From: Acidobacteriota bacterium
GTDB lineage: Bacteria; Acidobacteriota; Blastocatellia; HR10
Reading direction: 5' to 3'
DNA: 64,000 nucleotides
Assembly: GCA_030550025.1 (NCBI GenBank)
Contig: JAUQQC010000005.1
Coordinates: 138,857-202,856, forward strand
Notes under the pieces: generated by a model
Told to the model about the DNA's origin: nothing
Seen by the model: the letters and a program-made list of their open reading frames with translations, nothing else
Database searches by the model: none
Made by a program: the position numbers and the translations under genes
Shown: in pieces, positions 1-64,000 of the stretch
How positions within the stretch are numbered: the first letter of the stretch is position 1
Layout: the number at the start of each line of letters is the position of its first letter

Positions 1-414
1 GAGCGTGCGAACCGGACGATGCCGGAAATCTTCGGCCCCGACCTCTTGCAGCACGCGAGCGATGCGCTCCTCAGCCTCTCGACCCAAGGCATAGAGGGCG
101 GCGTAGAACCTGAGATTCTCCTCGGCCGAGAGATCCTCGTACAAGAATGACGCATGCGCGAGGAGACCGATGCGCCGCTTCACGTCCGGCGTTGGGCGTA
201 GTTGACCGAAGACAAGGACTCGACCTGAGGTCGGCTTCAGCAAAAAAGCGGCCACGCGAAGAAGCGTAGATTTCCCCGCGCCATTGCCGCCGGTGAGGGC
301 CACGATCTCCCCGGGACCGAGGGCGAAACTCACTTGCCAGAGGGCGACGGTCTCCCCGAACGTCTTGCAGACGCCTTCAAAAACGAGCGCCTTAGAGCCA
401 AGGGTCTCACTCAT
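1..414 (-). CDS. ccmA: ABC transporter ATP-binding protein, CcmA-like heme exporter subunit (3' end outside window)
   Basis: Minus-strand frame from ATG at 412-414 translates MSETLGSKALVFEGVCKTF...LTGGNGAGKSTLLRVAAFLL (Walker A, ABC ATPase N-terminus). Frame stays open to position 1. Lies directly downstream of ccmE. Confidence 0.55.
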   Translation of the reverse strand, partial: MSETLGSKALVFEGVCKTFGETVALWQVSFALGPGEIVALTGGNGAGKSTLLRVAAFLLKPTSGRVLVFGQLRPTPDVKRRIGLLAHASFLYEDLSAEENLRFYAALYALGREAEERIARVLQEVGAEDFRHRPVRTL

Positions 415-462
415 TCGCGAGCACGCGGATCTCAACGATGATTCGTCGCGCGCGCCAGCAGA

Positions 463-885
463 TCACGTCCCCGGCGAAGCCGACGAGCCACCCCCTTCCG
501 CCGGTTCGTACTTGGACGCGCATTTGGCCTGCAGCTTCTGAGCGTGAAAGACGCCGTCCTCGCCCCATCGCCCTTCGACGAGCGCTTCCGCATGATCCAC
601 GAAGGTATCGGGCACAGGGTCTCGCCCCACGTAGATGACGGGCAAGGTCTCCGAGTCCTGCTCGAGCAAGAACTTCACGCGCCGCCCTTCACGCTGAATG
701 CTACCCGGAACGACGCGCCCGCCGACCCGTAGTCGCTTCTCCCGAACGTTCTCGCCCATGCGCTTCAATTCGGCGACCGTGATGTAATAGGTCTTGCTCT
801 CCTGCATGCCGATCACGGCCAACCACGCCAGTGCCCCAAGCAGGATCACAATAGCGACGGCGAATTTCACCTTCGGATTGCTCAT
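463..885 (-). CDS. ccmE: cytochrome c-type biogenesis heme chaperone CcmE (CxxxY variant)
   Basis: ORF track 140 aa. N-terminal membrane anchor KFAVAIVILLGALAWLAV, then RLRVGGRVVPGSIQREG...VKFLL as in CcmE. C-terminal QAKCASKY aligns to the heme-binding LAKHDENY region of E. coli CcmE, with Cys where His is expected. Confidence 0.8.
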   Translation of the reverse strand: MSNPKVKFAVAIVILLGALAWLAVIGMQESKTYYITVAELKRMGENVREKRLRVGGRVVPGSIQREGRRVKFLLEQDSETLPVIYVGRDPVPDTFVDHAEALVEGRWGEDGVFHAQKLQAKCASKYEPAEGGGSSASPGT

Positions 886-997
886 CGCCTTCCTCCTCGA
901 ACGACCCGATCACCGTGGAGCGGTGCGATGCCCCATCGCGCCACAGGAACAAGATACCGCAGAAGTTGTGCCGCGCGCCATGATGCTCGTGCGGCTT

Positions 998-2197
998 TCA
1001 CGCAGACGTCTCGGCATCGGCACGCAACGCGGCTTCAAGGGCGTGCTGAAGCGCGCGACGCTTGGCCTCATAGTCCGCCTCGGAGATCTCCCCGCGCTGC
1101 CGCTGAAGTTCGAGCACAAAGAGTTCCTCCTTCAACGCGTCCATCCGATGGGGAACGCGTGAAGGGGCGCCAGCCGGCTCCTCTTTCGCCCGCATCGCGC
1201 GCCCCTTCTGACGCCGCGCGGCGAGCACGCCGCTTGTGGCGAAGGCCACGGCCAACGCGGCCAGAATGATCCACTGCCACTTGGCGATCGGTCCCGCCAC
1301 GGCGCGGACCGATCCTCTGGTCCCTCCTTCCGACTCCTCTGCCAGAACATTCGGCGCCCGACCGCTCACGCTCACAGCGAGCTCCATCCCGGCGCGCGCA
1401 TCGTCAAGGACGTACACCGAGAGCCCCTGCTCCGATCCAAGCGGGCGAAAGCCCGGAGCCTCGACCTTCATCGGCTCAGGCACAAGCAACCGCACGCGCT
1501 CCACGTTCCAGGGAAGCACTTCGCGAATCTGCGCCCGTTCTTCCTCGTACGGGAGTTGCGTGACGACGAAGAACGGTGTCGTCCCCGGTCGCAGCGGATG
1601 CTCGATCCGCCACGTGCCGTCGCCCGCCGGCCGCGCGGCGATCGCTAGCGGCATCCCACTCTCGCCGATCACCGAGACGCGTTCGGGCCGCGCGTCTCCC
1701 GGCAGAGCGAACGCGAACATGCCTTCTGGACGAAAGAGCGTCACCGGCGGCTTCGTCTGATTCCGAACGAGGTACTCCCGCCCGACCAAGAGACGCCCTT
1801 GCACCGGTTGCACAAGATACGTGAGCCGCTCGACAGCATACGCCCCCCGTTCACGTGCTTCGTAGATGCGCAGCGTGACGGATGCGCTACCAGGGGAGAG
1901 CATCTCATGATAGTTGACGCCCTGATGCGTCACCCGCACCATCGCTGGCTTCGTCACCGCCGTCGAGAACGCGAACCGTCCCTGTGCATCCGTACGCGTC
2001 CTCTCCGCGACTTGCATCCCCTCCTCGAGCACGACCAGATGTACCTCGACGTCGGCGGCTGGCTTCCCCGTCGTACCGTTGATCACCGTGCCGCGCACCT
2101 CAGCCCATACGAGCATCGGCACGCCAAGAAAAATCAGCATCCCACCCCACCGGAGATACGGCCAGAGCGGCCGTTCATAATGATGCCGTCGGTCCAC
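998..2197 (-). CDS. membrane-anchored protein of unknown function: carboxypeptidase-regulatory-like beta region, C-terminal TM and SHOCT-like tail
   Basis: ORF track 399 aa. GTG start at 2195-2197 preceded by GGAGGGAGG. Motif GTVINGTTGKPAADVEVHLV...TDAQGRFAF, C-terminal TM WQWIILAALAVAFATSGVL, tail ELQRQRGEISEADYEAKRRAL. Confidence 0.6.
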   Translation of the reverse strand: MDRRHHYERPLWPYLRWGGMLIFLGVPMLVWAEVRGTVINGTTGKPAADVEVHLVVLEEGMQVAERTRTDAQGRFAFSTAVTKPAMVRVTHQGVNYHEMLSPGSASVTLRIYEARERGAYAVERLTYLVQPVQGRLLVGREYLVRNQTKPPVTLFRPEGMFAFALPGDARPERVSVIGESGMPLAIAARPAGDGTWRIEHPLRPGTTPFFVVTQLPYEEERAQIREVLPWNVERVRLLVPEPMKVEAPGFRPLGSEQGLSVYVLDDARAGMELAVSVSGRAPNVLAEESEGGTRGSVRAVAGPIAKWQWIILAALAVAFATSGVLAARRQKGRAMRAKEEPAGAPSRVPHRMDALKEELFVLELQRQRGEISEADYEAKRRALQHALEAALRADAETSA

Positions 2198-2227
2198 GAT
2201 CCTCCCTCCATGGTGCGCGCTCCCGCC

Positions 2228-2527
2228 TCAGTGCGGAGGCGAAACGCGCGCCGCGTCTTCCGATGAGAGCTTCTCCAATTCCGCGAGCACAGCGGCGATC
2301 TCGGCCTCCAAGGTCGCGCGCGCCTGCTCGTAATCGGCTTCCGAGAGCTTCCCCGCGCGATATTCGAAGCGCAAGTCCCTCAGATTCTCGAGCAGCTGCT
2401 CCTTCTTCTCCATCAGGACGGCCCATCGGTCCCTCATGCGCTCGACCTCCGACCCTTCCTCGAAGAAGACGTACATGAGCGTCACGAGCGTCAGAACGCC
2501 GCACAGGATCACGACGAGAATGGTCAC
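2228..2527 (-). CDS. small single-pass membrane protein with SHOCT-like C-terminal motif, translationally coupled to ccmH-like gene
   Basis: In-frame GTG at 2525-2527 preceded by GGGAGG and overlapping the upstream stop (GTGA). About 99 aa: TM MTILVVILCGVLTLVTLMYVFF, then charged tail with RAGKLSEADYEQARATL. The longer track ORF (to 2638) would overlap ccmH by 114 nt. Confidence 0.5.
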   Translation of the reverse strand: MTILVVILCGVLTLVTLMYVFFEEGSEVERMRDRWAVLMEKKEQLLENLRDLRFEYRAGKLSEADYEQARATLEAEIAAVLAELEKLSSEDAARVSPPH

Positions 2528-3051
2528 GAGGGTCCTCCCAATTCCTTCTCGATCTCCCGACGCACGCGCTCGCGCCACGCGGGATCCTCCAGAATCGGTG
2601 CACCTTCCACCGGCGCCATGGCGTGTCGTCGAGACCACCGCCGGAGCACCAGGGCGATGAGCACGAGTCCTCCAGCCGCCGCCGCAAACGGCGTGAGCCA
2701 GGCTGCCAGATTAAACCCCTGCGCCGGAGGAGCCGCCAGCACGGCCGTCCCATATTGCTGAATCATCGCCTGAATGGCCAGATCATCGCTCTCATAACGT
2801 CGCACGGCCTGTCGCAATGTCTCGATGGCCGGCCCGGAAAACGGACAGTTTCGATGATTGCACTCGACCAAAATCTGATTGCATCCGCAGAGGCAGAGGA
2901 GCTTCTTCCCGATGCGCTTGACCCGCTCCTCGAACATCTGCGCGGATTGTGCCCGCACCAAGTGCGGAGCGATGACGAGCGCTCCGAGAAAGAGGAGCCC
3001 GATCCATCGCCCGCGATGCCCTTCAATCGCCCTTCGCATACGCAACCTCAC
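2524..3051 (-). CDS. ccmH: CcmH/NrfF-like cytochrome c biogenesis protein with atypical Cys-rich motif
   Basis: ORF track 175 aa. N-terminal hydrophobic segment, Cys-rich KKLLCLCGCNQILVECNHRNC where CcmH has LRCxxC, then a TM (AAWLTPFAAAAGGLVLIALVL) as in CcmH. Start may be Met5 (3039). Confidence 0.6.
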   Translation of the reverse strand: MRLRMRRAIEGHRGRWIGLLFLGALVIAPHLVRAQSAQMFEERVKRIGKKLLCLCGCNQILVECNHRNCPFSGPAIETLRQAVRRYESDDLAIQAMIQQYGTAVLAAPPAQGFNLAAWLTPFAAAAGGLVLIALVLRRWSRRHAMAPVEGAPILEDPAWRERVRREIEKELGGPS

Positions 3052-5056
3052 GTTCCCGAGCCCGGGCGCGCTCGGAGACGGCGACCTTCATCGGCCGACG
3101 CCCGGGATATAACGCGACGAGCGTCCCCAAGAGCACGATCCCTCCACCAATCCACAACCACCGCACGAGCGGATTCACATAGGCATGGATGATCGGCATG
3201 CCCGTCTCCGAGTTCACTCCCGCGAAGTAGATATAGAGGTCCTCGCGCCATCCCGAATGGATCGTCACCTTTGTGAGCGGCTGCTCGCTCGCCGTGTAGA
3301 GCCGTCGCTCCGGCTCAAGCGTCGTGAGCCGTTCATCGCCCCGACGCACCTCGAGCGTGAGGCGCTCGTAGATATAATTCGGCGTCTCTCCCCGCGCCCG
3401 ATCCTTCAAGGTCACGGCATAGCGCCCCAGCTCCATCGTCGAGCCCACGGTCATCTCCATCTCGCGCTCTTTCTCGAAGGCCGATCCGGCGATCCCGATG
3501 GCCATCACGACGATGCCGAAATGCACAACGTACCCTCCATATCGTCGCGTGTTCCGCAGCACTAGTTCCAGAAGCGCGTGCGCCCACGTCCGCCCCGTCT
3601 GCGAGCGGATGACGCGCGCCCCCCGATAGAACTCGCTCACAATGGTCACGGTCACAAATGCCGAGAGTCCGAAGGCCAGAAGGGCATAAGGGTCTCGTAC
3701 GCCGAAGACGAAGAGAAGCGCGCCGGTCGCCGCCCCAATGAGCGTCGGATACGTGAAATTCCGCTTCAGGCTCTCCCACGACGTCCGTCGCCAGGCCAAA
3801 AGCGGCCCTACCCCCGTCAGCAACAGCAGAAGCAGAAAGATCGGGATGTTCACCCGATTGAAGAACGGCGGCCCGACGCTCACCTTGCTCCCGGTCACCG
3901 CCTCCGAGATCACCGGAAAGAGCGTCCCCCAGAGCACGGCGAAACAGGCCGCCAGCAACACCAGATTGTTGAAGAGGAAGGAAGACTCGCGCGAGAGCAC
4001 GGCTTCCAGTCGATGTTCGCTCCGCAAGTAGTCCCGACGACGGGAGAAGAAGAACAGGCACACGGCGAAGACCAGCAACAAGAATCCGGAGAACCAGTGC
4101 CCGATCGGCGATTGAGCGAACGCATGCACCGAACTCACCACGCCCGAGCGCGTCAGGAACGTGCCGAAGACGCAAAGTAAGAAGGTGATGAAGACGAGCC
4201 AGACGTTCCACACCTTGAGCATGCCCCGACGCTCCTGCATCATCACCGAATGGAGGAAGGCCGTCCCCGTCAGCCAAGGCATGAACGACGCGTTCTCAAC
4301 AGGATCCCATCCCCAGTACCCCCCCCACCCGAGGACGGCATACGCCCAGTGCGCCCCCATCAAAATGCCCAACGTCAGAAAGCCCCAGGCGATCATCGTC
4401 CACCGGCGCGTGACGTGAATCCATCGTTCTCCCGGCGAACGCATGATCAACGCCGCGAGCGCGAAGGCGAAGGGGACGGAGAAGCCCACATACCCGAGAT
4501 AAAGCGTCGGGGGATGCAAGACCATCTCCGGATATTGCAGCAACGGATTCAATCCGCGCCCGTCCGCCGGTACGAACGGACGCGTCGTCCCGTCGGACGC
4601 GATCTCCGCCAGAACGCGGAACGGACTCACGACGAAAGCATTCAGGATGAGGAAGAAGAGTTGAATCCCGGCCAGGATCACCCCGGCGAGCGGCCGCAAT
4701 TCTCCCTCCTCCCGGTGCTTCAGGAGCACGAAGAAGATATAACCGGAGAGAATCCAACTCCAGAAGAGGAGTGACCCCTCTTGCCCCGACCATAGCGCCG
4801 CGAATTTATACAAGAAGGGGAGATCACGATTGCTGTGATTCGCCACATAGGCGATCGAGAACTCGTCCGTGAGAAAAAGCCCCCACAGGCACGCCATCGC
4901 GACGCTCAACGTGGGGAAGATCACGACGCCCGCTCGCCGCGCCGTCGCCCGAAGGACGGGATGCTTCTTCAGATGGGCGACGATCCCGGCCAGGAACGCA
5001 TACGCACAGGTCGTCAGAGCCAACAAAACGGCGAAGGAGCCCAATGAGTCCATCAT
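3023..5056 (-). CDS. ccmF: cytochrome c-type biogenesis heme lyase CcmF
   Basis: ORF track. Start placed at ATGATG 5051-5056 with GGGGAGAGAGG RBS. About 677 aa polytopic protein with tryptophan-rich WWD motif WGGYWGWDPVENASFMPWL. Confidence 0.85.
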   Translation of the reverse strand: MMDSLGSFAVLLALTTCAYAFLAGIVAHLKKHPVLRATARRAGVVIFPTLSVAMACLWGLFLTDEFSIAYVANHSNRDLPFLYKFAALWSGQEGSLLFWSWILSGYIFFVLLKHREEGELRPLAGVILAGIQLFFLILNAFVVSPFRVLAEIASDGTTRPFVPADGRGLNPLLQYPEMVLHPPTLYLGYVGFSVPFAFALAALIMRSPGERWIHVTRRWTMIAWGFLTLGILMGAHWAYAVLGWGGYWGWDPVENASFMPWLTGTAFLHSVMMQERRGMLKVWNVWLVFITFLLCVFGTFLTRSGVVSSVHAFAQSPIGHWFSGFLLLVFAVCLFFFSRRRDYLRSEHRLEAVLSRESSFLFNNLVLLAACFAVLWGTLFPVISEAVTGSKVSVGPPFFNRVNIPIFLLLLLLTGVGPLLAWRRTSWESLKRNFTYPTLIGAATGALLFVFGVRDPYALLAFGLSAFVTVTIVSEFYRGARVIRSQTGRTWAHALLELVLRNTRRYGGYVVHFGIVVMAIGIAGSAFEKEREMEMTVGSTMELGRYAVTLKDRARGETPNYIYERLTLEVRRGDERLTTLEPERRLYTASEQPLTKVTIHSGWREDLYIYFAGVNSETGMPIIHAYVNPLVRWLWIGGGIVLLGTLVALYPGRRPMKVAVSERARAREREVAYAKGD

Positions 5057-5291
5057 TCGCACCTCTCTCCCCTGGAGAGCTGAAGGTAAATGGTACCCGC
5101 GCCCCTCCGGGAGCGTCAAGCACTGAAGCTCTCCGGGATCGGACCGAGCCCCATGGGATCGAAAAGGAAGCCGCCTCGCATCACCGGGTGAGTCTCACCG
5201 CGCGGCGAAATGGCGCAGGAGCCAGTCCTCCGAACCATGGAGGTCCGGAATGGCCTTCACGATGTCGGCGTCTCGGGCCCAATCCACAGGC

Positions 5292-6611
5292 TCAGTCGTA
5301 GTACTCCAAGCCGAGGTGAGTGATCAACTCCTCACCGCGCAGGTAGCGGAGCGTGTTCTTGAGCTTCATCAGCTGAATGAAGAGATCGTGCTCCGGGTAG
5401 AGGCCGGGCGCCGTCATCGGGCTCTTGAAGTAGAAGCTCAGCCACTCCTGAATCCCCCGCATGCCGCATCGTTGAGCGAGATCGAGAAAGAGCACCAGAT
5501 CCAGCACCAGAGGCGCTGCCAGGATGGAGTCCCGACAGAGGAAATTGATCTTGATCTGCATCGGGTAACCGAGCCAGCCGAAGATGTCGATGTTATCCCA
5601 CCCCTCCTTGTTATCGCCGCGCGGCGGGTAGTAATTGATGCGCACCAGATGAACGAAATCCTTATAGAGATCGGGATACAGCTCCGGTTGCAGGATGTAG
5701 TCCAGAACCGAGCGCTTCGACTCCTCCTTCGTGCGGAAGCTCTCGGGATCGTCGAGCACTTCCCCATCGCGATTGCCGAGGATATTGGTCGAGTACCATC
5801 CGCTCAGCCCGAGCAGGCGCGCTTTGAGCCCCGGCGCGATGATCGTCTTCAGGAGCGTCTGTCCGGTCTTCAGGTCTTTCCCCGCGATGGGGACGTTGTT
5901 CCGCTGGGCCAGCTCGATGAGCGCCGGGATGTCCACGGTGAGATTGGGCGCGCCGTTGGCGAACGGGACGCGGCAGCGCAAGGCGGCGTAGGCATAGATC
6001 ATCGAGGGCGCGATGTGCGGGGAATTCTCCTTGAGCCCGCGCTCGAAAGCTTCGAGCGAACCGTGCACCTCGGGCCTCGGCTCCATGTAGATCTCGGTCG
6101 AACCACACCAGATCATGACCAGGCGCGCACAGCGATGTCGGGCGCGGAACGTCTCAATGTCCTCGATGAGTTGCTCGGCCAGTTCGTGCTTCGTTCGTCC
6201 GGTCTTCACGTTCGGCCCGTTCAAGCGTCGCACGTAGGCTTGATCGAAGACGGCCTTCATCGGTTTGATCTCCCGCAGCTCCGACTCCAGGAGGGCGAGC
6301 AACTCCTTCTCCAGGACACCGGCATGCAGTGCCGCCTCATAGGCGTCGTCTTCGAAGATGTCCCATGCGCCGAAGACGAGGTCCTGCAGTGATGCGAGCG
6401 GCACGAAGTCTTTGATCTTCGGCACGCGCCCCTCGGTGCGTTTCCCGAGTCGAATTGTCCCCATCTGGGTCAAGCTCCCGATGGGTTTGCCGATGCCGCG
6501 GCGAATGGCGTAAACGCCCGCGATGAACGTCGTGCTCACGGCGCCCAAGCCAACGAGCAGCACGCCGAGCGTCCCCGTCGGCTCCGCGATCTTCACGCCC
6601 CTTTCGATCAT
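5292..6611 (-). CDS. myo-inositol-1-phosphate synthase
   Basis: ORF track. Start set to ATG 6609-6611 (MIERGVKIAEP...) preceded by GGGGGAGAGGA. 439 aa with full-length resemblance to inositol-3-phosphate synthase; the 72-aa upstream extension in the track looks non-coding. Confidence 0.8.
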   Translation of the reverse strand: MIERGVKIAEPTGTLGVLLVGLGAVSTTFIAGVYAIRRGIGKPIGSLTQMGTIRLGKRTEGRVPKIKDFVPLASLQDLVFGAWDIFEDDAYEAALHAGVLEKELLALLESELREIKPMKAVFDQAYVRRLNGPNVKTGRTKHELAEQLIEDIETFRARHRCARLVMIWCGSTEIYMEPRPEVHGSLEAFERGLKENSPHIAPSMIYAYAALRCRVPFANGAPNLTVDIPALIELAQRNNVPIAGKDLKTGQTLLKTIIAPGLKARLLGLSGWYSTNILGNRDGEVLDDPESFRTKEESKRSVLDYILQPELYPDLYKDFVHLVRINYYPPRGDNKEGWDNIDIFGWLGYPMQIKINFLCRDSILAAPLVLDLVLFLDLAQRCGMRGIQEWLSFYFKSPMTAPGLYPEHDLFIQLMKLKNTLRYLRGEELITHLGLEYYD

Positions 6612-6878
6612 CGTCCTCTCCCCCCTCGCGAAATACGGTTCACGGAATCCTCTTCTGTGAAGGGCCAGTATATGCCGAGGCGCGGTCGCGCGTCTCGCGC
6701 CGGCTTGCTCAAATTTCGCGCTCGCTTGCGCGTTCACGCGCTTCCGCGGCTCGCCCTTCGGCGAAGTTCCCGCGCACCTGACGCGAGCGCGATCTTGCGT
6801 GGTCTTGTTTTGCCGAAGGCTCTCCACGTATCATGAGAAGGTGATCGTTCAAACCGGAGATCTTCGACGAGGCGGCTG

Positions 6879-7865
6879 ATGAAGCTTCCCGACGGAACGG
6901 AGATTCGCACGCTGACGGTCTCGGCTTCCGAAGCGGGAGCGCGGCTCGATGTGTATCTGACGCGCGCTCTCGCGGAGCTGAGCCGCACGCGCCTTCAGGC
7001 CTTGATCGAAGACCAGGCCGTGCTTGTGAACGATCGTCCGGCCAAGCCGAGCTATCGCGTGCGCGCGGGCGATCGCATCGAGATCGAGCTGCCACCCCCT
7101 CCGACGTTGGAGCTGCGACCGGAGCCGATCCCCCTCACGATCGTGTACGAGGACGAAGACCTGCTAGTCGTGGAGAAACCGGCAGGGATGGTCGTCCATC
7201 CGGGAGCCGGCGTCTCCGGAGGGACGCTCGCCAACGCGCTCTGCTTCTACTTCCAGCAACCCTCCGTCGCCGGCGGAACGCTGCGACCGGGGATCGTACA
7301 CCGACTCGATCGGGAGACGTCGGGCCTCCTGGTCGTCGCCAAGAACGAGCGCGCGCACGAGGCGCTCTCAGAGCAATTCTCCCGACGCGAAGTGCAGAAG
7401 TTCTATCGGGCGCTCGTCATCGGACAGGTGACACCGCGCGAGGGGTGCATCGCCGCGCCCATTGGGCGTCACCCCGTTCACCGCACGATGATGAGCGTTC
7501 GTCCTCCGGGGCAGGGGCGCGATGCCCTCACGCTCTATCGCGTGCTCGAGACGATCGGAGACTTCTCTTTGTTGGACGTGAAGATCAAGACCGGGCGCAC
7601 GCATCAGATTCGCGTGCACCTCCACTCGCTGGGTCATCCCGTCGTCGGCGATGCCGTTTATGGGCGTGCGCTCTGGACGAAGGTCCGAGATCCGGTGCTC
7701 CGCCAGGCGATGGTGCAACTTGGCCGCCACTTCCTGCACGCGTATCGGCTCGGCTTTCGCCACCCGCGATCAGGGCGGAAGATGGAATTCACTTCCCCTT
7801 TGCCCGAAGAGTTGGAGGCGTTCCTCGCGCTCGCCCGCGCGCGAGCGGTGACCTCGGTGGCGTGA
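6879..7865 (+). CDS. rluD: RluA-family 23S rRNA pseudouridine synthase (RluD-type, S4 domain + catalytic domain)
   Basis: ORF track 328 aa. N-terminal S4-like region, catalytic motif HRLDRETSGLLVVAKN, C-terminal KTGRTHQIRVHL. Confidence 0.8.
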   Translation: MKLPDGTEIRTLTVSASEAGARLDVYLTRALAELSRTRLQALIEDQAVLVNDRPAKPSYRVRAGDRIEIELPPPPTLELRPEPIPLTIVYEDEDLLVVEKPAGMVVHPGAGVSGGTLANALCFYFQQPSVAGGTLRPGIVHRLDRETSGLLVVAKNERAHEALSEQFSRREVQKFYRALVIGQVTPREGCIAAPIGRHPVHRTMMSVRPPGQGRDALTLYRVLETIGDFSLLDVKIKTGRTHQIRVHLHSLGHPVVGDAVYGRALWTKVRDPVLRQAMVQLGRHFLHAYRLGFRHPRSGRKMEFTSPLPEELEAFLALARARAVTSVA

Positions 7866-7884
7866 GTGGCTTCCGAACGCCGGA

Positions 7885-9714
7885 TCACCGCGCCAGCTTC
7901 ACCTCCGTCCAATACCGATCGTAGAGCACGGTCGTCGGACCCAGGTCCTGCAAGTATTCGCTCCGGCGCAACACCTCGGGGGGGAGAGAGAAGATCGGAT
8001 GCCGTTGCAGCTCCGGACGCAGCCGCGGCCACGCCGAACGGTTGGGCATGAGGTACATGATCTCGTTCATGTTCTCGGCGGCGACGGTCGGGTCCAACAA
8101 GAAATTGATGAACTCATGGGCGAGATCGGGACGCTCGGCCGAGCGCGGGATGCAGAGATTGTCCACGATGAGCGTCGTCCCCTCGCGCGGGATCACGAAC
8201 TCGATGTTCGGATTCTCCCGACGCGCCTTGAGGATCTGTCCATCCCACGCTTGAGCGATCCACGCTTCACCGCTCAAAAGGAGTTGGTCGAAATTCGCAC
8301 TGTCGTAGGCGCGCACGAGCGGCTTCTGTCGGCGCAGCAGATCGCGCGCCTGTCGAAGCTGCTCCGGATCGGTGCTGTTCAGGGAATAGCCGAGAAGCTT
8401 CAACGCGGCGCCGAACACCTCGCGCATGTCATCGAGCATCACGATGCGCTCGCGCCATCGCGCCTCCCAGAGATCAGCCCAGCTCCCGATGGGGGCGGCG
8501 ATCTTGTCCTTCCGGTATCCGATGCCCGTGATCCCACGCGTATAAGGAAGCGAGTAGGTGTTCGTGGGATCGAATGGGAGACCAAGCGCTGAAGGGTCGA
8601 GATGTCGGAGGTTCGGCAGCCGCGTCAGATCGAGCGGTTGCAACAGGTTCTCCCGAATGAGGATGCGCACCATGTAATCGCTCGGGACGATGAGGTCGTA
8701 AGTGACCACGCCCGCCTGCAGCTTCGCCAGGAGCGCTTCGTTGGAATCGTAGGTCTCGATGTTCACTTTGACTCCCGTCTTCTCCTCAAAAGCGCGCACG
8801 ACGCGCGACGAGATATAATTGGACCAGATGAGCACGTTCAACGTCGCGCGCGGGCGCCGCGCGACGCTGTCGCCGAAGGCGAAGCCCACTAATCCCAACA
8901 GGAGGAGCCCGACCAACACCAGATGCGTGCGCGTCATCCCCCGCCGCTCGATGCGGAAGGCCAAGGCCATGAGCGCGAGCGTCACCAGAAGCAGGAGCGT
9001 CGAAATGGCGTTCACCTCGGGCGTGATCCCCGTCTTGATCATCGAATAGATGCGCAAAGGGAGCGTCGTCGCGCCGGCTCCGGCAACGAACGACGTGATG
9101 ACGTAGTCATCGAGCGAGAGGGTGAAGACCAAGAGCGCCGAGGCCGCGATCGCCGGAGCCAGAAGCGGCAGGGTGACCTTCCAAAAGACGCGCCACGGAT
9201 TGGCCCCCAGGTCCATCGCCGCTTCTTCCAATCGCGGATCGAGCGTGGCCAGACGCGCGCGCACGACGAAGAAGACGTAGGAGACGCTGAAGGCGACGTG
9301 AGCGATGAGGACCGTCAGCAACCCGAGCCGCAGACCGATCCAGCCGAAGAAGGTGACCGACGCGAATCCGACGACGATCTCCGGCACGACGATCGGCAAC
9401 ACAAAGAGCGTTTCCGAGAGCGAGCGCAGACGTCCGCGCCATCGCTCCAGCGCGAGCACGGCGCTCGTCCCCAGCGCCGTGGCGATGAGCGTCGTGAGCG
9501 CAGCTATCAGCAAGCTCGTGCGCAGAGCGTCGAGCATCGGCGGATTGCTGAGGGCCGCTTTGTACCACGTCCAAGTGAATCCGCGCCACACGGCCAGAAG
9601 CCGCGAGTCGTTGAAGGAGAAGACGGCCAGCACGAGGATCGGTGCATAGAGGAACAGATAGGTCGCCCCCATCCACACCGCGAGGATCGGCGATGTCCGG
9701 GCACGCGCACTCAT
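7885..9714 (-). CDS. potC: spermidine/putrescine ABC transporter permease PotC fused in frame to periplasmic polyamine-binding protein PotD
   Basis: ORF track 7885..10269. ATG at 9712-9714 (MSARARTSPILAVWMGATYLF...) overlaps the potB stop. About 259-aa permease part with EAAMDLGANPWRVFWKVTLPL, then no stop before MTRTHLVLVGLLLLGLVGFAFG and a 350-aa PotD/PotF-type binding domain (NVLIWSNYISSRVVRAFEEKTGVKVNIETYDSNEALLAKL). PotD part begins at the ATG at 8935-8937. Confidence 0.75.
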   Translation of the reverse strand: MSARARTSPILAVWMGATYLFLYAPILVLAVFSFNDSRLLAVWRGFTWTWYKAALSNPPMLDALRTSLLIAALTTLIATALGTSAVLALERWRGRLRSLSETLFVLPIVVPEIVVGFASVTFFGWIGLRLGLLTVLIAHVAFSVSYVFFVVRARLATLDPRLEEAAMDLGANPWRVFWKVTLPLLAPAIAASALLVFTLSLDDYVITSFVAGAGATTLPLRIYSMIKTGITPEVNAISTLLLLVTLALMALAFRIERRGMTRTHLVLVGLLLLGLVGFAFGDSVARRPRATLNVLIWSNYISSRVVRAFEEKTGVKVNIETYDSNEALLAKLQAGVVTYDLIVPSDYMVRILIRENLLQPLDLTRLPNLRHLDPSALGLPFDPTNTYSLPYTRGITGIGYRKDKIAAPIGSWADLWEARWRERIVMLDDMREVFGAALKLLGYSLNSTDPEQLRQARDLLRRQKPLVRAYDSANFDQLLLSGEAWIAQAWDGQILKARRENPNIEFVIPREGTTLIVDNLCIPRSAERPDLAHEFINFLLDPTVAAENMNEIMYLMPNRSAWPRLRPELQRHPIFSLPPEVLRRSEYLQDLGPTTVLYDRYWTEVKLAR

Positions 9715-10559
9715 CGTCCTCTCCTTGAGCGCGCCGTGCGCGAGGCGATCCACAGCAACGCCAGCACGACGACGACGAGCAGGACCGAGAGCGCTGAGCC
9801 CATCGGTTGATTCCGCTGCACGAACTGATTCTGGATGACCGTGCCGATCATCGCCGACTTCGCCCCGCCGAGCAAATCCGGCGTGATGAATGCCCCCAGG
9901 CTCGGGATGAACACGAGGACGATCCCCGTGATGATCCCCGGCCTCGTCAGCGGGAGCACAATACGCCAGAAGACCTGGCGGCGATTCGCTCCGAGGTCCA
10001 TCGCCGCTTCCATCACGCGCACATCCACGCGCTCCAGCGCCACATAAAGCGGCAGGATCATGAAGGGCAGTTCGCCATAGACCTGTCCGATCACCACGGC
10101 GAAGTCCGAGTAGAGAAGCCAGGAGATCGGACGCTCGATCACCCCCAGAGCGAGCAGCGTCGTATTCACAAAACCTTCCACGCGAAGCAGGAACATCCAC
10201 GCATATGTGCGCAACAGGAAGCTCGTCCAGAAGGGGAGAATCGAGAGGACCAGCAGCAGATTCTTCCACTTCGGATCAGCGCGCAGGGCGATGTAGTAGG
10301 CGACCGGATAGCTGACCACCAGGCAGAGCGCCGTCGTCACCGCCGCCAGGGCGAAGGAACGCCCGTAGACCCAAAGGTAAAGGGGGGCCATCGCCTGCCG
10401 ATAATTCCACAGCCCGAACGTCCACCGCACACCGCCGTAGAGGCCGCGTTCGGCGAAACTCATGACGACGATGAGTCCTAACGGGAGGAGGAAGAACAGG
10501 AGCAACCAGAGGGCAGAAGGGGCGAGCAGCAACCAACGGTTCGCATTCGTCTCCCGCAT
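9711..10559 (-). CDS. potB: spermidine/putrescine ABC transporter permease PotB
   Basis: ORF track. Start set to ATG 10557-10559 (MRETNANRWLLLAP...) just below the potA stop. Permease motif EAAMDLGANRRQVFWRIVLPL. Confidence 0.8.
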   Translation of the reverse strand: MRETNANRWLLLAPSALWLLLFFLLPLGLIVVMSFAERGLYGGVRWTFGLWNYRQAMAPLYLWVYGRSFALAAVTTALCLVVSYPVAYYIALRADPKWKNLLLVLSILPFWTSFLLRTYAWMFLLRVEGFVNTTLLALGVIERPISWLLYSDFAVVIGQVYGELPFMILPLYVALERVDVRVMEAAMDLGANRRQVFWRIVLPLTRPGIITGIVLVFIPSLGAFITPDLLGGAKSAMIGTVIQNQFVQRNQPMGSALSVLLVVVVLALLWIASRTARSRRGR

Positions 10560-10566
10560 TTCGTCC

Positions 10567-11658
10567 TCACCGAGAGAGGACGACGATGCTCTCGCGCGTC
10601 CAGCAGAGGAAGACGCGCTGCCCGTCACGGAAGGCGTCGGCTTTCGAGCCCGGGCGATTCGGCTCGGTCACGGTGACGTAGTGCTCCCCGACGCGCACGC
10701 GCCAATGCGTGGCTTCGCCCAGATACAGGCATTCCTCGATCACCCCCTCCAGTTGCACGAGATCGGTCCGGCGCAACGGGCGCGCGCGCAAGGCGATCTT
10801 CTCCGGGCGAATGGCCACCTGAGCCCGCGAGCCCTCGATTCGCCGCCCGTTAAGCGGGACCCGCACCGTGTGCCCGCACAGCCCCAGGAGCGCATCGCCG
10901 TTCTCACGGTGCAGGATCTCGGCCTCCAAGACATTGGCCGCCCCGAGAAAGGTCGCGACGAAGGCCGTCTCCGGACGCTCGTACACCTCGCGAGGCGTGC
11001 CGATCTGTTGCAGGCGTCCATCGGCGATCACGGCGATCCGATCCGACAGGGCCAGGGCTTCTTCCTGATCGTGCGTGACCAGGAGAAAGCTGATGCCGAC
11101 CTCGCGCTGCAAGCGCTTCAACTCGCGTTGCATCTCTTTGCGAAGTTGGAGATCGAGCGCCGCCAGCGGTTCATCCAGAAGCAGCGCTTCCGGCTCCAGC
11201 ACGAGCGCGCGCGCCAGGGCCACGCGCTGCTGCTCGCCGCCAGACAGCTCGTGCGGCCATCGCCGTTCGTATCCCGAGAGCCGCACCAACTCCAACGCCG
11301 CGGCAACCCGTCGCTCGATCTCCCGTCGCGAGAGCCGCTTCTGCTCCAGTCCGAAAGCGACGTTCCGATACACGTTCAGGTGTGGGAAGAGGACATATTG
11401 CTGGAAGACCGTGTGCACGCGCCGCCGATAGGGGGGGACGTCGGTCACGTCTTCACCGCCCAAATACACGCGCCCGTCATCCGGTCGTTCCAACCCGGCG
11501 ATCACCCGCAAGAGCGTCGTCTTCCCCGAGCCCGAAGGACCGAGCAACGTGAGGAACTCGCCGCGTTCGACTTCCAACGAGACCGCCTCAAGCGCTGTGA
11601 CCGCACCGTAGCGCTTGGTCACGCCCTCCACGCGAATCGCACTGGTTGCGGTCGCCAT
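10567..11658 (-). CDS. potA: spermidine/putrescine ABC transporter ATP-binding protein PotA
   Basis: ORF track 363 aa. Walker A GPSGSGKTTLLR, signature LSGGEQQRVALARAL, Walker B LLLDEPLAALD, C-terminal regulatory domain. Confidence 0.85.
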   Translation of the reverse strand: MATATSAIRVEGVTKRYGAVTALEAVSLEVERGEFLTLLGPSGSGKTTLLRVIAGLERPDDGRVYLGGEDVTDVPPYRRRVHTVFQQYVLFPHLNVYRNVAFGLEQKRLSRREIERRVAAALELVRLSGYERRWPHELSGGEQQRVALARALVLEPEALLLDEPLAALDLQLRKEMQRELKRLQREVGISFLLVTHDQEEALALSDRIAVIADGRLQQIGTPREVYERPETAFVATFLGAANVLEAEILHRENGDALLGLCGHTVRVPLNGRRIEGSRAQVAIRPEKIALRARPLRRTDLVQLEGVIEECLYLGEATHWRVRVGEHYVTVTEPNRPGSKADAFRDGQRVFLCWTRESIVVLSR

Positions 11659-11786
11659 CGTTCGTCTTCGGGGCTATAAAATAAACGAGTCGGCAGGTCC
11701 GGCGCAAGCCTCCGAAGATGCGAACACCGCGCGGCGGTGAGCGTTTCCTCGCCGAAGGCGCTGCGCGCGCTCGAAGCGGCTCTCTC

Positions 11787-12368
11787 TCAGGGGACGTCGC
11801 CGAAGGCCCCCTCGATCAGTTCGCACAAGATGTGGCCGAGCGTGATATGCGTCTCTTGAATGCGCGCCGTCTCTTCCGAGGGGACGACGAGCGGCACATC
11901 CACGAGCCGTCCGACCGGACCCCCGTCGCGCCCCAGCAGGCCAATCGTGCGCAGACCGAGCCGTCGCGCCGTCTCCACAGCGCGCACGACATTGGGCGAA
12001 CGACCGCTCGTGCTGATGGCGACGGCGACATCGCCCGGTTCCCCGAGCGCCTCGATCTGTCGGCTGAAGACGTCCTCGAACGAAGTGTCGTTGGCGATCG
12101 AGGTCAGAATGGACGTATCCGTCGTCAGCGCCAGAGCGGCGAGCGCTGGACGCTCCCGCCGATAGCGATTGACCAATTCCGCGGCCAGATGCTGCGCATC
12201 GGCCGCGCTGCCGCCGTTCCCGAAAAAGAGGACCTTATGGCCGGCGCGCAGCGCGGCGATCATCAGCTCGGCCGCGCGCGCCACTTCCTCGGCATGCGCT
12301 TCGAAGAAGCGCTCTTTCACGCGCACGGATTCGCGAGCCGAGGCTTTGATGCGTTCGACGGTCGTCAT
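11787..12368 (-). CDS. SIS-domain phosphoheptose isomerase (GmhA-like)
   Basis: ORF track 193 aa. [20 protein letters not shown] and [15 protein letters not shown] are typical of GmhA/DiaA SIS proteins. Confidence 0.65.
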
Positions 12369-12396
12369 AGCGAGCCCTCGCGCACGTGGTGCATGC

Positions 12397-14874
12397 CTAC
12401 CGGAAAATATCGCGCCAGGCGGCGACGCCCCCCCAATTCAGCCGCGCGCCCACGCGGAAATTGAGCTTCGGCGCGGGATAGCCGAAGACCTCCGTATACC
12501 GCTGATTCAACACGTTCTCAATGACGGCCACAAGCGTGAGGCGATCGTGCGGCCGAACGCTCAGGCTCACGTCCAGCTTCTGATACCCCGGATTCAGATT
12601 GCGATTCGGCAGAAGCATCGAGGGGCCGAAGAAGGGGTCCGAGAGGAACGTGCTCGTGTCACGGCGGCCGACGAACGATCCGACGACCGCCGCGCTCCAG
12701 CGCGAGCGCGCCCACCCTAGGAGCAGACTCCCCACATGGGGAGGGCGTTGAAAGGGACGCGCGCCCACCAGCGGCGCGAACGCGCCGATGGGAATGCCAG
12801 GGAACGCCGGATTGAAGGAAGGTCGTAACGCATCGCTGGAGAACGAGCGCAGAATCTTCGCATCCACGTAGGTGTAACTCCCGCGCGCCATGAGCCCGTG
12901 GCCGAGATCGGCCAGCAGCTCGACCTCCGCACCGCGCGCGCGAAACGTCTGCGCGTTCACGTTCGCCCCAAACGGCGTCGCCTGCGCGACTTCGGCCGGA
13001 ACCCCAAGCTGCACAAGCGCCGATCGCGAGAGGAATTCGATCACGTTCTCGAACCGATTGTGAAAGAGCACAAGCGACAGGCGCGCGTGATTCCACCCGA
13101 AGTTCTGATCCAGACCGACCTCGAAGCTGCGATTGCGCTCCGGTCCGATGGGCGCGATCCGAAAGCGCGCGATCAGCGCTTCGCCCGATTCCCCCAGGCG
13201 GCGCAGCACGGCGAAGAGCGACGATCCCTCCTGGAAGATGCTCGGCTCCTTGATGCCCGTGCCGAAATAGAACCGCAGCTTCATCTCGTTCCACCAGGAC
13301 GATGTCTCCCCGCGTCGCAGCACATACGCCAGCGAGACGCGCGGATTCGCGTCCACGCCGAACACAGCATTATCCTCGATGCCCACGCCCGCCGTCACAA
13401 ACAATCGCGCCACCCAATTATACTGGCCCTGGAGGAAGTAGCTGAAATTATTCCGCGCGACGCGTTGCGCGCCCGAACGACCGCGCTCGTTCTCGTAGCG
13501 AAAACCAAACGTGCCCGTGAACGCCTCCCCCACCGATACATCCGATTGCGCGAAGAGCGATTGTCGTACCGTGTCGGTCACGAACGTTTGCGGATAGACG
13601 CCGCCGAAGTCCAGGATCGCGCGCCCGCTCACGCGAAATCCGTTCCCCCCGACGATGGTGACCGGGGCGCCGAGATACACCGGGCCGAAGCCGAAGGGAT
13701 CAAAGGGTTCACCCGTCGGCGCCGGATTCGTGAAACGACTCATCGAATGGACCGAGGAGAAGCGGATCTGATTCTGCCAACGGCGCATCGCATGATGCCG
13801 TCCGCTCAGCACCACGTAAGTCTCGCGCCCGCGCATAGTGGAATCATCGGGAATGCCGTAGAAGTCGAGCGCATTGGGCACGCCGAGCGCCATCACCGTG
13901 TGACGGAGCACCAGGCGAACCTCCGACGCGACGCTCGGTTGCCAGCCGAAATTCCCGGCATACGTCCCGTTGTGGTAGGCGTGATGGGGAAGGTGATTGT
14001 CCGTGTCGTAGCGACTGAAACTCGAAGCGTAATCGAACGCGCGAGCCGCTCCGGATAAGGACACCTCCTGCCGCAGGCTGCGATAGCTTCCCCCTTCGAT
14101 GGCATACCCGAACACAGGGATGCGCGCGTGCTCTCGTCCGCGACGGGTGAAGATTTGGAGGACACCACTTGTGGCATCCGATCCATAGAGGACGCTGTTG
14201 GGATTTCGCATGACCTCGACCCGTTCGATTTGCGTCCCCACGAGCGTGGAGAAGTCGAAGAAGCCACCGATCTGATTGATCGGCGCGCCATCGAGCAACA
14301 CCTTAGTGAAGCTGCTGTTCCCCCCCCGCACGAAGAGGCTCGCCTGTCCCCCGCGTCCCCCAGTCTGCGCGACATGCAGGCCGGGGATGAGCCGAAGGAG
14401 CTCCAGGACATGCACCTTCGCCTGACGCCGGAAGTCGTCCTCTTCCACCACGGCGACCGAGGCGCCCAATTGCGCTCGCGGGACTTCGGTCCCCGTCGCC
14501 GTCACGACGATCTCCTCCCGCAACGGGCCAACCGAGAGCATGACGTCCAGGACGCGCACGGCATTCGCCGGCACGAAGACGTTCGAAATCGTGCGCGGCG
14601 CAAACCCCTCTCGTTCCACGCGAAGGTCGTAGAGGCCGCCGGCCAGTCCCGCAAACCGATAGCGTCCGCTCTCGTCCGCGCTCGCGCGCGCGACCTGCTG
14701 CCCATCCCGAAGGAGCACGATGGAAGCTCCGGGAAGGACGGCACCAAGTGGATCGGTGATCCGTCCCTCGAGCGCGCCACCGGGTGCGCGCTGCCCGGCG
14801 AAGACCGATGCGCACAGAAGAAGACCACCCAGGATCCATCCGACGCTCGAAAGCATCTGCCGATTTTTTCGCAT
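12397..14874 (-). CDS. TonB-dependent outer-membrane receptor with N-terminal carboxypeptidase-regulatory-like domain (probable cobalamin receptor by context)
   Basis: ORF track. Start set to ATG 14872-14874 ([17 protein letters not shown]...) with AGGGAG RBS, just below the upstream ATPase stop. Signal peptide, [19 protein letters not shown]...GRYRF domain, TonB-box-like EEIVVTATG, plug and beta-barrel, C-terminal aromatic residue. Confidence 0.8.
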
Positions 14875-14896
14875 CTCCCTCCTCCCTGACAAAAAT

Positions 14897-15760
14897 TCAG
14901 CGCTCCCGCTGGAGCACGAACTTCGGAGCGGACGCCGCTCCATTGGTGCGCTCACCCGATGGATTGCCGCCTCGATCAGGGATCGGCCCCACGAAGGTGA
15001 TCCGCGGCGCTCCGCTCAGTGGATGGCGATCCACGAGGAACTCCGCCTCGAAGGCCTGCCGGAGTCTCTCTTCAGTGAACACTTCATGAGGCGGCCCACA
15101 GGCGATCACCTGCCCATCCTTCAACAACAGCACGCGGTCGGCGAATTCGGCCACGAGATTCAGCTCGTGCGCGATGAAGACCGTCGAGAGCGCGCGCTCG
15201 CGCGTAATCCGTCGGATGAGCGCGAGCATCTCGACTTGAAAGCGCACATCCAGATTCGCCGTCGGCTCATCCAACAGCAGCGCGCGGGGTTCCCCGGCGA
15301 GAGCGCGCGCCAGGACCACGCGCTGCCGCTCGCCTCCGGAGAGTTCGGCAAGCTCCCGATCCTTGAATTCCAACGCGCGCATGAGGCGGAGCGCCGAGAG
15401 CGCGATCTGCCGGTCCCGCTCGCTCTCGAAGCCGAAGCCATTCGAATACGGGAACCGCGCGTGCAGGACGTATTCGAGCACGGTCATCGGAAAGCCGAGC
15501 TTCGGCTCCTGGAGGACGACGCCAAACCGTTGCGCCAACTCGCGAGGAGAGAAATGCCCAAGCGGCTTCCCCTCCCACAGAACCTCGCCTCGCTGCGGGC
15601 GCAGCAGCCCACGCATCAGTCGGAGCAGCGTCGTCTTCCCCGATCCATTCGGGCCGATCACGGCGACGAGTTCTCCCGAAGCGACGACGAGCGAGACGCC
15701 AGCGAGCACCGGTCGAGCGCTCCGTTCATAGGCGAACGTGACGTCGCGCACTTGGAGCAT
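14897..15760 (-). CDS. ABC transporter ATP-binding protein, FecE/BtuD family
   Basis: ORF track 287 aa. Walker A GPNGSGKTTLLR, signature LSGGERQRVVLARAL, Walker B LLLDEPTANLD. Confidence 0.85.
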   Translation of the reverse strand: MLQVRDVTFAYERSARPVLAGVSLVVASGELVAVIGPNGSGKTTLLRLMRGLLRPQRGEVLWEGKPLGHFSPRELAQRFGVVLQEPKLGFPMTVLEYVLHARFPYSNGFGFESERDRQIALSALRLMRALEFKDRELAELSGGERQRVVLARALAGEPRALLLDEPTANLDVRFQVEMLALIRRITRERALSTVFIAHELNLVAEFADRVLLLKDGQVIACGPPHEVFTEERLRQAFEAEFLVDRHPLSGAPRITFVGPIPDRGGNPSGERTNGAASAPKFVLQRER

Positions 15761-15763
15761 CGC

Positions 15764-16834
15764 TCATGCCCTCCGCAAAAGGAGGATGAAAAACGGCGCG
15801 CCCAGCGACGCCATCACCGCGCCGACGGGCAACTCGCGCGGCGCCAGCGCCGTCCGCGCCACCGCATCGGCGAGCACAACGAGAATCGCACCCGAGAGCG
15901 CAGCTGCCGGGATCACCAACCGATTGTCGCTCCCCCAGAGCATGCGCACAAGATGCGGCACCAAAAGCCCGACGAACCCGATTGCGCCGGCCACTGAGAC
16001 AATCGTCCCGGCCAGCAACGACGCCAGCAGATAAGCCGCCGTCTTCACGCGCTCCACGTCCACGCCAAGCACGCGCGCGTCCTCTTCCCCCACCATGAGG
16101 AGGTTCAACCGGCGCGCGTGCGCATACGCCACGGCGGCTGCCCCAAAGACGATCCCGAGGACGAGTGGGAGCAGACCGTTCCCCCCTCCGCTCAGATCGC
16201 CCATCATCCAGAAGGTGAGCCCGCGCAGATGCGGATTCGGCACCAGAGCGAGCACAAGCGCGACCGCTGACCACAGCAGCGTCGCCAAGATCAACCCGGC
16301 GAGGACGAGACGTTCGGTGGAGATCCCCGTCCGACCGCGGCTCAGTCCGTAGACGAGCGCCGTCACCAGCGCGGCTCCAGTGAAGGCGAGCAACGGACGC
16401 AGAAGCGGCAGCTCCGCAAAGCCTAGGACGGCGAAGATCGCGCCAAGCGCCGCTCCACCGGAGATGCCAAGCACATACGGTTCGGCCAGGGGATTCCGGA
16501 GCAGCGCCTGAAGCAAGACCCCAGCGACGGCCAGCGCCGCACCGGCTGCAAGCCCCAGCAGAACGCGCGGCCCTCGAATTCGCCACACGATCGTGTCCGA
16601 GACGGTCGGCTCTCCCGCGCCGCCGAATAGATGCGTCCGCAAGACCTCCGCCACGGCCTCGCGCGACACAGGCTCGCTCCCCATATGAAGGGCGGCCGTC
16701 GCGATGAGCAACAGCAGCAGCGCAAGCACCCCGCAGACGACGGCGACTTTCTTCGGCGTGGCTGGCCCGCGCTCAAAAAGCGAGCGCCCCAAGACACGAT
16801 GCGCTTCCACCATCGCCAAGCGGTAGCGGATCAT
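15764..16834 (-). CDS. ABC transporter permease, FecCD/BtuC family
   Basis: ORF track 356 aa polytopic membrane protein of the FecCD type (RLVLAGLILATLLWS, GAIGFVGLLVPHLVRML). Start overlaps the upstream stop. Confidence 0.85.
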   Translation of the reverse strand: MIRYRLAMVEAHRVLGRSLFERGPATPKKVAVVCGVLALLLLLIATAALHMGSEPVSREAVAEVLRTHLFGGAGEPTVSDTIVWRIRGPRVLLGLAAGAALAVAGVLLQALLRNPLAEPYVLGISGGAALGAIFAVLGFAELPLLRPLLAFTGAALVTALVYGLSRGRTGISTERLVLAGLILATLLWSAVALVLALVPNPHLRGLTFWMMGDLSGGGNGLLPLVLGIVFGAAAVAYAHARRLNLLMVGEEDARVLGVDVERVKTAAYLLASLLAGTIVSVAGAIGFVGLLVPHLVRMLWGSDNRLVIPAAALSGAILVVLADAVARTALAPRELPVGAVMASLGAPFFILLLRRA

Positions 16835-17754
16835 CGAAAGGCCTCCGGATGAAGGACGCGCGCCAGTTCCTCGACGCCCTCGATGAGCCGAGGCCCGGGA
16901 CGCATGAGCAGATCAGTGTGGATCGCATAGACGCGCCCACGCCGCAACGCCGGCGTCGTCTCAAGCTCCGGCCAGCGCATGTCCGCGAGCCGACGCGTAG
17001 TGCGCTCGCGCGAAGGGAGAATGATCACCTCCGGAGCGCGCGCGAGGACAGTCTCCAAACTGTAGGGCGTCCATTCCCGCTCGGCGTCGGCCGTGATGGA
17101 TTGACCGCCCGCCTGCTCGACGAGATCGGTCATGAAGGCGCCGCGCCCAGGGACGATCAACGGATCGCGCTGAATGACCATGAGGACGCGCGGCCGCGGC
17201 CGCCCGCGCACTCTCGCGCGAATGTCCTCCAGTCGAGCGCGCAGCGCGCGCACCACGCGCTCGGCCTCCTCGCGGCGCCCTGTGATCTCACCCAGGTTCT
17301 CGAGCGAACGCAGGACGTCCTCCACGCGATCAGCATTCACGACATAGAGGGGAACGCCAACCTCCTCCAATCTTCGGGCGAATCGCTCCAGTTGCGTCGC
17401 CGTCGAGATGATGACCAGATCCGGCCGCAGCGCCAGGATCCGCTCCAAACTCGGGTTGAGGACATCGCCGACCTTCTCCTTGGCGCGCGCAGCCGGAGGA
17501 TAATCGCAGTAGCTGGTCACACCCACGACGCGCTCCCCCAAATCGAGCGCAAAGAGCATCTCGGTGACGCTGGGGGCGAGCGAGATCAAGCGCTGCGGAG
17601 AGGGCGGAATCGCCACGCGCCGGCCGATCTCATCGGTGACGATCCGAAGCTCCGCAGATCGAGGCGCGCCCTCTTGTGAGGAGAGGGGACGACAAGCCCA
17701 CAAGAGGAGAAGCAGGATGGGGAGGAGAAGAAAAGCTCGCATTGACGTTGGCAT
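16831..17754 (-). CDS. periplasmic substrate-binding protein, BtuF-like (cobalamin/siderophore class)
   Basis: ORF track. Start set to ATG 17752-17754 (MPTSMRAFLLLPILLLLLWACRP signal peptide). RLISLAPSVTEMLFALDLGERVVGVTSYCDYP is typical of BtuF-like binding proteins. Sits directly downstream of the riboswitch. Confidence 0.75.
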   Translation of the reverse strand: MPTSMRAFLLLPILLLLLWACRPLSSQEGAPRSAELRIVTDEIGRRVAIPPSPQRLISLAPSVTEMLFALDLGERVVGVTSYCDYPPAARAKEKVGDVLNPSLERILALRPDLVIISTATQLERFARRLEEVGVPLYVVNADRVEDVLRSLENLGEITGRREEAERVVRALRARLEDIRARVRGRPRPRVLMVIQRDPLIVPGRGAFMTDLVEQAGGQSITADAEREWTPYSLETVLARAPEVIILPSRERTTRRLADMRWPELETTPALRRGRVYAIHTDLLMRPGPRLIEGVEELARVLHPEAFR

Positions 17755-17789
17755 CCCAGCGTCACCTCGCGCCAGTTTCTGCCACACGC

Positions 17790-18000
17790 GAGCGGGCAGG
17801 TCTCCTGACTGAGTCCCTGGCTCATCCGCGCGATGAGCAGGTCAGCGCCTTCCCAACCCCTTCGGGCCAGTGGCCTGAGTGCCGACCATGCGGGACATCA
17901 CAGTGGCGAGGGCCGTGCCGGATTCGCACCGGACTTCCCTATTCTCCCGAAGTACCCTCATGCCTGCAGGCCTTCGGGCACCCGCCGCGTTGTGAAAGAA
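17790..18000 (-). promoter_or_regulatory. cobalamin (B12) riboswitch
   Basis: Minus-strand RNA reads ...GGTGCCCGAAGG...AGGGAAGTCCGGTGCGAATCCGGCACGGCCCTCGCCACTGTGATG...GGCCACTGGCCCGAAGGGGTTGGGAAGGCG...TCAGGAGACCTGCCCGC. B12 box GCCACTG is the complement of 17901-17907. Directly 5' of the BtuF-like start. Boundaries approximate. Confidence 0.7.
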
Positions 18001-18284
18001 CCCATCAACAGGGGGAAAGCGTAGTACTCGAAGCGCAGGGATGTCAAGCTCGCAAAGAGCCGAAGGAGCGCGATTCGCCCACCGCCCGCAGTGAATCCCT
18101 CACGGCCGAGGCGACGGTCTACCATGACAGGAGCGAGCTCCGACGAGCCGCCCTGCTGCGAACGCCCTCGCGAGGATCGCTCATGCGGTGGGAAAAAAGC
18201 GGATTTACAAATTTCCCGAAACGGAATCTCCCGAATGGGCATCTAAGCGGGTGGTAGTGGAGATCAGAAGCGAGGAGGCGAACG

Positions 18285-19370
18285 ATGATCTGGGAGCGAA
18301 TCGGACAGGTGCTGGCACCGAGTGTGGCGGTGGATCTGGGGACGGTGAACACGCTCATCTACGTGCGGCATCGCGGGATCGTACTCGCGGAGCCGACGGC
18401 CATCGCTGTGGATCGCGCTGACGGTCGCGTCCTGGCCGTCGGGCGCGAGGCCATGCACATGTTAGGTCGCGAGCCGCGAGAGATCGCCGTACATCGTCCG
18501 GTGCGATCGGGCGTGGTGGCCGATTATGAATTGGCGGAGAAGCTGTTGCGAGGCTTGCTGGAACAGGCTCTGGGCTCTCGCTTGCGCTCGTGGGTCTTCC
18601 CACGCCTGGTGCTGGGCACGCCGAGCGTTTCCACTTATGTCGAACGGCGCGCGCTTCGAGAAGCGGCACATCAGGCCGGCGGCTTTCACACGATCCTCAT
18701 CGAGGATGGGATTGCGGCTGCGCTGGGCGCTGGAGCGCTCGCGCATAATGGCCAGGCGAGCCTCATCGTAGACATCGGAGGCGGGACGACCGACATCAGC
18801 CTCGTCACCACCTCGGGACTGATCGCCGCGTATTCCTTGAACGTGGCCGGCATCGCCATGGATCAGGCCATCAGCGACTACGTGCTGAAGCGCTACGGCA
18901 TGATCGTGAGCGAACAGATGGCCGAGGCGATCAAGATCACGCTCGGAGCAGCGCTTCCCCGAACCCCGACTCGGTCCATGCGCGTCGCTGGCAAGAATGT
19001 ACACACGGGAACGCCGTGTGAGATCACGCTCACCAGCGACGAGGTCTTCGCGGTCTTGAACGGGCTGGTGGAGACGATCCTTCAAGGAGTACGCCTGATG
19101 CTCGAGCGCATGTCGCCAGAGACAGCTGCCGATCTCTGTGCGACGGGCATCACGTTGACGGGCGGAGGATCGCTCCTTTGCGACCTGGATGCGCGGTTCC
19201 AACAGGAGTTTGGCATCCCTGTCTTCCGCGCGGAACATCCGTTGGAATCGGTCGCGCTGGGCCTCGGCTACTTACTGGAAGAACCCGTATGGCTTGAGCA
19301 TTTCCGATGCGAAGAAGAAGATGCCGAGTGGATGAACGAGGTGGAACCGATCTATGGCGCCGCGCGCTGA
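18285..19370 (+). CDS. mreB: rod shape-determining protein MreB
   Basis: ORF track 361 aa. Actin-like ATPase motifs VAVDLGTVNTLIY and LIVDIGGGTTDISL; RBS GAGGAGG upstream. Confidence 0.9.
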   Translation: MIWERIGQVLAPSVAVDLGTVNTLIYVRHRGIVLAEPTAIAVDRADGRVLAVGREAMHMLGREPREIAVHRPVRSGVVADYELAEKLLRGLLEQALGSRLRSWVFPRLVLGTPSVSTYVERRALREAAHQAGGFHTILIEDGIAAALGAGALAHNGQASLIVDIGGGTTDISLVTTSGLIAAYSLNVAGIAMDQAISDYVLKRYGMIVSEQMAEAIKITLGAALPRTPTRSMRVAGKNVHTGTPCEITLTSDEVFAVLNGLVETILQGVRLMLERMSPETAADLCATGITLTGGGSLLCDLDARFQQEFGIPVFRAEHPLESVALGLGYLLEEPVWLEHFRCEEEDAEWMNEVEPIYGAAR

Positions 19371-19400
19371 TCGTGTATGTGTGACGTCGGAGAAGATCAG

Positions 19401-19877
19401 CTATGGAGCGATCTCCAAATGGGGAGAGACGCGCTGGCGGGTGATGAGCAGATCCTCCTTATGCTTGATCATGTCCTCGCGCGTGTACCAGGCCAGTTCG
19501 AAATTCGGCCCCATGGTGATCGCGTCCTTGGGACACGCCTCTTCGCAGAACCCGCAGAAGATGCACTTCCCGTAATCAATGTCGTAGACGCGGGCGTAGC
19601 GGATATCTACGCCGATGCGCTCGGGATAAGGCCGCAAATCCTCCGCGGCCTCGATATAGATGGCATCGGCCGGGCAGGCGATAGCGCAGAGGAAGCACGC
19701 GACGCACTTCTCGCGCCCGTTCTCGTCTACATGCAAAATGTGCTGGCCACGAAACCGCCGTTCCAGCCGAACCGGCTCGTCCGGATATTGCGTCGTCACG
19801 CGATCCGGCAGATGGCGAAAGGTCGTCGCCAGTCCTTGCGCGATAGCCTTGACGACATCGAGAACTCGCATGCTCAT
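19401..19877 (-). CDS. nuoI: NADH-quinone oxidoreductase subunit I-like 2x[4Fe-4S] ferredoxin (NuoI)
   Basis: Start set to ATG 19875-19877 (MSMRVLDVVKAIAQG...) with GAGGAGG RBS. 158 aa with two CxxCxxCxxxCP motifs (CVACFLCAIACP, CIFCGFCEEACP) and YDIDYGKCIFCGFCEEACP as in NuoI. Confidence 0.8.
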   Translation of the reverse strand: MSMRVLDVVKAIAQGLATTFRHLPDRVTTQYPDEPVRLERRFRGQHILHVDENGREKCVACFLCAIACPADAIYIEAAEDLRPYPERIGVDIRYARVYDIDYGKCIFCGFCEEACPKDAITMGPNFELAWYTREDMIKHKEDLLITRQRVSPHLEIAP

Positions 19878-19947
19878 CCTCCTCGTCTCGCACTGAAGGG
19901 AGAATTCTATCAGAAAGGCCAACGGACGGGCCAGCAGGGGGGACCGT

Positions 19948-20457
19948 TCACGAGGGCGTCCGACGCGATCGCCAGGAGCGCAGGAGAACGCCCAGATGAT
20001 GCGCATGGCAGATGGCGACGGCCAGCGCATCAGCGACATCATGCGGCTCGGGAACCTCAGGGAGATCGAGAAGGGCGGCCACCATGCGTTGGACCTGAAG
20101 TTTCTCAGCGCGACCATATCCGACGGTCGCGCTCTTCACCTCCATCGGTGAATACTCGTAGACGGGCACGCCGGCACGCGCGGCCAAAAGCAGCACGACA
20201 CCACGCACGTGCCCGAGCTTGAGCGCGCTCTTGGGATTGATCGCGGCGAACGCTTCCTCCAAAGCGACGGCCTCCGGCTGCAGGCGCTCCAGGACCTTCT
20301 GAAGGCGTTCGGCGATGTAGAGGAGCTTCTGCGCGAAGGGGCGATTGCGCGGGGGGCGAATGGCCCCACTTTCGACGAGCCGATACGTCCGGCCATCCGT
20401 CTCGATGACGCCGTAGCCGGTCGTCTCGCTGCCCGGGTCCACGCCAAGAATTCGCAT
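19948..20457 (-). CDS. ruvC: crossover junction endodeoxyribonuclease RuvC
   Basis: Start set to ATG 20455-20457 (MRILGVDPGSETTGYGV...). 169 aa with RuvC catalytic regions including DVADALAVAICHAHH. Confidence 0.85.
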   Translation of the reverse strand: MRILGVDPGSETTGYGVIETDGRTYRLVESGAIRPPRNRPFAQKLLYIAERLQKVLERLQPEAVALEEAFAAINPKSALKLGHVRGVVLLLAARAGVPVYEYSPMEVKSATVGYGRAEKLQVQRMVAALLDLPEVPEPHDVADALAVAICHAHHLGVLLRSWRSRRTPS

Positions 20458-20566
20458 AGGCCGCGCTTTTGTTCCTCCTTTCCACAAAGAAGAGCCGATC
20501 GAAGGAGCATTCTACGCGAGGGGGGAAGTGGCGAGCAAGGGAAGCGTGACGGGAGATGAAGCGCAC

Positions 20567-20597
20567 TTGACTGCTTCGGCAACTATCGGACTATACT
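20567..20597 (+). promoter_or_regulatory. candidate sigma70-type promoter (TTGACT-19-TATACT)
   Basis: TTGACT at 20567-20572 and TATACT at 20592-20597, about 40 nt upstream of the 20640 start with GGGAGGACGGG RBS in between. Spacer is long at 19 nt. Confidence 0.3.
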
Positions 20598-20639
20598 CTC
20601 CCTCACACTTGGCGAGACTGAAATCGGGAGGACGGGCAG

Positions 20640-21140
20640 ATGAATCCGGCGCATGTACATTTGTTGCTCAATCACATTCCAGTCATCGGCATTTGGTTAG
20701 GCATCGTGCTCTATCTTGTAGCGCTCGCGAAGAAGCCGGAATGGCGCTCGCTCAGCCTGGGCGTCTTCGCGCTGATGGCTGTTCTGACGCTTCCCGCTTA
20801 TTTGAGCGGAGAACCGGCTGAGGAGTTGATCCGCGGCTTTCCGGGAGTCTCCGAAGCGACCATTGAGGAGCATGAGGAGGCGGCTTTACCCGCGCTCATC
20901 GCCACGCTCGTTCTCGGAGCGGTCGCGCTCGTGGGACTTGTGCGCTTTCGCCATGCGGAGTCATGGTCTCGGGGATATGGATGGCTCGTCCTCGCGCTCG
21001 CGCTCGTCGCGGGAAGCTTGATCGGTCGAACGGCGAATCTCGGTGCGCATATTCGGCATCCGGAAATTCGTTCGACGACTCCGGCGACGGCGCCCGAGCC
21101 GAGCGAACCTCGGGAGCATGAGGAACGAGAATCGCGATGA
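20640..21140 (+). CDS. hypothetical polytopic membrane protein
   Basis: ORF track 166 aa. Four predicted hydrophobic helices and an acidic C-terminal tail; no family recognised. Confidence 0.5.
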   Translation: MNPAHVHLLLNHIPVIGIWLGIVLYLVALAKKPEWRSLSLGVFALMAVLTLPAYLSGEPAEELIRGFPGVSEATIEEHEEAALPALIATLVLGAVALVGLVRFRHAESWSRGYGWLVLALALVAGSLIGRTANLGAHIRHPEIRSTTPATAPEPSEPREHEERESR

Positions 21141-21172
21141 CGGCCGCGCTCGGCGAGGGGAGGCGCGCCGGC

Positions 21173-22177
21173 TCATACGTGCAGTTCGATGATGTCCCCG
21201 TCCTCAAGCACGTGATCGCGATGGACGAGCTGACCGTCGAATTTTCCGGTTCCCCAGATGCGCGCATACTTCAGGCGCTCGACGAAGTCTCGATGGATTG
21301 CGCGCGCGATGTCAGCGACGGTGCTCCCGCGCTTGAGCACGAAAGGAGCGGTCAGGTCCGGCTTCTTCCCTGGCTCCTTCGTATAGACGCGGATGATCCC
21401 CAACAGGTCGTAGACTTCACGGCGAAGCGCTTCCAGATTCTCCCCCGTTTGAGCCGAGACCGGCAGCACGCGAAAGCGCTCGCCGAGCCATTCCCGCACA
21501 AGCCCCAAATTCTCACGCGCCCCGGGCAGGTCGAGCTTCGTGCCGAGGACCAGAGCGTTTTTGGATGCCGACGCCCGCCTGCCTTCACGTGCCAGGGGAG
21601 AATCGGCGGGCGCAGGCGAGCGGAGAGGGATGTTCGCCTGTTCCAGGAGAAGCAGCGTCTCTTCGATCTTCGTGAGCACATCATCGTCCGCGAGATCGAA
21701 CACGAGCAGCGCGGCATCGGCCTGACGCACGAGCGCCAGCATCCAAGGCTCGGTGTAGGAAGGCGCGAGCGGCGGCATGTCCACGAGCTGAATCTGCACG
21801 TTCTCGAACTCCATCATGCCGGGCATAGGCAACCGCGTCGTGAACGGATATTCGGCGATCTCGGGCGTGGCATGCGTCAAGCGAGCCAGGAGCGACGATT
21901 TCCCCGCGTTAGGCGGACCGACAAGCACGACTTGCCCGGCCCCCTCCTTCTCGACGTGATAGAAGGGCTTATGTCGGGCCGTGCTTGGCCGACGCCCCGC
22001 TTCCTGCCGGAGCTTCGCGATGCGCCGACGGATGTCGGCCTGCATCTTCTCGGTCCCTTTGTGCTTGGGGATAGTGGCGAGCATCTCTTCGAGCGCAGCG
22101 AGCTTCTCCTCGCGCGTCGTCGCCGCGCGAAACTTCCGCTCGGCCTCCAGATATTCCGGCGTCAGATTGGCCGGCAT
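21173..22177 (-). CDS. GTP-binding protein with C-terminal TGS domain (DRG/Obg-like)
   Basis: Start set to ATG 22175-22177 ([17 protein letters not shown]...) with GGAGAGGAGG RBS. G1 motif [19 protein letters not shown], and TGS-like C-terminus. Confidence 0.7.
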
Positions 22178-22296
22178 CGCGACCTCCTCTCCAGAGCCAA
22201 GCCGCTCATGGAACGCCTTTCCGGGCATATTATACCAAGCCGCATTACCGGGATGCCCTTTACATCCGGCCCGGACGCGGCAAAGGGGGGATGGGA

Positions 22297-23613
22297 ATGA
22301 ACGCACTCATCTCCAGCGCGCTGCAGGCGGCGATTCGGGAGAAATTCTGGTACGTCTCCGAAGACAGCCGGGGCACGGCGCGAACCTTCTTCGATAGCGG
22401 CGCCGGGAGCTTGGTGCTCAAGTCCGCGCATGCCGCGATCGAGTGCGCTTCGCGCCTCAGCTCCTACGGGGGCGGCGACTTCCCAGATTCGCGATGGGTG
22501 GATGAAGTCGTCGCCGAAGCGCGCGCGGCCGTCGCCGATCTGCTCAACGCGCCTTCGCCCGAACAGCTCTTCACCGGTGAATCGGCGACAGCTCTCTTGC
22601 GGCGACTCGCGGAAGCGATCCTTCCGGCGCTTCCGGATCGGAGCCGCATCCTCATCTCAGCGACCGATCACAACGCCAACGTGGACCCGTGGCGAACGAT
22701 GGCGGCCTCTCTGCCTTCGAAGCAGTTGGACGTTCAGCTCGTGCGTTTCGATCCAAGAACGGGCACCGTGGATCTCAACCATTTGGAGTCACTCGCCGAT
22801 GCTCGCGTGCGCGTCGTCGCCGTCTCTCACGCCTCGAACGTGCTGGGCGCAGAGAATCCCCTCGCAGAGATTCGCCACGTGCTTCACCGCGCCGCTCCCG
22901 AAGCGTGGCTCATCGTGGACGGCGTGCATTTCATCCCACATGGGCCTGTGGATGTGCAAGCCATCGGCGCCGATGCGTACGTCTTCTCCAGCTACAAGAT
23001 CTTCGCCCAGCGCGGATTGAGCTGGGCATACGCGGGCGAAGCGATCCTGCGGCTCCCACATTACAAACTCGCTCCGGCGCCTGAGCATCCGCCGCAGAGC
23101 TGGGAATGGGGGTTTCGGAACCCGGCAGATTTCGCGCCGATCATCGAGGTCGTCGAATATCTCGCGTGGTTGGGGCGTCAGTGTTTTCCGACTTCGACTC
23201 CGGAGATGCCGTCGGACCGACGCCGATGGGTGCGCCTGGGACAGCAGGCCATTCGCCAATATGAGCACGAACTAGTGCGGGCGATGCTCGATGGCGTGGA
23301 TGGAACGCCGGGGCTGCGCGCGCTCGAAGGTGTGACGCTCTACGGAATCAGCGAGCCGGAGTTCTCCCACTTGAAGGAGCCGACCTTCAGCTTCAACGTC
23401 CTCGGATGCTCGAGCCAAGAGGTCGTCGCATGGCTATGGCAGTGCCATCGCATCGCCGTGCGCGGTGGCGATCATTACGCCGTCGAGACGCACCGGCAGC
23501 TTGGCATTCGGGAGAGCGTACGAGCTTCGCTCGCCCACTACAACACGCTTGAGGAAGTGCGCGCCTTCCTCCAAGCCCTCGCCGAATTCCTCGCCCAGAG
23601 GAAGCGCCGATGA
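22297..23613 (+). CDS. class V aminotransferase / cysteine desulfurase-like PLP enzyme
   Basis: ORF track 22291..23613. Second ATG (MNALISS) has better RBS spacing after AAGGGGGG. Aminotransferase class V fold with putative PLP lysine in FSSYKIF. Confidence 0.7.
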
Positions 23614-23926
23614 AGCGCGCCGTTGACCGCCGGCGAGGTCCCAGCTCATGTTGCGCTGGCGCGGGAGGGAGCAGGACGAAGCTGCGTGGAAGATCGCCTT
23701 GACTTTCCTTCCCCATTCGTAATACCATGCCGAAGACGTGACGTGGGGAGGCGAGCGCATCGGTTATAGGGTGTGCCCACCGATACTCTCGGGTGGGTTG
23801 GCCCTCCCCCAAGGTGTCGCACCCCGTCGGCCCTGTACGGCGAGCAGCCGGACGGATGAAGAGCGCTGGCGACGACAGCTGGGTCCGAAGAGGGACCCTC
23901 AGCACGCATGATGGAGGCAGCCGCAG

Positions 23927-24610
23927 ATGAAGCGAAAGGCGATCAGCATACTGCTCCTGCTGCTCTCGGCGGCTCGCACATGGGACCTGAAGGCCGAGAC
24001 GCGCACTCGCTCCGCGATGGGTCGAAGCGCCCCTATAGGGGAAGTGATCGCCAATGGATCGGTGTTCCTGAATGGGGTGAGGGTGACCTCGGGAAGCACG
24101 GTCTTCAACGGTGGGAGTCTTCGCACCGCTCGCGAAGCGAGAGCGATCCTTGCGCTTCGAGCCGGAGCAGGAGTGATCGCGCTGTTGCCCGAGAGCGAAG
24201 TGCGCGTGCGAGAGGCAGGTCGCCGGTGGACGATCGAACTCGCGCAAGGGACGGTTCTGGTTCGTGCGCGAGGGGCGACGGAGGTCCTCTCCGGGCGTGT
24301 GCTCGTGCGCTCGCCACACGGGAATTGGTATCGCGTCGCCACAAGCGGCGAGGGCATCCGCGTGGACGCGCTAGAAAATCCGGTGAGGGTTCAGGCTGAG
24401 CGCGAAGAGTGGAGGCTCGCAGCCGGTCACTCGCTTCTCCTGCAGGGAGGAGCCGCGCAGGTCGCCCCTCAATCCCCACCGCCACGACGCGCGCGTCGAG
24501 CCGTCGTACTCCCAGCTCTTGTCGTCGGTGCCCTCGTCGTAACGCTAGCCCTAACGGTCGCCCGTGGTGAGCGATCGAAGGTCGTCAGCCCCGTAGCGCC
24601 GCAGCGGTGA
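23927..24610 (+). CDS. hypothetical exported protein with C-terminal membrane anchor
   Basis: ORF track 227 aa. Signal peptide MKRKAISILLLLLSAARTWDL, beta-rich middle, Pro/Arg linker and C-terminal TM VVLPALVVGALVVTLALTV. Confidence 0.5.
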   Translation: MKRKAISILLLLLSAARTWDLKAETRTRSAMGRSAPIGEVIANGSVFLNGVRVTSGSTVFNGGSLRTAREARAILALRAGAGVIALLPESEVRVREAGRRWTIELAQGTVLVRARGATEVLSGRVLVRSPHGNWYRVATSGEGIRVDALENPVRVQAEREEWRLAAGHSLLLQGGAAQVAPQSPPPRRARRAVVLPALVVGALVVTLALTVARGERSKVVSPVAPQR

Positions 24611-24616
24611 CGTGCG

Positions 24617-26003
24617 ATGGCTCTGCGCCTTCTCCGACCCAGACGCTCGAACGAACGAACGCGTCGGAGATTGCATCCGGCATCTCCTGAGCTGCTGGTG
24701 CGCCCTCGGACATCCCCGGAATCATTGTCAGAAACGGGCGTGGTCTTCGCGCTCTCTTCCCCCCGAGCCCGCGCGCTGTTTCTCCTGATTTGGCTCGCGC
24801 TGCTGGGCTATGGGGCACATAGCCTTGTGCGCGAATTCCGCGGGTATGCTTTGGCCTCGCTCTTTCAGGACGTCGAGGGATTGGCAGACGCATTACGGTT
24901 CACTCCGGTAGCGCCGGAACTGCACGAGCAGCTCGGGATGATCTACCTCCTTGATCCCGCGCACTTCGATCCGCCAAAAGCCGTGGCCCATTTTCGTCAG
25001 GCCGTCGCGCTCTCTCCTTACGATGTGCGATACTGGGTGGGATTGGGACGCGCCTTTGAAGCGAATGGCAAGTGGGAGCAAGCAGCGCGAGCGTATGAGC
25101 GGGCCATTGTGCTGGCCCCGCATCATTTTCGCCCTCGCTGGCTCTATGCCAATTTCCTGTTGCGCAGCGGGCGAACGGAGGCCGCAGTTGAGCACCTCTG
25201 GCCGCTTGTGGAGGCGGCGCCGGACGTCGTGGAGAATGTTTGCGATTTGATCTGGCACGTGCGCGAAGGGGATGCGACCGCGTTGCAACGTTTGGCTGAA
25301 GGACGTCCCTCATGGGTGGCGGTGAAGATCGGGGAATACCTTCTAGCGAGGGGGCGAGCGGAAGAGGCCATCGCCTTGTGGTGGAAGCTGCCACGATGGG
25401 ACGACGCGGCGCGCGAAGGCGGGCGACGCTTGGTGCGAGGACTCGTGCGCGCGCGGCAATGGGCGGAGGCCGAACGGGTCTGGCGCGAGTGGCTGCGCCG
25501 GGAACACGGGCGAGAGCCCACGACGACTTTCTGGAACGGCGATTTTGCGCATCCGGTCGTCGAAGGGGGATTGGACTGGCGGATCACCTCCTCGCGCGAA
25601 GTTGCGGCCGGCATTGATGAGAGCGTCGGGTATGGGGATGTGCGTTCGCTCGTTCTGGAGTTTCGCGGGCACGAGGGGGTGCGATATGCGGGCATCAGGC
25701 GCGAGATCGTGGTCGAACCTGCGACGCGCTACGTGCTTCGATTCGCGTACAAGACGCAGGGGATGCTCTCATCCAACGGACTGTACATCGAAATCGCCGA
25801 TGCCGAAGATGCGCACCGGATGCGCGTGCGGCGGGAATCGCTCGCCGCGAGCCCGGAGTGGGCGCTCGTGCACCTGGAATTCGTGACGACGGCCCAGACG
25901 CGCGCGGTACAACTGGTGCTCGGCCGCGAGCCGACGCATCCGCTCCACGACTACATTCGCGGGCGCGTCTGGTTCGACGCATTTACGCTCGTGCGGGCAT
26001 CCG

Positions 26004-26020
<17 letters not shown>
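24617..26020 (+). CDS. membrane-anchored TPR-repeat protein with C-terminal beta-rich domain
   Basis: ORF track 467 aa. TM ALFLLIWLALLGYGAHSLV, TPR-like helices (AVAHFRQAVALSPYDVRYWVGLGRAFEANGKWEQAARAYERAI), then ~150-aa beta-rich C-terminus. True start uncertain. Confidence 0.55.
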
Positions 26021-28426
<2,406 letters not shown>

Positions 28427-28434
28427 GGACGTTC

Positions 28435-28666
28435 ATGAGGGAGGGCTTTGGGATCAGGGGATTTGTGGGCTCGCATTTGGTGGGATTTCTGCTCGCGCAA
28501 CGGTGCGGGCGCTGGTCTTATGCGCGATCTCACTCGGGTGGAGAATCTGCACGCCGTGTGCGCGAAGGTGAGGCTCTTTGAGGCCGACGTCTGCGAGGCG
28601 GCGTGTGGGGAAGCGATCGTGGCCGACGTGCGAGCGGCCTCGCATGGAGCCAATGGTGCGAATTGA
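28435..28666 (+). pseudogene. remnant of an NAD-dependent sugar epimerase/reductase gene (N-terminal ~77 codons, frameshifted)
   Basis: Frame 1 gives MREGFGIRGFVGSHLVGFLLAQR (Rossmann GxxGxxG N-terminus), then a +1 shift near 28500 continues as GAGLMRDLTRVENLHAVCAKVRLFEADVCEAACGEAIVADV and stops at 28666. A full-length homologue would be ~300 aa. Confidence 0.35.
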
Positions 28667-28686
28667 AGTCCGCATGCGGGATTCAG

Positions 28687-29709
28687 ATGCGGGTGCTTGA
28701 TCCGGCGCCGCCAGAATTGTGGGATCGCGTGTGCGCGCGCTGCCCATACGCCACGTTCTTTCACACGCGGCTTTGGGCGGAAGCGATGGCAGCCGCGTTC
28801 CCGCAGCTTCGCATCGCGACGCGCGCCTATCTCTTCGAGGATGGGACGGTGGCTATTCTTCCGCTCATGCGGTATCGCGCGGGGCTCCGAGGCCTCCTGC
28901 GCGGCTATGAGTCGATGTTCCCGGGCGTCTACGGAGGCGTCATCGCCGAAGGGACGCTCTCCGAAGAACAGGTGCGCGCGATCTACGCGAGTCTGCGCGG
29001 GCCACGCACAGCGTGGGTGCGCGTATTCGGCAATCCCTATGCCCCGTGGGGGATCCCGGGAGCGTTTCGCCCGACGGTCCTCTTCACGCAAGCGCTGCGC
29101 TTATCGGGGGAGTTCAAGGATATTTGGCGCCAGTTCTCCCGAGGGAATCGCAGCAATATCCGAAAGGCGATGCGCAGCGGGCTGCAGGTGACGCTCGCCG
29201 AGAGCGAGAGCGATTACGCGGAGTACTACGCCGCGTATCACGATGCGCTTCGCCGATGGGGGGAGCGGGCGACCAGTCGCTATCCGTTCGCCGTATTTCG
29301 CGCCCTCGGCCGTTACGATGCGCGATGCGTGCGCTTGTGGCTGGTGCGAAAGTCCGGGGTGGTCGTCGGCGGAATTCTCGTCCTTTATCACAATCGGCAT
29401 GCCGTTTACTGGCACGGCGCTTTCGTCGCCGCGTTCTTCGAATATCGGCCGAGCAACCTCGTGCATGCCGAGGCCATTCGGGACGCCTGCGAGCGGGGCT
29501 ACGAATGGTACGATTTCAATCCGAGCGGTGGCCACACGGGTGTCGTGCGCTTCAAGCAGTCGTTCCATCCGCAGACGCTCTATTTCCACGCGGTGGAGAT
29601 CGAAGGTCCTCGGCTCTTTCACCTCTACGCGAGAGGACGCGAGCGCCTGCTCGCCGGCGCTTCTCGCTTATGGTCCGGCGATCGGGCAAAGGGGGATCAA
29701 GGCCTATGA
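28687..29709 (+). CDS. FemAB-like / GNAT-fold acyltransferase
   Basis: ORF track 28603..29709. Start set to the ATG at 28687 (MRVLDPAPPELWDR...). About 340 aa with FemAB/CelD-like resemblance (YAPWGIPGAF..., LYHNRHAVYWHGAF...). Stop overlaps the next start. Confidence 0.55.
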   Translation: MRVLDPAPPELWDRVCARCPYATFFHTRLWAEAMAAAFPQLRIATRAYLFEDGTVAILPLMRYRAGLRGLLRGYESMFPGVYGGVIAEGTLSEEQVRAIYASLRGPRTAWVRVFGNPYAPWGIPGAFRPTVLFTQALRLSGEFKDIWRQFSRGNRSNIRKAMRSGLQVTLAESESDYAEYYAAYHDALRRWGERATSRYPFAVFRALGRYDARCVRLWLVRKSGVVVGGILVLYHNRHAVYWHGAFVAAFFEYRPSNLVHAEAIRDACERGYEWYDFNPSGGHTGVVRFKQSFHPQTLYFHAVEIEGPRLFHLYARGRERLLAGASRLWSGDRAKGDQGL

Positions 29710-30311
29710 CCTGGAGAGATCTCCTCCGTCTCTGGCGTCGCGTGAAGGCGGATCTGGAACGCGCATATTATGAAGAGAAGCTCCGCGAGGAGCTTCGAGC
29801 GCGAGCGCCCGGCCTTCACCTTGGCCGTCACGTCACGATCGTTCGGCCGGATCGACTCATCTTGGGGGAGAACGTCATCATCCACGACCACTGCGTGCTT
29901 TACTGTGCGGGACAAGCGCCGGAGTATCGTCAAGGGGGGCGCATCATCATCGGGAATCACGTCGAGCTGGCCTGGGGATGCATCCTGCACGGAGGCGGGG
30001 CGCAGATCATTCTCCGCGATTTCGCAATCATCGGGGCCGGAGCCGTGCTCGTCTCGGAGATGTACAGCTACCGCGATCCGAGTCGGCCGGCTCGCTTTCA
30101 GACGAAGCTCATGGGCGACATCGTCGTGGAAGAGAACGCGACCATCGGCGCGAACGCTGTCGTTCTGCCCGGTGTCACCGTTGGTCGGAGTGCGATCGTG
30201 GGCGCCGGCGCGGTCGTCACGCGCGACGTCCCTTCCTTCTCGGTAGCCGTCGGCGTTCCGGCGCGCGTCATCAAGCGAATCGACGCCGTGGAGGCTACGC
30301 GCGATTCATAA
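29706..30311 (+). CDS. hexapeptide-repeat (left-handed beta-helix) acetyltransferase
   Basis: ATG at 29706 (MTWRDLLRLW...) overlaps the upstream stop. 201 aa with hexapeptide repeats IIGNHVELAWGCILHGGGAQIIL...IGANAVVLPGVTVGRSAIVGAGAVV. Confidence 0.75.
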   Translation: MTWRDLLRLWRRVKADLERAYYEEKLREELRARAPGLHLGRHVTIVRPDRLILGENVIIHDHCVLYCAGQAPEYRQGGRIIIGNHVELAWGCILHGGGAQIILRDFAIIGAGAVLVSEMYSYRDPSRPARFQTKLMGDIVVEENATIGANAVVLPGVTVGRSAIVGAGAVVTRDVPSFSVAVGVPARVIKRIDAVEATRDS

Positions 30312-30343
30312 GGTCACGCACCTTGGGTTGGCGTCTGACCCCC

Positions 30344-31873
30344 ATGCCCAAATTGGCGGCCGAATTCGAGTTCGGGCTTTCGGAGCGAGAACCGACGAGT
30401 GCGCTTCTTGTCCGAGCGGCACGCGGTGCGTTCTGGTCCTGGAGCGCGCAAGTCCTCAAGCAGCTTCTACAGCTTGCGATTATGGCGATTCTCGCGCGAT
30501 GGCTCACTCCGGCCGATTTCGGACGCCTGGCGATGATCGGCGTCGTGACGGGGTTCTTGAGCCTCTTCGGCGAATTGGGGATCGGCCCCGCTCTGATCCA
30601 GAAGCGCGAGATCGGGAGCGCGCACCTCTCGGCCGCCTTCTGGGGAAGCCTCGCAGCCGGTCTGGTGTTGATGTTCCTGCTGATGCTCGGCGCGCCGCTT
30701 ATCGCCAGCGTGTACGCGGACGCGCAGCTTGTGCCGCTTGCGCTGGCACTCGCCGCGAATTTCCCGCTGGTCGCTCTGGCGACGGTGCCGATCAACCTCC
30801 TGCAGCGAGAGCTCCAGCTTGGGCGGCTCGCTGCGGTGGAGCTGCTCGCGCTCGTACTTGGCGGCGCGGTCGCCGTGGGTCTGGCACTTCGCGGAGGGGG
30901 GGCATGGAGCTTGGTGGGACAAACGCTCGCGGCCTCAGGGGCGACGGCCATAGCGGCGTGGGGGGTGATCGCCGTTCGCGTCCAAGAAGTGGGGAGCCCC
31001 GTGAGCGTGGATCGCGGGGTCCTTCGAGATCTGTTTCGCTTCGGACGACCCCTCGTGGGGATCAACGTCCTGAATTACGTCGCTCGAAACGCGGACAATG
31101 CGCTCATTGGGAAGTTCCTGGGAGCGCAGGCGCTCGGGTATTATGCGCTCGCCTATCGGCTGCTGCTCTTCCCGCTGCAAAACCTCTCTTGGGCGCTCGG
31201 GCGCGCGCTCTTGCCGGCGCTGGCGCGAGTATCCGATCCCGAGCACGTGCGCCTCGCGTACCGGCGCATGGTTGAAGGGATCGCCATCGTGGCCTTTCCG
31301 ATGATGATCGGCATGGCCATTGTCGCTCCCGAAGTCGTTCGTCTCCTCTATGGGCCGCAATGGGAGCGCGCCATCTTCCTAGCACGCGTCTTCTGCGGCA
31401 TCGGAGCGTTGCAAGCGATTGGGACGACGATTGGGCCACTCTGTCTCTCCCAAGGGCGACCGGACGTCTTATTCCGATGGAATCTCATCTTCACGCCCGC
31501 GGTCGTCGGCAGCATCGCGCTTGGCCTTCGGTGGGGGATCGAAGGCGTCGCCCTGGCTTATGCGAGCACGAGCGCTGCCGCCTGGTACTTCTCGCACGCG
31601 CTCGCCAATCGGGTCATTGCGCTGCGGATGCGCGTCTTTCTGCGCGCGCTCGCGCCCGCCGCCGTGAGCACGCTCGTCATGGCCGTCGGGATCCTCTTCG
31701 CGCGGGTCTGGTTCATCCGTCCGCACATCTCGAGCGCTCTTGCGGCCTTAGCGTTGCACGTGGGCCTTGGTGCGAGCCTCTACGTTCTCGCGCTCAGCCG
31801 TCTCCGACCGAATGCGCTCGGTGAATTGCGCGAGCTCGTGCGCCTCTTCGTTCGGAGGAATCTGAGCGAATGA
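30344..31873 (+). CDS. wzx: polysaccharide flippase (Wzx / MOP superfamily)
   Basis: ATG at 30344 (MPKLAAEFEFGL...) in frame with track ORF 29978..31873. About 509 aa with ~12-14 TMs; typical MOP-flippase N-terminus. Confidence 0.7.
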   Translation: MPKLAAEFEFGLSEREPTSALLVRAARGAFWSWSAQVLKQLLQLAIMAILARWLTPADFGRLAMIGVVTGFLSLFGELGIGPALIQKREIGSAHLSAAFWGSLAAGLVLMFLLMLGAPLIASVYADAQLVPLALALAANFPLVALATVPINLLQRELQLGRLAAVELLALVLGGAVAVGLALRGGGAWSLVGQTLAASGATAIAAWGVIAVRVQEVGSPVSVDRGVLRDLFRFGRPLVGINVLNYVARNADNALIGKFLGAQALGYYALAYRLLLFPLQNLSWALGRALLPALARVSDPEHVRLAYRRMVEGIAIVAFPMMIGMAIVAPEVVRLLYGPQWERAIFLARVFCGIGALQAIGTTIGPLCLSQGRPDVLFRWNLIFTPAVVGSIALGLRWGIEGVALAYASTSAAAWYFSHALANRVIALRMRVFLRALAPAAVSTLVMAVGILFARVWFIRPHISSALAALALHVGLGASLYVLALSRLRPNALGELRELVRLFVRRNLSE

Positions 31874-31977
31874 GCGCCAGGGCGTGCACTGCGGGTTTCG
31901 CCCTTGCCGACTCCTTTCGTGCGAATTTACCCTCTATGCCTCTTGGCGTGAGGCAGGCGAAAGTGAGAGAGCAGCCT

Positions 31978-33153
31978 ATGGAGACCATCGTGACGGCGAA
32001 ACCGAAGACGTTTCCCATCCGCTTCGACCGCAACGAATGGGCAGGTGCGTTCGGGGACTTGGGCACGGACTTCCCGCTCGTCGTGGGCGTCACGCTCGTG
32101 GCCAATCTCGACAGCGCGAGCGTGCTCACCATGTTCGGCCTCATGCAGATTCTGACGGGATTGCGGTATCGCCTCCCGATGCCGGTGCAACCGCTCAAGG
32201 CAATGGCTACCATCGTGATCACGCAGAAGCTCGGCGGCTCCATCCTCTACGGAGCGGGATTGGCCATCGGCGTCATCATGCTGCTTCTCTCTCTGTCGGG
32301 GCTTATTGACTGGCTGGCACGGGTCATCCCCAAAAGCGTCGTGCGCGGGATTCAATTCGGGCTCGGTTTGCAACTGGCGCTGCTTGCCTTGCGGGAATAT
32401 GTGCCGGCCGACGGCCTCTCCGGATATGCGCTCGCCGCCGTGGGATTCAGTCTCACGCTCCTGCTATTGGGGAATCGGCGATACCCGGTGGCGTTGCTCC
32501 TGGTCCTGATCGGCTTCGCCTACAGCTTCGCATTCAAAATCCCCGTCTCTGCCCTCGTTCAAGGCGTTGGCCTGAATCTGCCGAAGGTTCACGTTCCTCA
32601 GTGGTCGGACATCCTGACGGGCTTTTTCCTTCTGGTGTTGCCGCAAATCCCCCTCTCGCTCGGGAACGCGATCCTGGCCACGCGACAGATCGTCGAAGAC
32701 CTCTTCCCCGAGCGCCGGGTCACGGTGCGACAGATCAGCCTCACGTACGCAGTGATGAACGTGACGAACCCATTTTTCGGCGGCGTTCCCACGTGCCATG
32801 GCGCCGGGGGGATTGCCGGACACTACGCCTTTGGCGCGCGCACGGGTGGTTCGGTGATCATCGAAGGTGCGCTCTATATGCTGCTGGGCCTCTTCTTCGG
32901 ACGGGGGTTCGACGCGATCGTGAAGATCTTCCCGCTGCCCATTCTGGGCATCATCTTGTTCTTCGAGGGCGTGACCCTTCTGCGCCTGGTGCGGGAGGGA
33001 GCCCCGTCTCGAGGCGACTGGATGACCATCTTGCTCGTTGGACTTCTGGCGGTCGGACTCCCCTACGGGTATCTCATCGGGATGTTCGTCGGCATCGTCT
33101 TCGCCTTCTTGATGAAGCGCGGTCTTGTCGTCCTGGAAGCTAAAGGGCTGTAG
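31978..33153 (+). CDS. putative sulfate/molybdate-type anion transporter (MOT-like)
   Basis: Start set to ATG 31978 (METIVTAKPKTFPIRF...). Polytopic membrane protein with NPFFGGVPTCHGAGGIAGHYAFGARTGG, which I recognise as the sulfate/molybdate transporter family signature. Confidence 0.55.
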   Translation: METIVTAKPKTFPIRFDRNEWAGAFGDLGTDFPLVVGVTLVANLDSASVLTMFGLMQILTGLRYRLPMPVQPLKAMATIVITQKLGGSILYGAGLAIGVIMLLLSLSGLIDWLARVIPKSVVRGIQFGLGLQLALLALREYVPADGLSGYALAAVGFSLTLLLLGNRRYPVALLLVLIGFAYSFAFKIPVSALVQGVGLNLPKVHVPQWSDILTGFFLLVLPQIPLSLGNAILATRQIVEDLFPERRVTVRQISLTYAVMNVTNPFFGGVPTCHGAGGIAGHYAFGARTGGSVIIEGALYMLLGLFFGRGFDAIVKIFPLPILGIILFFEGVTLLRLVREGAPSRGDWMTILLVGLLAVGLPYGYLIGMFVGIVFAFLMKRGLVVLEAKGL

Positions 33154-33238
33154 CCGAAGCGGGGGCCTCGGCAACGAGAGCGAGAATCGGCAAGACCTGG
33201 CGCTCGCGATGTTCGCTCGGATGCATCGGACGAACCCA

Positions 33239-34432
33239 ATGAAGAATATCGAGGACGCACGGCTTGTCGTCGCTGAGGTGAAGCCGGATTATCTGCCGCT
33301 GACGGAGACCTTCATCTACGAATACGTGCGCGCGCTGCAGCGCGTCCGCCCGATCGTCGTGGCCGAAGAGGTGAAACATCTGGAGCACTTCCCGGTCGAA
33401 GCGCTCGTCCGCGTACGTGCGCGGGGAATGACGGTAGGGGAGCGCATTGCGGATCGGTTGCAGGCCGCGCTGTTCGGATTTGAGAACGCGCGCGTCTACC
33501 GGTACTATGAGGCGCTGCGGCGTCTGCGCCCACATCTTGTGCACGCGCATTTCGGGCCGACGGGCGTCCTCCTGCTCGCCGCGACGCAGCGCCTGAAGGT
33601 GCCGCTCATCACGTCCTTTTACGGCTACGACCTCTCGGCGCTCGCGCGAGAGTCCGACTGGCGAGCGCGGTATCGTCATCTCTTCGCCCGCGGCGCGCTC
33701 TTTCTCGTCGAAGGCCCGCACATGCGCGAGCGACTCCTTCGGCTTGGATGCCCGTCGGAGAGGATTCGCCTGCAGCGCATCGCGATTGATCTCGACGAGT
33801 TCCCTTTCCGCCCGCGCGTTTGGCGCGAGGGGCCGGTTCGCCTGCTGCAGGTCGGGCGCTTGGTCGAGAAGAAGGGACACGAATACGCACTGCGGGCGTT
33901 CGCGCGCCTCCGATCGCGCGTTCGCGCGAGCGAGTTTTACGTTATCGGGGATGGGCCGTTGCGCTCGCATCTGGAACGGCTCGCCGAGGAGCTCGGCATT
34001 GCTGAGGCCGTACGATGGATGGGGGCCCTCCCGCGCGCGGCCTATCGCGAAGTGGCCGAACAATGCCATATCCTCGTGCAGCCGAGCGTCGTCGCCGCAA
34101 CCGGCGACGATGAGGGGGGAGCGCCGACGGTCCTCCTGGAGATGCAGGCCTCGGGCATGCCCATCGTCGCGACGCGCCACGCCGACATCCCCTATGTCGT
34201 TCGCGAAGGGGAAAGCGCTCGACTCGTCCCCGAGCGGGACGTTGCGGCGCTGGCCGATGCGCTTCTTGAGCTCATCGAGAATCGGGAGCGATGGCCGTCC
34301 ATGGCCGAAGCCGGCCGCACCTTCGTCGCCGAACGCCATGACATTCGTCGCGAAGCCCCTCGGCTGGAGGAGCTGTATTGGTCGGTGATCGAAGCGCCGT
34401 ATGCGGTCCCGTCCCTATCGGATGTCCCGTGA
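33239..34432 (+). CDS. glycosyltransferase family 4 (GT-B)
   Basis: ORF track 33125..34432. Start ambiguous (ATGs at 33209, 33221, 33239). C-terminal GT4 motifs EGGAPTVLLEMQASGMPIVATRHADIPYVV. Confidence 0.7.
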   Translation: MKNIEDARLVVAEVKPDYLPLTETFIYEYVRALQRVRPIVVAEEVKHLEHFPVEALVRVRARGMTVGERIADRLQAALFGFENARVYRYYEALRRLRPHLVHAHFGPTGVLLLAATQRLKVPLITSFYGYDLSALARESDWRARYRHLFARGALFLVEGPHMRERLLRLGCPSERIRLQRIAIDLDEFPFRPRVWREGPVRLLQVGRLVEKKGHEYALRAFARLRSRVRASEFYVIGDGPLRSHLERLAEELGIAEAVRWMGALPRAAYREVAEQCHILVQPSVVAATGDDEGGAPTVLLEMQASGMPIVATRHADIPYVVREGESARLVPERDVAALADALLELIENRERWPSMAEAGRTFVAERHDIRREAPRLEELYWSVIEAPYAVPSLSDVP

Positions 34433-34438
34433 GCATCT

Positions 34439-35815
34439 ATGCCGCGTCCAGTCTTGTTCATCGCGCTGGCTTTCCCCCCGCAAAACAGCAGCGGCACATT
34501 TCGCTCGGTGAAGTTCGTCAAATATCTCGGCGAGTTCGGATGGGAACCCATCGTCATCACGCTCGATTGGGCGCGCGTGCTCGCGCCGCAGGAGCGAGAC
34601 GAGGGGCTGCTCGACGACGTGCCTCCCGATCTACCCGTTTACCGACTCGCGCCCTTCAATCCGGTGCGCGCTCTTGGTGAACGTGTGCGGCGAAAGCTCC
34701 CGGTCGTCTCCCCTTCGGGAGGCGAGGTTGGCCCCGTCACCTATTCCGAGGTCTGGAATGAAGAGCCGCCGCGCTCGTGGGGCTATCGGTTGCTGCGCGC
34801 GCTGTATCACTTCGGCTTGGCGCCTCTTGGCGATGAGCATTTCTATTGGATATGGCGAGCGCTGCCCACGTGCGCGCGGATCGCACGCCGGCATCAAGTG
34901 GAGGCGATCTTTGTCTCCGTGAGCCCGTGGACCTCAGCCATGCTCGGCGTTTGGCTCAAGCGGTGGCTCCATCGGCCCCTCGTCCTGGATTTCCGCGATT
35001 ACTGGACGCTCTGGCCGATCAAAGCGCGACGTCCCGTTCGCGATCGCCTCGACGCTTGGGCGGAGCGATGGGTCGTGCGCGCGGCCGATCGCCTCATCTG
35101 TGTGCACGAAGCCATGGCCGAGGACTTCGCACGACTCGTTCCGGAGACGGCCGCGCGCTCGGCGGTCATCCCGAACGGATATGATGCGGAGGATTTTCGG
35201 ACGATCGCGCGCGTATCCCCTGAAGCCGGCACGCCGACGACGCTTGTGCATGCGGGCATGGTGTGGGGGGATGCCGCCGCACCTCTCCTGGACGCCGTCG
35301 CTTGGCTCAAGGAGCAAGCGCCGGCGTCATGGCGAGTGCATTTCGTGGGTGGATTGCCTCCGTCGAATCTGCGCTTCGTGCGCGAGCGTGGATTGCAGGA
35401 GGTGGTGGCGATCGAGCCGCGCACGACGCATCGCGAAGCGCTGGCGCGCATGGTCGCGGCCGATGTCCTGATTCTCCTTATCACCAGCCATGAGGGGGGG
35501 AAGAAGTGGCTCCCCGGAAAGCTCTTCGAGTACATGGCCGCCGGACGTCCGATCCTCGCCGTGACGCCGTCGGGACTGGCTTCGGCGTTGATCGAAGAGG
35601 CCGGAGTCGGCACGAGTGTGGATCCTCGAGAGCGCGAGCGATTGCGCGCGCTGCTACGGGATGCGGCCCTTGACCCCGAAGGCTTCGCGCGCCAGTTTTA
35701 TCGCCCGCAGGAGGCGGTCATCCGCCGTTACGAGCGGCGCGCGTTGACGCGCCGCTTGGCCGAGATATTGGAGGAGATCGTTGATCGCTCTCGCGCGAAG
35801 ACGCGCTCGCCATAA
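34439..35815 (+). CDS. glycosyltransferase (GT-B, group 1-like) with atypical N-terminal region
   Basis: ORF track 458 aa. C-terminal half has GT-B features (KLFEYMAAGRPILAV); N-terminal ~180 aa not recognised. Confidence 0.6.
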   Translation: MPRPVLFIALAFPPQNSSGTFRSVKFVKYLGEFGWEPIVITLDWARVLAPQERDEGLLDDVPPDLPVYRLAPFNPVRALGERVRRKLPVVSPSGGEVGPVTYSEVWNEEPPRSWGYRLLRALYHFGLAPLGDEHFYWIWRALPTCARIARRHQVEAIFVSVSPWTSAMLGVWLKRWLHRPLVLDFRDYWTLWPIKARRPVRDRLDAWAERWVVRAADRLICVHEAMAEDFARLVPETAARSAVIPNGYDAEDFRTIARVSPEAGTPTTLVHAGMVWGDAAAPLLDAVAWLKEQAPASWRVHFVGGLPPSNLRFVRERGLQEVVAIEPRTTHREALARMVAADVLILLITSHEGGKKWLPGKLFEYMAAGRPILAVTPSGLASALIEEAGVGTSVDPRERERLRALLRDAALDPEGFARQFYRPQEAVIRRYERRALTRRLAEILEEIVDRSRAKTRSP

Positions 35816-36950
35816 TGCGCCGGACGGCGAAGGGATTCGCGTTGTTCACGTTTCGCCCACGTATTTTGGCGAGCGTTCGATCCTCGGTGGAGGAGAGCGC
35901 TACGCGACCGAACTGGCGCGGGCGATGGCTCGGCTGACGCCCACACGGTTGGTGAGCTTCGCCACGTGCGCGGACGAGCGGGAGCCGGTGGTGGCTGAGA
36001 CGTCGCTTGAAGTGCGCCTCTTTCGCCCTTTCTGGTACCCGCGTGGTCAGCGAACGAATCCCGTCAGCGTCCGATTCCTCACGGCGCTCGCCGATGCCGA
36101 CGTCATCCATTGCCATCAATTCCACGTCGTCGCGACGACGCTCGCGATCGCGTATGCCCGAGCGACGGGCAAGCGCGTCTTCGTCACGGACCTGGGCGGA
36201 GGGGGATGGGATCTCTCCTATCGCTTCGACACGGGGCGATGGGTGGACGGCTTCCTCCACCTCTCCCACTTCTCCGCGCGACGGTTCGCGCGGTACGAGG
36301 GGAAGAATCGCATCGTCTTCGCCGGTGTGGACGTCGAACGATTTCGTCCCCTGCCTGGGCGCACGTATGAGACGGTGCTCTATGTCGGGCGGCTGCTTCC
36401 GCACAAAGGGATCAATTATCTCATCGAGGCCGTAGACGCGACGATCGAGCTGCGCGTGATCGGCCGGCTGTGGGAGCCACAGCTCGGTGCGACGCGCAGC
36501 GCGGAGTATCTGGAACTGCTGCGGACGCTAGCGCGGGGCAAGCGCGTGCGCTTCATCTTCGATGCCGATGACGAACGGCTGGTGCGCGAGTACAATGCGG
36601 CGCTCGCGGTGGTCCTTCCCTCCGTGTACACGGACGTGTTCGGGGCGCAGCATCCGACTCCGGAGCTGTTCGGATTGACCCTCCTGGAGGCCATGGCGTG
36701 CGCGACGCCGGTGATCGCGACGGCGGTGGGCGCGCTGCCGGAGATCGTCGAGGAAGGGGTGACGGGATTTCTCGTCCCCCCGAACGACGTGCGCGCGCTG
36801 GCCGATCGCCTTCAGTGGCTGCGGCGACATCCCCAAGAGGCGCGCCGCATGGGAGAGCGAGGGCGCGCGCGCGCCCTGGAGCGGTTCACTTGGGAGGCCG
36901 TCGCGCGCCGCTGCCTGGCGATTTATCGCGAGGTGCTCCGCACCGGATGA
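35781..36950 (+). CDS. glycosyltransferase family 4
   Basis: ORF track 389 aa. GT4 motifs FGLTLLEAMACATPVIATAVGALPEIVEEGVTGFLV. Overlaps the previous gene by 35 nt if the ATG at 35781 is used. Confidence 0.7.
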   Translation: MIALARRRARHNAPDGEGIRVVHVSPTYFGERSILGGGERYATELARAMARLTPTRLVSFATCADEREPVVAETSLEVRLFRPFWYPRGQRTNPVSVRFLTALADADVIHCHQFHVVATTLAIAYARATGKRVFVTDLGGGGWDLSYRFDTGRWVDGFLHLSHFSARRFARYEGKNRIVFAGVDVERFRPLPGRTYETVLYVGRLLPHKGINYLIEAVDATIELRVIGRLWEPQLGATRSAEYLELLRTLARGKRVRFIFDADDERLVREYNAALAVVLPSVYTDVFGAQHPTPELFGLTLLEAMACATPVIATAVGALPEIVEEGVTGFLVPPNDVRALADRLQWLRRHPQEARRMGERGRARALERFTWEAVARRCLAIYREVLRTG

Positions 36951-38191
36951 AGAGCGCACCAATGCGCATCGTGCACATTGCCACGCATGGGGAGATTGTC
37001 GGCGGCACGGAGACGTATGCTGCGGACCTGCATCGGCTCCTGGAGCGAGAGGGACATGAGATCACACTGCTTCACGGCTTGGCCGTCGCGGAACGACCTC
37101 GAGCGATCACGCCTGCGCGCGTCCATGTCCCCGCCCTGCGACCGGATGCCGGGCCGTGGCCGCGACGCGTTGCCGACGTCCGCCGGATCGTGGAGCGGCT
37201 CGCCCCTGATGTCATCCTCGCGCACGATGTGGAGGAGGCCGATCTGCTCCACCTTCTCGCTCAGCTTCGCCCCACGATCCCTTTCGTCCACGTCCACAGC
37301 CGCTACGTGTGTCCGGGACATGGGAAATTCTATGCGCGCCAGAAGCGCGTTTGCCCACGCCCCTTCGGACCGTATTGCCTCATCGCCCCGTATCTTCACG
37401 GGTGCGCGACGCGCCGACCGTGGCGCCTTATGGCCGATGTGCGCACGACACGACGCTGGATCGAAGTCGCGCGCGAGCTACCGCGCGTGCTGGTGGCGAG
37501 CCAGTATATGAAGCGCGAGCTTGTGGCCGTCGGTCTGCCTGAAGATCGGATCGTCGTGAATCCCATTTTCGTGCAGCCCGCGCTTGTGGGGGAGGAGCGC
37601 GCGCTTCCAGAGTCAGCAGTCCCCTCGGCCCCTCTGCCCATGGTTCTCTTCTGCGGACGTCTGTACGCGCACAAAGGCGCTGACCTTCTCCTCCGCGCGT
37701 TGGAGTTGGTCACGCCTGCCGTTCGCGCCGTCTTCATCGGCGAGGGGCCGGAGCGCGCACGATTGGAGCGCTTGGCCGCGCGCGTGCCAACGCGGCATAC
37801 CGTCTCCTTCCTCGGATGGCTCGATCGCCCGTTCATCTTCCACCTCTATCGCCGCGCTCACGCCGTCGTCGTCCCGTCGGTTTGGCCCGAGCCCTTCTGT
37901 CGCGTCAGCGCCGAGGCGATGTGGCATGGGACGCCGGTCATCGCCTTTCGCGTCGGAGCGCTCCCGGAATGGGTGCGCGACGGCCAGACGGGAGTGCTCG
38001 TCGAGCCCGGAGATGTTCGCGCGCTAGCGGCGGCCATCGAACGTGTGGTGACCGACAGCGAGCTGATGATCGCGCTGCGCACTCGCGCCCGGGAATTCGC
38101 CGAGGAGATGTTCGCCTCCTGGCGCCATCTGGAACGTCTGATGCGCGCTTTCGAAGACGCGAGACGGGAGTGGGCGAGCGCCACCTCTTGA
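36947..38191 (+). CDS. glycosyltransferase family 4
   Basis: ATG at 36947 (MKSAPMRIVHIATHG...) overlaps the upstream stop (ATGA). GT4 motifs PEPFCRVSAEAMWHGTPVIAFRVGALPEWVRDGQTGVLV. Confidence 0.75.
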   Translation: MKSAPMRIVHIATHGEIVGGTETYAADLHRLLEREGHEITLLHGLAVAERPRAITPARVHVPALRPDAGPWPRRVADVRRIVERLAPDVILAHDVEEADLLHLLAQLRPTIPFVHVHSRYVCPGHGKFYARQKRVCPRPFGPYCLIAPYLHGCATRRPWRLMADVRTTRRWIEVARELPRVLVASQYMKRELVAVGLPEDRIVVNPIFVQPALVGEERALPESAVPSAPLPMVLFCGRLYAHKGADLLLRALELVTPAVRAVFIGEGPERARLERLAARVPTRHTVSFLGWLDRPFIFHLYRRAHAVVVPSVWPEPFCRVSAEAMWHGTPVIAFRVGALPEWVRDGQTGVLVEPGDVRALAAAIERVVTDSELMIALRTRAREFAEEMFASWRHLERLMRAFEDARREWASATS

Positions 38192-38205
38192 GGTGCGAAA
38201 GGAAG

Positions 38206-39378
38206 ATGCGGATCCTCATCCTCTGTCCCGACTATCCGCCGAAACGAAGCGGGCTGGCGGATCACACGCGGCATCTGGCCGAACATCTTCGCCGACTTGG
38301 CCGAAACGATGTCCTCGTGCTCACAACGCGCGATTCGGGAGAGCGAACGGCAGCGGCAGAGGAGGAGACAGAAGGGATCATCGTGCGCCGGGTCATCGCG
38401 CGGTGGGGATGGCGCGGCCTCGCGACGCTCGCGCGAGAGATCGCCCGCGCGGCACCGGATTGGATCCTCACGCCCTACGTGCCGCATGCCTATGGGCGAG
38501 GGGGGATCAACCTGGCCCTCCCTCTCGCGCTCGTTCGAGAGCGGCTCCGAGGCCGACGCATGCTGCTTCTGGTCCATGAGCTCTACGCCGACCTCTCGCT
38601 CTTCCCCCTCCGGCATCTGATCGCAGCGCTTGTGCAGCGCGCGATGTTCTGGCTCGCCGTCATCGCCGCGCGCGGCATCGTCGTCTCCATCGAACCCTGG
38701 GCGATGTGGCTTCGCCAAGCGTGGCCGATCCGATGGACGTGCGCGCGAATCTTTCACCTGCCCAGCCCCTCCAACATCGAGCCGGTGCCGACTGACCGCG
38801 AGCGCGCGCGCCGAGAATTCGGCATTCGAGAGGAAGAGATCGTCCTCGTGTTCTTCGGGACTCTGCATGTCTCGAAGAAGCGTGCGTGGCTCCTTCGGAG
38901 CGTGGAGGCGCTCTCGGCTCAAGGGATTCCGGCGCGCTTGCTTCTGATCGGGCCGGAATCGCAAGAGCTCCTTGCGCTCGCTCCGGCGGAAGTGCGGAGG
39001 AGGATCCTCGCCCTCGGATATGCGGATGCGGCGACCGTCTCGCGCGCTCTGCAGGCGAGCGACATCTTCCTCCTCCCGTTGAGCGATGGCGTCTCGACGC
39101 GACGCTCCTCGCTCATGGCGGCGCTCAGTCACGGGCTTCCGGTCGTGGGGACGTCGGGGCGATTGACCGACGAGCCGCTCGCACGCTCAGGAGCACTCCT
39201 TCTCTCGCCCGCCGATGATCTGGACGCATTCCTGCGACACGTCCTCACCTTGGCCGAAGACGCCGAGCGGCGTCGGCATCTCGGCGAACGCGGGCGCGCA
39301 CTCTATCGCGAGCGCTACAGCTGGCCCGTCGTCGTCGAACGCCTGCTCGCCATTTTGCGCGACCTCGAAGGGGATTGA
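38206..39378 (+). CDS. glycosyltransferase family 4
   Basis: ATG at 38206 (MRILILCPDYPPKRSGLADH...) with GAAAGGAAG RBS. GT4-like C-terminal domain SLMAALSHGLPVVGTSG. Confidence 0.75.
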   Translation: MRILILCPDYPPKRSGLADHTRHLAEHLRRLGRNDVLVLTTRDSGERTAAAEEETEGIIVRRVIARWGWRGLATLAREIARAAPDWILTPYVPHAYGRGGINLALPLALVRERLRGRRMLLLVHELYADLSLFPLRHLIAALVQRAMFWLAVIAARGIVVSIEPWAMWLRQAWPIRWTCARIFHLPSPSNIEPVPTDRERARREFGIREEEIVLVFFGTLHVSKKRAWLLRSVEALSAQGIPARLLLIGPESQELLALAPAEVRRRILALGYADAATVSRALQASDIFLLPLSDGVSTRRSSLMAALSHGLPVVGTSGRLTDEPLARSGALLLSPADDLDAFLRHVLTLAEDAERRRHLGERGRALYRERYSWPVVVERLLAILRDLEGD

Positions 39379-39483
39379 CGCGCGCGGGAGGGCCGGCGCG
39401 GCAGAGCGATCGCGAGCGTTCGCTTGACGCAAGCGAGGGCGCGACCTACAATGTCCCTCTCGCGCGGCGAGGAGAAGACGCGT

Positions 39484-40887
39484 ATGGCCGAGACGCTCCT
39501 GGAGAAGGTTTGGCGTTTGCATACGGTTCGAGAGTTGCCGTCCGGGCAGACGCAATTGTTCATCGGCGTGCACCTCATTCACGAAGTGACGAGCCCGCAA
39601 GCATTCTCAATGCTGCGGGAGCTGGGTCTGAAGGTGCGCTTCCCCAATCGCACGTTCGCGACGATCGACCACATCGTCCCCACGGATTCACAGGCGCGGC
39701 CTTTCGCCGATGAATTGGCTGAGCAGATGACCGTCGCGCTGATGAAGAACTGCCGGGATTTCGGCATCACCCTCTTCGATCTCGGAAGCGGACGACAAGG
39801 GATCGTACACGTCATCGGGCCTGAGCTGGGGTTGACGCAACCGGGGATGACGATCGCCTGCGGCGATAGCCACACCTCGACGCATGGAGCGTTTGGCGCG
39901 CTCGCCTTCGGCATCGGGACGAGCCAAGTGCGCGATGTCTTGGCGACGCAATGCCTGGCCATGAGTAAGCCCAAACTGCGGCGCGTCGTCGTCGAAGGGA
40001 CGTTGCCGCGCGGCGTCTATGCCAAGGATATCATCCTGGCCATCATCCGACGGCTCGGCGTGAAGGGGGGCGTGGGATACGCGTATGAATATGCGGGCTC
40101 GACCATCGAGGCGATGACGATGGAAGAGCGCATGACCCTCTGCAATATGACGATCGAGGGTGGGGCACGCATCGGCTACGTCAATCCAGATCGCACGACA
40201 TTCGAATACTTGCGCGGACGGCCCTTCGCGCCGCAGGGCGAGGCCTTCGAGCGCGCCATCCAATGGTGGCAGCAGATCGCGTCCGATCCTGGCGCTCACT
40301 ATGATGATGAGGCTCACTTCGACGCTTCGGCGCTGCAGCCGATGGTGACCTGGGGGATCAATCCCGGGCAATCCGTCGGCGTGAGCGAACCGATTCCCAA
40401 CCCCGAAGAGGTACCTGAGGCCGAGCGCGCGGCCTACTGGGAAGCGCTCGAATTCATGTCCTTCAAACCTGGGCAGCTCATGCTCGGGACGCCGATTGAT
40501 GTCGCCTTCATCGGCTCGTGCACGAACTCGCGGTTGTCGGACCTACGCGTGGCGGCCGAAGTCGTGCGCGGCCGCAAGGTCGCGCGCGGCGTGCGCGCTC
40601 TGGTCGTGCCGGGATCGGAAGCCGTCGCCCGCGCTGCTGAAGCCGAAGGGTTGCATGAGATCTTTCAAGAGGCGGGCTTCGAGTGGCGCAAGCCGGGCTG
40701 CTCGATGTGCCTGGGCATGAATCCCGATCGGCTGCGCGGCCGCGAGATTTGTGCCTCTTCGAGCAATCGGAATTTCAAAGGGCGTCAAGGGAGTCCAACC
40801 GGGCGCACCCTGCTCATGAGTCCGGCGATGGTCGCCGCGGCCGCTATCGCGGGCGAAATCGTAGACGTTCGGGAGATGTTGCGATGA
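39484..40887 (+). CDS. leuC: 3-isopropylmalate dehydratase large subunit
   Basis: ATG at 39484 ([15 protein letters not shown]...). Aconitase-family Cys ligand regions [11 protein letters not shown] and [11 protein letters not shown]. Confidence 0.9.
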
Positions 40888-41477
40888 CATCGGCCGTCAT
40901 TCGCGAGATCGTCGGTCGAGGAATTCCGCTGCCGGGCGATGACATAGACACGGATCGGATCATCCCGGGACGCTTCCTGCGCAGCGTGACCTTCGAGGGT
41001 TTGGAGGCACACGTCTTCGAGGACGACCGACAGCAGAATCCGAACCATCCGTTCAATCAGCAGAAGTATCGCGGTGCATCCCTGTTGATTGTGGGGCGCA
41101 ACTTCGGCTGCGGCTCTTCGCGCGAGCATGCCCCGCAAGCCCTCATGCGATGGGGCATTCGCGGCCTCATCGGCGAATCGTTCGCCGAGATCTTCTTCGC
41201 CAATTGCACGGCCATCGGCATCCCGTGCGTGACCGTCTCGGCCGAGGATGCCCGCTGGTTGCAGGAGATCGTCGCCGCGCACCCTGAGCTGGAGCTTCAC
41301 CTCAACTTAGAGACGATGACCGTGCGCGCGGGCGCTCGCACGATCGCCGCGTGGATGCCCGAAGGCGTCCGGCGACAATTCCTCGAAGGAACTTGGAACT
41401 CAACGTTCGTCCTGCTGGAAGCCGGAGAGGCCATCGAACGCACCGCCGCCCGGCTCCCCTATCTGACGGGATTTTGA
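40884..41477 (+). CDS. leuD: 3-isopropylmalate dehydratase small subunit
   Basis: ATG at 40884 ([28 protein letters not shown]...) overlaps the leuC stop (ATGA). 197 aa LeuD. Confidence 0.9.
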
Positions 41478-41738
41478 AACCGCGAGCCGTTCGCCCGTAC
41501 GCGGAGAGGGGATCCGCCTGAAGTGGGAAGGCGACCCCCCTTGATCTGACGATCATAGAGGAACGCCCCCACGATCGAACTCCCTCGGATGAGATCCCCG
41601 AACGCCTCCTCGACGTCCACCGGCGCTGAACTCCCGAGACGATGCCCATTGGCCTCTGCTCGAGGCATCCCACGCCTCGCTGCGTTCGCCCCTCTGGACA
41701 GGGAGGGAGATCGCGAGTTATCATTTCGCCCTTTGACG

Positions 41739-42161
41739 ATGGGCGCTGTGTGTGACACATCGGGCGAAGAGCGCGAACTCCAACAGTTGCGACACCGGTT
41801 GGAGCGAAACACGTGGCTTGTGCTCGCGGCCATGTTGCTCATGGCGGCATGGACGAAGGAACCGAGGGTCGTCCTTGGCGTGGCGCTGGGTGGGGGATTA
41901 GGCTGGGCGAACTACGAGTGGCTTTCGGCGAGCACGCGGACGCTCTTCGCCTCGATGGGAGCATCGGGGAAAGCCTCCCGTCGAGCGATCCTCTGGTTTG
42001 GTCTTCGCGTCCTGGTCATCTGGGGTGCCATTGGGCTCCTCTTCTGGAGCCGGCTGGTTGATGTCCTCGCGTTGGTCGCCGGATTCTGCGCCTTCGTCGT
42101 CGCCGTCATGGTGGAGGTCGGACGCCGCATCGGCCTCCTCATCCTGGGCAGAGGGGAATGA
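41739..42161 (+). CDS. small membrane protein, AtpI/AtpZ-like (by position upstream of atpB)
   Basis: ORF track 41589..42161. ATG at 41739 chosen (MGAVCDT...); 3-4 hydrophobic helices. Assignment rests on position and size only. Confidence 0.4.
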   Translation: MGAVCDTSGEERELQQLRHRLERNTWLVLAAMLLMAAWTKEPRVVLGVALGGGLGWANYEWLSASTRTLFASMGASGKASRRAILWFGLRVLVIWGAIGLLFWSRLVDVLALVAGFCAFVVAVMVEVGRRIGLLILGRGE

Positions 42162-42164
42162 GCG

Positions 42165-43010
42165 ATGTTTCTTCTGGCCGTTCAACCGGAAGCGGGGCCG
42201 GCGCATCATGTTCCGGCCATCGTCGAATGGGTTAACCAGGTTTTCGGTCCCACCGTCTATCGCTGGCAACAGGCGCTCATGCCCAGAGTCTACGGGCTCT
42301 TCGGTGCCGAATGGCATGGCGATCCGAATCTCCCGATTCCGACGCACATCGTCATGTTCTTCATCGCTGTGTTGCTGAGTACCGCGGGCCTTCGACTCTT
42401 GCTGGGGCGGCTCTCATTGGAGAATCCAAGTCCGCGACAACAAATGTTCGAGTTGCTCTTCAGCGGCTTGCGCAACCTGATGCGGGAGAACATCGGCCCG
42501 CACGGATTGAAGTACTTCCCTGTGATCGGAACCTTCGCCGTCGTCATCGGCGTATGCAATCTCATGGGGCTCATCCCGGGGCTCGTCGCGCCGACGGCCA
42601 ATTATAACGTTCCGCTCGCGCTCGCTCTGATGTCGTTCCTCTACTACAACTACATTGGCCTCAAGGAGAACGGGCTGGTCGAATACCTGCGCCATTTTGC
42701 CGGGCCGGTCCTGGCGATCGCGCCTTTGTTCTTCCCGGTCGAGATCGTGAGTAACTCGGCGCGGATCATCTCGCTCTCGATGCGTCTGTTCTGGAACATC
42801 TTCGGGGATGAGACGTTGGCGAGCGTCTTCAGTCAGATCGTCGCTTGGGGCGTGCCCGTGCTGCTGATGCCGCTCGGCCTCTTCGTCGCGCTCATGCAGA
42901 CGTTCATCTTCGTCATGCTCTCGATCATCTACATCGGCGAGGTGACGCATCACGCGGAGGCGAGCACGATCTCGCGCGTCGAACTCCAGGAGGAGGCGGC
43001 CCACGCCTGA
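42165..43010 (+). CDS. atpB: F0F1 ATP synthase subunit a
   Basis: ORF track 281 aa. Polytopic; conserved Arg region ISLSMRLFWNIFGDE matches the subunit a LSLRLFGNMxAGE motif. Confidence 0.85.
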   Translation: MFLLAVQPEAGPAHHVPAIVEWVNQVFGPTVYRWQQALMPRVYGLFGAEWHGDPNLPIPTHIVMFFIAVLLSTAGLRLLLGRLSLENPSPRQQMFELLFSGLRNLMRENIGPHGLKYFPVIGTFAVVIGVCNLMGLIPGLVAPTANYNVPLALALMSFLYYNYIGLKENGLVEYLRHFAGPVLAIAPLFFPVEIVSNSARIISLSMRLFWNIFGDETLASVFSQIVAWGVPVLLMPLGLFVALMQTFIFVMLSIIYIGEVTHHAEASTISRVELQEEAAHA

Positions 43011-43219
43011 CGCGAGGGGAGAGCGAAGGATAGACGCACCGGTGACGATGTCTTTCGCTCTCCGCTTGAGGCGGGGAGGGGGCCGGGGCTCGAAAGCGTT
43101 CGCGAGATTCGATGCCGTCTGGAGCTTTCGTCGGAAGAGGGGGACGAAAGTATACCGGGCATCGAAGGACTCATATGCCCCGCGCGACCCGAAACATCAC
43201 ACACTCCGAAGGAGGAGGC

Positions 43220-43534
43220 ATGAAGACGCACCTGACGAAGTGGACGTGGAGCATCGGTTCGCTTCTGTTCTTCGCCGCTCCGGTATGGGCGCAACAGGGC
43301 GGGGCGGGCGTTACCGATACGACATTCAAATACATTTCGGCTGCCTTCGGCATGGCGATTGCGGCGGCCGCCGCCGCTTACGCGGACTCGCGTGCCATCA
43401 GCGCGGCGTGCGAAGGCGTGGCGCGTAACCCGGGGGCCGGCGGACGCCTCCAAACGCTCATGCTCATTGGCGTCGTATTCATTGAGACGCTCGTGCTCTT
43501 CACGCTCGCTGTCATCTTCCTGAAGGTGGCGTGA
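43220..43534 (+). CDS. atpE: F0F1 ATP synthase subunit c with N-terminal signal-peptide-like extension
   Basis: ATG at 43220 with GGAGGAGG RBS. 104 aa: extension MKTHLTKWTWSIGSLLFFAAPVWAQQ, then c-subunit hairpin with GVARNPGAGGRL loop and carboxylate in LIGVVFIETLVLF. Confidence 0.85.
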   Translation: MKTHLTKWTWSIGSLLFFAAPVWAQQGGAGVTDTTFKYISAAFGMAIAAAAAAYADSRAISAACEGVARNPGAGGRLQTLMLIGVVFIETLVLFTLAVIFLKVA

Positions 43535-43543
43535 GAGAATCGC

Positions 43544-43583
43544 ACCCTCCACGCGGCCCTTCGGATCGCGTGGAGGGTCTTCC
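43544..43583 (+). terminator. GC-rich hairpin downstream of atpE (candidate intrinsic terminator or attenuator)
   Basis: 12-bp perfect inverted repeat ACCCTCCACGCG (43544-43555) / CGCGTGGAGGGT (43567-43578) with an 11-nt loop, 10 nt after the atpE stop. Trailing tract TCTTCC is only weakly U-rich. Confidence 0.45.
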
Positions 43584-43644
43584 ACGGGCGAGTCCGTCGC
43601 CATGACGCGATCTCGCCCGTTTTCGATCCTCGGGAGGAAGGGCG

Positions 43645-44592
43645 ATGAACAGCTTGCCGAAGAGAGATGTCTCACAAGGACGGCGCCTGTTATTGCTTGG
43701 TCTTGGCGCTCTTCTTCTGCTTATGACCATCCGCCTTCCTTCTCCAGCCCTCGACGAAGGATATGCCCACCCGGAGATGCTGGTCGAGACCGAATGGCTC
43801 GCTCAGCACGTGAATGATCCTAACGTTCGCATCGTGGATCTGCGTTCGGCCGAGGCGTATGCTGAAGGGCACATCCCGAATGCCGTCCATCTCGATCAGC
43901 GCGCACTTCGGGATACGGAGGATCGGCTCCTGTACGTCCCGCCCCCAGAGCGATTCGCGATGTTGATGAGTGAACTCGGCATCGGCGATCGCACGCGCGT
44001 CGTCGCGTACGATGACCTCGGAGGACAAGCAGCCGCGCGACTTTGGTTCGTCCTCGATTATTACGGGCATCCGACGTGCAGCCTCTTGAACGGCGGGTGG
44101 CAGAAGTGGGTGAAAGAAGGGCGTCCGCTGAGCCGCGAGATGCCGCGCTTTGAGAAGGCGGAGTTTCACATTCGGATGAATCCGCCAACGATATGCACGG
44201 CGCCGGAGTTGGCGAGCAAGCTTCGCGCAGACGCCGTCGTCATCATTGACGCTCGATCTCCAGAAGAATACCGAGGTGAGCGCGTCCTGGGAGCACGAGG
44301 GGGACACATTCCGGGTGCCCTCAATGTGGAGTGGCGGATGAATTTGACCGAAGGCGATGTGCCGGTCTTCAAATCAGCGGCCGAATTGCGCCGCCTCTAC
44401 GAATCGCTCGGCGTCACTCGGGACAAGGAGATCATCACATACTGCCAGGGCGGAGGGCGCGCCGCCCACACGCTCTTCGTCCTGCGCTTGCTCGGATACA
44501 CGAAGAGCCGCAACTACTACGGATCGTGGCAGGATTGGAGCGCGCGGCCGGAGCTCCCTGTTGAGAAGCCGAAGTCGCCGGAACCTCGGTGA
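43645..44592 (+). CDS. thiosulfate sulfurtransferase (tandem rhodanese domains), secreted
   Basis: ORF track 315 aa. Signal peptide; two rhodanese domains with active-site Cys loop ITYCQGGGRAAH. Confidence 0.8.
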   Translation: MNSLPKRDVSQGRRLLLLGLGALLLLMTIRLPSPALDEGYAHPEMLVETEWLAQHVNDPNVRIVDLRSAEAYAEGHIPNAVHLDQRALRDTEDRLLYVPPPERFAMLMSELGIGDRTRVVAYDDLGGQAAARLWFVLDYYGHPTCSLLNGGWQKWVKEGRPLSREMPRFEKAEFHIRMNPPTICTAPELASKLRADAVVIIDARSPEEYRGERVLGARGGHIPGALNVEWRMNLTEGDVPVFKSAAELRRLYESLGVTRDKEIITYCQGGGRAAHTLFVLRLLGYTKSRNYYGSWQDWSARPELPVEKPKSPEPR

Positions 44593-44662
44593 GGCGAGGT
44601 CGCCAGCGCGTCCACGGCATGAATCGTCCTGAGTCAGAGACGCCGCTTTTCCGGCTCTCTCA

Positions 44663-44692
44663 TTGCCTGACGCGAAGAGGCGAGAGTATACT
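44663..44692 (+). promoter_or_regulatory. candidate sigma70-type promoter (TTGCCT-18-TATACT)
   Basis: TTGCCT at 44663-44668 and TATACT at 44687-44692, about 60 nt upstream of the KAS start; RBS AGAGGGGGAATGGG follows. Confidence 0.35.
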
Positions 44693-44751
44693 TGAGCCCG
44701 CAAGGCGAGCAAGAGCGGGGGCGTCGGATACTCAAGAGGGGGAATGGGCCT

Positions 44752-46023
44752 ATGTGGCGCGCACCGATCGTTCCCCGTCGCGCGGTCATCACCGGGATCG
44801 GCTGCTTGAGTCCGAACGGCATTGGACGGCAGCAATTTTGGGATGCGTTACGGGAGGGGCGGAGCGGCGTCGGGCGGATCACGCGCTTTGATGCTTCGGA
44901 CTTACCCGTACAGATTGCTGCTGAAGTCAAAGGGATTGACGTATACGAGAGCATCCCTGCGAAAGAGCGCCAGCATTTGCCGCGCGTCGTCCCCATGGCG
45001 CTCTGGGCCGCGCGTGAAGCTCTGGAAGACGCCGGGATTCATCCCGAAGACCTTCCGCTTGAGGAGCGGCGGCGCATGGCCGTGATCCTCGGCAGCGGAG
45101 GCGGAGGGCTCGAATTCACCGAGCGGCAATACCGCTACTACTTCGCCGGCGAAGCGAAGAAGGCGAGCATCTACACGATCGCCAGCTCTACGATCGGGAC
45201 GCTCTCGAGCGAACTCTCAACGGCATTCGGATTGCGCGGGATGAGTCACGTCATCTCGACCGGCTGCGCGAGTGCGATCGACGCCGTCGCCTATGCCGCT
45301 CAGGCCGTGCAGCTAGGGCGCGCCGATGTCGTGATCACCGGTGGCGTGGACGCTCCGCTCTCGCACGGCATCCTGATGGCCTTCTGCGGCATGCGCGCGC
45401 TCACGGCCTCGTGGAATCATGCGCCTGAGCGTGCCTCGCGCCCCTTCAGTCGAGATCGCGACGGATTCGTTCTGGGCGAAGGGGCGTGGATCTTCATCGT
45501 GGAAGAGCGAGAACGCGCGCGGCGGCGCGGAGCGACGATCTACGCCGAAATCCTCGGCTATGGAGCGACCTGCGACGCCCATCACCGCGTGCGCGTGGAC
45601 GAAAGTGGCGAAGAGCCGGCGCGCGCCATGCGACTGGCACTGGAAGAGGCCGGCCTCTCTCCCACGGACGTTGGGTACCTCAACCTGCACGGGACCTCCA
45701 CGGTGCTCAACGACCGGATCGAGACGCGCGCTGTGAAACTCGCCTTCGGCGAGCACGCGTACCGCATTCCGATGAGCGCGACGAAATCCCTGATCGGCCA
45801 CCCGCAAGGCGCATGTGGGGCGGCGGGATTGGCAGCAGCGCTTCTGGCCGTGCACGAAGGGTTCATTCATCCGACGATCAATCTCGACGAGCCGGATCCC
45901 GAATGCGATCTCGATTACGTGCCGCATCGGGGTCGGAAGGCACGCGTGCGCGTGGCCCTAGTCAATTGCCTGAGCTTCGGATCCAAAAACGCCGCGCTCG
46001 TCGTGGGCAAGGATGAAGAATGA
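44752..46023 (+). CDS. beta-ketoacyl-[ACP] synthase (KAS I/II type)
   Basis: ATG at 44752 (MWRAPIVPRRAVITGIGCLSP...). Active-site Cys in HVISTGCASAIDAV, His motifs YLNLHGTSTVLND and TKSLIGHPQGACGAAG. Confidence 0.8.
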   Translation: MWRAPIVPRRAVITGIGCLSPNGIGRQQFWDALREGRSGVGRITRFDASDLPVQIAAEVKGIDVYESIPAKERQHLPRVVPMALWAAREALEDAGIHPEDLPLEERRRMAVILGSGGGGLEFTERQYRYYFAGEAKKASIYTIASSTIGTLSSELSTAFGLRGMSHVISTGCASAIDAVAYAAQAVQLGRADVVITGGVDAPLSHGILMAFCGMRALTASWNHAPERASRPFSRDRDGFVLGEGAWIFIVEERERARRRGATIYAEILGYGATCDAHHRVRVDESGEEPARAMRLALEEAGLSPTDVGYLNLHGTSTVLNDRIETRAVKLAFGEHAYRIPMSATKSLIGHPQGACGAAGLAAALLAVHEGFIHPTINLDEPDPECDLDYVPHRGRKARVRVALVNCLSFGSKNAALVVGKDEE

Positions 46024-46739
46024 GCATGAGAGGCCTTCCCGATTTCTCCCGACGCGCGACGGCGCGAGAATGGATGGATGATCCGGCCACCCCATTTGAA
46101 GACGTCGCGGCGGCGCTTCGGGATTTGGAACGCATTAACGTCGTCCTGCGCGTGAGATCGGCGCTCGCGCGCCATCTCTTTCCGCGGATCGAGCGGCTCG
46201 GGCGCTCTCCGGTGCGCATCCTGGATGTGGCGACGGGAGCAGCCGATATTCCTCGCGCGATCGCGGCATGGGCGCGAGGGCGAGGACGGCGCGTGGAGAT
46301 CGTGGCGCTCGATCTCGGCTGGTCCGTCCTCCAATACGCGCGACGCACGATCGAAGGGTATCCGGAGATTGTGCTCGTGCGCGCGGACGCGCGGCGCTTG
46401 CCTTTCCCCCGTGACGCTTTCGACTTCGTCATCGCGACCGAATTCCTCCATCATCTGGAGGACGAAGAGATCCTCCCTTTTCTGCAACGCCTCGCGGAAC
46501 TCGCGCGCGAAGCTTTTCTCATCAACGACCTGCGGCGACATCCCGTCGCGTATTACGGATTCCGCGCGTTCTCGCGCCTGTTCCTGCGCAGTCGGCTCGT
46601 GCGCCACGACGGCCCGATCTCCATCCTCCGAGGGTTCACCGTGCGGGAAGGCGAAGCGCTGAGACGGAGGCTTGGCCTGCGCGCGTTCTCGCTCCACCGC
46701 CACTTCCCATATCGCCTCGTCCTCATCGGTGAGCGATGA
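46020..46739 (+). CDS. class I SAM-dependent methyltransferase
   Basis: ORF track 239 aa. Start overlaps the KAS stop. Rossmann-type SAM-binding region VRILDVATGAADIPRAIAAW and acidic loop DFVIATEFLHHL. Confidence 0.7.
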   Translation: MSMRGLPDFSRRATAREWMDDPATPFEDVAAALRDLERINVVLRVRSALARHLFPRIERLGRSPVRILDVATGAADIPRAIAAWARGRGRRVEIVALDLGWSVLQYARRTIEGYPEIVLVRADARRLPFPRDAFDFVIATEFLHHLEDEEILPFLQRLAELAREAFLINDLRRHPVAYYGFRAFSRLFLRSRLVRHDGPISILRGFTVREGEALRRRLGLRAFSLHRHFPYRLVLIGER

Positions 46740-47893
46740 GTTGGGACGTCTTGATCATTGGGGGAGGACCGGCAGGAGCCGTGGCGGCCGCCGATCTGGC
46801 TCGGCGCGGCTATCGCGTGGGTGTGCTCGAACGCAAGCGCTTCCCACGCGCGAAACTCTGCGGAGAATTTCTCGCGCCAAGAGGAGTTGCGCTCCTTCAG
46901 TCGGTCGGCCTCTTGGCCCCTCTCCTTCGACTCGGGGCACACGTCGTGCGAGAGGCCGCGTTCGTTTCGTCTCGGGGCCACCGCTACCCCCTCCCCTTAT
47001 CTCGATTTCCCGACGATGTGGGATTTGGTCTCGGGATCCGCCGCGCGACGCTCGATCCCCTTCTGCTCGAATACGCGCGAGCGTGTGGCGCCGAAGTCTT
47101 GGAGCAGGTGTGCGTGACCGAGGCGATCGCGTCAAGCGGACGAATCGTCGGCGTGCGCGCGCGCATGCTCCCTGTGGGGAGGCGCGTGACGTTCCTCGCC
47201 TCCGTCGTCATAGAGGCCAGTGGGAGAGTACGCGCGCTCGAGCGGCCCTCTTGCTCCCCGAAGTCGGAGAGCGGCTCGCGATTCTTCGCATTTCAGGCAC
47301 ACGTGTCTGGGATCGAGGGCATCGGCGAGGCCGTCGAGCTGTACTTCTACCCCTCCGGATATGGCGGCCTCGTGCGCCTGGAGGGCGATCTCCACAACCT
47401 CTGCGGCCTCACGACACAAGAGGTGATGCGCCGCGCTGGGAACAGCTTCGAGCGGCTGCTCGCGCTGACGCTCCGGCAGAACCCACGAGCCCGAGAGAAG
47501 CTTCGGAACGCGCGGCTCGAGGGTCCGCTCACAGGCTGCGGACCTTTACGCTTTGGCCTCAGCGCTCTCCCCCGCACGCATATGGCGATCGGCGATGCAG
47601 CCGCGCTGATGGATCCGTTCTTCGGTCAAGGCATCTCCAATGCCATGGAGAGTGGGCTTCTGGCCGCCGCGCTCGTGGATGCCGCCTTCCGCGAGGGCGA
47701 TTTGACGACGCTCGCGTCGCGCTATGCGCGGGCCTTTCGACGACGATTCGCCAGAACATGGCGCGCCGCTGCACTGTTGCGTCCGGCCGCCTTGCACGGC
47801 GACATCGGCGATCGCATGCTCGCGCAACTCCCCGAGCGTGCGCTCGCGCAGCGCCTGTTGCTCCGCCTCATCTTCGGACGCAGAATCGGCTGA
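46736..47893 (+). CDS. FAD-dependent oxidoreductase (geranylgeranyl-reductase-like)
   Basis: ORF track 385 aa. N-terminal dinucleotide-binding motif DVLIIGGGPAGAVAAADLARRGYRVGVLER. Start overlaps the methyltransferase stop. Confidence 0.7.
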   Translation: MSWDVLIIGGGPAGAVAAADLARRGYRVGVLERKRFPRAKLCGEFLAPRGVALLQSVGLLAPLLRLGAHVVREAAFVSSRGHRYPLPLSRFPDDVGFGLGIRRATLDPLLLEYARACGAEVLEQVCVTEAIASSGRIVGVRARMLPVGRRVTFLASVVIEASGRVRALERPSCSPKSESGSRFFAFQAHVSGIEGIGEAVELYFYPSGYGGLVRLEGDLHNLCGLTTQEVMRRAGNSFERLLALTLRQNPRAREKLRNARLEGPLTGCGPLRFGLSALPRTHMAIGDAAALMDPFFGQGISNAMESGLLAAALVDAAFREGDLTTLASRYARAFRRRFARTWRAAALLRPAALHGDIGDRMLAQLPERALAQRLLLRLIFGRRIG

Positions 47894-47898
47894 GCACA

Positions 47899-49098
47899 TC
47901 ACGCCCACCGCTTGCGCAGGCGGAGCAGACGTTCGGCCGCAGCATCCAGGGTCGCCTCGGTCTTGCAGAAACAGAAGCGGACTTGCTGACGGCCCCTCTC
48001 CGGATCTTCGTAGAAGCTGCTCCCAGGGACGACGGCGACGCCGATCTCTCGCACCAAGTAGTGGGCGAATGTCACATCGTCCTCGAAGCCGAAGCGGCTG
48101 ATGTCGGTCATGATGTAGTAAGCCCCGCGCGGCTTGTAGACGCCGAATCCCGCGGCTTCAAGCGCGCGCAGCAGTCGGTCGCGCCGCGCCGTGTACTCGG
48201 CCGCGAGCTGTTCGTAATATGAACGCGGGAGGCGAAGAGCAATGGCTCCCGCCTCCTGCAGCGGCGCCGCTGCGCCCACGGTGAGGAAGTCATGGACCTT
48301 GCGGATCGCCGAGGTGATCTCCGGTGGCGCGATGGCGTAGCCGACGCGCCAACCGGTCACGCTGTAGGTCTTCGAGAGGCCGTTGATCGTGATCGTTCGT
48401 TCCCGCATCCCGGGAAGCGTCGCGATGGCGATGTGCTCCGCCCCGTCGTAGAGGATGTGCTCGTAGATCTCGTCGGTGATGGCGATGACATCCCACTCCT
48501 GACAGAGGGCAGCGATCTGCTCCAACTCCTCCCGCGTGAAGACCTTGCCCGTGGGATTGTTTGGCGTATTGATGACGATCGCCTTCGTCCGCGGAGTGAA
48601 GGCGGCGCGCAGCTCATCCGGATCGAAGCACCAATCGGGCGGATAGAGGGGGACGTATCGCGGCCGCGCCTCGGCGAGGATCGCGTCAGGTCCGTAGTTC
48701 TCGTAGAACGGCTCGAAGATGATGACTTCATCGCCCGGATCAACGATGGCCATCATGCTGGCGATCATGGCTTCGGTCGAGCCACAGGTGACGGTGATCT
48801 CTCGCTCCGGGTCCACCTCCAGGCCGAGATACCAGCGCACCTTCTCGGCGATGGCTTCGCGGAAGGCGCGCGCCCCCCAGGTGATGGCGTACTGATTGAT
48901 GTCGGCGCGGATCGCTTCGATGGCGGCTTGCTTGATCTCCTCCGGGGCCGGGAAATCCGGGAACCCTTGAGCGAGATTAATGGCGTCGTACTCCATGGCC
49001 AAGCGCGTCATCTCGCGGATCACCGACTCCGTGAACCGCTCCGTCTTCCGCGATGTCTTCCTCCTCTGGATCCGTTCCATGAGCGCGCGCTCCTTCAC
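47899..49098 (-). CDS. class I/II PLP-dependent aminotransferase
   Basis: ORF track 399 aa. Aminotransferase I fold with PLP-lysine region NGLSKTYSVTGWRVGY. Start overlaps the Lon-like stop (ATGA). Confidence 0.8.
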   Translation of the reverse strand: MKERALMERIQRRKTSRKTERFTESVIREMTRLAMEYDAINLAQGFPDFPAPEEIKQAAIEAIRADINQYAITWGARAFREAIAEKVRWYLGLEVDPEREITVTCGSTEAMIASMMAIVDPGDEVIIFEPFYENYGPDAILAEARPRYVPLYPPDWCFDPDELRAAFTPRTKAIVINTPNNPTGKVFTREELEQIAALCQEWDVIAITDEIYEHILYDGAEHIAIATLPGMRERTITINGLSKTYSVTGWRVGYAIAPPEITSAIRKVHDFLTVGAAAPLQEAGAIALRLPRSYYEQLAAEYTARRDRLLRALEAAGFGVYKPRGAYYIMTDISRFGFEDDVTFAHYLVREIGVAVVPGSSFYEDPERGRQQVRFCFCKTEATLDAAAERLLRLRKRWA

Positions 49099-51557
49099 GC
49101 GGGATCGGAGGTTCTGAGCCGGCGCCGAACGCGCGTGCGGCGCGCTTCGGTTTCCTGCTGGCCCTCCTGCTCCCCCTCCTCCTCTTCGGCTTCCTTCGCT
49201 TCGCGGGCCAGCTCGCGCAGACGCTTGTCCACCAGATAGTTCACCGTCCCTTCGGGGAACTGTCCGTCCTCATCCCGCTCCCCGGCAGGCAAGCCTGTGA
49301 ACAGCTCCAGCGCTTCGTCTACCGTCTGGATGGCATAGATGTGGAATTTCCCCTCGCGCACGGCCTCGACGACCTCTTTGCGCAGCATGAGGTTCTTCAC
49401 ATTCTGATGCGGGATGACGACGCCTTGGTCGCCGGTCAATCCCTTCGCTTTGCAGACGTAGAAGAAGCCCTCGATCTTCTCGTTCACGCCGCCGATGGGC
49501 TGGATTTGTCCCTTCTGGTTGATGGAGCCCGTGATGGCGAGATTCTGCTTGAGAGGGACGCCCGCGAGACTCGACAGTAGTGCGAGCAGCTCGGCAGCCG
49601 ATGCGCTGTCGCCTTCCACTAGCTCGTACGACTGCTCGAATCCGAGGCTCGCGGCCAAGCTGAGTGGTTTGTCCTGCGCATAGCGCGCCCCCAGGTATCC
49701 GCTCAGGATGAAGACGCCTTTATCGTGGATGCTGCCGCTCAAGCGCGCGCGCCGTTCGATGTTGATGACCCCCTCGCGCCCCATGAAGGTCTGGCAGGTG
49801 ATCCGCGAGGGCTTTCCGAATGCATAATCGCCCAGATGAATGACGGCGAGGCCATTGATCTGCCCCACGACGGCTCCCTGCACGTCCACGAGGATGTCGC
49901 CGCGCGCGATCATCTCCAGGACGCGCTCCTCAATACGATTGGAGCGGAAGATCTTCTCCTCGATCGCACGCTCGACGTGCGCGCGCTCGATGTAGAAGCT
50001 CCCTTCTTGTTCCGCCCAGTAGTTTGCCTCACGCACGATGTCCGAGATCTCCCCAAACCGCGTCGAGAGCTTCGTCTGATCCTCCGCCAGCCGCGAACTA
50101 TATTCGATGATCGCCGCCACGGCATTGCGATCCAGGTGGCGCAGCCCCTCTCGATCGCAACAGGATTTGAGGAAATAGGCATATTGGGCGAGATTCTCCG
50201 GCGTGCGATCCATCTGGGTGTCAAAGTCGGCCTTCACCTTGAAGAGCTTGCGGAAGTCTTCGTCGTAGATGTAGAGGAGATAATGCAAGAGCGGGCTGCC
50301 AATAAGGGCGACTTTCACGTCCACCTTAATCGGCTCCGGGCGCAAGCCTGTGGCGCTCACAAGCCCATAGTGCGTGGCCACGTCCTCGATGCGGACCTCC
50401 CCGGTTTCGAGAGCGCGCTTGAGGGCATCCCACACAAAGGGGTATCGCAGGACATCCATAGCTTCGACGACGAGGAACCCGCCGTTGGCGCGCAGAAGCG
50501 ATCCCGCTTTGACCTTGGTGAAATCCGTCACGAGCGCGCCCAACCGCACTTCGCGCTCGATCGTGCCGAACATGTTCGTGTACGTGGGATTCGGCTCGAA
50601 GACGATGGGGGCGCCACGTGTAGCGGAATTGTCCACGAGCACGTTCACCTGATATTCGACGAAACTCGCCCGCTCATCGAGCCGAAGTCCGTGGGGTTCG
50701 ACCGGAGGCCGCGGGCGAAACTTCTCGCGCTCCTGCAAGACGTTCTCCTGCACCTCTTCCAGATAGTCGAGGATCTCCGGGTAATTGGCGTATTTCAGCC
50801 GCAGACCGTCAATGAGCCGTTTCACGACGAACAGGAGCGTCCACCGCTCTAATTCCTCCGTCTTCTCGCGCGCCTCGCGCTCCATGGTGCGCACGCGATC
50901 GAGCAGCTCGGCGACTTGCTCATTGAACTGCTCCATCTTCTGCCGCACCTGCTCTTTGGTCGTTTCATCGAGCGCCTCGTATTCCTCTTGCGTGAGGGGC
51001 TTCCCGTTATGGATGAGGACGGTCATGATCCCCGCAGGCGTGACGCGCAGTTGAATGCCCTCGCGGCTAGCCCGTCGCTCCAGCTCTTCAAAGAGAGCGG
51101 CGCTCTGTCGTTGATACTCGCGCATGATCCCGGCCTGCTGCTCCTGGTACTCCTTGCTTTCGAGCGCTCTCGGGATTTCTCGCTTGAGCTGCTCGACGAG
51201 CCCCTCCATATCGCGCTTCAACTGCCGCCCCATTCCGGCCGGCAAGTAGAGGGCGCGTGGCCGATCCGGATCGCGGAAATTCTGCACCAGGCAGATATCG
51301 CCCGGCACAGGCCGATCTCGGGCGATGTCCTCCAGCATCGCGTGCATCAGGCTCGTCTTGCCTGTCCCCGGCGGTCCCGTGAGGAAGAGATTGTATCCAT
51401 GGCTCCTCATCCGCAGGCCGAAGTGAATGGCCGAGACGGCGCGCTTCTGCCCGATGAACCCCTCGGGAGGGGGCAGATGTTCGGTCGTCTCGAAATCGAA
51501 AGCATTCGGATCACACGCGCGATATACTTCCTCCGCCGAAAGGCGTCGCCACGCCAT
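49095..51557 (-). CDS. Lon-like ATP-dependent protease (AAA+ domain with long insertion + Lon proteolytic domain)
   Basis: ORF track 820 aa. Walker A LFLTGPPGTGKTSLMH, large helical insertion, C-terminal Lon protease domain with Ser region EGDSASAAELLALLSSL and downstream Lys, acidic tail. Confidence 0.75.
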   Translation of the reverse strand: MAWRRLSAEEVYRACDPNAFDFETTEHLPPPEGFIGQKRAVSAIHFGLRMRSHGYNLFLTGPPGTGKTSLMHAMLEDIARDRPVPGDICLVQNFRDPDRPRALYLPAGMGRQLKRDMEGLVEQLKREIPRALESKEYQEQQAGIMREYQRQSAALFEELERRASREGIQLRVTPAGIMTVLIHNGKPLTQEEYEALDETTKEQVRQKMEQFNEQVAELLDRVRTMEREAREKTEELERWTLLFVVKRLIDGLRLKYANYPEILDYLEEVQENVLQEREKFRPRPPVEPHGLRLDERASFVEYQVNVLVDNSATRGAPIVFEPNPTYTNMFGTIEREVRLGALVTDFTKVKAGSLLRANGGFLVVEAMDVLRYPFVWDALKRALETGEVRIEDVATHYGLVSATGLRPEPIKVDVKVALIGSPLLHYLLYIYDEDFRKLFKVKADFDTQMDRTPENLAQYAYFLKSCCDREGLRHLDRNAVAAIIEYSSRLAEDQTKLSTRFGEISDIVREANYWAEQEGSFYIERAHVERAIEEKIFRSNRIEERVLEMIARGDILVDVQGAVVGQINGLAVIHLGDYAFGKPSRITCQTFMGREGVINIERRARLSGSIHDKGVFILSGYLGARYAQDKPLSLAASLGFEQSYELVEGDSASAAELLALLSSLAGVPLKQNLAITGSINQKGQIQPIGGVNEKIEGFFYVCKAKGLTGDQGVVIPHQNVKNLMLRKEVVEAVREGKFHIYAIQTVDEALELFTGLPAGERDEDGQFPEGTVNYLVDKRLRELAREAKEAEEEEGEQEGQQETEARRTRVRRRLRTSDPA

Positions 51558-51663
51558 ATCAGCTCACCCTCCTTGTTCGCATATGGCTACCCGATGAGCG
51601 AATAAGCTTACACGAGACGGCGGGGAGAACGAAGCCCAAAACAGAGGCGGTGCGCGGAGATGA

Positions 51664-51693
51664 TTGACCGGTGCGCGTCGTCGCGTCTACAAT
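51664..51693 (+). promoter_or_regulatory. candidate sigma70-type promoter (TTGACC-18-TACAAT)
   Basis: TTGACC at 51664-51669 and TACAAT at 51688-51693; predicted start site ~51700, only a few nt before the ATG at 51707. Confidence 0.4.
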
Positions 51694-51706
51694 TTCCCCT
51701 CGCAGT

Positions 51707-52531
51707 ATGGATCGCATGGACCTACTACTTGTGGGCGCGCTGATCGCGTATGTCCTCGCGTTTCTCCAGCTCGTGGTGAGCGTGTGGTGGGATGAAGCGG
51801 GTCTCCGAAGAGGGCTCCTCCTGCTCTCCATAGGTGCAGGGCTCGGAGGGCACACCGTGTGGCTCGTGCGCGCGGCGCTGCAGTTCGGGCATCTGCCGAT
51901 CATCAGCACGCAAGAGGTCTTCGCGTTCTTGGCGTGGGCGATCGCCGTCTACTACCTCATCCTGCGGCGAACTCACCGTCGGGCCGATGTGCTGGGGCTC
52001 TTTGTGCTACCGATCATCGCGCTCTTCGTGCTGGTGGCGCTGGTCTCCACGGGCTTCAAGCTCCTGCCGGAGGAGTTGGAAGATGTCCTGCGCATGCCCG
52101 CGTTGCCTCTGCACATTGGCTTCATGATGCTCGCCTATGCCGGCTTCCTCCTGGCCTTCCTCGCCGCGCTGATGTACCTGTTGCAAGAGCGCGAGCTGAA
52201 GCGCAAGCGGTTGGGCGCCATCTATCGCTATTTCCCATCCCTCTCCGCATGCGAGGCACTCGGTCACCGATCGCTCCTTTTTGGATTCCTCATGCTCACG
52301 CTCGGGATTGGGACGGGGATCATCCTGCTGCATCGGAGTGACCCGATCTTCTGGCGGGGCGACCCGATCATCGTGCTCGCGTTTGTCACCTGGCTCTTCT
52401 ATCTCGTCGTCGTGCACTATCGTCTGGCGGCGGGCTGGCGCGGGCGCCGCGCGGCGATGCTGCTGATCGTGGGGTTCTTGGCGACGGCCGCGACGTTCGT
52501 GAGCGCTCGCCTCTTCGGACACATCTTATGA
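51707..52531 (+). CDS. CcsA/HemX-like cytochrome c assembly family membrane protein upstream of hemA
   Basis: ORF track 51671..52531. ATG at 51707 (MDRMDLLLVGALIAY...) chosen because the GTG at 51671 lies inside the predicted promoter. 8 predicted TMs; Trp-rich helix FAFLAWAIAVYY. Confidence 0.65.
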   Translation: MDRMDLLLVGALIAYVLAFLQLVVSVWWDEAGLRRGLLLLSIGAGLGGHTVWLVRAALQFGHLPIISTQEVFAFLAWAIAVYYLILRRTHRRADVLGLFVLPIIALFVLVALVSTGFKLLPEELEDVLRMPALPLHIGFMMLAYAGFLLAFLAALMYLLQERELKRKRLGAIYRYFPSLSACEALGHRSLLFGFLMLTLGIGTGIILLHRSDPIFWRGDPIIVLAFVTWLFYLVVVHYRLAAGWRGRRAAMLLIVGFLATAATFVSARLFGHIL

Positions 52532-53832
52532 CGATCGTCCTCGTGGGATTGAATCACCGCACGGCACCCGTCGAGGTGCGCGAGCGCCTGGCGTTCGCCG
52601 AGGAGGAGTTGCCGCAGGCCCTGCGGCAACTGGTGGATGGCACGACGATCACCGAGGGCTTGATCCTCTCCACGTGCAACCGCGTCGAGGTGCTCGCCGT
52701 GACGCCGCGAGCCGAACGCGCGGCCGTCGAGCGCATTCGCGCCTTCCTCTGCGAGTGGCATCGCGTTCCGCCGGATGCCTACGAAGCCGCGCTCTACCGA
52801 TATGTGGATCGCGACGCCGTGCGACACGTGTTTCGCGTCGTGGCGAGCTTGGATTCGATGGTCCTCGGGGAGCCGCAGATCTTCGGACAGGTGAAAGAAG
52901 CGTATGCGCAGGCCGTCGCTGCGGGCACCGTGGGCAAGACCTTACATCTGCTGCTGCCGCGCGCCTTCTCCGTGGCCAAACGGGTGCGTACGGAGACGGC
53001 CATTGGGACCGCCACCGTCTCGGTCAGCTCCGTCGCTGTGGAACTGGCGCGGAAGATCTTCGAAGACCTCGAAGGACGAACGGTCCTGCTCATCGGAGCG
53101 GGCAAGATGGCCGAGTTGACCGTGCGGCATCTTCTGGCTGCCGGCGTCCGAAATCTGCTCATCAGCAATCGCACGCAGGAGCGTGCCGAGCGGCTCGCGG
53201 CCCAATTCCCAGCGGAAGTGCTCTCGCTCGAAGCCCTCCCAATCCATCTGGCACGGGCAGACATCGTCATCTGCTCGGTCGGCGGAACCGACTACGTGCT
53301 TCGGCGCGAGCAGGTGGCCGCCGCCATGCCCGTGCGGCGCAATCGTCCTCTGTTCCTCATTGACATCTCCGTCCCGCGCATGATCGAGCCAAGCGCAGGT
53401 CAGCTGGAGAACGTCTTCCTCTACGACATTGACGACCTGGAACAAATCGTCCGCACGAATTTGGAACATCGCCGATATGAGGCGGCGCGCGCCGAAGTCA
53501 TCGTGGATCACGCCGTGGAAGAGTTCATGGCGTCGCTCCGTCGCTTAGAAGTCGGCCCGCTGATCGCGGCTTTTCGCCGCCGCTTGGAAGAGATCGCTTA
53601 TGGCGAATTGGAGCGCCATCGGCGGTATCTCGGTCCGCTCACCCCGGAGCAGGAGCGCGCGCTGCGCCATCTGCTCGAAGGCATCGTCAACAAGTTCGCC
53701 CATCCGGCGATCGCGCGATTGCATCAAGCGGCTCGTGAAGGGACGCTGCGCTCGGAAGAGCTGAACCTGCTCGAGCTGTGGGGGGATATCGTGGATGCGC
53801 GAGAGCGCCGGTCGTCGTCCTCATCGGAGTGA
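52528..53832 (+). CDS. hemA: glutamyl-tRNA reductase
   Basis: ORF track 434 aa. MTIVLVGLNHRTAPVEVRERL, catalytic Cys in STCNRVEV, NADPH-binding LLIGAGKMAEL. Confidence 0.9.
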   Translation: MTIVLVGLNHRTAPVEVRERLAFAEEELPQALRQLVDGTTITEGLILSTCNRVEVLAVTPRAERAAVERIRAFLCEWHRVPPDAYEAALYRYVDRDAVRHVFRVVASLDSMVLGEPQIFGQVKEAYAQAVAAGTVGKTLHLLLPRAFSVAKRVRTETAIGTATVSVSSVAVELARKIFEDLEGRTVLLIGAGKMAELTVRHLLAAGVRNLLISNRTQERAERLAAQFPAEVLSLEALPIHLARADIVICSVGGTDYVLRREQVAAAMPVRRNRPLFLIDISVPRMIEPSAGQLENVFLYDIDDLEQIVRTNLEHRRYEAARAEVIVDHAVEEFMASLRRLEVGPLIAAFRRRLEEIAYGELERHRRYLGPLTPEQERALRHLLEGIVNKFAHPAIARLHQAAREGTLRSEELNLLELWGDIVDARERRSSSSSE

Positions 53833-53838
53833 TCCCAG

Positions 53839-54768
53839 ATGAAGCGTTCGTCCTTCGTCATCGGATCGCGCGGGAGCGCGCTCGCACTTCGTCAAGCGGA
53901 GATCGTTCGCGCGCGACTCGCCGCCCACTATCCGCACCTCACGCTCTCGCTGAAGATCATTCGCACCAGCGGCGATCGCATCACGGACCACCCCCTCGCG
54001 GCGTTCGGCGGCAAGGGACTCTTCATCAAGGAGCTGGAAGAAGCGCTGCGGGCGAAGGAGATCGATCTCGCCGTCCACAGCTTGAAAGACGTGACGGCTG
54101 AGCTTCCCGAAGGGCTTCATCTGGCGGCCATCCTCGAGCGCGAGGATCCGCGCGATGCCCTCGTCACGCGGACGGGAGAGGGGACGGTGTACGCACTTCC
54201 CGAAGGTGCGATCGTGGGCACAAGCAGCGTGCGCCGTCTGGCGCAGTTGCGCGCGCTGCGCCCCGATCTCGACATCCGCCCCTTGCGCGGGAATGTGGAT
54301 ACGCGCTTGCGAAAACTCGACGAGGGGCAGTATGAGGCGATCATCCTGGCTGCGGCCGGGCTTGTGCGCCTCGGTCTGGACGCGCGCATCGCCGAGCGCA
54401 TCCCCACCGAGGTGATGATCCCGGCCATCGGGCAAGGGGCGATCGCCGTGGAGACGCGCGTTGAGGATGAGGAGATCAACGCGTTGCTGGCGCCGCTTGA
54501 TCATCCGCCGACGCGCGCGGCGACGATGGCAGAGCGCGCGTTCTTGCAACGGCTCGGGGGAGGATGCCACGTTCCAATCGCCGCGTATGCCGAGATCGCT
54601 CCGGACGATCCCGCTCAACTCCTTCTGCGCGGGATGATCGCGAGCCCCGACGGCGCGCGCCTGTTGAAAGCCGAGGCCACCGGCCCCATGATGGAGGCCG
54701 TCGCCCTCGGGTATCACCTCGCCGAACGCCTCATCGCCGAAGGCGCCCTCGCGCTCCTTCACGCGTGA
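53839..54768 (+). CDS. hemC: hydroxymethylbilane synthase (porphobilinogen deaminase)
   Basis: ORF track 309 aa. IGSRGSALALRQAE N-terminus and cofactor-binding Cys region GGGCHVPIAAYA. Confidence 0.9.
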   Translation: MKRSSFVIGSRGSALALRQAEIVRARLAAHYPHLTLSLKIIRTSGDRITDHPLAAFGGKGLFIKELEEALRAKEIDLAVHSLKDVTAELPEGLHLAAILEREDPRDALVTRTGEGTVYALPEGAIVGTSSVRRLAQLRALRPDLDIRPLRGNVDTRLRKLDEGQYEAIILAAAGLVRLGLDARIAERIPTEVMIPAIGQGAIAVETRVEDEEINALLAPLDHPPTRAATMAERAFLQRLGGGCHVPIAAYAEIAPDDPAQLLLRGMIASPDGARLLKAEATGPMMEAVALGYHLAERLIAEGALALLHA

Positions 54769-54769
54769 A

Positions 54770-56134
54770 TCAGCGTCCCAGAGCGTAGCGGAGCGCGAAG
54801 AGGACGGAGAAGAGATAAAGGAACCAATGGACTTCGCGCCCCCGTCCGGCCGCCAACTTCACCAGTGCATAGGAGATGAAGCCGAAGGCGATCCCATCGG
54901 TGACGCTCAACGAGAGCGGCATCGTGATCATCGTCAAGAAGGCGGGGATCGCTTCCGTCATCTCCTCCCACGGAATGCGCGCCGCTTCCTTCATCATGAG
55001 CGTACCGACGAGGATGAGGGCAGGAGCGATGACCGGATAGAGCGTCGCCCCTTGAGGGGTGTGATACCCCCCACCGATCATCCGCACGAGGGGGTAGAAG
55101 AAGAGCGAGAGCAGAAAGAGCATGGCCGTCACCAGATTCGCCAATCCCGTTCGCCCGCCAGCGGCCACCCCCGTCGCGCTCTCAATATAGGCGGTGACCG
55201 TCGAAGTCCCGAGCACGGCCCCCCCCACCGTACCGACCGCGTCGGCCAGAAGCGCCTGGCGAGCGCGCGGCAACACGCCATTGCGCAACAAGCCCGCTTG
55301 TCCGGCGACCCCCACTAGAGTCCCCACCGAATCGAAGAGCGCTAGGAAGAAGAAGACGAAGATTGCCTCCAGCATCTGCGGCCGCAGCGCACCGAGCACA
55401 TCTAGCCGAAACAACGTCGGTGTGAGCGAGGGCGGACGACTGATGATCCCATGATACTGAACGAGCCCGAAAAGGAGCCCGACGGCCGTGGTCACCAGAA
55501 TCCCCCACAGCACTGCCCCGCGAATGCCGCGAGCGAAGAGCACCGCCATCGTCGCGAGCCCGAAGAGGGAGAGCAGGACGGGTGGCGATTTCACCTCCCC
55601 CAGGGTCACCAATGTCTCCGGCGACGCGACGATCAACCCCGCCCAGTGCAGGCCGATCGTGGCGATGAGTAATCCGATGCCTGCGGCGATCGCATGCTTG
55701 AGCGATGCCGGAATCGCGGTGATGAGCCGCTCGCGCAGTCCGATCCCCGCCGTGAGGATGAAGACGATCCCGGCCAGAGCGACGGCGCCCAAGGCGATCG
55801 TCCACGGCACGCGCATCCCCAGGACGACCGTGTAGACGAAGAAGAAATTGTGACCCATGGCCGGGGCTACAGCAATCGGATAATTGGCCCAAAAGGCCAT
55901 GAGCAGCGTCGCCCCCGCGCTCGCCAAACACGTCGCCACGAGCACAGCACCGAAATCCATTCCCGCAGCGCTCAAGACGGCCGGCTGAACGAAGATGATG
56001 TAGGCCATCGTCAGGAAAGTCGTCACGCCGGCGAGCATTTCCGTTCGCACCGTCGTCCCCTGCTCGCTCAGATGGAACCATCGCTCCAGAAGCGCGAGTC
56101 CCAGACCTCCCGCCAAACGCGCCTTCGGTTGCAC
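54770..56134 (-). CDS. AzgA-type purine permease (NCS2 family)
   Basis: Track ORF 54770..56953 trimmed to GTG at 56132-56134, 6 nt after CGGGAGGGGGAG. ...LLERWFHLSEQGTTVRTEMLAGVTTFLTMAYIIFVQP is the AzgA N-terminal hallmark; ~454 aa. Confidence 0.75.
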   Translation of the reverse strand: MQPKARLAGGLGLALLERWFHLSEQGTTVRTEMLAGVTTFLTMAYIIFVQPAVLSAAGMDFGAVLVATCLASAGATLLMAFWANYPIAVAPAMGHNFFFVYTVVLGMRVPWTIALGAVALAGIVFILTAGIGLRERLITAIPASLKHAIAAGIGLLIATIGLHWAGLIVASPETLVTLGEVKSPPVLLSLFGLATMAVLFARGIRGAVLWGILVTTAVGLLFGLVQYHGIISRPPSLTPTLFRLDVLGALRPQMLEAIFVFFFLALFDSVGTLVGVAGQAGLLRNGVLPRARQALLADAVGTVGGAVLGTSTVTAYIESATGVAAGGRTGLANLVTAMLFLLSLFFYPLVRMIGGGYHTPQGATLYPVIAPALILVGTLMMKEAARIPWEEMTEAIPAFLTMITMPLSLSVTDGIAFGFISYALVKLAAGRGREVHWFLYLFSVLFALRYALGR

Positions 56135-56227
56135 GTCGTCTCCCCCTCCCGCGTCCTCTCGCCATCTCACGGCAGAGCGAGTATAGTACACAGCGTTCTG
56201 CGAGATTTTCAACGAGGGAGGGGAGCG

Positions 56228-57220
56228 ATGCGAACGCGACAGCTCTCGCATGGAGCGATCCGCATCCTGATCGCTCTCGGAATCCTGCTGGCCTTCGTGC
56301 ATGCGGCGCGCGCGGAAGTGCACCGGTTCAAGCCGACGATCGGCTATCCCACATTCGCGCGGCGCGAACCGGTCTTGCGCCTCCGTCCGGGCGACATCGT
56401 TGAGACGGAGACGCTCTGGGGAGAATGGTACGAGCGCCCCGGGGGGAAATGGCCGGGCGAGGTCGGTCCCTTCTATATCGAAGGGGCGACACCCAACGAC
56501 ACGCTTGTGGTGAAGATCCTGCGCCTCAGGCCCAATCGCGACATCGCCATCTCCACCCATAATCCGACCTTCGGCCTGCTGGCCGCCGATCGGTGGACGC
56601 CGATGCTGACCGATCCAATTCCCGCCCGGCGCTTCGTTTGGCGGCTCGATCGGGAGCGGATGACGGCGACGTTGGAGCTGCCCGGCAGTCGAATGAAACG
56701 GATCGAGGTCAAGCTCTCCCCCATGCTCGGACGCGTGGCTGTTGCCCCTCCAGGCGAAGAGTCGTTCGATGGACTGTGGCCGGGGAACTTCGGCGGCAAT
56801 ATGGACGCACCTGATGTGCGCGAGGGAACGACCGTGTACTTGCCGATCTTTCACGAGGGCGCGCTCTTTTACTTCGGCGACGGGCACGCGCTTCAGGGGG
56901 ACGGGGAGATCTGTGGCTCTGGATTGGAGACGACCATGGAGGTCACTTTCCAATTCGACCTCATCAAGGGGAAGAAGATCGCCTGGCCGCGCTTGGAAGA
57001 CGACGAGTTCATCATGGTGGCCGGGAGCGTACGGCCGCTCGTGGATGCCGTGCGCATCGCGTGCGTGGAGTTAGTCCGATGGCTCGTCGAAGACTACGGC
57101 TTCGAGAAATGGGAAGCCTTGCAGATCGTCTCGCAACTGGCGGTGCTGCGCGTGGCCAACGTCGTGGATCCGCACTACACGGTCGTCGCGAAATTCCCGA
57201 AGAGATACCTCCCGCGGTGA
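56228..57220 (+). CDS. acetamidase/formamidase-family protein with signal peptide
   Basis: ATG at 56228 with GGGAGGGGAG RBS, in frame with track ORF 55694..57220. Signal peptide MRTRQLSHGAIRILIALGILLAFVHAARA; family assignment from overall resemblance, moderate certainty. Confidence 0.55.
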   Translation: MRTRQLSHGAIRILIALGILLAFVHAARAEVHRFKPTIGYPTFARREPVLRLRPGDIVETETLWGEWYERPGGKWPGEVGPFYIEGATPNDTLVVKILRLRPNRDIAISTHNPTFGLLAADRWTPMLTDPIPARRFVWRLDRERMTATLELPGSRMKRIEVKLSPMLGRVAVAPPGEESFDGLWPGNFGGNMDAPDVREGTTVYLPIFHEGALFYFGDGHALQGDGEICGSGLETTMEVTFQFDLIKGKKIAWPRLEDDEFIMVAGSVRPLVDAVRIACVELVRWLVEDYGFEKWEALQIVSQLAVLRVANVVDPHYTVVAKFPKRYLPR

Positions 57221-57239
57221 TCGCGCCACGATGGCGCCG

Positions 57240-58427
57240 TTATCGTCGCGCGGGGCGAAGCGCTTCGCGAAGCACCCGCGCGATCCGCACGACGTCTTTC
57301 TCCCGCAGCTCGGGATATAAGGGGAGCGAGAGGACCGTCCGCGCGCACGCTTCGGCGACGGGAAAATCGCCCGGGGCATATCCGAGATGCCGATATGCCG
57401 GCTGCAAGTGTAACGGCACAGGATAATGCACGGCCGCCCCGATCCCCTGCTCGTTCAGCGCTTGTCGAACGCGATCCCGATCGGGAACGCGGATGACGAA
57501 GAGGTGATAGACGTGCCGCGCATAGGGCATCTCTTCGGGGAGCGTGATCTCCTCCACGTCCGAGAGCTTCTGCCGATATAAAGCGACCAACTCCCGCCGC
57601 CGCTCATTCCATCGGTCGAGATACCGAAGCTTCGCGCGAAGGATGGCCGCTTGCAAGGCATCGAGCCGATAGTTGAACCCTTCTTCGAGATGCCACGGCC
57701 CATCGCCACGCCCGTTGTTGACGAGGCAGCGCAGCCGCGCCACCCACGCGCTGTTCCGCGTCACAACGGCTCCGGCCTCCCCATACGCGCCGAGATTCTT
57801 GCTCGGATAAAAGCTGAAGCAGCCGATGTCGCCCAGGCTCCCGGCCTTGGCCGATGGTGAATTCGCTTCGCCGCAATATTCTGCTCCGTGCGCTTGTGCG
57901 GCGTCTTCGACCACGCGGAGATTATAACGGCGGGCCAGCTCCAGGATCGGTCGCATATTGGCCATCTGACCATAGAGATGAACCGGCACGATCGCTTTCA
58001 GCCGCCGCCACGTCGTCCGATTCACCAAGTATCCGATCCGCTCATTGAACGCGTACTCGCGCTCGATCTTCTCCACGAGTTTCGCGACATCGAGCGTGTA
58101 AGAGCGCGGCTCAATATCCACGAAGACCGGGCGCGCGCCCGTGCGCGTGATCTCGGAGACGGTCGCGATGAAGGTGAAGGGAACGGTGATGACCTCATCG
58201 CCCGGCCCAATGCCGAGCACGAGCATCGCCAGATGCAGGGCGGCCGCCCCTGAGGCCGTCCCCACCGCGTGCGGGACACCACAGTAGGCGGCCCATTCGC
58301 GCTCGAAGCGCGCCACCTCCTCTCCCAGGACGAATTGCCCAGACTTCAGAACACGCTTGATCGCCGAATGGATACGCTTTCGGATGGCTCGGTGCTGCCG
58401 CCGAAGGTCAACGAGTGGGATTCGCAA
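57240..58427 (-). CDS. DegT/DnrJ/EryC1/StrS-family sugar aminotransferase
   Basis: Track ORF 57240..58493 trimmed to TTG at 58425-58427, 5 nt after GGAGGAG, giving N-terminus (M)RIPLVDLRRQH typical of the family. PLP-lysine region CFSFYPSKNLGAYGEAGAV. Confidence 0.75.
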   Translation of the reverse strand: MRIPLVDLRRQHRAIRKRIHSAIKRVLKSGQFVLGEEVARFEREWAAYCGVPHAVGTASGAAALHLAMLVLGIGPGDEVITVPFTFIATVSEITRTGARPVFVDIEPRSYTLDVAKLVEKIEREYAFNERIGYLVNRTTWRRLKAIVPVHLYGQMANMRPILELARRYNLRVVEDAAQAHGAEYCGEANSPSAKAGSLGDIGCFSFYPSKNLGAYGEAGAVVTRNSAWVARLRCLVNNGRGDGPWHLEEGFNYRLDALQAAILRAKLRYLDRWNERRRELVALYRQKLSDVEEITLPEEMPYARHVYHLFVIRVPDRDRVRQALNEQGIGAAVHYPVPLHLQPAYRHLGYAPGDFPVAEACARTVLSLPLYPELREKDVVRIARVLREALRPARR

Positions 58428-59532
58428 GGCGCTCCTCCACACGCTCGACGGGACGATAGAGCGTGTCGCGCTGCTGCGGACGGAATCCGGCATCGGTGAT
58501 CAAGCGACGGATCTCGGCTTCGCTCACGGAGATGCGCAGCACGCCCGCGGCCGTGACGACGTTCTCCTCGATGATCGTGCTTCCGAAATCATCCGCGCCG
58601 AACCGCAATCCAACCTGCGCGACCTTCAGGCCTTGCGTCAGCCAGGAGACCTGCAGATGGTCCACATTATCAAGGTACAGGCGCGAGACGGCAAGCAGCT
58701 TCAAATACTCCACGGCCGTCGCCTCCAACCATCCCCCTTTACCCAACTCGGTGTTCTCCGGCTGATACGTCCAAGGGATGAAGGCCGTGAAGCCGCCCGT
58801 CTCGTCCTGCAGCGCGCGAATGCGTTCCAGATGCTGGGCGCGATGCCAGAGCGATTCCCCGAATCCGATGACCATCGTCGCCGTCGTCGGCAAGCCCTCC
58901 TCATGAGCGATGCGCATGACGGTGAGCCACTCCTCGGCCGTCGTCTTCCGACCAATCCGACGACGAATCTCATCGTCCAGGATCTCCCCCCCACCGCCTG
59001 GGATCGAACCCAAGCCCGCCGCCTTCAATCGGCGGATGACCTCGCGGATGGAGAGCTTAGAGACACGCGCAATATGCACGATCTCCGTCGGAGAGAAGCA
59101 ATGCAGGTGAATCCGATATCGCTCTTTGATCGCCCGCAGGAGGTTCTCGTAGTAGTCGATCTTCAAATACGGGTTCAACCCCCCTTGCATCAAAATGCCC
59201 GTTCCGCCCAAGGCGATCGTCTCCTCGATCTTCCGAAACAGCTCCTCCAGCGGCAGCACATATCCCTCGAGCGAACCCGGCGGCCGATAGAACGCGCAGA
59301 AGTGGCAGTATTGAACGCAGATGTTCGTATAGTTCACGTTGCGATCAATGATGTAGGTGACCACGCCGCTGGGATGTTTCCGCCGTCGGACGAGATCCGC
59401 CGCCATGCCGAGCGCGATCACATCATCCGATTCCAAGAGCCGGACGGCGTCCTCCATCGCGAGACGCTCGCCCGAGAGCGCCTTCTCCAAGATTGGGCGA
59501 ATCTTCCGCGATGCCTTCCACAGATCGCCCAT
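58408..59532 (-). CDS. radical SAM enzyme of the MqnC/MqnE/CofH family (futalosine-pathway type)
   Basis: ORF track 374 aa. Radical SAM cluster motif NYTNICVQYCHFCAF (CxxxCxxC). Cannot separate MqnC, MqnE and CofH by eye. Confidence 0.7.
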   Translation of the reverse strand: MGDLWKASRKIRPILEKALSGERLAMEDAVRLLESDDVIALGMAADLVRRRKHPSGVVTYIIDRNVNYTNICVQYCHFCAFYRPPGSLEGYVLPLEELFRKIEETIALGGTGILMQGGLNPYLKIDYYENLLRAIKERYRIHLHCFSPTEIVHIARVSKLSIREVIRRLKAAGLGSIPGGGGEILDDEIRRRIGRKTTAEEWLTVMRIAHEEGLPTTATMVIGFGESLWHRAQHLERIRALQDETGGFTAFIPWTYQPENTELGKGGWLEATAVEYLKLLAVSRLYLDNVDHLQVSWLTQGLKVAQVGLRFGADDFGSTIIEENVVTAAGVLRISVSEAEIRRLITDAGFRPQQRDTLYRPVERVEERLANPTR

Positions 59533-59595
59533 CGCTCTCCCTCCGAATAGGCCATTACCTTACGGCATCCGCGCGCTCCCCGTCAACGGCGCATC

Positions 59596-60753
59596 TCATC
59601 GGACGGGGATGTAATCGAGCAGGCCCACGTCCCAATAGGTGCGATATTCCCCCGCCTCATAGAGGCGGACGAACTCGTTCATCCGTTGCAGCAGCGTCGT
59701 GATGAAATACCCGGGCAGCGCCTCCGGATGCGGGAATCCATACCCCACGTAGCTCCGGATGATGAGGCTACGCTCAGTTCGGGGTAGCGCTTTCACGTTC
59801 TCGGCGAACGCCGCGAACGCGTCGTTCTGAAGCAGATAGTATTCGACGTTCGAGACGTAGAAGACCGAGACCGTCTCGCCCAAGCGGCGCACGTAATCCC
59901 CAATCGCCCGCAGCGCCTTCGGACCGGCGAAGTCTCCCGTCACCGGGATGATGCGATCCTGCTCGTGCAACTGCTTGAGGAATTGGAAGCGCTCCTCCGT
60001 GGCGAGGAAGTTGCGCGGCCGTCCCCTCAAATCGGTCTCCAGAAGGAGCTGCCGCAGCGTGGGGAATTGCCGCCAGGAGCGGCGGAAATGAGTCTCATAG
60101 CGGATGTCGAGTCCATCTTCGTAGAAGTTCCGCGCCATCTCCTCGATGCGTCCCCGATCTTCCGGAGTCAGGGGCACACCGAATTGCCGCTCGATCAACG
60201 CATACGCGCGCTCCAATGTCATCCGGAAGTAACTCGGATCCGGTGGCGTCGCGTCCATCAGCTGGACGAGATCGGCGATCGAGGCTTGCGTCCATCGCTC
60301 CGCGCTCTCGCGCAGCGGTCGGCCAAGCCACAGCGCCAAATACTCGGCGCGAGTGCGGGCCAGCGCGAAAAGAGCTTTGTAGAAGAGATGCTGCAGCCGA
60401 TTATCGCGCCGGATGTCCAGGATGAATGCGTAGCTCGGACGGACGGCCGCGATGTAGGTGAAATTTTGCTCGGGACCGACGCCGATATATACCCCTCCGC
60501 GCACGTTCAGCTCGTCGAGCTTCTGCAGGACCTTCTGATAGCCCAGTTCGTTCGAGACCAAGTTATCGCTGGGGAAGTACCCGCCTTCTTCCGAGAGCTG
60601 CGCGATGAGCTGAGCGAACGCGGGGACGCGCGGGCGAACGGCGACGCGAGGCGTGCAAGCCGCCAGCAACAGAAGCAGCGAGAGCAAGACGCCGAAGACT
60701 CGACGAGGTCGCCCGATGGCGAAATGTCCGCGATCGGATGCGCACGTCATCAT
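59596..60753 (-). CDS. hypothetical lipoprotein
   Basis: ORF track 385 aa. Signal peptide with lipobox-like LLLLAACTP; no family recognised; start uncertain. Confidence 0.5.
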   Translation of the reverse strand: MMTCASDRGHFAIGRPRRVFGVLLSLLLLLAACTPRVAVRPRVPAFAQLIAQLSEEGGYFPSDNLVSNELGYQKVLQKLDELNVRGGVYIGVGPEQNFTYIAAVRPSYAFILDIRRDNRLQHLFYKALFALARTRAEYLALWLGRPLRESAERWTQASIADLVQLMDATPPDPSYFRMTLERAYALIERQFGVPLTPEDRGRIEEMARNFYEDGLDIRYETHFRRSWRQFPTLRQLLLETDLRGRPRNFLATEERFQFLKQLHEQDRIIPVTGDFAGPKALRAIGDYVRRLGETVSVFYVSNVEYYLLQNDAFAAFAENVKALPRTERSLIIRSYVGYGFPHPEALPGYFITTLLQRMNEFVRLYEAGEYRTYWDVGLLDYIPVR

Positions 60754-60838
60754 GCCAAAGAATCTATCCGGGGCGCGCCTTTAGAGCAAGGGAGTCCCGG
60801 ACATGCGCCCCATCTTCGAGCGTCGCGTTCCAGGGCGC

Positions 60839-61870
60839 TCACATCGGCGCCATCTCTTGCTCCGCCCTCTTGACCAAGGCTGCGATCTCGCGCACCTGTT
60901 CGACGAGCTCGCGGAACATGGGAAGGGTGAGCGACTGCGGTCCATCCGAGAGTGCGCGATCGGGATCCGGATGCACCTCGATCATGAGCCCATCGGCGCC
61001 AACGGCGACGCCTGCGCGCGCGAGGGGGATCACCTTATCTCGACGTCCCGTCCCGTGGCTGGGGTCCACGATGATGGGGAGATGGCTGACGCGCCGCACA
61101 GCGGGCACGATCGAGAGATCGAGCGTATTGCGCGTGTGTTGCGCGAATGTGCGTACGCCGCGTTCGCAGAGGATGACGTTGTAGTTGCCCTCGGCCATGA
61201 TGTATTCAGCGGCCAACAACAATTCCTCCAGCGTCGCCGACATCCCTCGCTTCAGGAGGACGGGAATGCGCGCCTGCCCGGCCCGACGCAGCAGGCTGAA
61301 GTTCTGCATGTTGCGCGCGCCGATCTGCATGATGTCGGCGTACCGCTCGACCAAATCCGCGCTCTCGTGATCAATGGCCTCGGTCACGATCTTCAAGCCG
61401 AAGCGGGCGCGCACCTCGGCCAGGATCTTCAACCCTTCTTCGCCGAGCCCCTGGAACGAATACGGCGACGTGCGCGGCTTATATGCCCCACCGCGAAAGA
61501 ACTTCACGCCGAGCCGACTCACCCACTCGGCGACCGTCATCGTTTGCTCGTAGCTCTCGACGGCGCACGGCCCAGCGATGATGGCCAGCTCATCGCCGCC
61601 GATCGTCGCCTCTCCCACGCGCACGATGGTCTTCTCGAGTTTGATCTCGCGGCTGACGAGCTTATACGGTTTGGAGACAGGCACGGCCTCGATGACGCCG
61701 GGCATCCCTTCGAATAATCCCGGATCGAGTGGACCCGGATTGCCGGTGATCCCAATGGCCGTGCGCTGCGCGCCCGGGATGACGTGAGCGCGAAACCCCA
61801 ACTGCTCGACCTTTCGGACGACCGCCGCGATCTGCTCATCGGTCGCCCCTGCCTGCATGACGACGAGCAT
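60839..61870 (-). CDS. aroG: 3-deoxy-7-phosphoheptulonate (DAHP) synthase, type I-beta with N-terminal ferredoxin-like regulatory domain
   Basis: Start placed at [13 protein letters not shown] (Met59 of track ORF 60839..62044). 343 aa. Regulatory domain then KPYKLVSRE...[21 protein letters not shown]...[10 protein letters not shown]...[12 protein letters not shown], closely resembling the Thermotoga-type enzyme as I recall it. Confidence 0.85.
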
Positions 61871-61913
61871 CGCCAACTCTCCCCTCGTCTCTTCGCGCGC
61901 TTCGAAATGTCCG

Positions 61914-62354
61914 CTATTGCGACGACGCGCCTTCGGAAGGCGACGCCGACTCGTCGGCGCTCGGGGTCGGCTCCTCGACCGCCGATTCGGACGCGAGCCA
62001 GGATTCCCCACGCGCTCGCTTCTCCTCGTAGAGGAGATCATCAATGCGCGCCGCGCGCGCGATCGTCTCGTCGTAGTGGAAGACCAACTCGGGGATCGTC
62101 TTCAGATGGAGACGCGGATAGAGCTGCCGCCGAATGAACGCGGCGGCGTGATTGAGCCGCTCAACGGTCTGCCGGGACTCCTCGGGCGTCCCGAGCGTGC
62201 TCACGTAGACCTTCGCATGGCGGAGATCACGGCTCACCTTCACATGGGTGATCGTGACTAGGCCGAGCTGCGGATCCTTCAGCTCATAGCCGATAATCTG
62301 ACTCAACTCCTCCCTGAGCAGCTCGCCGATGCGTTCCGGGCGATAGCGTTTCAT
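61914..62354 (-). CDS. rbfA: ribosome-binding factor A
   Basis: ORF track 146 aa. [17 protein letters not shown]...[22 protein letters not shown] typical of RbfA, with acidic C-terminal tail. Immediately downstream of infB. Confidence 0.85.
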
Positions 62355-62365
62355 ACCCCCTCCCG

Positions 62366-64000
62366 TCAGAGCGTGGGCGCGACCTTCTCGATCACATAGG
62401 CCTCGATCACGTCACCCTCTTTGATGTCATTGAATCGCTCTAGCCCGACGCCGCACTCGAAGCCCTCCTTCACCTCGGTCACGTCCTCCTTGAAGCGACG
62501 AAGCGAGGCGATCGTTCCCTCGTAGACGACCACATGATCGCGAATGACGCGGGCGTTGGCGTTGCGCCGGAGGACGCCGCTCTGAACGAAACATCCGGCG
62601 ACATTGCCGACTTTGGCGATGCGGAAGACTTGTCGCACCTCGGCGCGCCCGAGGATCACCTCCTTCTCCACCGGCGCGAGCAACCCGAGCATCGCGTTGC
62701 GGATGTCCTCCTCGACCTTGTAAATGACCGAGTAGAGGCGGATCTCCACGCCCTCCTGCTCGGCGACCTCCCTCGCGCGCGGTTCCGGACGGACGTTGAA
62801 GCCCACAATCAGCGCCGAGCGATGCATATCGCGGGAAGCCGCCGCGAGCAAGACATCCGATTCGGTGATCGCGCCGACGCCCGCGCGGATGATATTGATC
62901 TTGACCTTCTCGCTGGGGAGTTTCTCCAGCGTCTGCCGCAAGGCTTCGAGCGATCCCTGCACGTCGGCCTTCAGGATGATCTGCAACTCCTTGACCTCGC
63001 CCGCTTGCAGCCGCTGATAGAGCTGCTCAAGCGGCGTCACCGCGGCCGCACGCGCTCGGGCTTGTCGCAGCTCCAGCTGTCGCGCCGAGGCGATGCGCTC
63101 GGCCGTCGCCTGATCTTCGACGACCATCAGCTTATCGCCCGCTTGCGGGACGGCCTCCAATCCCAAGACCTCCACCGGACGCGACGGTCCCGCCTCCGAC
63201 ACCATCCGTCCGCGATCATCCACAAGCGCGCGCACGCGCCCATACGTCGCGCCGACGACGAACCAATCGCCCACGCGCAACGTCCCTTGCTGCACAAGGA
63301 CCGTGGCCACCGGACCGCGCCCGCGATCGAGCTTCGCTTCCAAGACCGTGCCTATCGCCTTGCGATGCGGATTCGCCTTCAGCTCCAACAAATCCGCCGT
63401 GAGAATGATCATCTCCAAAAGGGCGTCGAGATTGATCCGACGCTTCGCTGAGACTTCGACCATAACCGTATCGCCGCCCCAACCGTCCCACAGCAGTCCA
63501 TGCTCGGCGAGCGCTTTCTTCACCCGCTCGGGATTGGCTTCGGGCTTGTCGATCTTATTGATGGCGACGAGGATGGGCACGCGCGCAGCCCGAGCGTGCT
63601 CAATCGCTTCGATCGTCTGCGGCATAACGCCGTCATCGGCGGCGACCACCAGCACGACGATGTCCGTCACCTGCGCACCACGGGCGCGCATCATGGTGAA
63701 CGCCTCATGCCCGGGGGTATCCAGGAAGACGATCTCCCGCTGCCGGGTGGGATCATCGGGATCGGGCACGGAGACGACATACGCGCCGATGTGTTGAGTG
63801 ATGCCGCCGGCTTCTTGTTCGGCCACGCGCGTCTGTCGGATGGCATCCAGTAGCGTCGTCTTTCCATGATCCACATGCCCCATGACCGTGACGACCGGCG
63901 CTCGCGGGACGAGGACCTCTTCCTCACCCGACTGGATGAGGCGCTCCAGCTCCTGCTCCTCGATCAGCTCCTCAAAGGAAGTGAAGGAGACGTCGTAGCC
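62366..64000 (-). CDS. infB: translation initiation factor IF-2 (C-terminal ~540 codons; N-terminus outside window)
   Basis: Track ORF starts at [13 protein letters not shown] (G1 motif), but the same frame stays open upstream to the window edge (...[24 protein letters not shown]). G domain motifs DTPGHEAF and NKIDK, then IF-2 C-terminal domains. Confidence 0.85.

Follow-up and report, generated by a model that had tools for sequence, protein, structure and literature searches.

Type III polyketide synthases (PKSs) make phenolic lipids and polyketide quinones that contribute to antibiotic tolerance in Streptomyces, low-oxygen respiration in mycobacteria and the cyst envelopes of Azotobacter, and they also make bioactive metabolites in cyanobacteria. 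Type III PKS clusters usually contain starter-supplying enzymes such as ArsA/D and FtpC/D. The enzymes that decorate the polyketide are encoded in the same operons: 5-pentadecylresorcinol is a methylation substrate of recombinant HidA, and ring hydroxylation has been proposed for HidB (PMC6836626). Among planctomycetal type III PKS genes, 58 of 96 lie in MT-FDO-T3PKS operons that make alkylresorcinols, and co-expression of mtr and fdo adds one methyl group, probably C-linked (PMC10896814). The srs and pks10 operons lead to alkylquinones or polyketide quinones (PMC5916927).

Here we analyze a cassette from a 64 kb stretch of DNA of a hot-spring acidobacterium (the window), in which a beta-ketoacyl synthase (KAS) gene stands beside genes for a methyltransferase and a flavoprotein of the kinds found in these operons.

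Organization and conservation of the cassette

The three genes (Table 1) are intact open reading frames, translationally coupled and chained by two ATGA overlaps, as a preliminary description of this DNA had it: AGAATGAGCA (46017-46026) at the KAS/methyltransferase junction and GCGATGAGTT (46733-46742) at the methyltransferase/flavoprotein junction. On six metagenome contigs, genes called independently encode identical products of 423, 239 and 385 aa. The same description placed the cassette apart from core fab genes, and no fab or ACP gene is found nearby. The Pfam-labelled genes up to 10 kb away on either side include no fab gene, the window contains no second KAS, and a search of the window and of 86 loci for AcpP homologs returns no ACP gene. 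PP-binding and fab Pfam families are likewise missing from the gene calls of the window-lineage contigs and of loci L087, L088, L091 and L093, and acpP, fabG and fabD are never encountered beside the KAS across the 39 loci of the window clade.

Purifying selection acts on all three genes. No gene in the neighbourhood is more conserved than the KAS (dN/dS 0.06-0.07); the values are 0.17-0.18 for the methyltransferase and 0.24-0.28 for the flavoprotein. The KAS cassette of Blastocatellia lies in conserved core-genome synteny, and the module, which is near the atp operon there, behaves like core genome passed on vertically.

Table 1. Positions of genes and upstream elements in the window
Feature	Positions	Strand	Description
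Sigma-70-like promoter candidate	44663..44692	+	TTGCCT (-35), 18-nt spacer, TATACT (-10); putative function
Conserved leader block	44699..44722	+	CGCAAGGCGAGcaaGAGCGGGGGC; between -10 hexamer and ribosome-binding site
Purine-rich putative ribosome-binding site	44734..44744	+	AAGAGGGGGAA; ends 7 nt 5' of the ATG at 44752; read from sequence
KAS gene	44752..46023	+	FabF-derived beta-ketoacyl synthase, 423 aa; longer ORF opens at 44692
Methyltransferase gene	46020..46739	+	SAM-dependent, 239 aa, PRK06202/HidA-like family
Flavoprotein gene	46736..47893	+	FAD-dependent oxidoreductase, 385 aa, HidB/Fdo-like

The cassette lies behind the promoter-like site that had been proposed, TTGCCT-18-TATACT. 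Both hexamers are kept at the equivalent position in five related genomes (L007-L011) at a synonymous divergence of 0.35-0.84, and a more distant relative (L087) carries TTGAAT-17-TAACCT there, but the frequency of the pattern does not exceed chance (one site against 1.0 +/- 1.0 expected in shuffles of 6.5 kb). The leader pattern CGCAAGGCGAGNNNGAGYGGGGGC occurs once in the window and is matched in the window-lineage contigs (L001-L006) and in related MAG loci (L007-L010). The leader block has no Rfam match, and a search for covarying structure in it found none.

A separate clade of FabF-derived ketosynthases

The KAS has ketoacyl-synt N and C domains, and its catalytic triad (Cys172/His313/His350) and gatekeeper Phe409 align with C163, H303, H340 and F400 of FabF, which confirms it as a bona fide KAS with a Cys-His-His triad. 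Its identity to Thermus FabF is approximately 46%. The score of 449.4 bits against the fabF equivalog model TIGR03150 is below the cut-off of 493.75, and a cyanobacterial ortholog scores 456 bits; the looser cut-off of the 'KAS II' subfamily NF005589 is exceeded (438 vs 387 bits). PGAP labels the KAS orthologs only 'synthase family protein'. The cyanobacterial member of the clade scores 329 bits against Synechocystis FabF and 470 bits against the window KAS, and by this comparison is clearly not the cyanobacterial housekeeping FabF.

Phylogenetic placement of the KAS relative to FabF had been suggested as a check. In a tree that includes four canonical FabFs and four other KAS, the window clade is monophyletic and separate from both comparison groups, and the KAS tree is congruent with the methyltransferase tree. 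Twenty-one alignment positions are at least 90% conserved within the clade and differ from the canonical-FabF residue, 13 of them being invariant in all 39 members. The substitutions include I108G, A162G, M269R, T270V, A302L, L341P, L342Q, G402S and T403K (FabF numbering), despite which the triad and Phe400 are retained. Where FabF has Ile108, Thr270, GHLLGA and FGG(T/H)N, at least 38 of the 39 members carry Gly, Val, GHPQGA and FGSKN. The clade signature, GSGGGG...HHRV...NLHGT...GHPQGA...FGSKN, is present in six 50%-identity representatives among 1.84 billion proteins and absent from canonical-like representatives. Alignment and tree together show a separate, strongly conserved FabF-derived clade in which the surround of the active site is remodelled.

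The tailoring enzymes

The domain search places the methyltransferase among the class I SAM enzymes, in agreement with the earlier call. It scores 161 bits against PRK06202, compared with 142 bits for the type III PKS-linked Falsirhodobacter protein, and is 35-43% identical to methyltransferases adjoining type III PKS genes (35-38% for those of the Falsirhodobacter and Paludisphaera operons in RefSeq). The best PDB fold match of its AF2 model (pLDDT 94) is the benzoquinol C-methyltransferase Coq5, and the fold neighbours also include NovO/CouO and PKS C-methyltransferase domains. A MenG/UbiE quinone C-methyltransferase was rejected, as the scores of 22-28 bits lie far under the cut-offs of 158-420 and the fold alone resembles Coq5. 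A Pfam search gave no match to PF02353, the CMAS family to which the methyltransferase of BfaA/BfaB-type 10-methyl fatty-acid systems belongs.

The flavoprotein falls in the GGR/halogenase/QhpG superfamily, with FPRxKLCGEF, His189, GYGG, Cys223 and GD...DPF as invariant motifs. The label of a geranylgeranyl-reductase (GGR)-like protein is supported by its best NCBIfam match, the geranylgeranyl-reductase superfamily (TIGR02032), and by a GGR-type Cys motif (K-x-C-G-G/E) near the flavin, but the score of 122.3 bits does not reach the cut-off of 158.8. The sequence FPRAKLCGEF is invariant in 31 flavoprotein homologs. In fold, the protein is as close to phenol halogenases as to the geranylgeranyl reductase Ta0516 (TM 0.80), and halogenases are its best PDB matches by sequence and fold. 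A flavin-dependent halogenase was nevertheless rejected: WxWxIP is absent, with YPSGYGGL in place of the GWLWYIPL of FasV, and Val occupies the position of the Lys in FPIKRGG of CndH, which we take to be the catalytic Lys of halogenases. The FAD protein of the Paludisphaera operon aligns with the window flavoprotein over its full length (30% identity, E 5e-20) and shares K-x-C-G.

The RefSeq operons are arranged as T3PKS-MT-'FAD-dependent monooxygenase' in Falsirhodobacter and as MT-FAD-T3PKS, the hidABC order, in Paludisphaera. The NCBIfam signatures of the Falsirhodobacter pair are those of the window pair: PRK06202 for the methyltransferase, GG-red-SF and QhpG for the flavoprotein. Family signatures and identities, with the likeness to HidA and HidB of Cyanobium drawn through planctomycetal and proteobacterial operon proteins, show the two tailoring enzymes to be of the same predicted families as the partners in hidABC/srs-type operons. 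The cassette has a HidA-type methyltransferase and a HidB-type FAD oxidoreductase and lacks a type III PKS.

Distribution of condensing enzymes beside the methyltransferase

We surveyed 85 loci carrying the methyltransferase family. A window-clade KAS (55-95% identity) lies immediately upstream of the methyltransferase in 39 of them, and a type III PKS is found beside it in 15, with a sixteenth case (L092) outside the 85. None of the 85 loci combines a window-clade KAS with a type III PKS; the KAS of the sole locus with both enzyme types (L082) is of a different, more FabF-like kind. Searches of the window and of the DNA up to 6 kb from each window-clade locus found no type III PKS. The condensing-enzyme slot beside the tailoring genes is filled by a type III PKS or by the KAS clade, never by both. 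Within Acidobacteriota, a Bryobacteraceae MAG (subdivision 3) has overlapping T3PKS-MT-FAD genes, and Blastocatellia and Pyrinomonadaceae have KAS-MT-FAD.

Adjacency of KAS and methyltransferase extends over Acidobacteriota, Vampirovibrionales, Cyanobacteria, Eisenbacteria, Binatia, Planctomycetota and delta-proteobacterial MAGs, and the full triad also occurs in Vampirovibrionales and one cyanobacterium. The triad is not obligatory, because 22 Blastocatellia loci have KAS-MT without an adjoining flavoprotein and 19 have MT-FAD without an adjoining KAS. A cyclase gene is absent from all window-clade loci. The order MT-FAD-SRPBCC polyketide cyclase-KAS is found in one Thermomicrobiales MAG, with a UbiA prenyltransferase gene upstream, and in one Longimicrobiales MAG; at another Thermomicrobiales locus (L071) the order is MT-FAD-KAS, with a putative cyclase. 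A KAS-SRPBCC fusion protein was also found. The MT-FAD-SRPBCC-KAS loci and the fusion indicate that KAS I/II-fold enzymes were recruited to the tailoring pair more than once.

Discussion

Our best reading of the cassette is a self-contained three-enzyme module, a ketosynthase-based variant of the hidABC/srsABC/pks10 phenolic-lipid operons in which the KAS, and not a PKS, assembles the polyketide scaffold, and we give this reading a probability of roughly 0.4. The KAS would accept a fatty acyl thioester, probably carried by the housekeeping ACP because ACP genes are missing from all loci, and extend it by at least one decarboxylative condensation with malonyl units and no intervening reduction. 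The resulting beta-polyketo chain would close to a resorcinol- or pyrone-type head group, on which the Coq5-like methyltransferase would carry out O- or C-methylation and the HidB-like flavoprotein hydroxylation, giving a methylated, oxygenated alkyl-phenol or alkyl-quinone membrane lipid. Because a FabF-derived ketosynthase stands where a type III PKS normally is, the cassette likely represents a route, not described before, to a membrane lipid that is methylated and probably also oxygenated.

Several observations support the original suggestion of a dedicated pathway rather than bulk fatty-acid synthesis: KAS-MT adjacency in 39 loci from several phyla, congruent trees, the score below the fabF cut-off, PGAP naming and a cyanobacterial member unlike FabF. 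The 'methylated and reduced' product of that suggestion stands as to methylation; hydroxylation is more likely than reduction, because the tailoring pair belongs to the HidA/HidB (mtr/fdo, srs-like) families. The flavoprotein may nonetheless carry out a reduction, given its GGR-type Cys motif and the GGR-like fold of its model. The product had been considered unpredictable from sequence, whereas the hid/srs-type families point to a phenolic-lipid-like, methylated and oxygenated compound.

A stronger version, possible but on balance unlikely, is that a stand-alone FabF-fold ketosynthase, with neither a chain-length factor nor a cyclase nor an ACP of its own, does the work of the type III PKS instead, iterating on a fatty acyl starter and releasing a cyclized phenolic or pyrone head group for HidA/HidB-like decoration. 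It would be a minimal PKS of an unrecognized kind, and its product in Blastocatellia and in scattered other phyla would be a core lipid of the membrane or a carrier resembling a quinone. Ring formation by the KAS alone is something we purely infer, and we know of no lone KAS I/II-fold enzyme (without CLF partner, cyclase or ACP) that forms a resorcinol or pyrone ring. The lack of a cyclase in every window-clade locus counts against a scaffold-building KAS.

Alternatively, the KAS could be a fatty-acid elongating enzyme, either the FabF of the genome or an additional FabF/FabB-like paralog whose acyl pocket is enlarged. It would serve membrane lipids, or it would provide a special long-chain acyl-ACP as starter for a type III PKS whose gene lies elsewhere and whose product the methyltransferase and flavoprotein modify as in hid/srs. 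The complete triad, gatekeeper Phe and identity to Thermus FabF are what such an enzyme would show, as is the passing of the 'KAS II' cut-off; very strong purifying selection and core synteny would also fit an essential fatty-acid role. With no ACP encoded nearby, the KAS must use the housekeeping ACP, I108G could merely lengthen the acyl pocket, L082 combines a KAS with a type III PKS, and starter-supplying enzymes are usual in such clusters. We consider this explanation unlikely, however. The score is under the equivalog cut-off, acpP, fabG and fabD adjoin the KAS in 0 of 39 loci, the cyanobacterial member differs from cyanobacterial FabF, and no clade member keeps Thr270, GHLLGA or FGGT, which vary little or not at all among the four canonical FabFs. 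Tailoring genes would moreover be expected beside the distant PKS rather than the KAS, and no type III PKS lies within 6 kb of a window-clade locus.

It is improbable that the cassette makes methyl-branched fatty acids. The KAS would then supply a beta-ketoacyl-ACP for C-methylation at the alpha carbon, as in PKS C-methyltransferase domains, and the GGR-like flavoprotein would reduce the hindered enoyl; or a double bond would be methylenated and then reduced, the BfaB/BfaA logic that leads to tuberculostearic acid. The NCBIfam family and K-x-C-G motif of the flavoprotein, its equal nearness in fold to Ta0516 and halogenases, and the PKS C-methyltransferase domains among the neighbours of the methyltransferase are all compatible with this. 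The products could relate to the C5/C6 methyls of acidobacterial iso-diabolic acid and brGDGTs, and we know of no enzymes for the extra C5/C6 methyl of iso-diabolic acid. Some Acidobacteria (subdivisions 1, 3, 4 and 6) do contain iso-diabolic acid with an extra C5 or C6 methyl (PMC13274423). By contrast, the methyltransferase lies outside the cyclopropane/mycolic-acid synthase family used by BfaB, the same two tailoring families act on an aromatic ring in type III PKS operons, the subdivision-3 Bryobacteraceae MAG has the type III PKS version, and the triad reaches Vampirovibrionales and a cyanobacterium.

That the three genes are functionally unrelated and adjacent through genome compaction is very improbable, since, although flavoprotein and KAS are each separable from the methyltransferase in some loci, both junctions overlap, the adjacency is kept across all the phyla and MAGs listed above, and the KAS and methyltransferase trees are congruent.

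Blastocatellia are an abundant, poorly cultured group of soils and hot springs. If a FabF-derived enzyme can replace the type III PKS, genome mining keyed to type III PKSs would miss a widespread pathway family, including a core one in Blastocatellia, and the known catalytic range of the KAS I/II fold would be extended. The clade signature (HRV, NLHGT, GHPQG, FGSKN) offers a simple handle to find and test such enzymes. Should the KAS turn out only to elongate fatty acids, its strict mutual exclusion with type III PKSs would still call for an explanation.

Comparison with known systems

FabF of type II fatty-acid synthesis has the fold, length, Cys-His-His triad and gatekeeper Phe of the KAS, with 46% identity in the case of Thermus. 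The KAS differs in falling below the equivalog cut-off, in lying away from acpP and always travelling with the methyltransferase, and in some 20 clade-conserved replacements beside the catalytic residues relative to the four aligned canonical FabFs. A type II PKS ketosynthase paired with a TcmN-like SRPBCC aromatase/cyclase would likewise use the KAS I/II fold to iterate without reduction towards an aromatic head group, and the MT-FAD-SRPBCC-KAS clusters of Thermomicrobiales and Longimicrobiales have the tailoring pair of the window. Unlike type II PKSs, the window clade is without a chain-length factor, a cyclase and a dedicated ACP at every locus; a minimal type II PKS was rejected, as there is a single KAS gene and every locus lacks both an ACP gene and another KS-like gene.

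The picocyanobacterial hidABC and planctomycetal MT-FDO-T3PKS operons are, like the cassette, small and co-directional, with a PRK06202-type methyltransferase, a GGR/QhpG-like FAD protein and one condensing enzyme. Two of the three protein families are common to both, and the genes often overlap. For condensation these operons use a type III PKS of chalcone-synthase fold, and the cassette uses a FabF-fold KAS, whose gene comes first. The srsABC operon of Streptomyces griseus and the pks10 operon of Mycobacterium smegmatis, as described in the literature, follow the same logic in the same order as the window, from condensing enzyme to methyltransferase to flavoprotein; their condensing enzyme is a type III PKS, and their product is a methylated, oxygenated membrane lipid.

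Cassette organization and expression signals

The three genes of the cassette are intact, and independent gene calls recover the same three products on six metagenome contigs carrying an identical methyltransferase (MT). Hot springs are the source of these contigs (metagenome record GxsBSedJan11, among others). The closest genomes to the window lineage are thermophilic Blastocatellia MAGs, which places the source organism in Acidobacteria subdivision 4. The mechanical ORF of the ketoacyl synthase (KAS) opens at TTG 44692, and the ATG at 44752 is preceded by a ribosome-binding site, AAGAGGGGGAA. ATGA overlaps are present at both the KAS/MT and the MT/flavoprotein junctions, bearing out the chaining proposed in the preliminary description. 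Selection on each of the three genes is purifying: compared with relatives at synonymous divergences of 0.24-1.2 per site, which vary with gene and relative, the KAS has a dN/dS of 0.06-0.07, the MT of 0.17-0.18 and the flavoprotein of 0.24-0.28.

Features of the cassette and its surroundings in window coordinates
Feature	Position	Strand	Basis
atpI, atpB, atpE, upstream of cassette	41739-43534	+	domain matches/gene calls
Two-domain rhodanese, upstream of cassette	43645-44592	+	domain matches/gene calls
Promoter candidate TTGCCT-18-TATACT	44663-44692	+	direct read and comparison
24-nt leader block CGCAAGGCGAGcaaGAGCGGGGGC, between candidate -10 hexamer and KAS ribosome-binding site	44699-44722	+	
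Ketoacyl synthase, 423 aa, intact ORF	44752-46023	+	ORF and gene calls
Methyltransferase, 239 aa, intact ORF	46020-46739	+	ORF and gene calls
Flavoprotein, 385 aa, intact ORF	46736-47893	+	ORF and gene calls
Class I/II aminotransferase, downstream, convergent to cassette			domain matches/gene calls
Lon-like protease (LonB-like), 820 aa; LonC-helical, LonB AAA + LID and Lon_C domains; convergent	49095-51557	-	

The rhodanese adjoins the cassette only in the thermophilic lineage and in a more distant relative (L087), across a 160-bp spacer that holds the promoter candidate, and was rejected as a fourth member in favor of a mere neighbor. The Lon-like protease is followed on the forward strand by ccsA-like, hemA and hemC genes. 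The KAS-MT-flavoprotein module repeatedly lies just 3' of ATP-synthase genes, in the window (atpI-atpB-atpE, then the rhodanese, then the module) and at three other surveyed loci (L088 3047-7061; L091 2492-6696; L093 807-4520). Pyrinomonadaceae-type contigs have atpF-atpH-atpA-atpG-VanZ before the module, with gidA-parA-parB further upstream in L088 and L091. This recurring position may reflect inherited synteny alone or a tie to respiration. Farther away, the window holds a large exopolysaccharide or O-antigen-like cluster (~24600-39400) that encodes a TPR protein, a Wzy_C O-antigen ligase-like protein, a FemAB/GNAT-like acyltransferase, a Polysacc_synt flippase and five GT4 glycosyltransferases, with a MOT1-type molybdate transporter interposed.

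A promoter belonging to the cassette itself had been proposed from TTGCCT-18-TATACT. The sequence is present, but a 6.5-kb consensus scan yields a single site of this kind, as against 1.0 in shuffles, and the pattern alone therefore carries no weight. Comparison is more telling: the rhodanese-KAS spacer has diverged in five related genomes, but TTGCC(T/C) and TA(T/C)ACT are retained in them, and L087 has TTGAAT-17-TAACCT at the equivalent position. A separate transcription start is thus plausible on sequence grounds. Just 3' of the candidate lies a 24-nt block, CGCAAGGCGAG-N3-GAGYGGGGGC, kept in four of the five related genomes. The window-lineage contigs and four related MAG loci (L007-L010) share it in the form CGCAAGGCGAGNNNGAGYGGGGGC, even though their synonymous divergence is 0.35-0.74, and the window has a single copy. 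An Rfam search with the block gave no match and a covariation test no covarying structure, and a riboswitch or known RNA in the KAS leader was rejected; an operator or a leader element is a possible role for the block.

A distinct ketosynthase clade

The KAS has the two ketoacyl-synthase domains, and its alignment with FabF structures runs end to end, the best being Thermus thermophilus 1j3n (359 bits). Its Cys172, His313 and His350 align with FabF C163, H303 and H340, and Phe409 with the gatekeeper F400; the alignment confirms the Cys-His-His triad of a bona fide KAS. For E. coli FabF we used what we take to be its sequence, whose numbering reproduced C163/H303/H340. On the fabF equivalog model the protein scores 449 bits against a cut-off of 493.75; the one model it does pass is the looser KAS II subfamily model, and PGAP names its orthologs 'beta-ketoacyl-ACP synthase family protein'. 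In the KAS tree, which like the MT tree is a simple distance tree without support values, the 39 MT-linked KAS form a single clade apart from the FabFs of Thermus, Bacillus, Listeria and E. coli, the placement against FabF that the preliminary description had proposed as a check, and also apart from the KAS of four other clusters, which are more FabF-like. A cyanobacterial clade member matches the window KAS at 470 bits but Synechocystis FabF at 329, a score no higher than with Firmicute FabFs; it is therefore not the cyanobacterial housekeeping enzyme.

The clade carries a signature of 21 alignment positions that are at least 90% conserved and differ from the residue common to canonical FabFs; 13 of the positions are conserved throughout the 39 members. 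The substitutions, numbered as in E. coli FabF, include I108G, F132Y, I138T, A162G, E191D, M269R and T270V, as well as A302L (motif NLHGT), L341P and L342Q (GHPQGA), and S397C, G402S and T403K (FGSKN). Ile108 of FabF presumably closes the acyl pocket and Thr270 touches the malonyl carboxylate, and I108G and T270V offer a lead to possibly altered acyl-pocket and malonyl-contact sites. A full HMMER pass of the KAS over 1.84 billion representatives returned mostly giant multi-KS PKSs, and only single-domain matches were used: six (49-65% identity) bear the signature, and the four canonical-like representatives examined (45-48%) are without it.

Other ketosynthase variants also came to light. Seven ketosynthases resembling FabF, with 45-50% identity to the window KAS (P0379, P0385, P0393, P0405, P0446, P0476, P0484) are fused N-terminally to PilZ or PocR(-GGDEF) signalling domains, an unexpected tie of a condensing enzyme to c-di-GMP signalling. 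Three KAS-like proteins (P0386, P0387, P0424) have (N/A)AYGN instead of NAHGT, with Tyr for the first catalytic His; P0387 also has a C-terminal SRPBCC polyketide-cyclase domain.

Tailoring enzymes

The MT belongs to the class I SAM enzymes; among NCBIfam models only the uncharacterised PRK06202 matches it strongly (161 bits). It scores below 30 bits on MenG/UbiE models, far under their cut-offs, and has no BioC match, so both identities were rejected. The closest folds to its AlphaFold model (pLDDT 94) are yeast Coq5, CysG/BelI, NovO/CouO and PKS C-methyltransferase domains, at TM of only 0.5-0.63. The flavoprotein belongs to a superfamily of geranylgeranyl reductases, phenol/pyrrole halogenases and QhpG/LodB-type hydroxylases, and scores 122 bits on GG-red-SF and 111 on QhpG, each below its cut-off. 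Its best PDB sequence and fold matches are halogenases, an identity rejected because the WxWxIP motif and catalytic lysine are missing; the Ta0516 reductase fits equally (TM ~0.8), and fold searches do not separate reductase from hydroxylase. As for the 'methylated and reduced' product first suggested, methylation remains the prediction and hydroxylation is now favored over reduction, yet the invariant FPRxKLCGEF motif and the Ta0516 fold are reductase-like.

Alternation of KAS and type III PKS

Using a methyltransferase profile (11-sequence alignment) and exact-protein lookups, with one genome per species, we surveyed 85 MT-family loci; the genomes are mostly MAGs, some with doubtful taxonomic labels, and ORF calling was mechanical. 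A window-clade KAS (55-95% identity) lies directly upstream of the MT in 39 loci, 17 with the flavoprotein downstream and 22 without it, the latter all from soil Blastocatellia. A type III PKS adjoins the MT in 15 of the 85, and 19 have the MT-flavoprotein pair alone (other Blastocatellia). No locus combines the window-clade KAS with a type III PKS (0/85). The full triads occur in Blastocatellia/Pyrinomonadaceae, Vampirovibrionales, a Coleofasciculaceae cyanobacterium, Eisenbacteria, Binatia, Planctomycetota and delta-proteobacterial MAGs; the type III PKS loci, most also with the flavoprotein, in Methylomirabilota/Rokubacteria, Poribacteria, alpha-proteobacteria, Planctomycetota, Geomonas and others. 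Both arrangements are found within one phylum: a Bryobacteraceae MAG outside the 85-locus count has overlapping type III PKS-MT-flavoprotein genes, and Pyrinomonadaceae and the window lineage have KAS-MT-flavoprotein. Neighbor-ORF clustering found no other gene family common to the triad loci across phyla beyond lineage-specific synteny. None of the surveyed loci has an ACP gene and KAS synteny speaks against a fab operon, in keeping with the initial view that the cassette is not beside core fab genes.

In the neighbor-joining MT tree, type III PKS-linked MTs are basal; the KAS-linked MTs make up one large derived group and branch within it as the KAS tree does. Eight MAGs labelled Clostridia, Heliobacteriaceae or Heliomicrobium (L011, L016, L021, L026-L028, L051, L053) have KAS and MT genes nested within Blastocatellia clades; their labels are probably wrong.

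Other KAS are also found beside the pair. A Thermomicrobiales MAG (L070 4856-9678) encodes a UbiA prenyltransferase, MT, flavoprotein, SRPBCC 'polyketide cyclase' and KAS, a gene order resembling a quinone pathway, and a Longimicrobiales MAG has the MT-flavoprotein pair followed by an SRPBCC 'polyketide cyclase' and KAS; both KAS are more FabF-like and outside the window clade. In a second Thermomicrobiales locus (L071) a KAS follows the pair, and a KAS-SRPBCC fusion protein exists. A Nitrospirota MAG (L082 5968-10612) has, in this order, an MT, a weak peptidase-U32-like protein, a KAS and a type III PKS; the peptidase-U32 family includes the O2-independent hydroxylases UbiU/UbiV. Given these loci with different KAS, enzymes of the KAS I/II fold have joined the MT-flavoprotein pair on more than one occasion, in one case together with a cyclase.

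Possible function of the cassette

An either/or gene pattern is the classic signature of an enzyme displaced by an unrelated one with the same job. Here it is accompanied by shared tailoring genes, KAS-MT co-evolution and remodelling around an intact catalytic triad, and for these reasons we favor, at a probability of about 40%, a model in which the KAS would assemble a polyketide head group onto a fatty acyl starter and also close its ring. The MT would then methylate and the flavoprotein hydroxylate the head group, giving a phenolic or quinone-like membrane lipid. To our knowledge, ring formation by a lone KAS I/II enzyme has no precedent.

Somewhat unlikely, though the main competitor, is a KAS confined to fatty-acid elongation, as the genome's FabF or as starter supplier for a distal type III PKS; our search for a second FabF or a type III PKS in the source genome covered the 64-kb window. 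The extreme conservation and core-genome position of the KAS agree with this, but the clade signature, synteny and cyanobacterial member argue against a plain FabF, and a housekeeping FabF in a fab operon is rejected on score, synteny and signature. A methyl-branched fatty-acid pathway would accommodate the flavoprotein's reductase-like traits and the C5/C6 methyls, so far unexplained, of acidobacterial iso-diabolic acid (PMC13274423), but is improbable given the methyltransferase family and its type III PKS partners. An aryl-polyene, type II PKS or dialkylresorcinol (DarAB) cluster is dismissed, there being no CLF, ACP, KR, DH or KAS III partners.

Relation to known systems

The polyketide head-group model has its closest parallels in type III PKS operons; the KAS variant itself is not described in the literature searched, whose coverage was incomplete. 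The Falsirhodobacter algicola operon (RefSeq) encodes a type III PKS, an MT of the window's family and an 'FAD-dependent monooxygenase', the latter two matching the window pair in their NCBIfam signatures. The Paludisphaera borealis operon (RefSeq) has an MT of this family, an oxidoreductase that aligns over its full length with the window flavoprotein, and a type III PKS, in the order of hidABC. Of 96 planctomycetal type III PKS genes, 58 lie beside an operon in the Paludisphaera order; the synthases make alkylresorcinols, and co-expression of the MT and oxidoreductase adds one methyl, probably on carbon (PMC10896814). The hidABC methyltransferase, HidA, acts as recombinant protein on 5-pentadecylresorcinol, which it methylates; ring hydroxylation is the role proposed for HidB (PMC6836626). 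The srs operon and the mycobacterial pks10 operon follow the same three-enzyme logic to alkylquinones, possible electron carriers (PMC5916927). Homology at the operon level would link the window cassette to these Cyanobium, Streptomyces and Mycobacterium systems.
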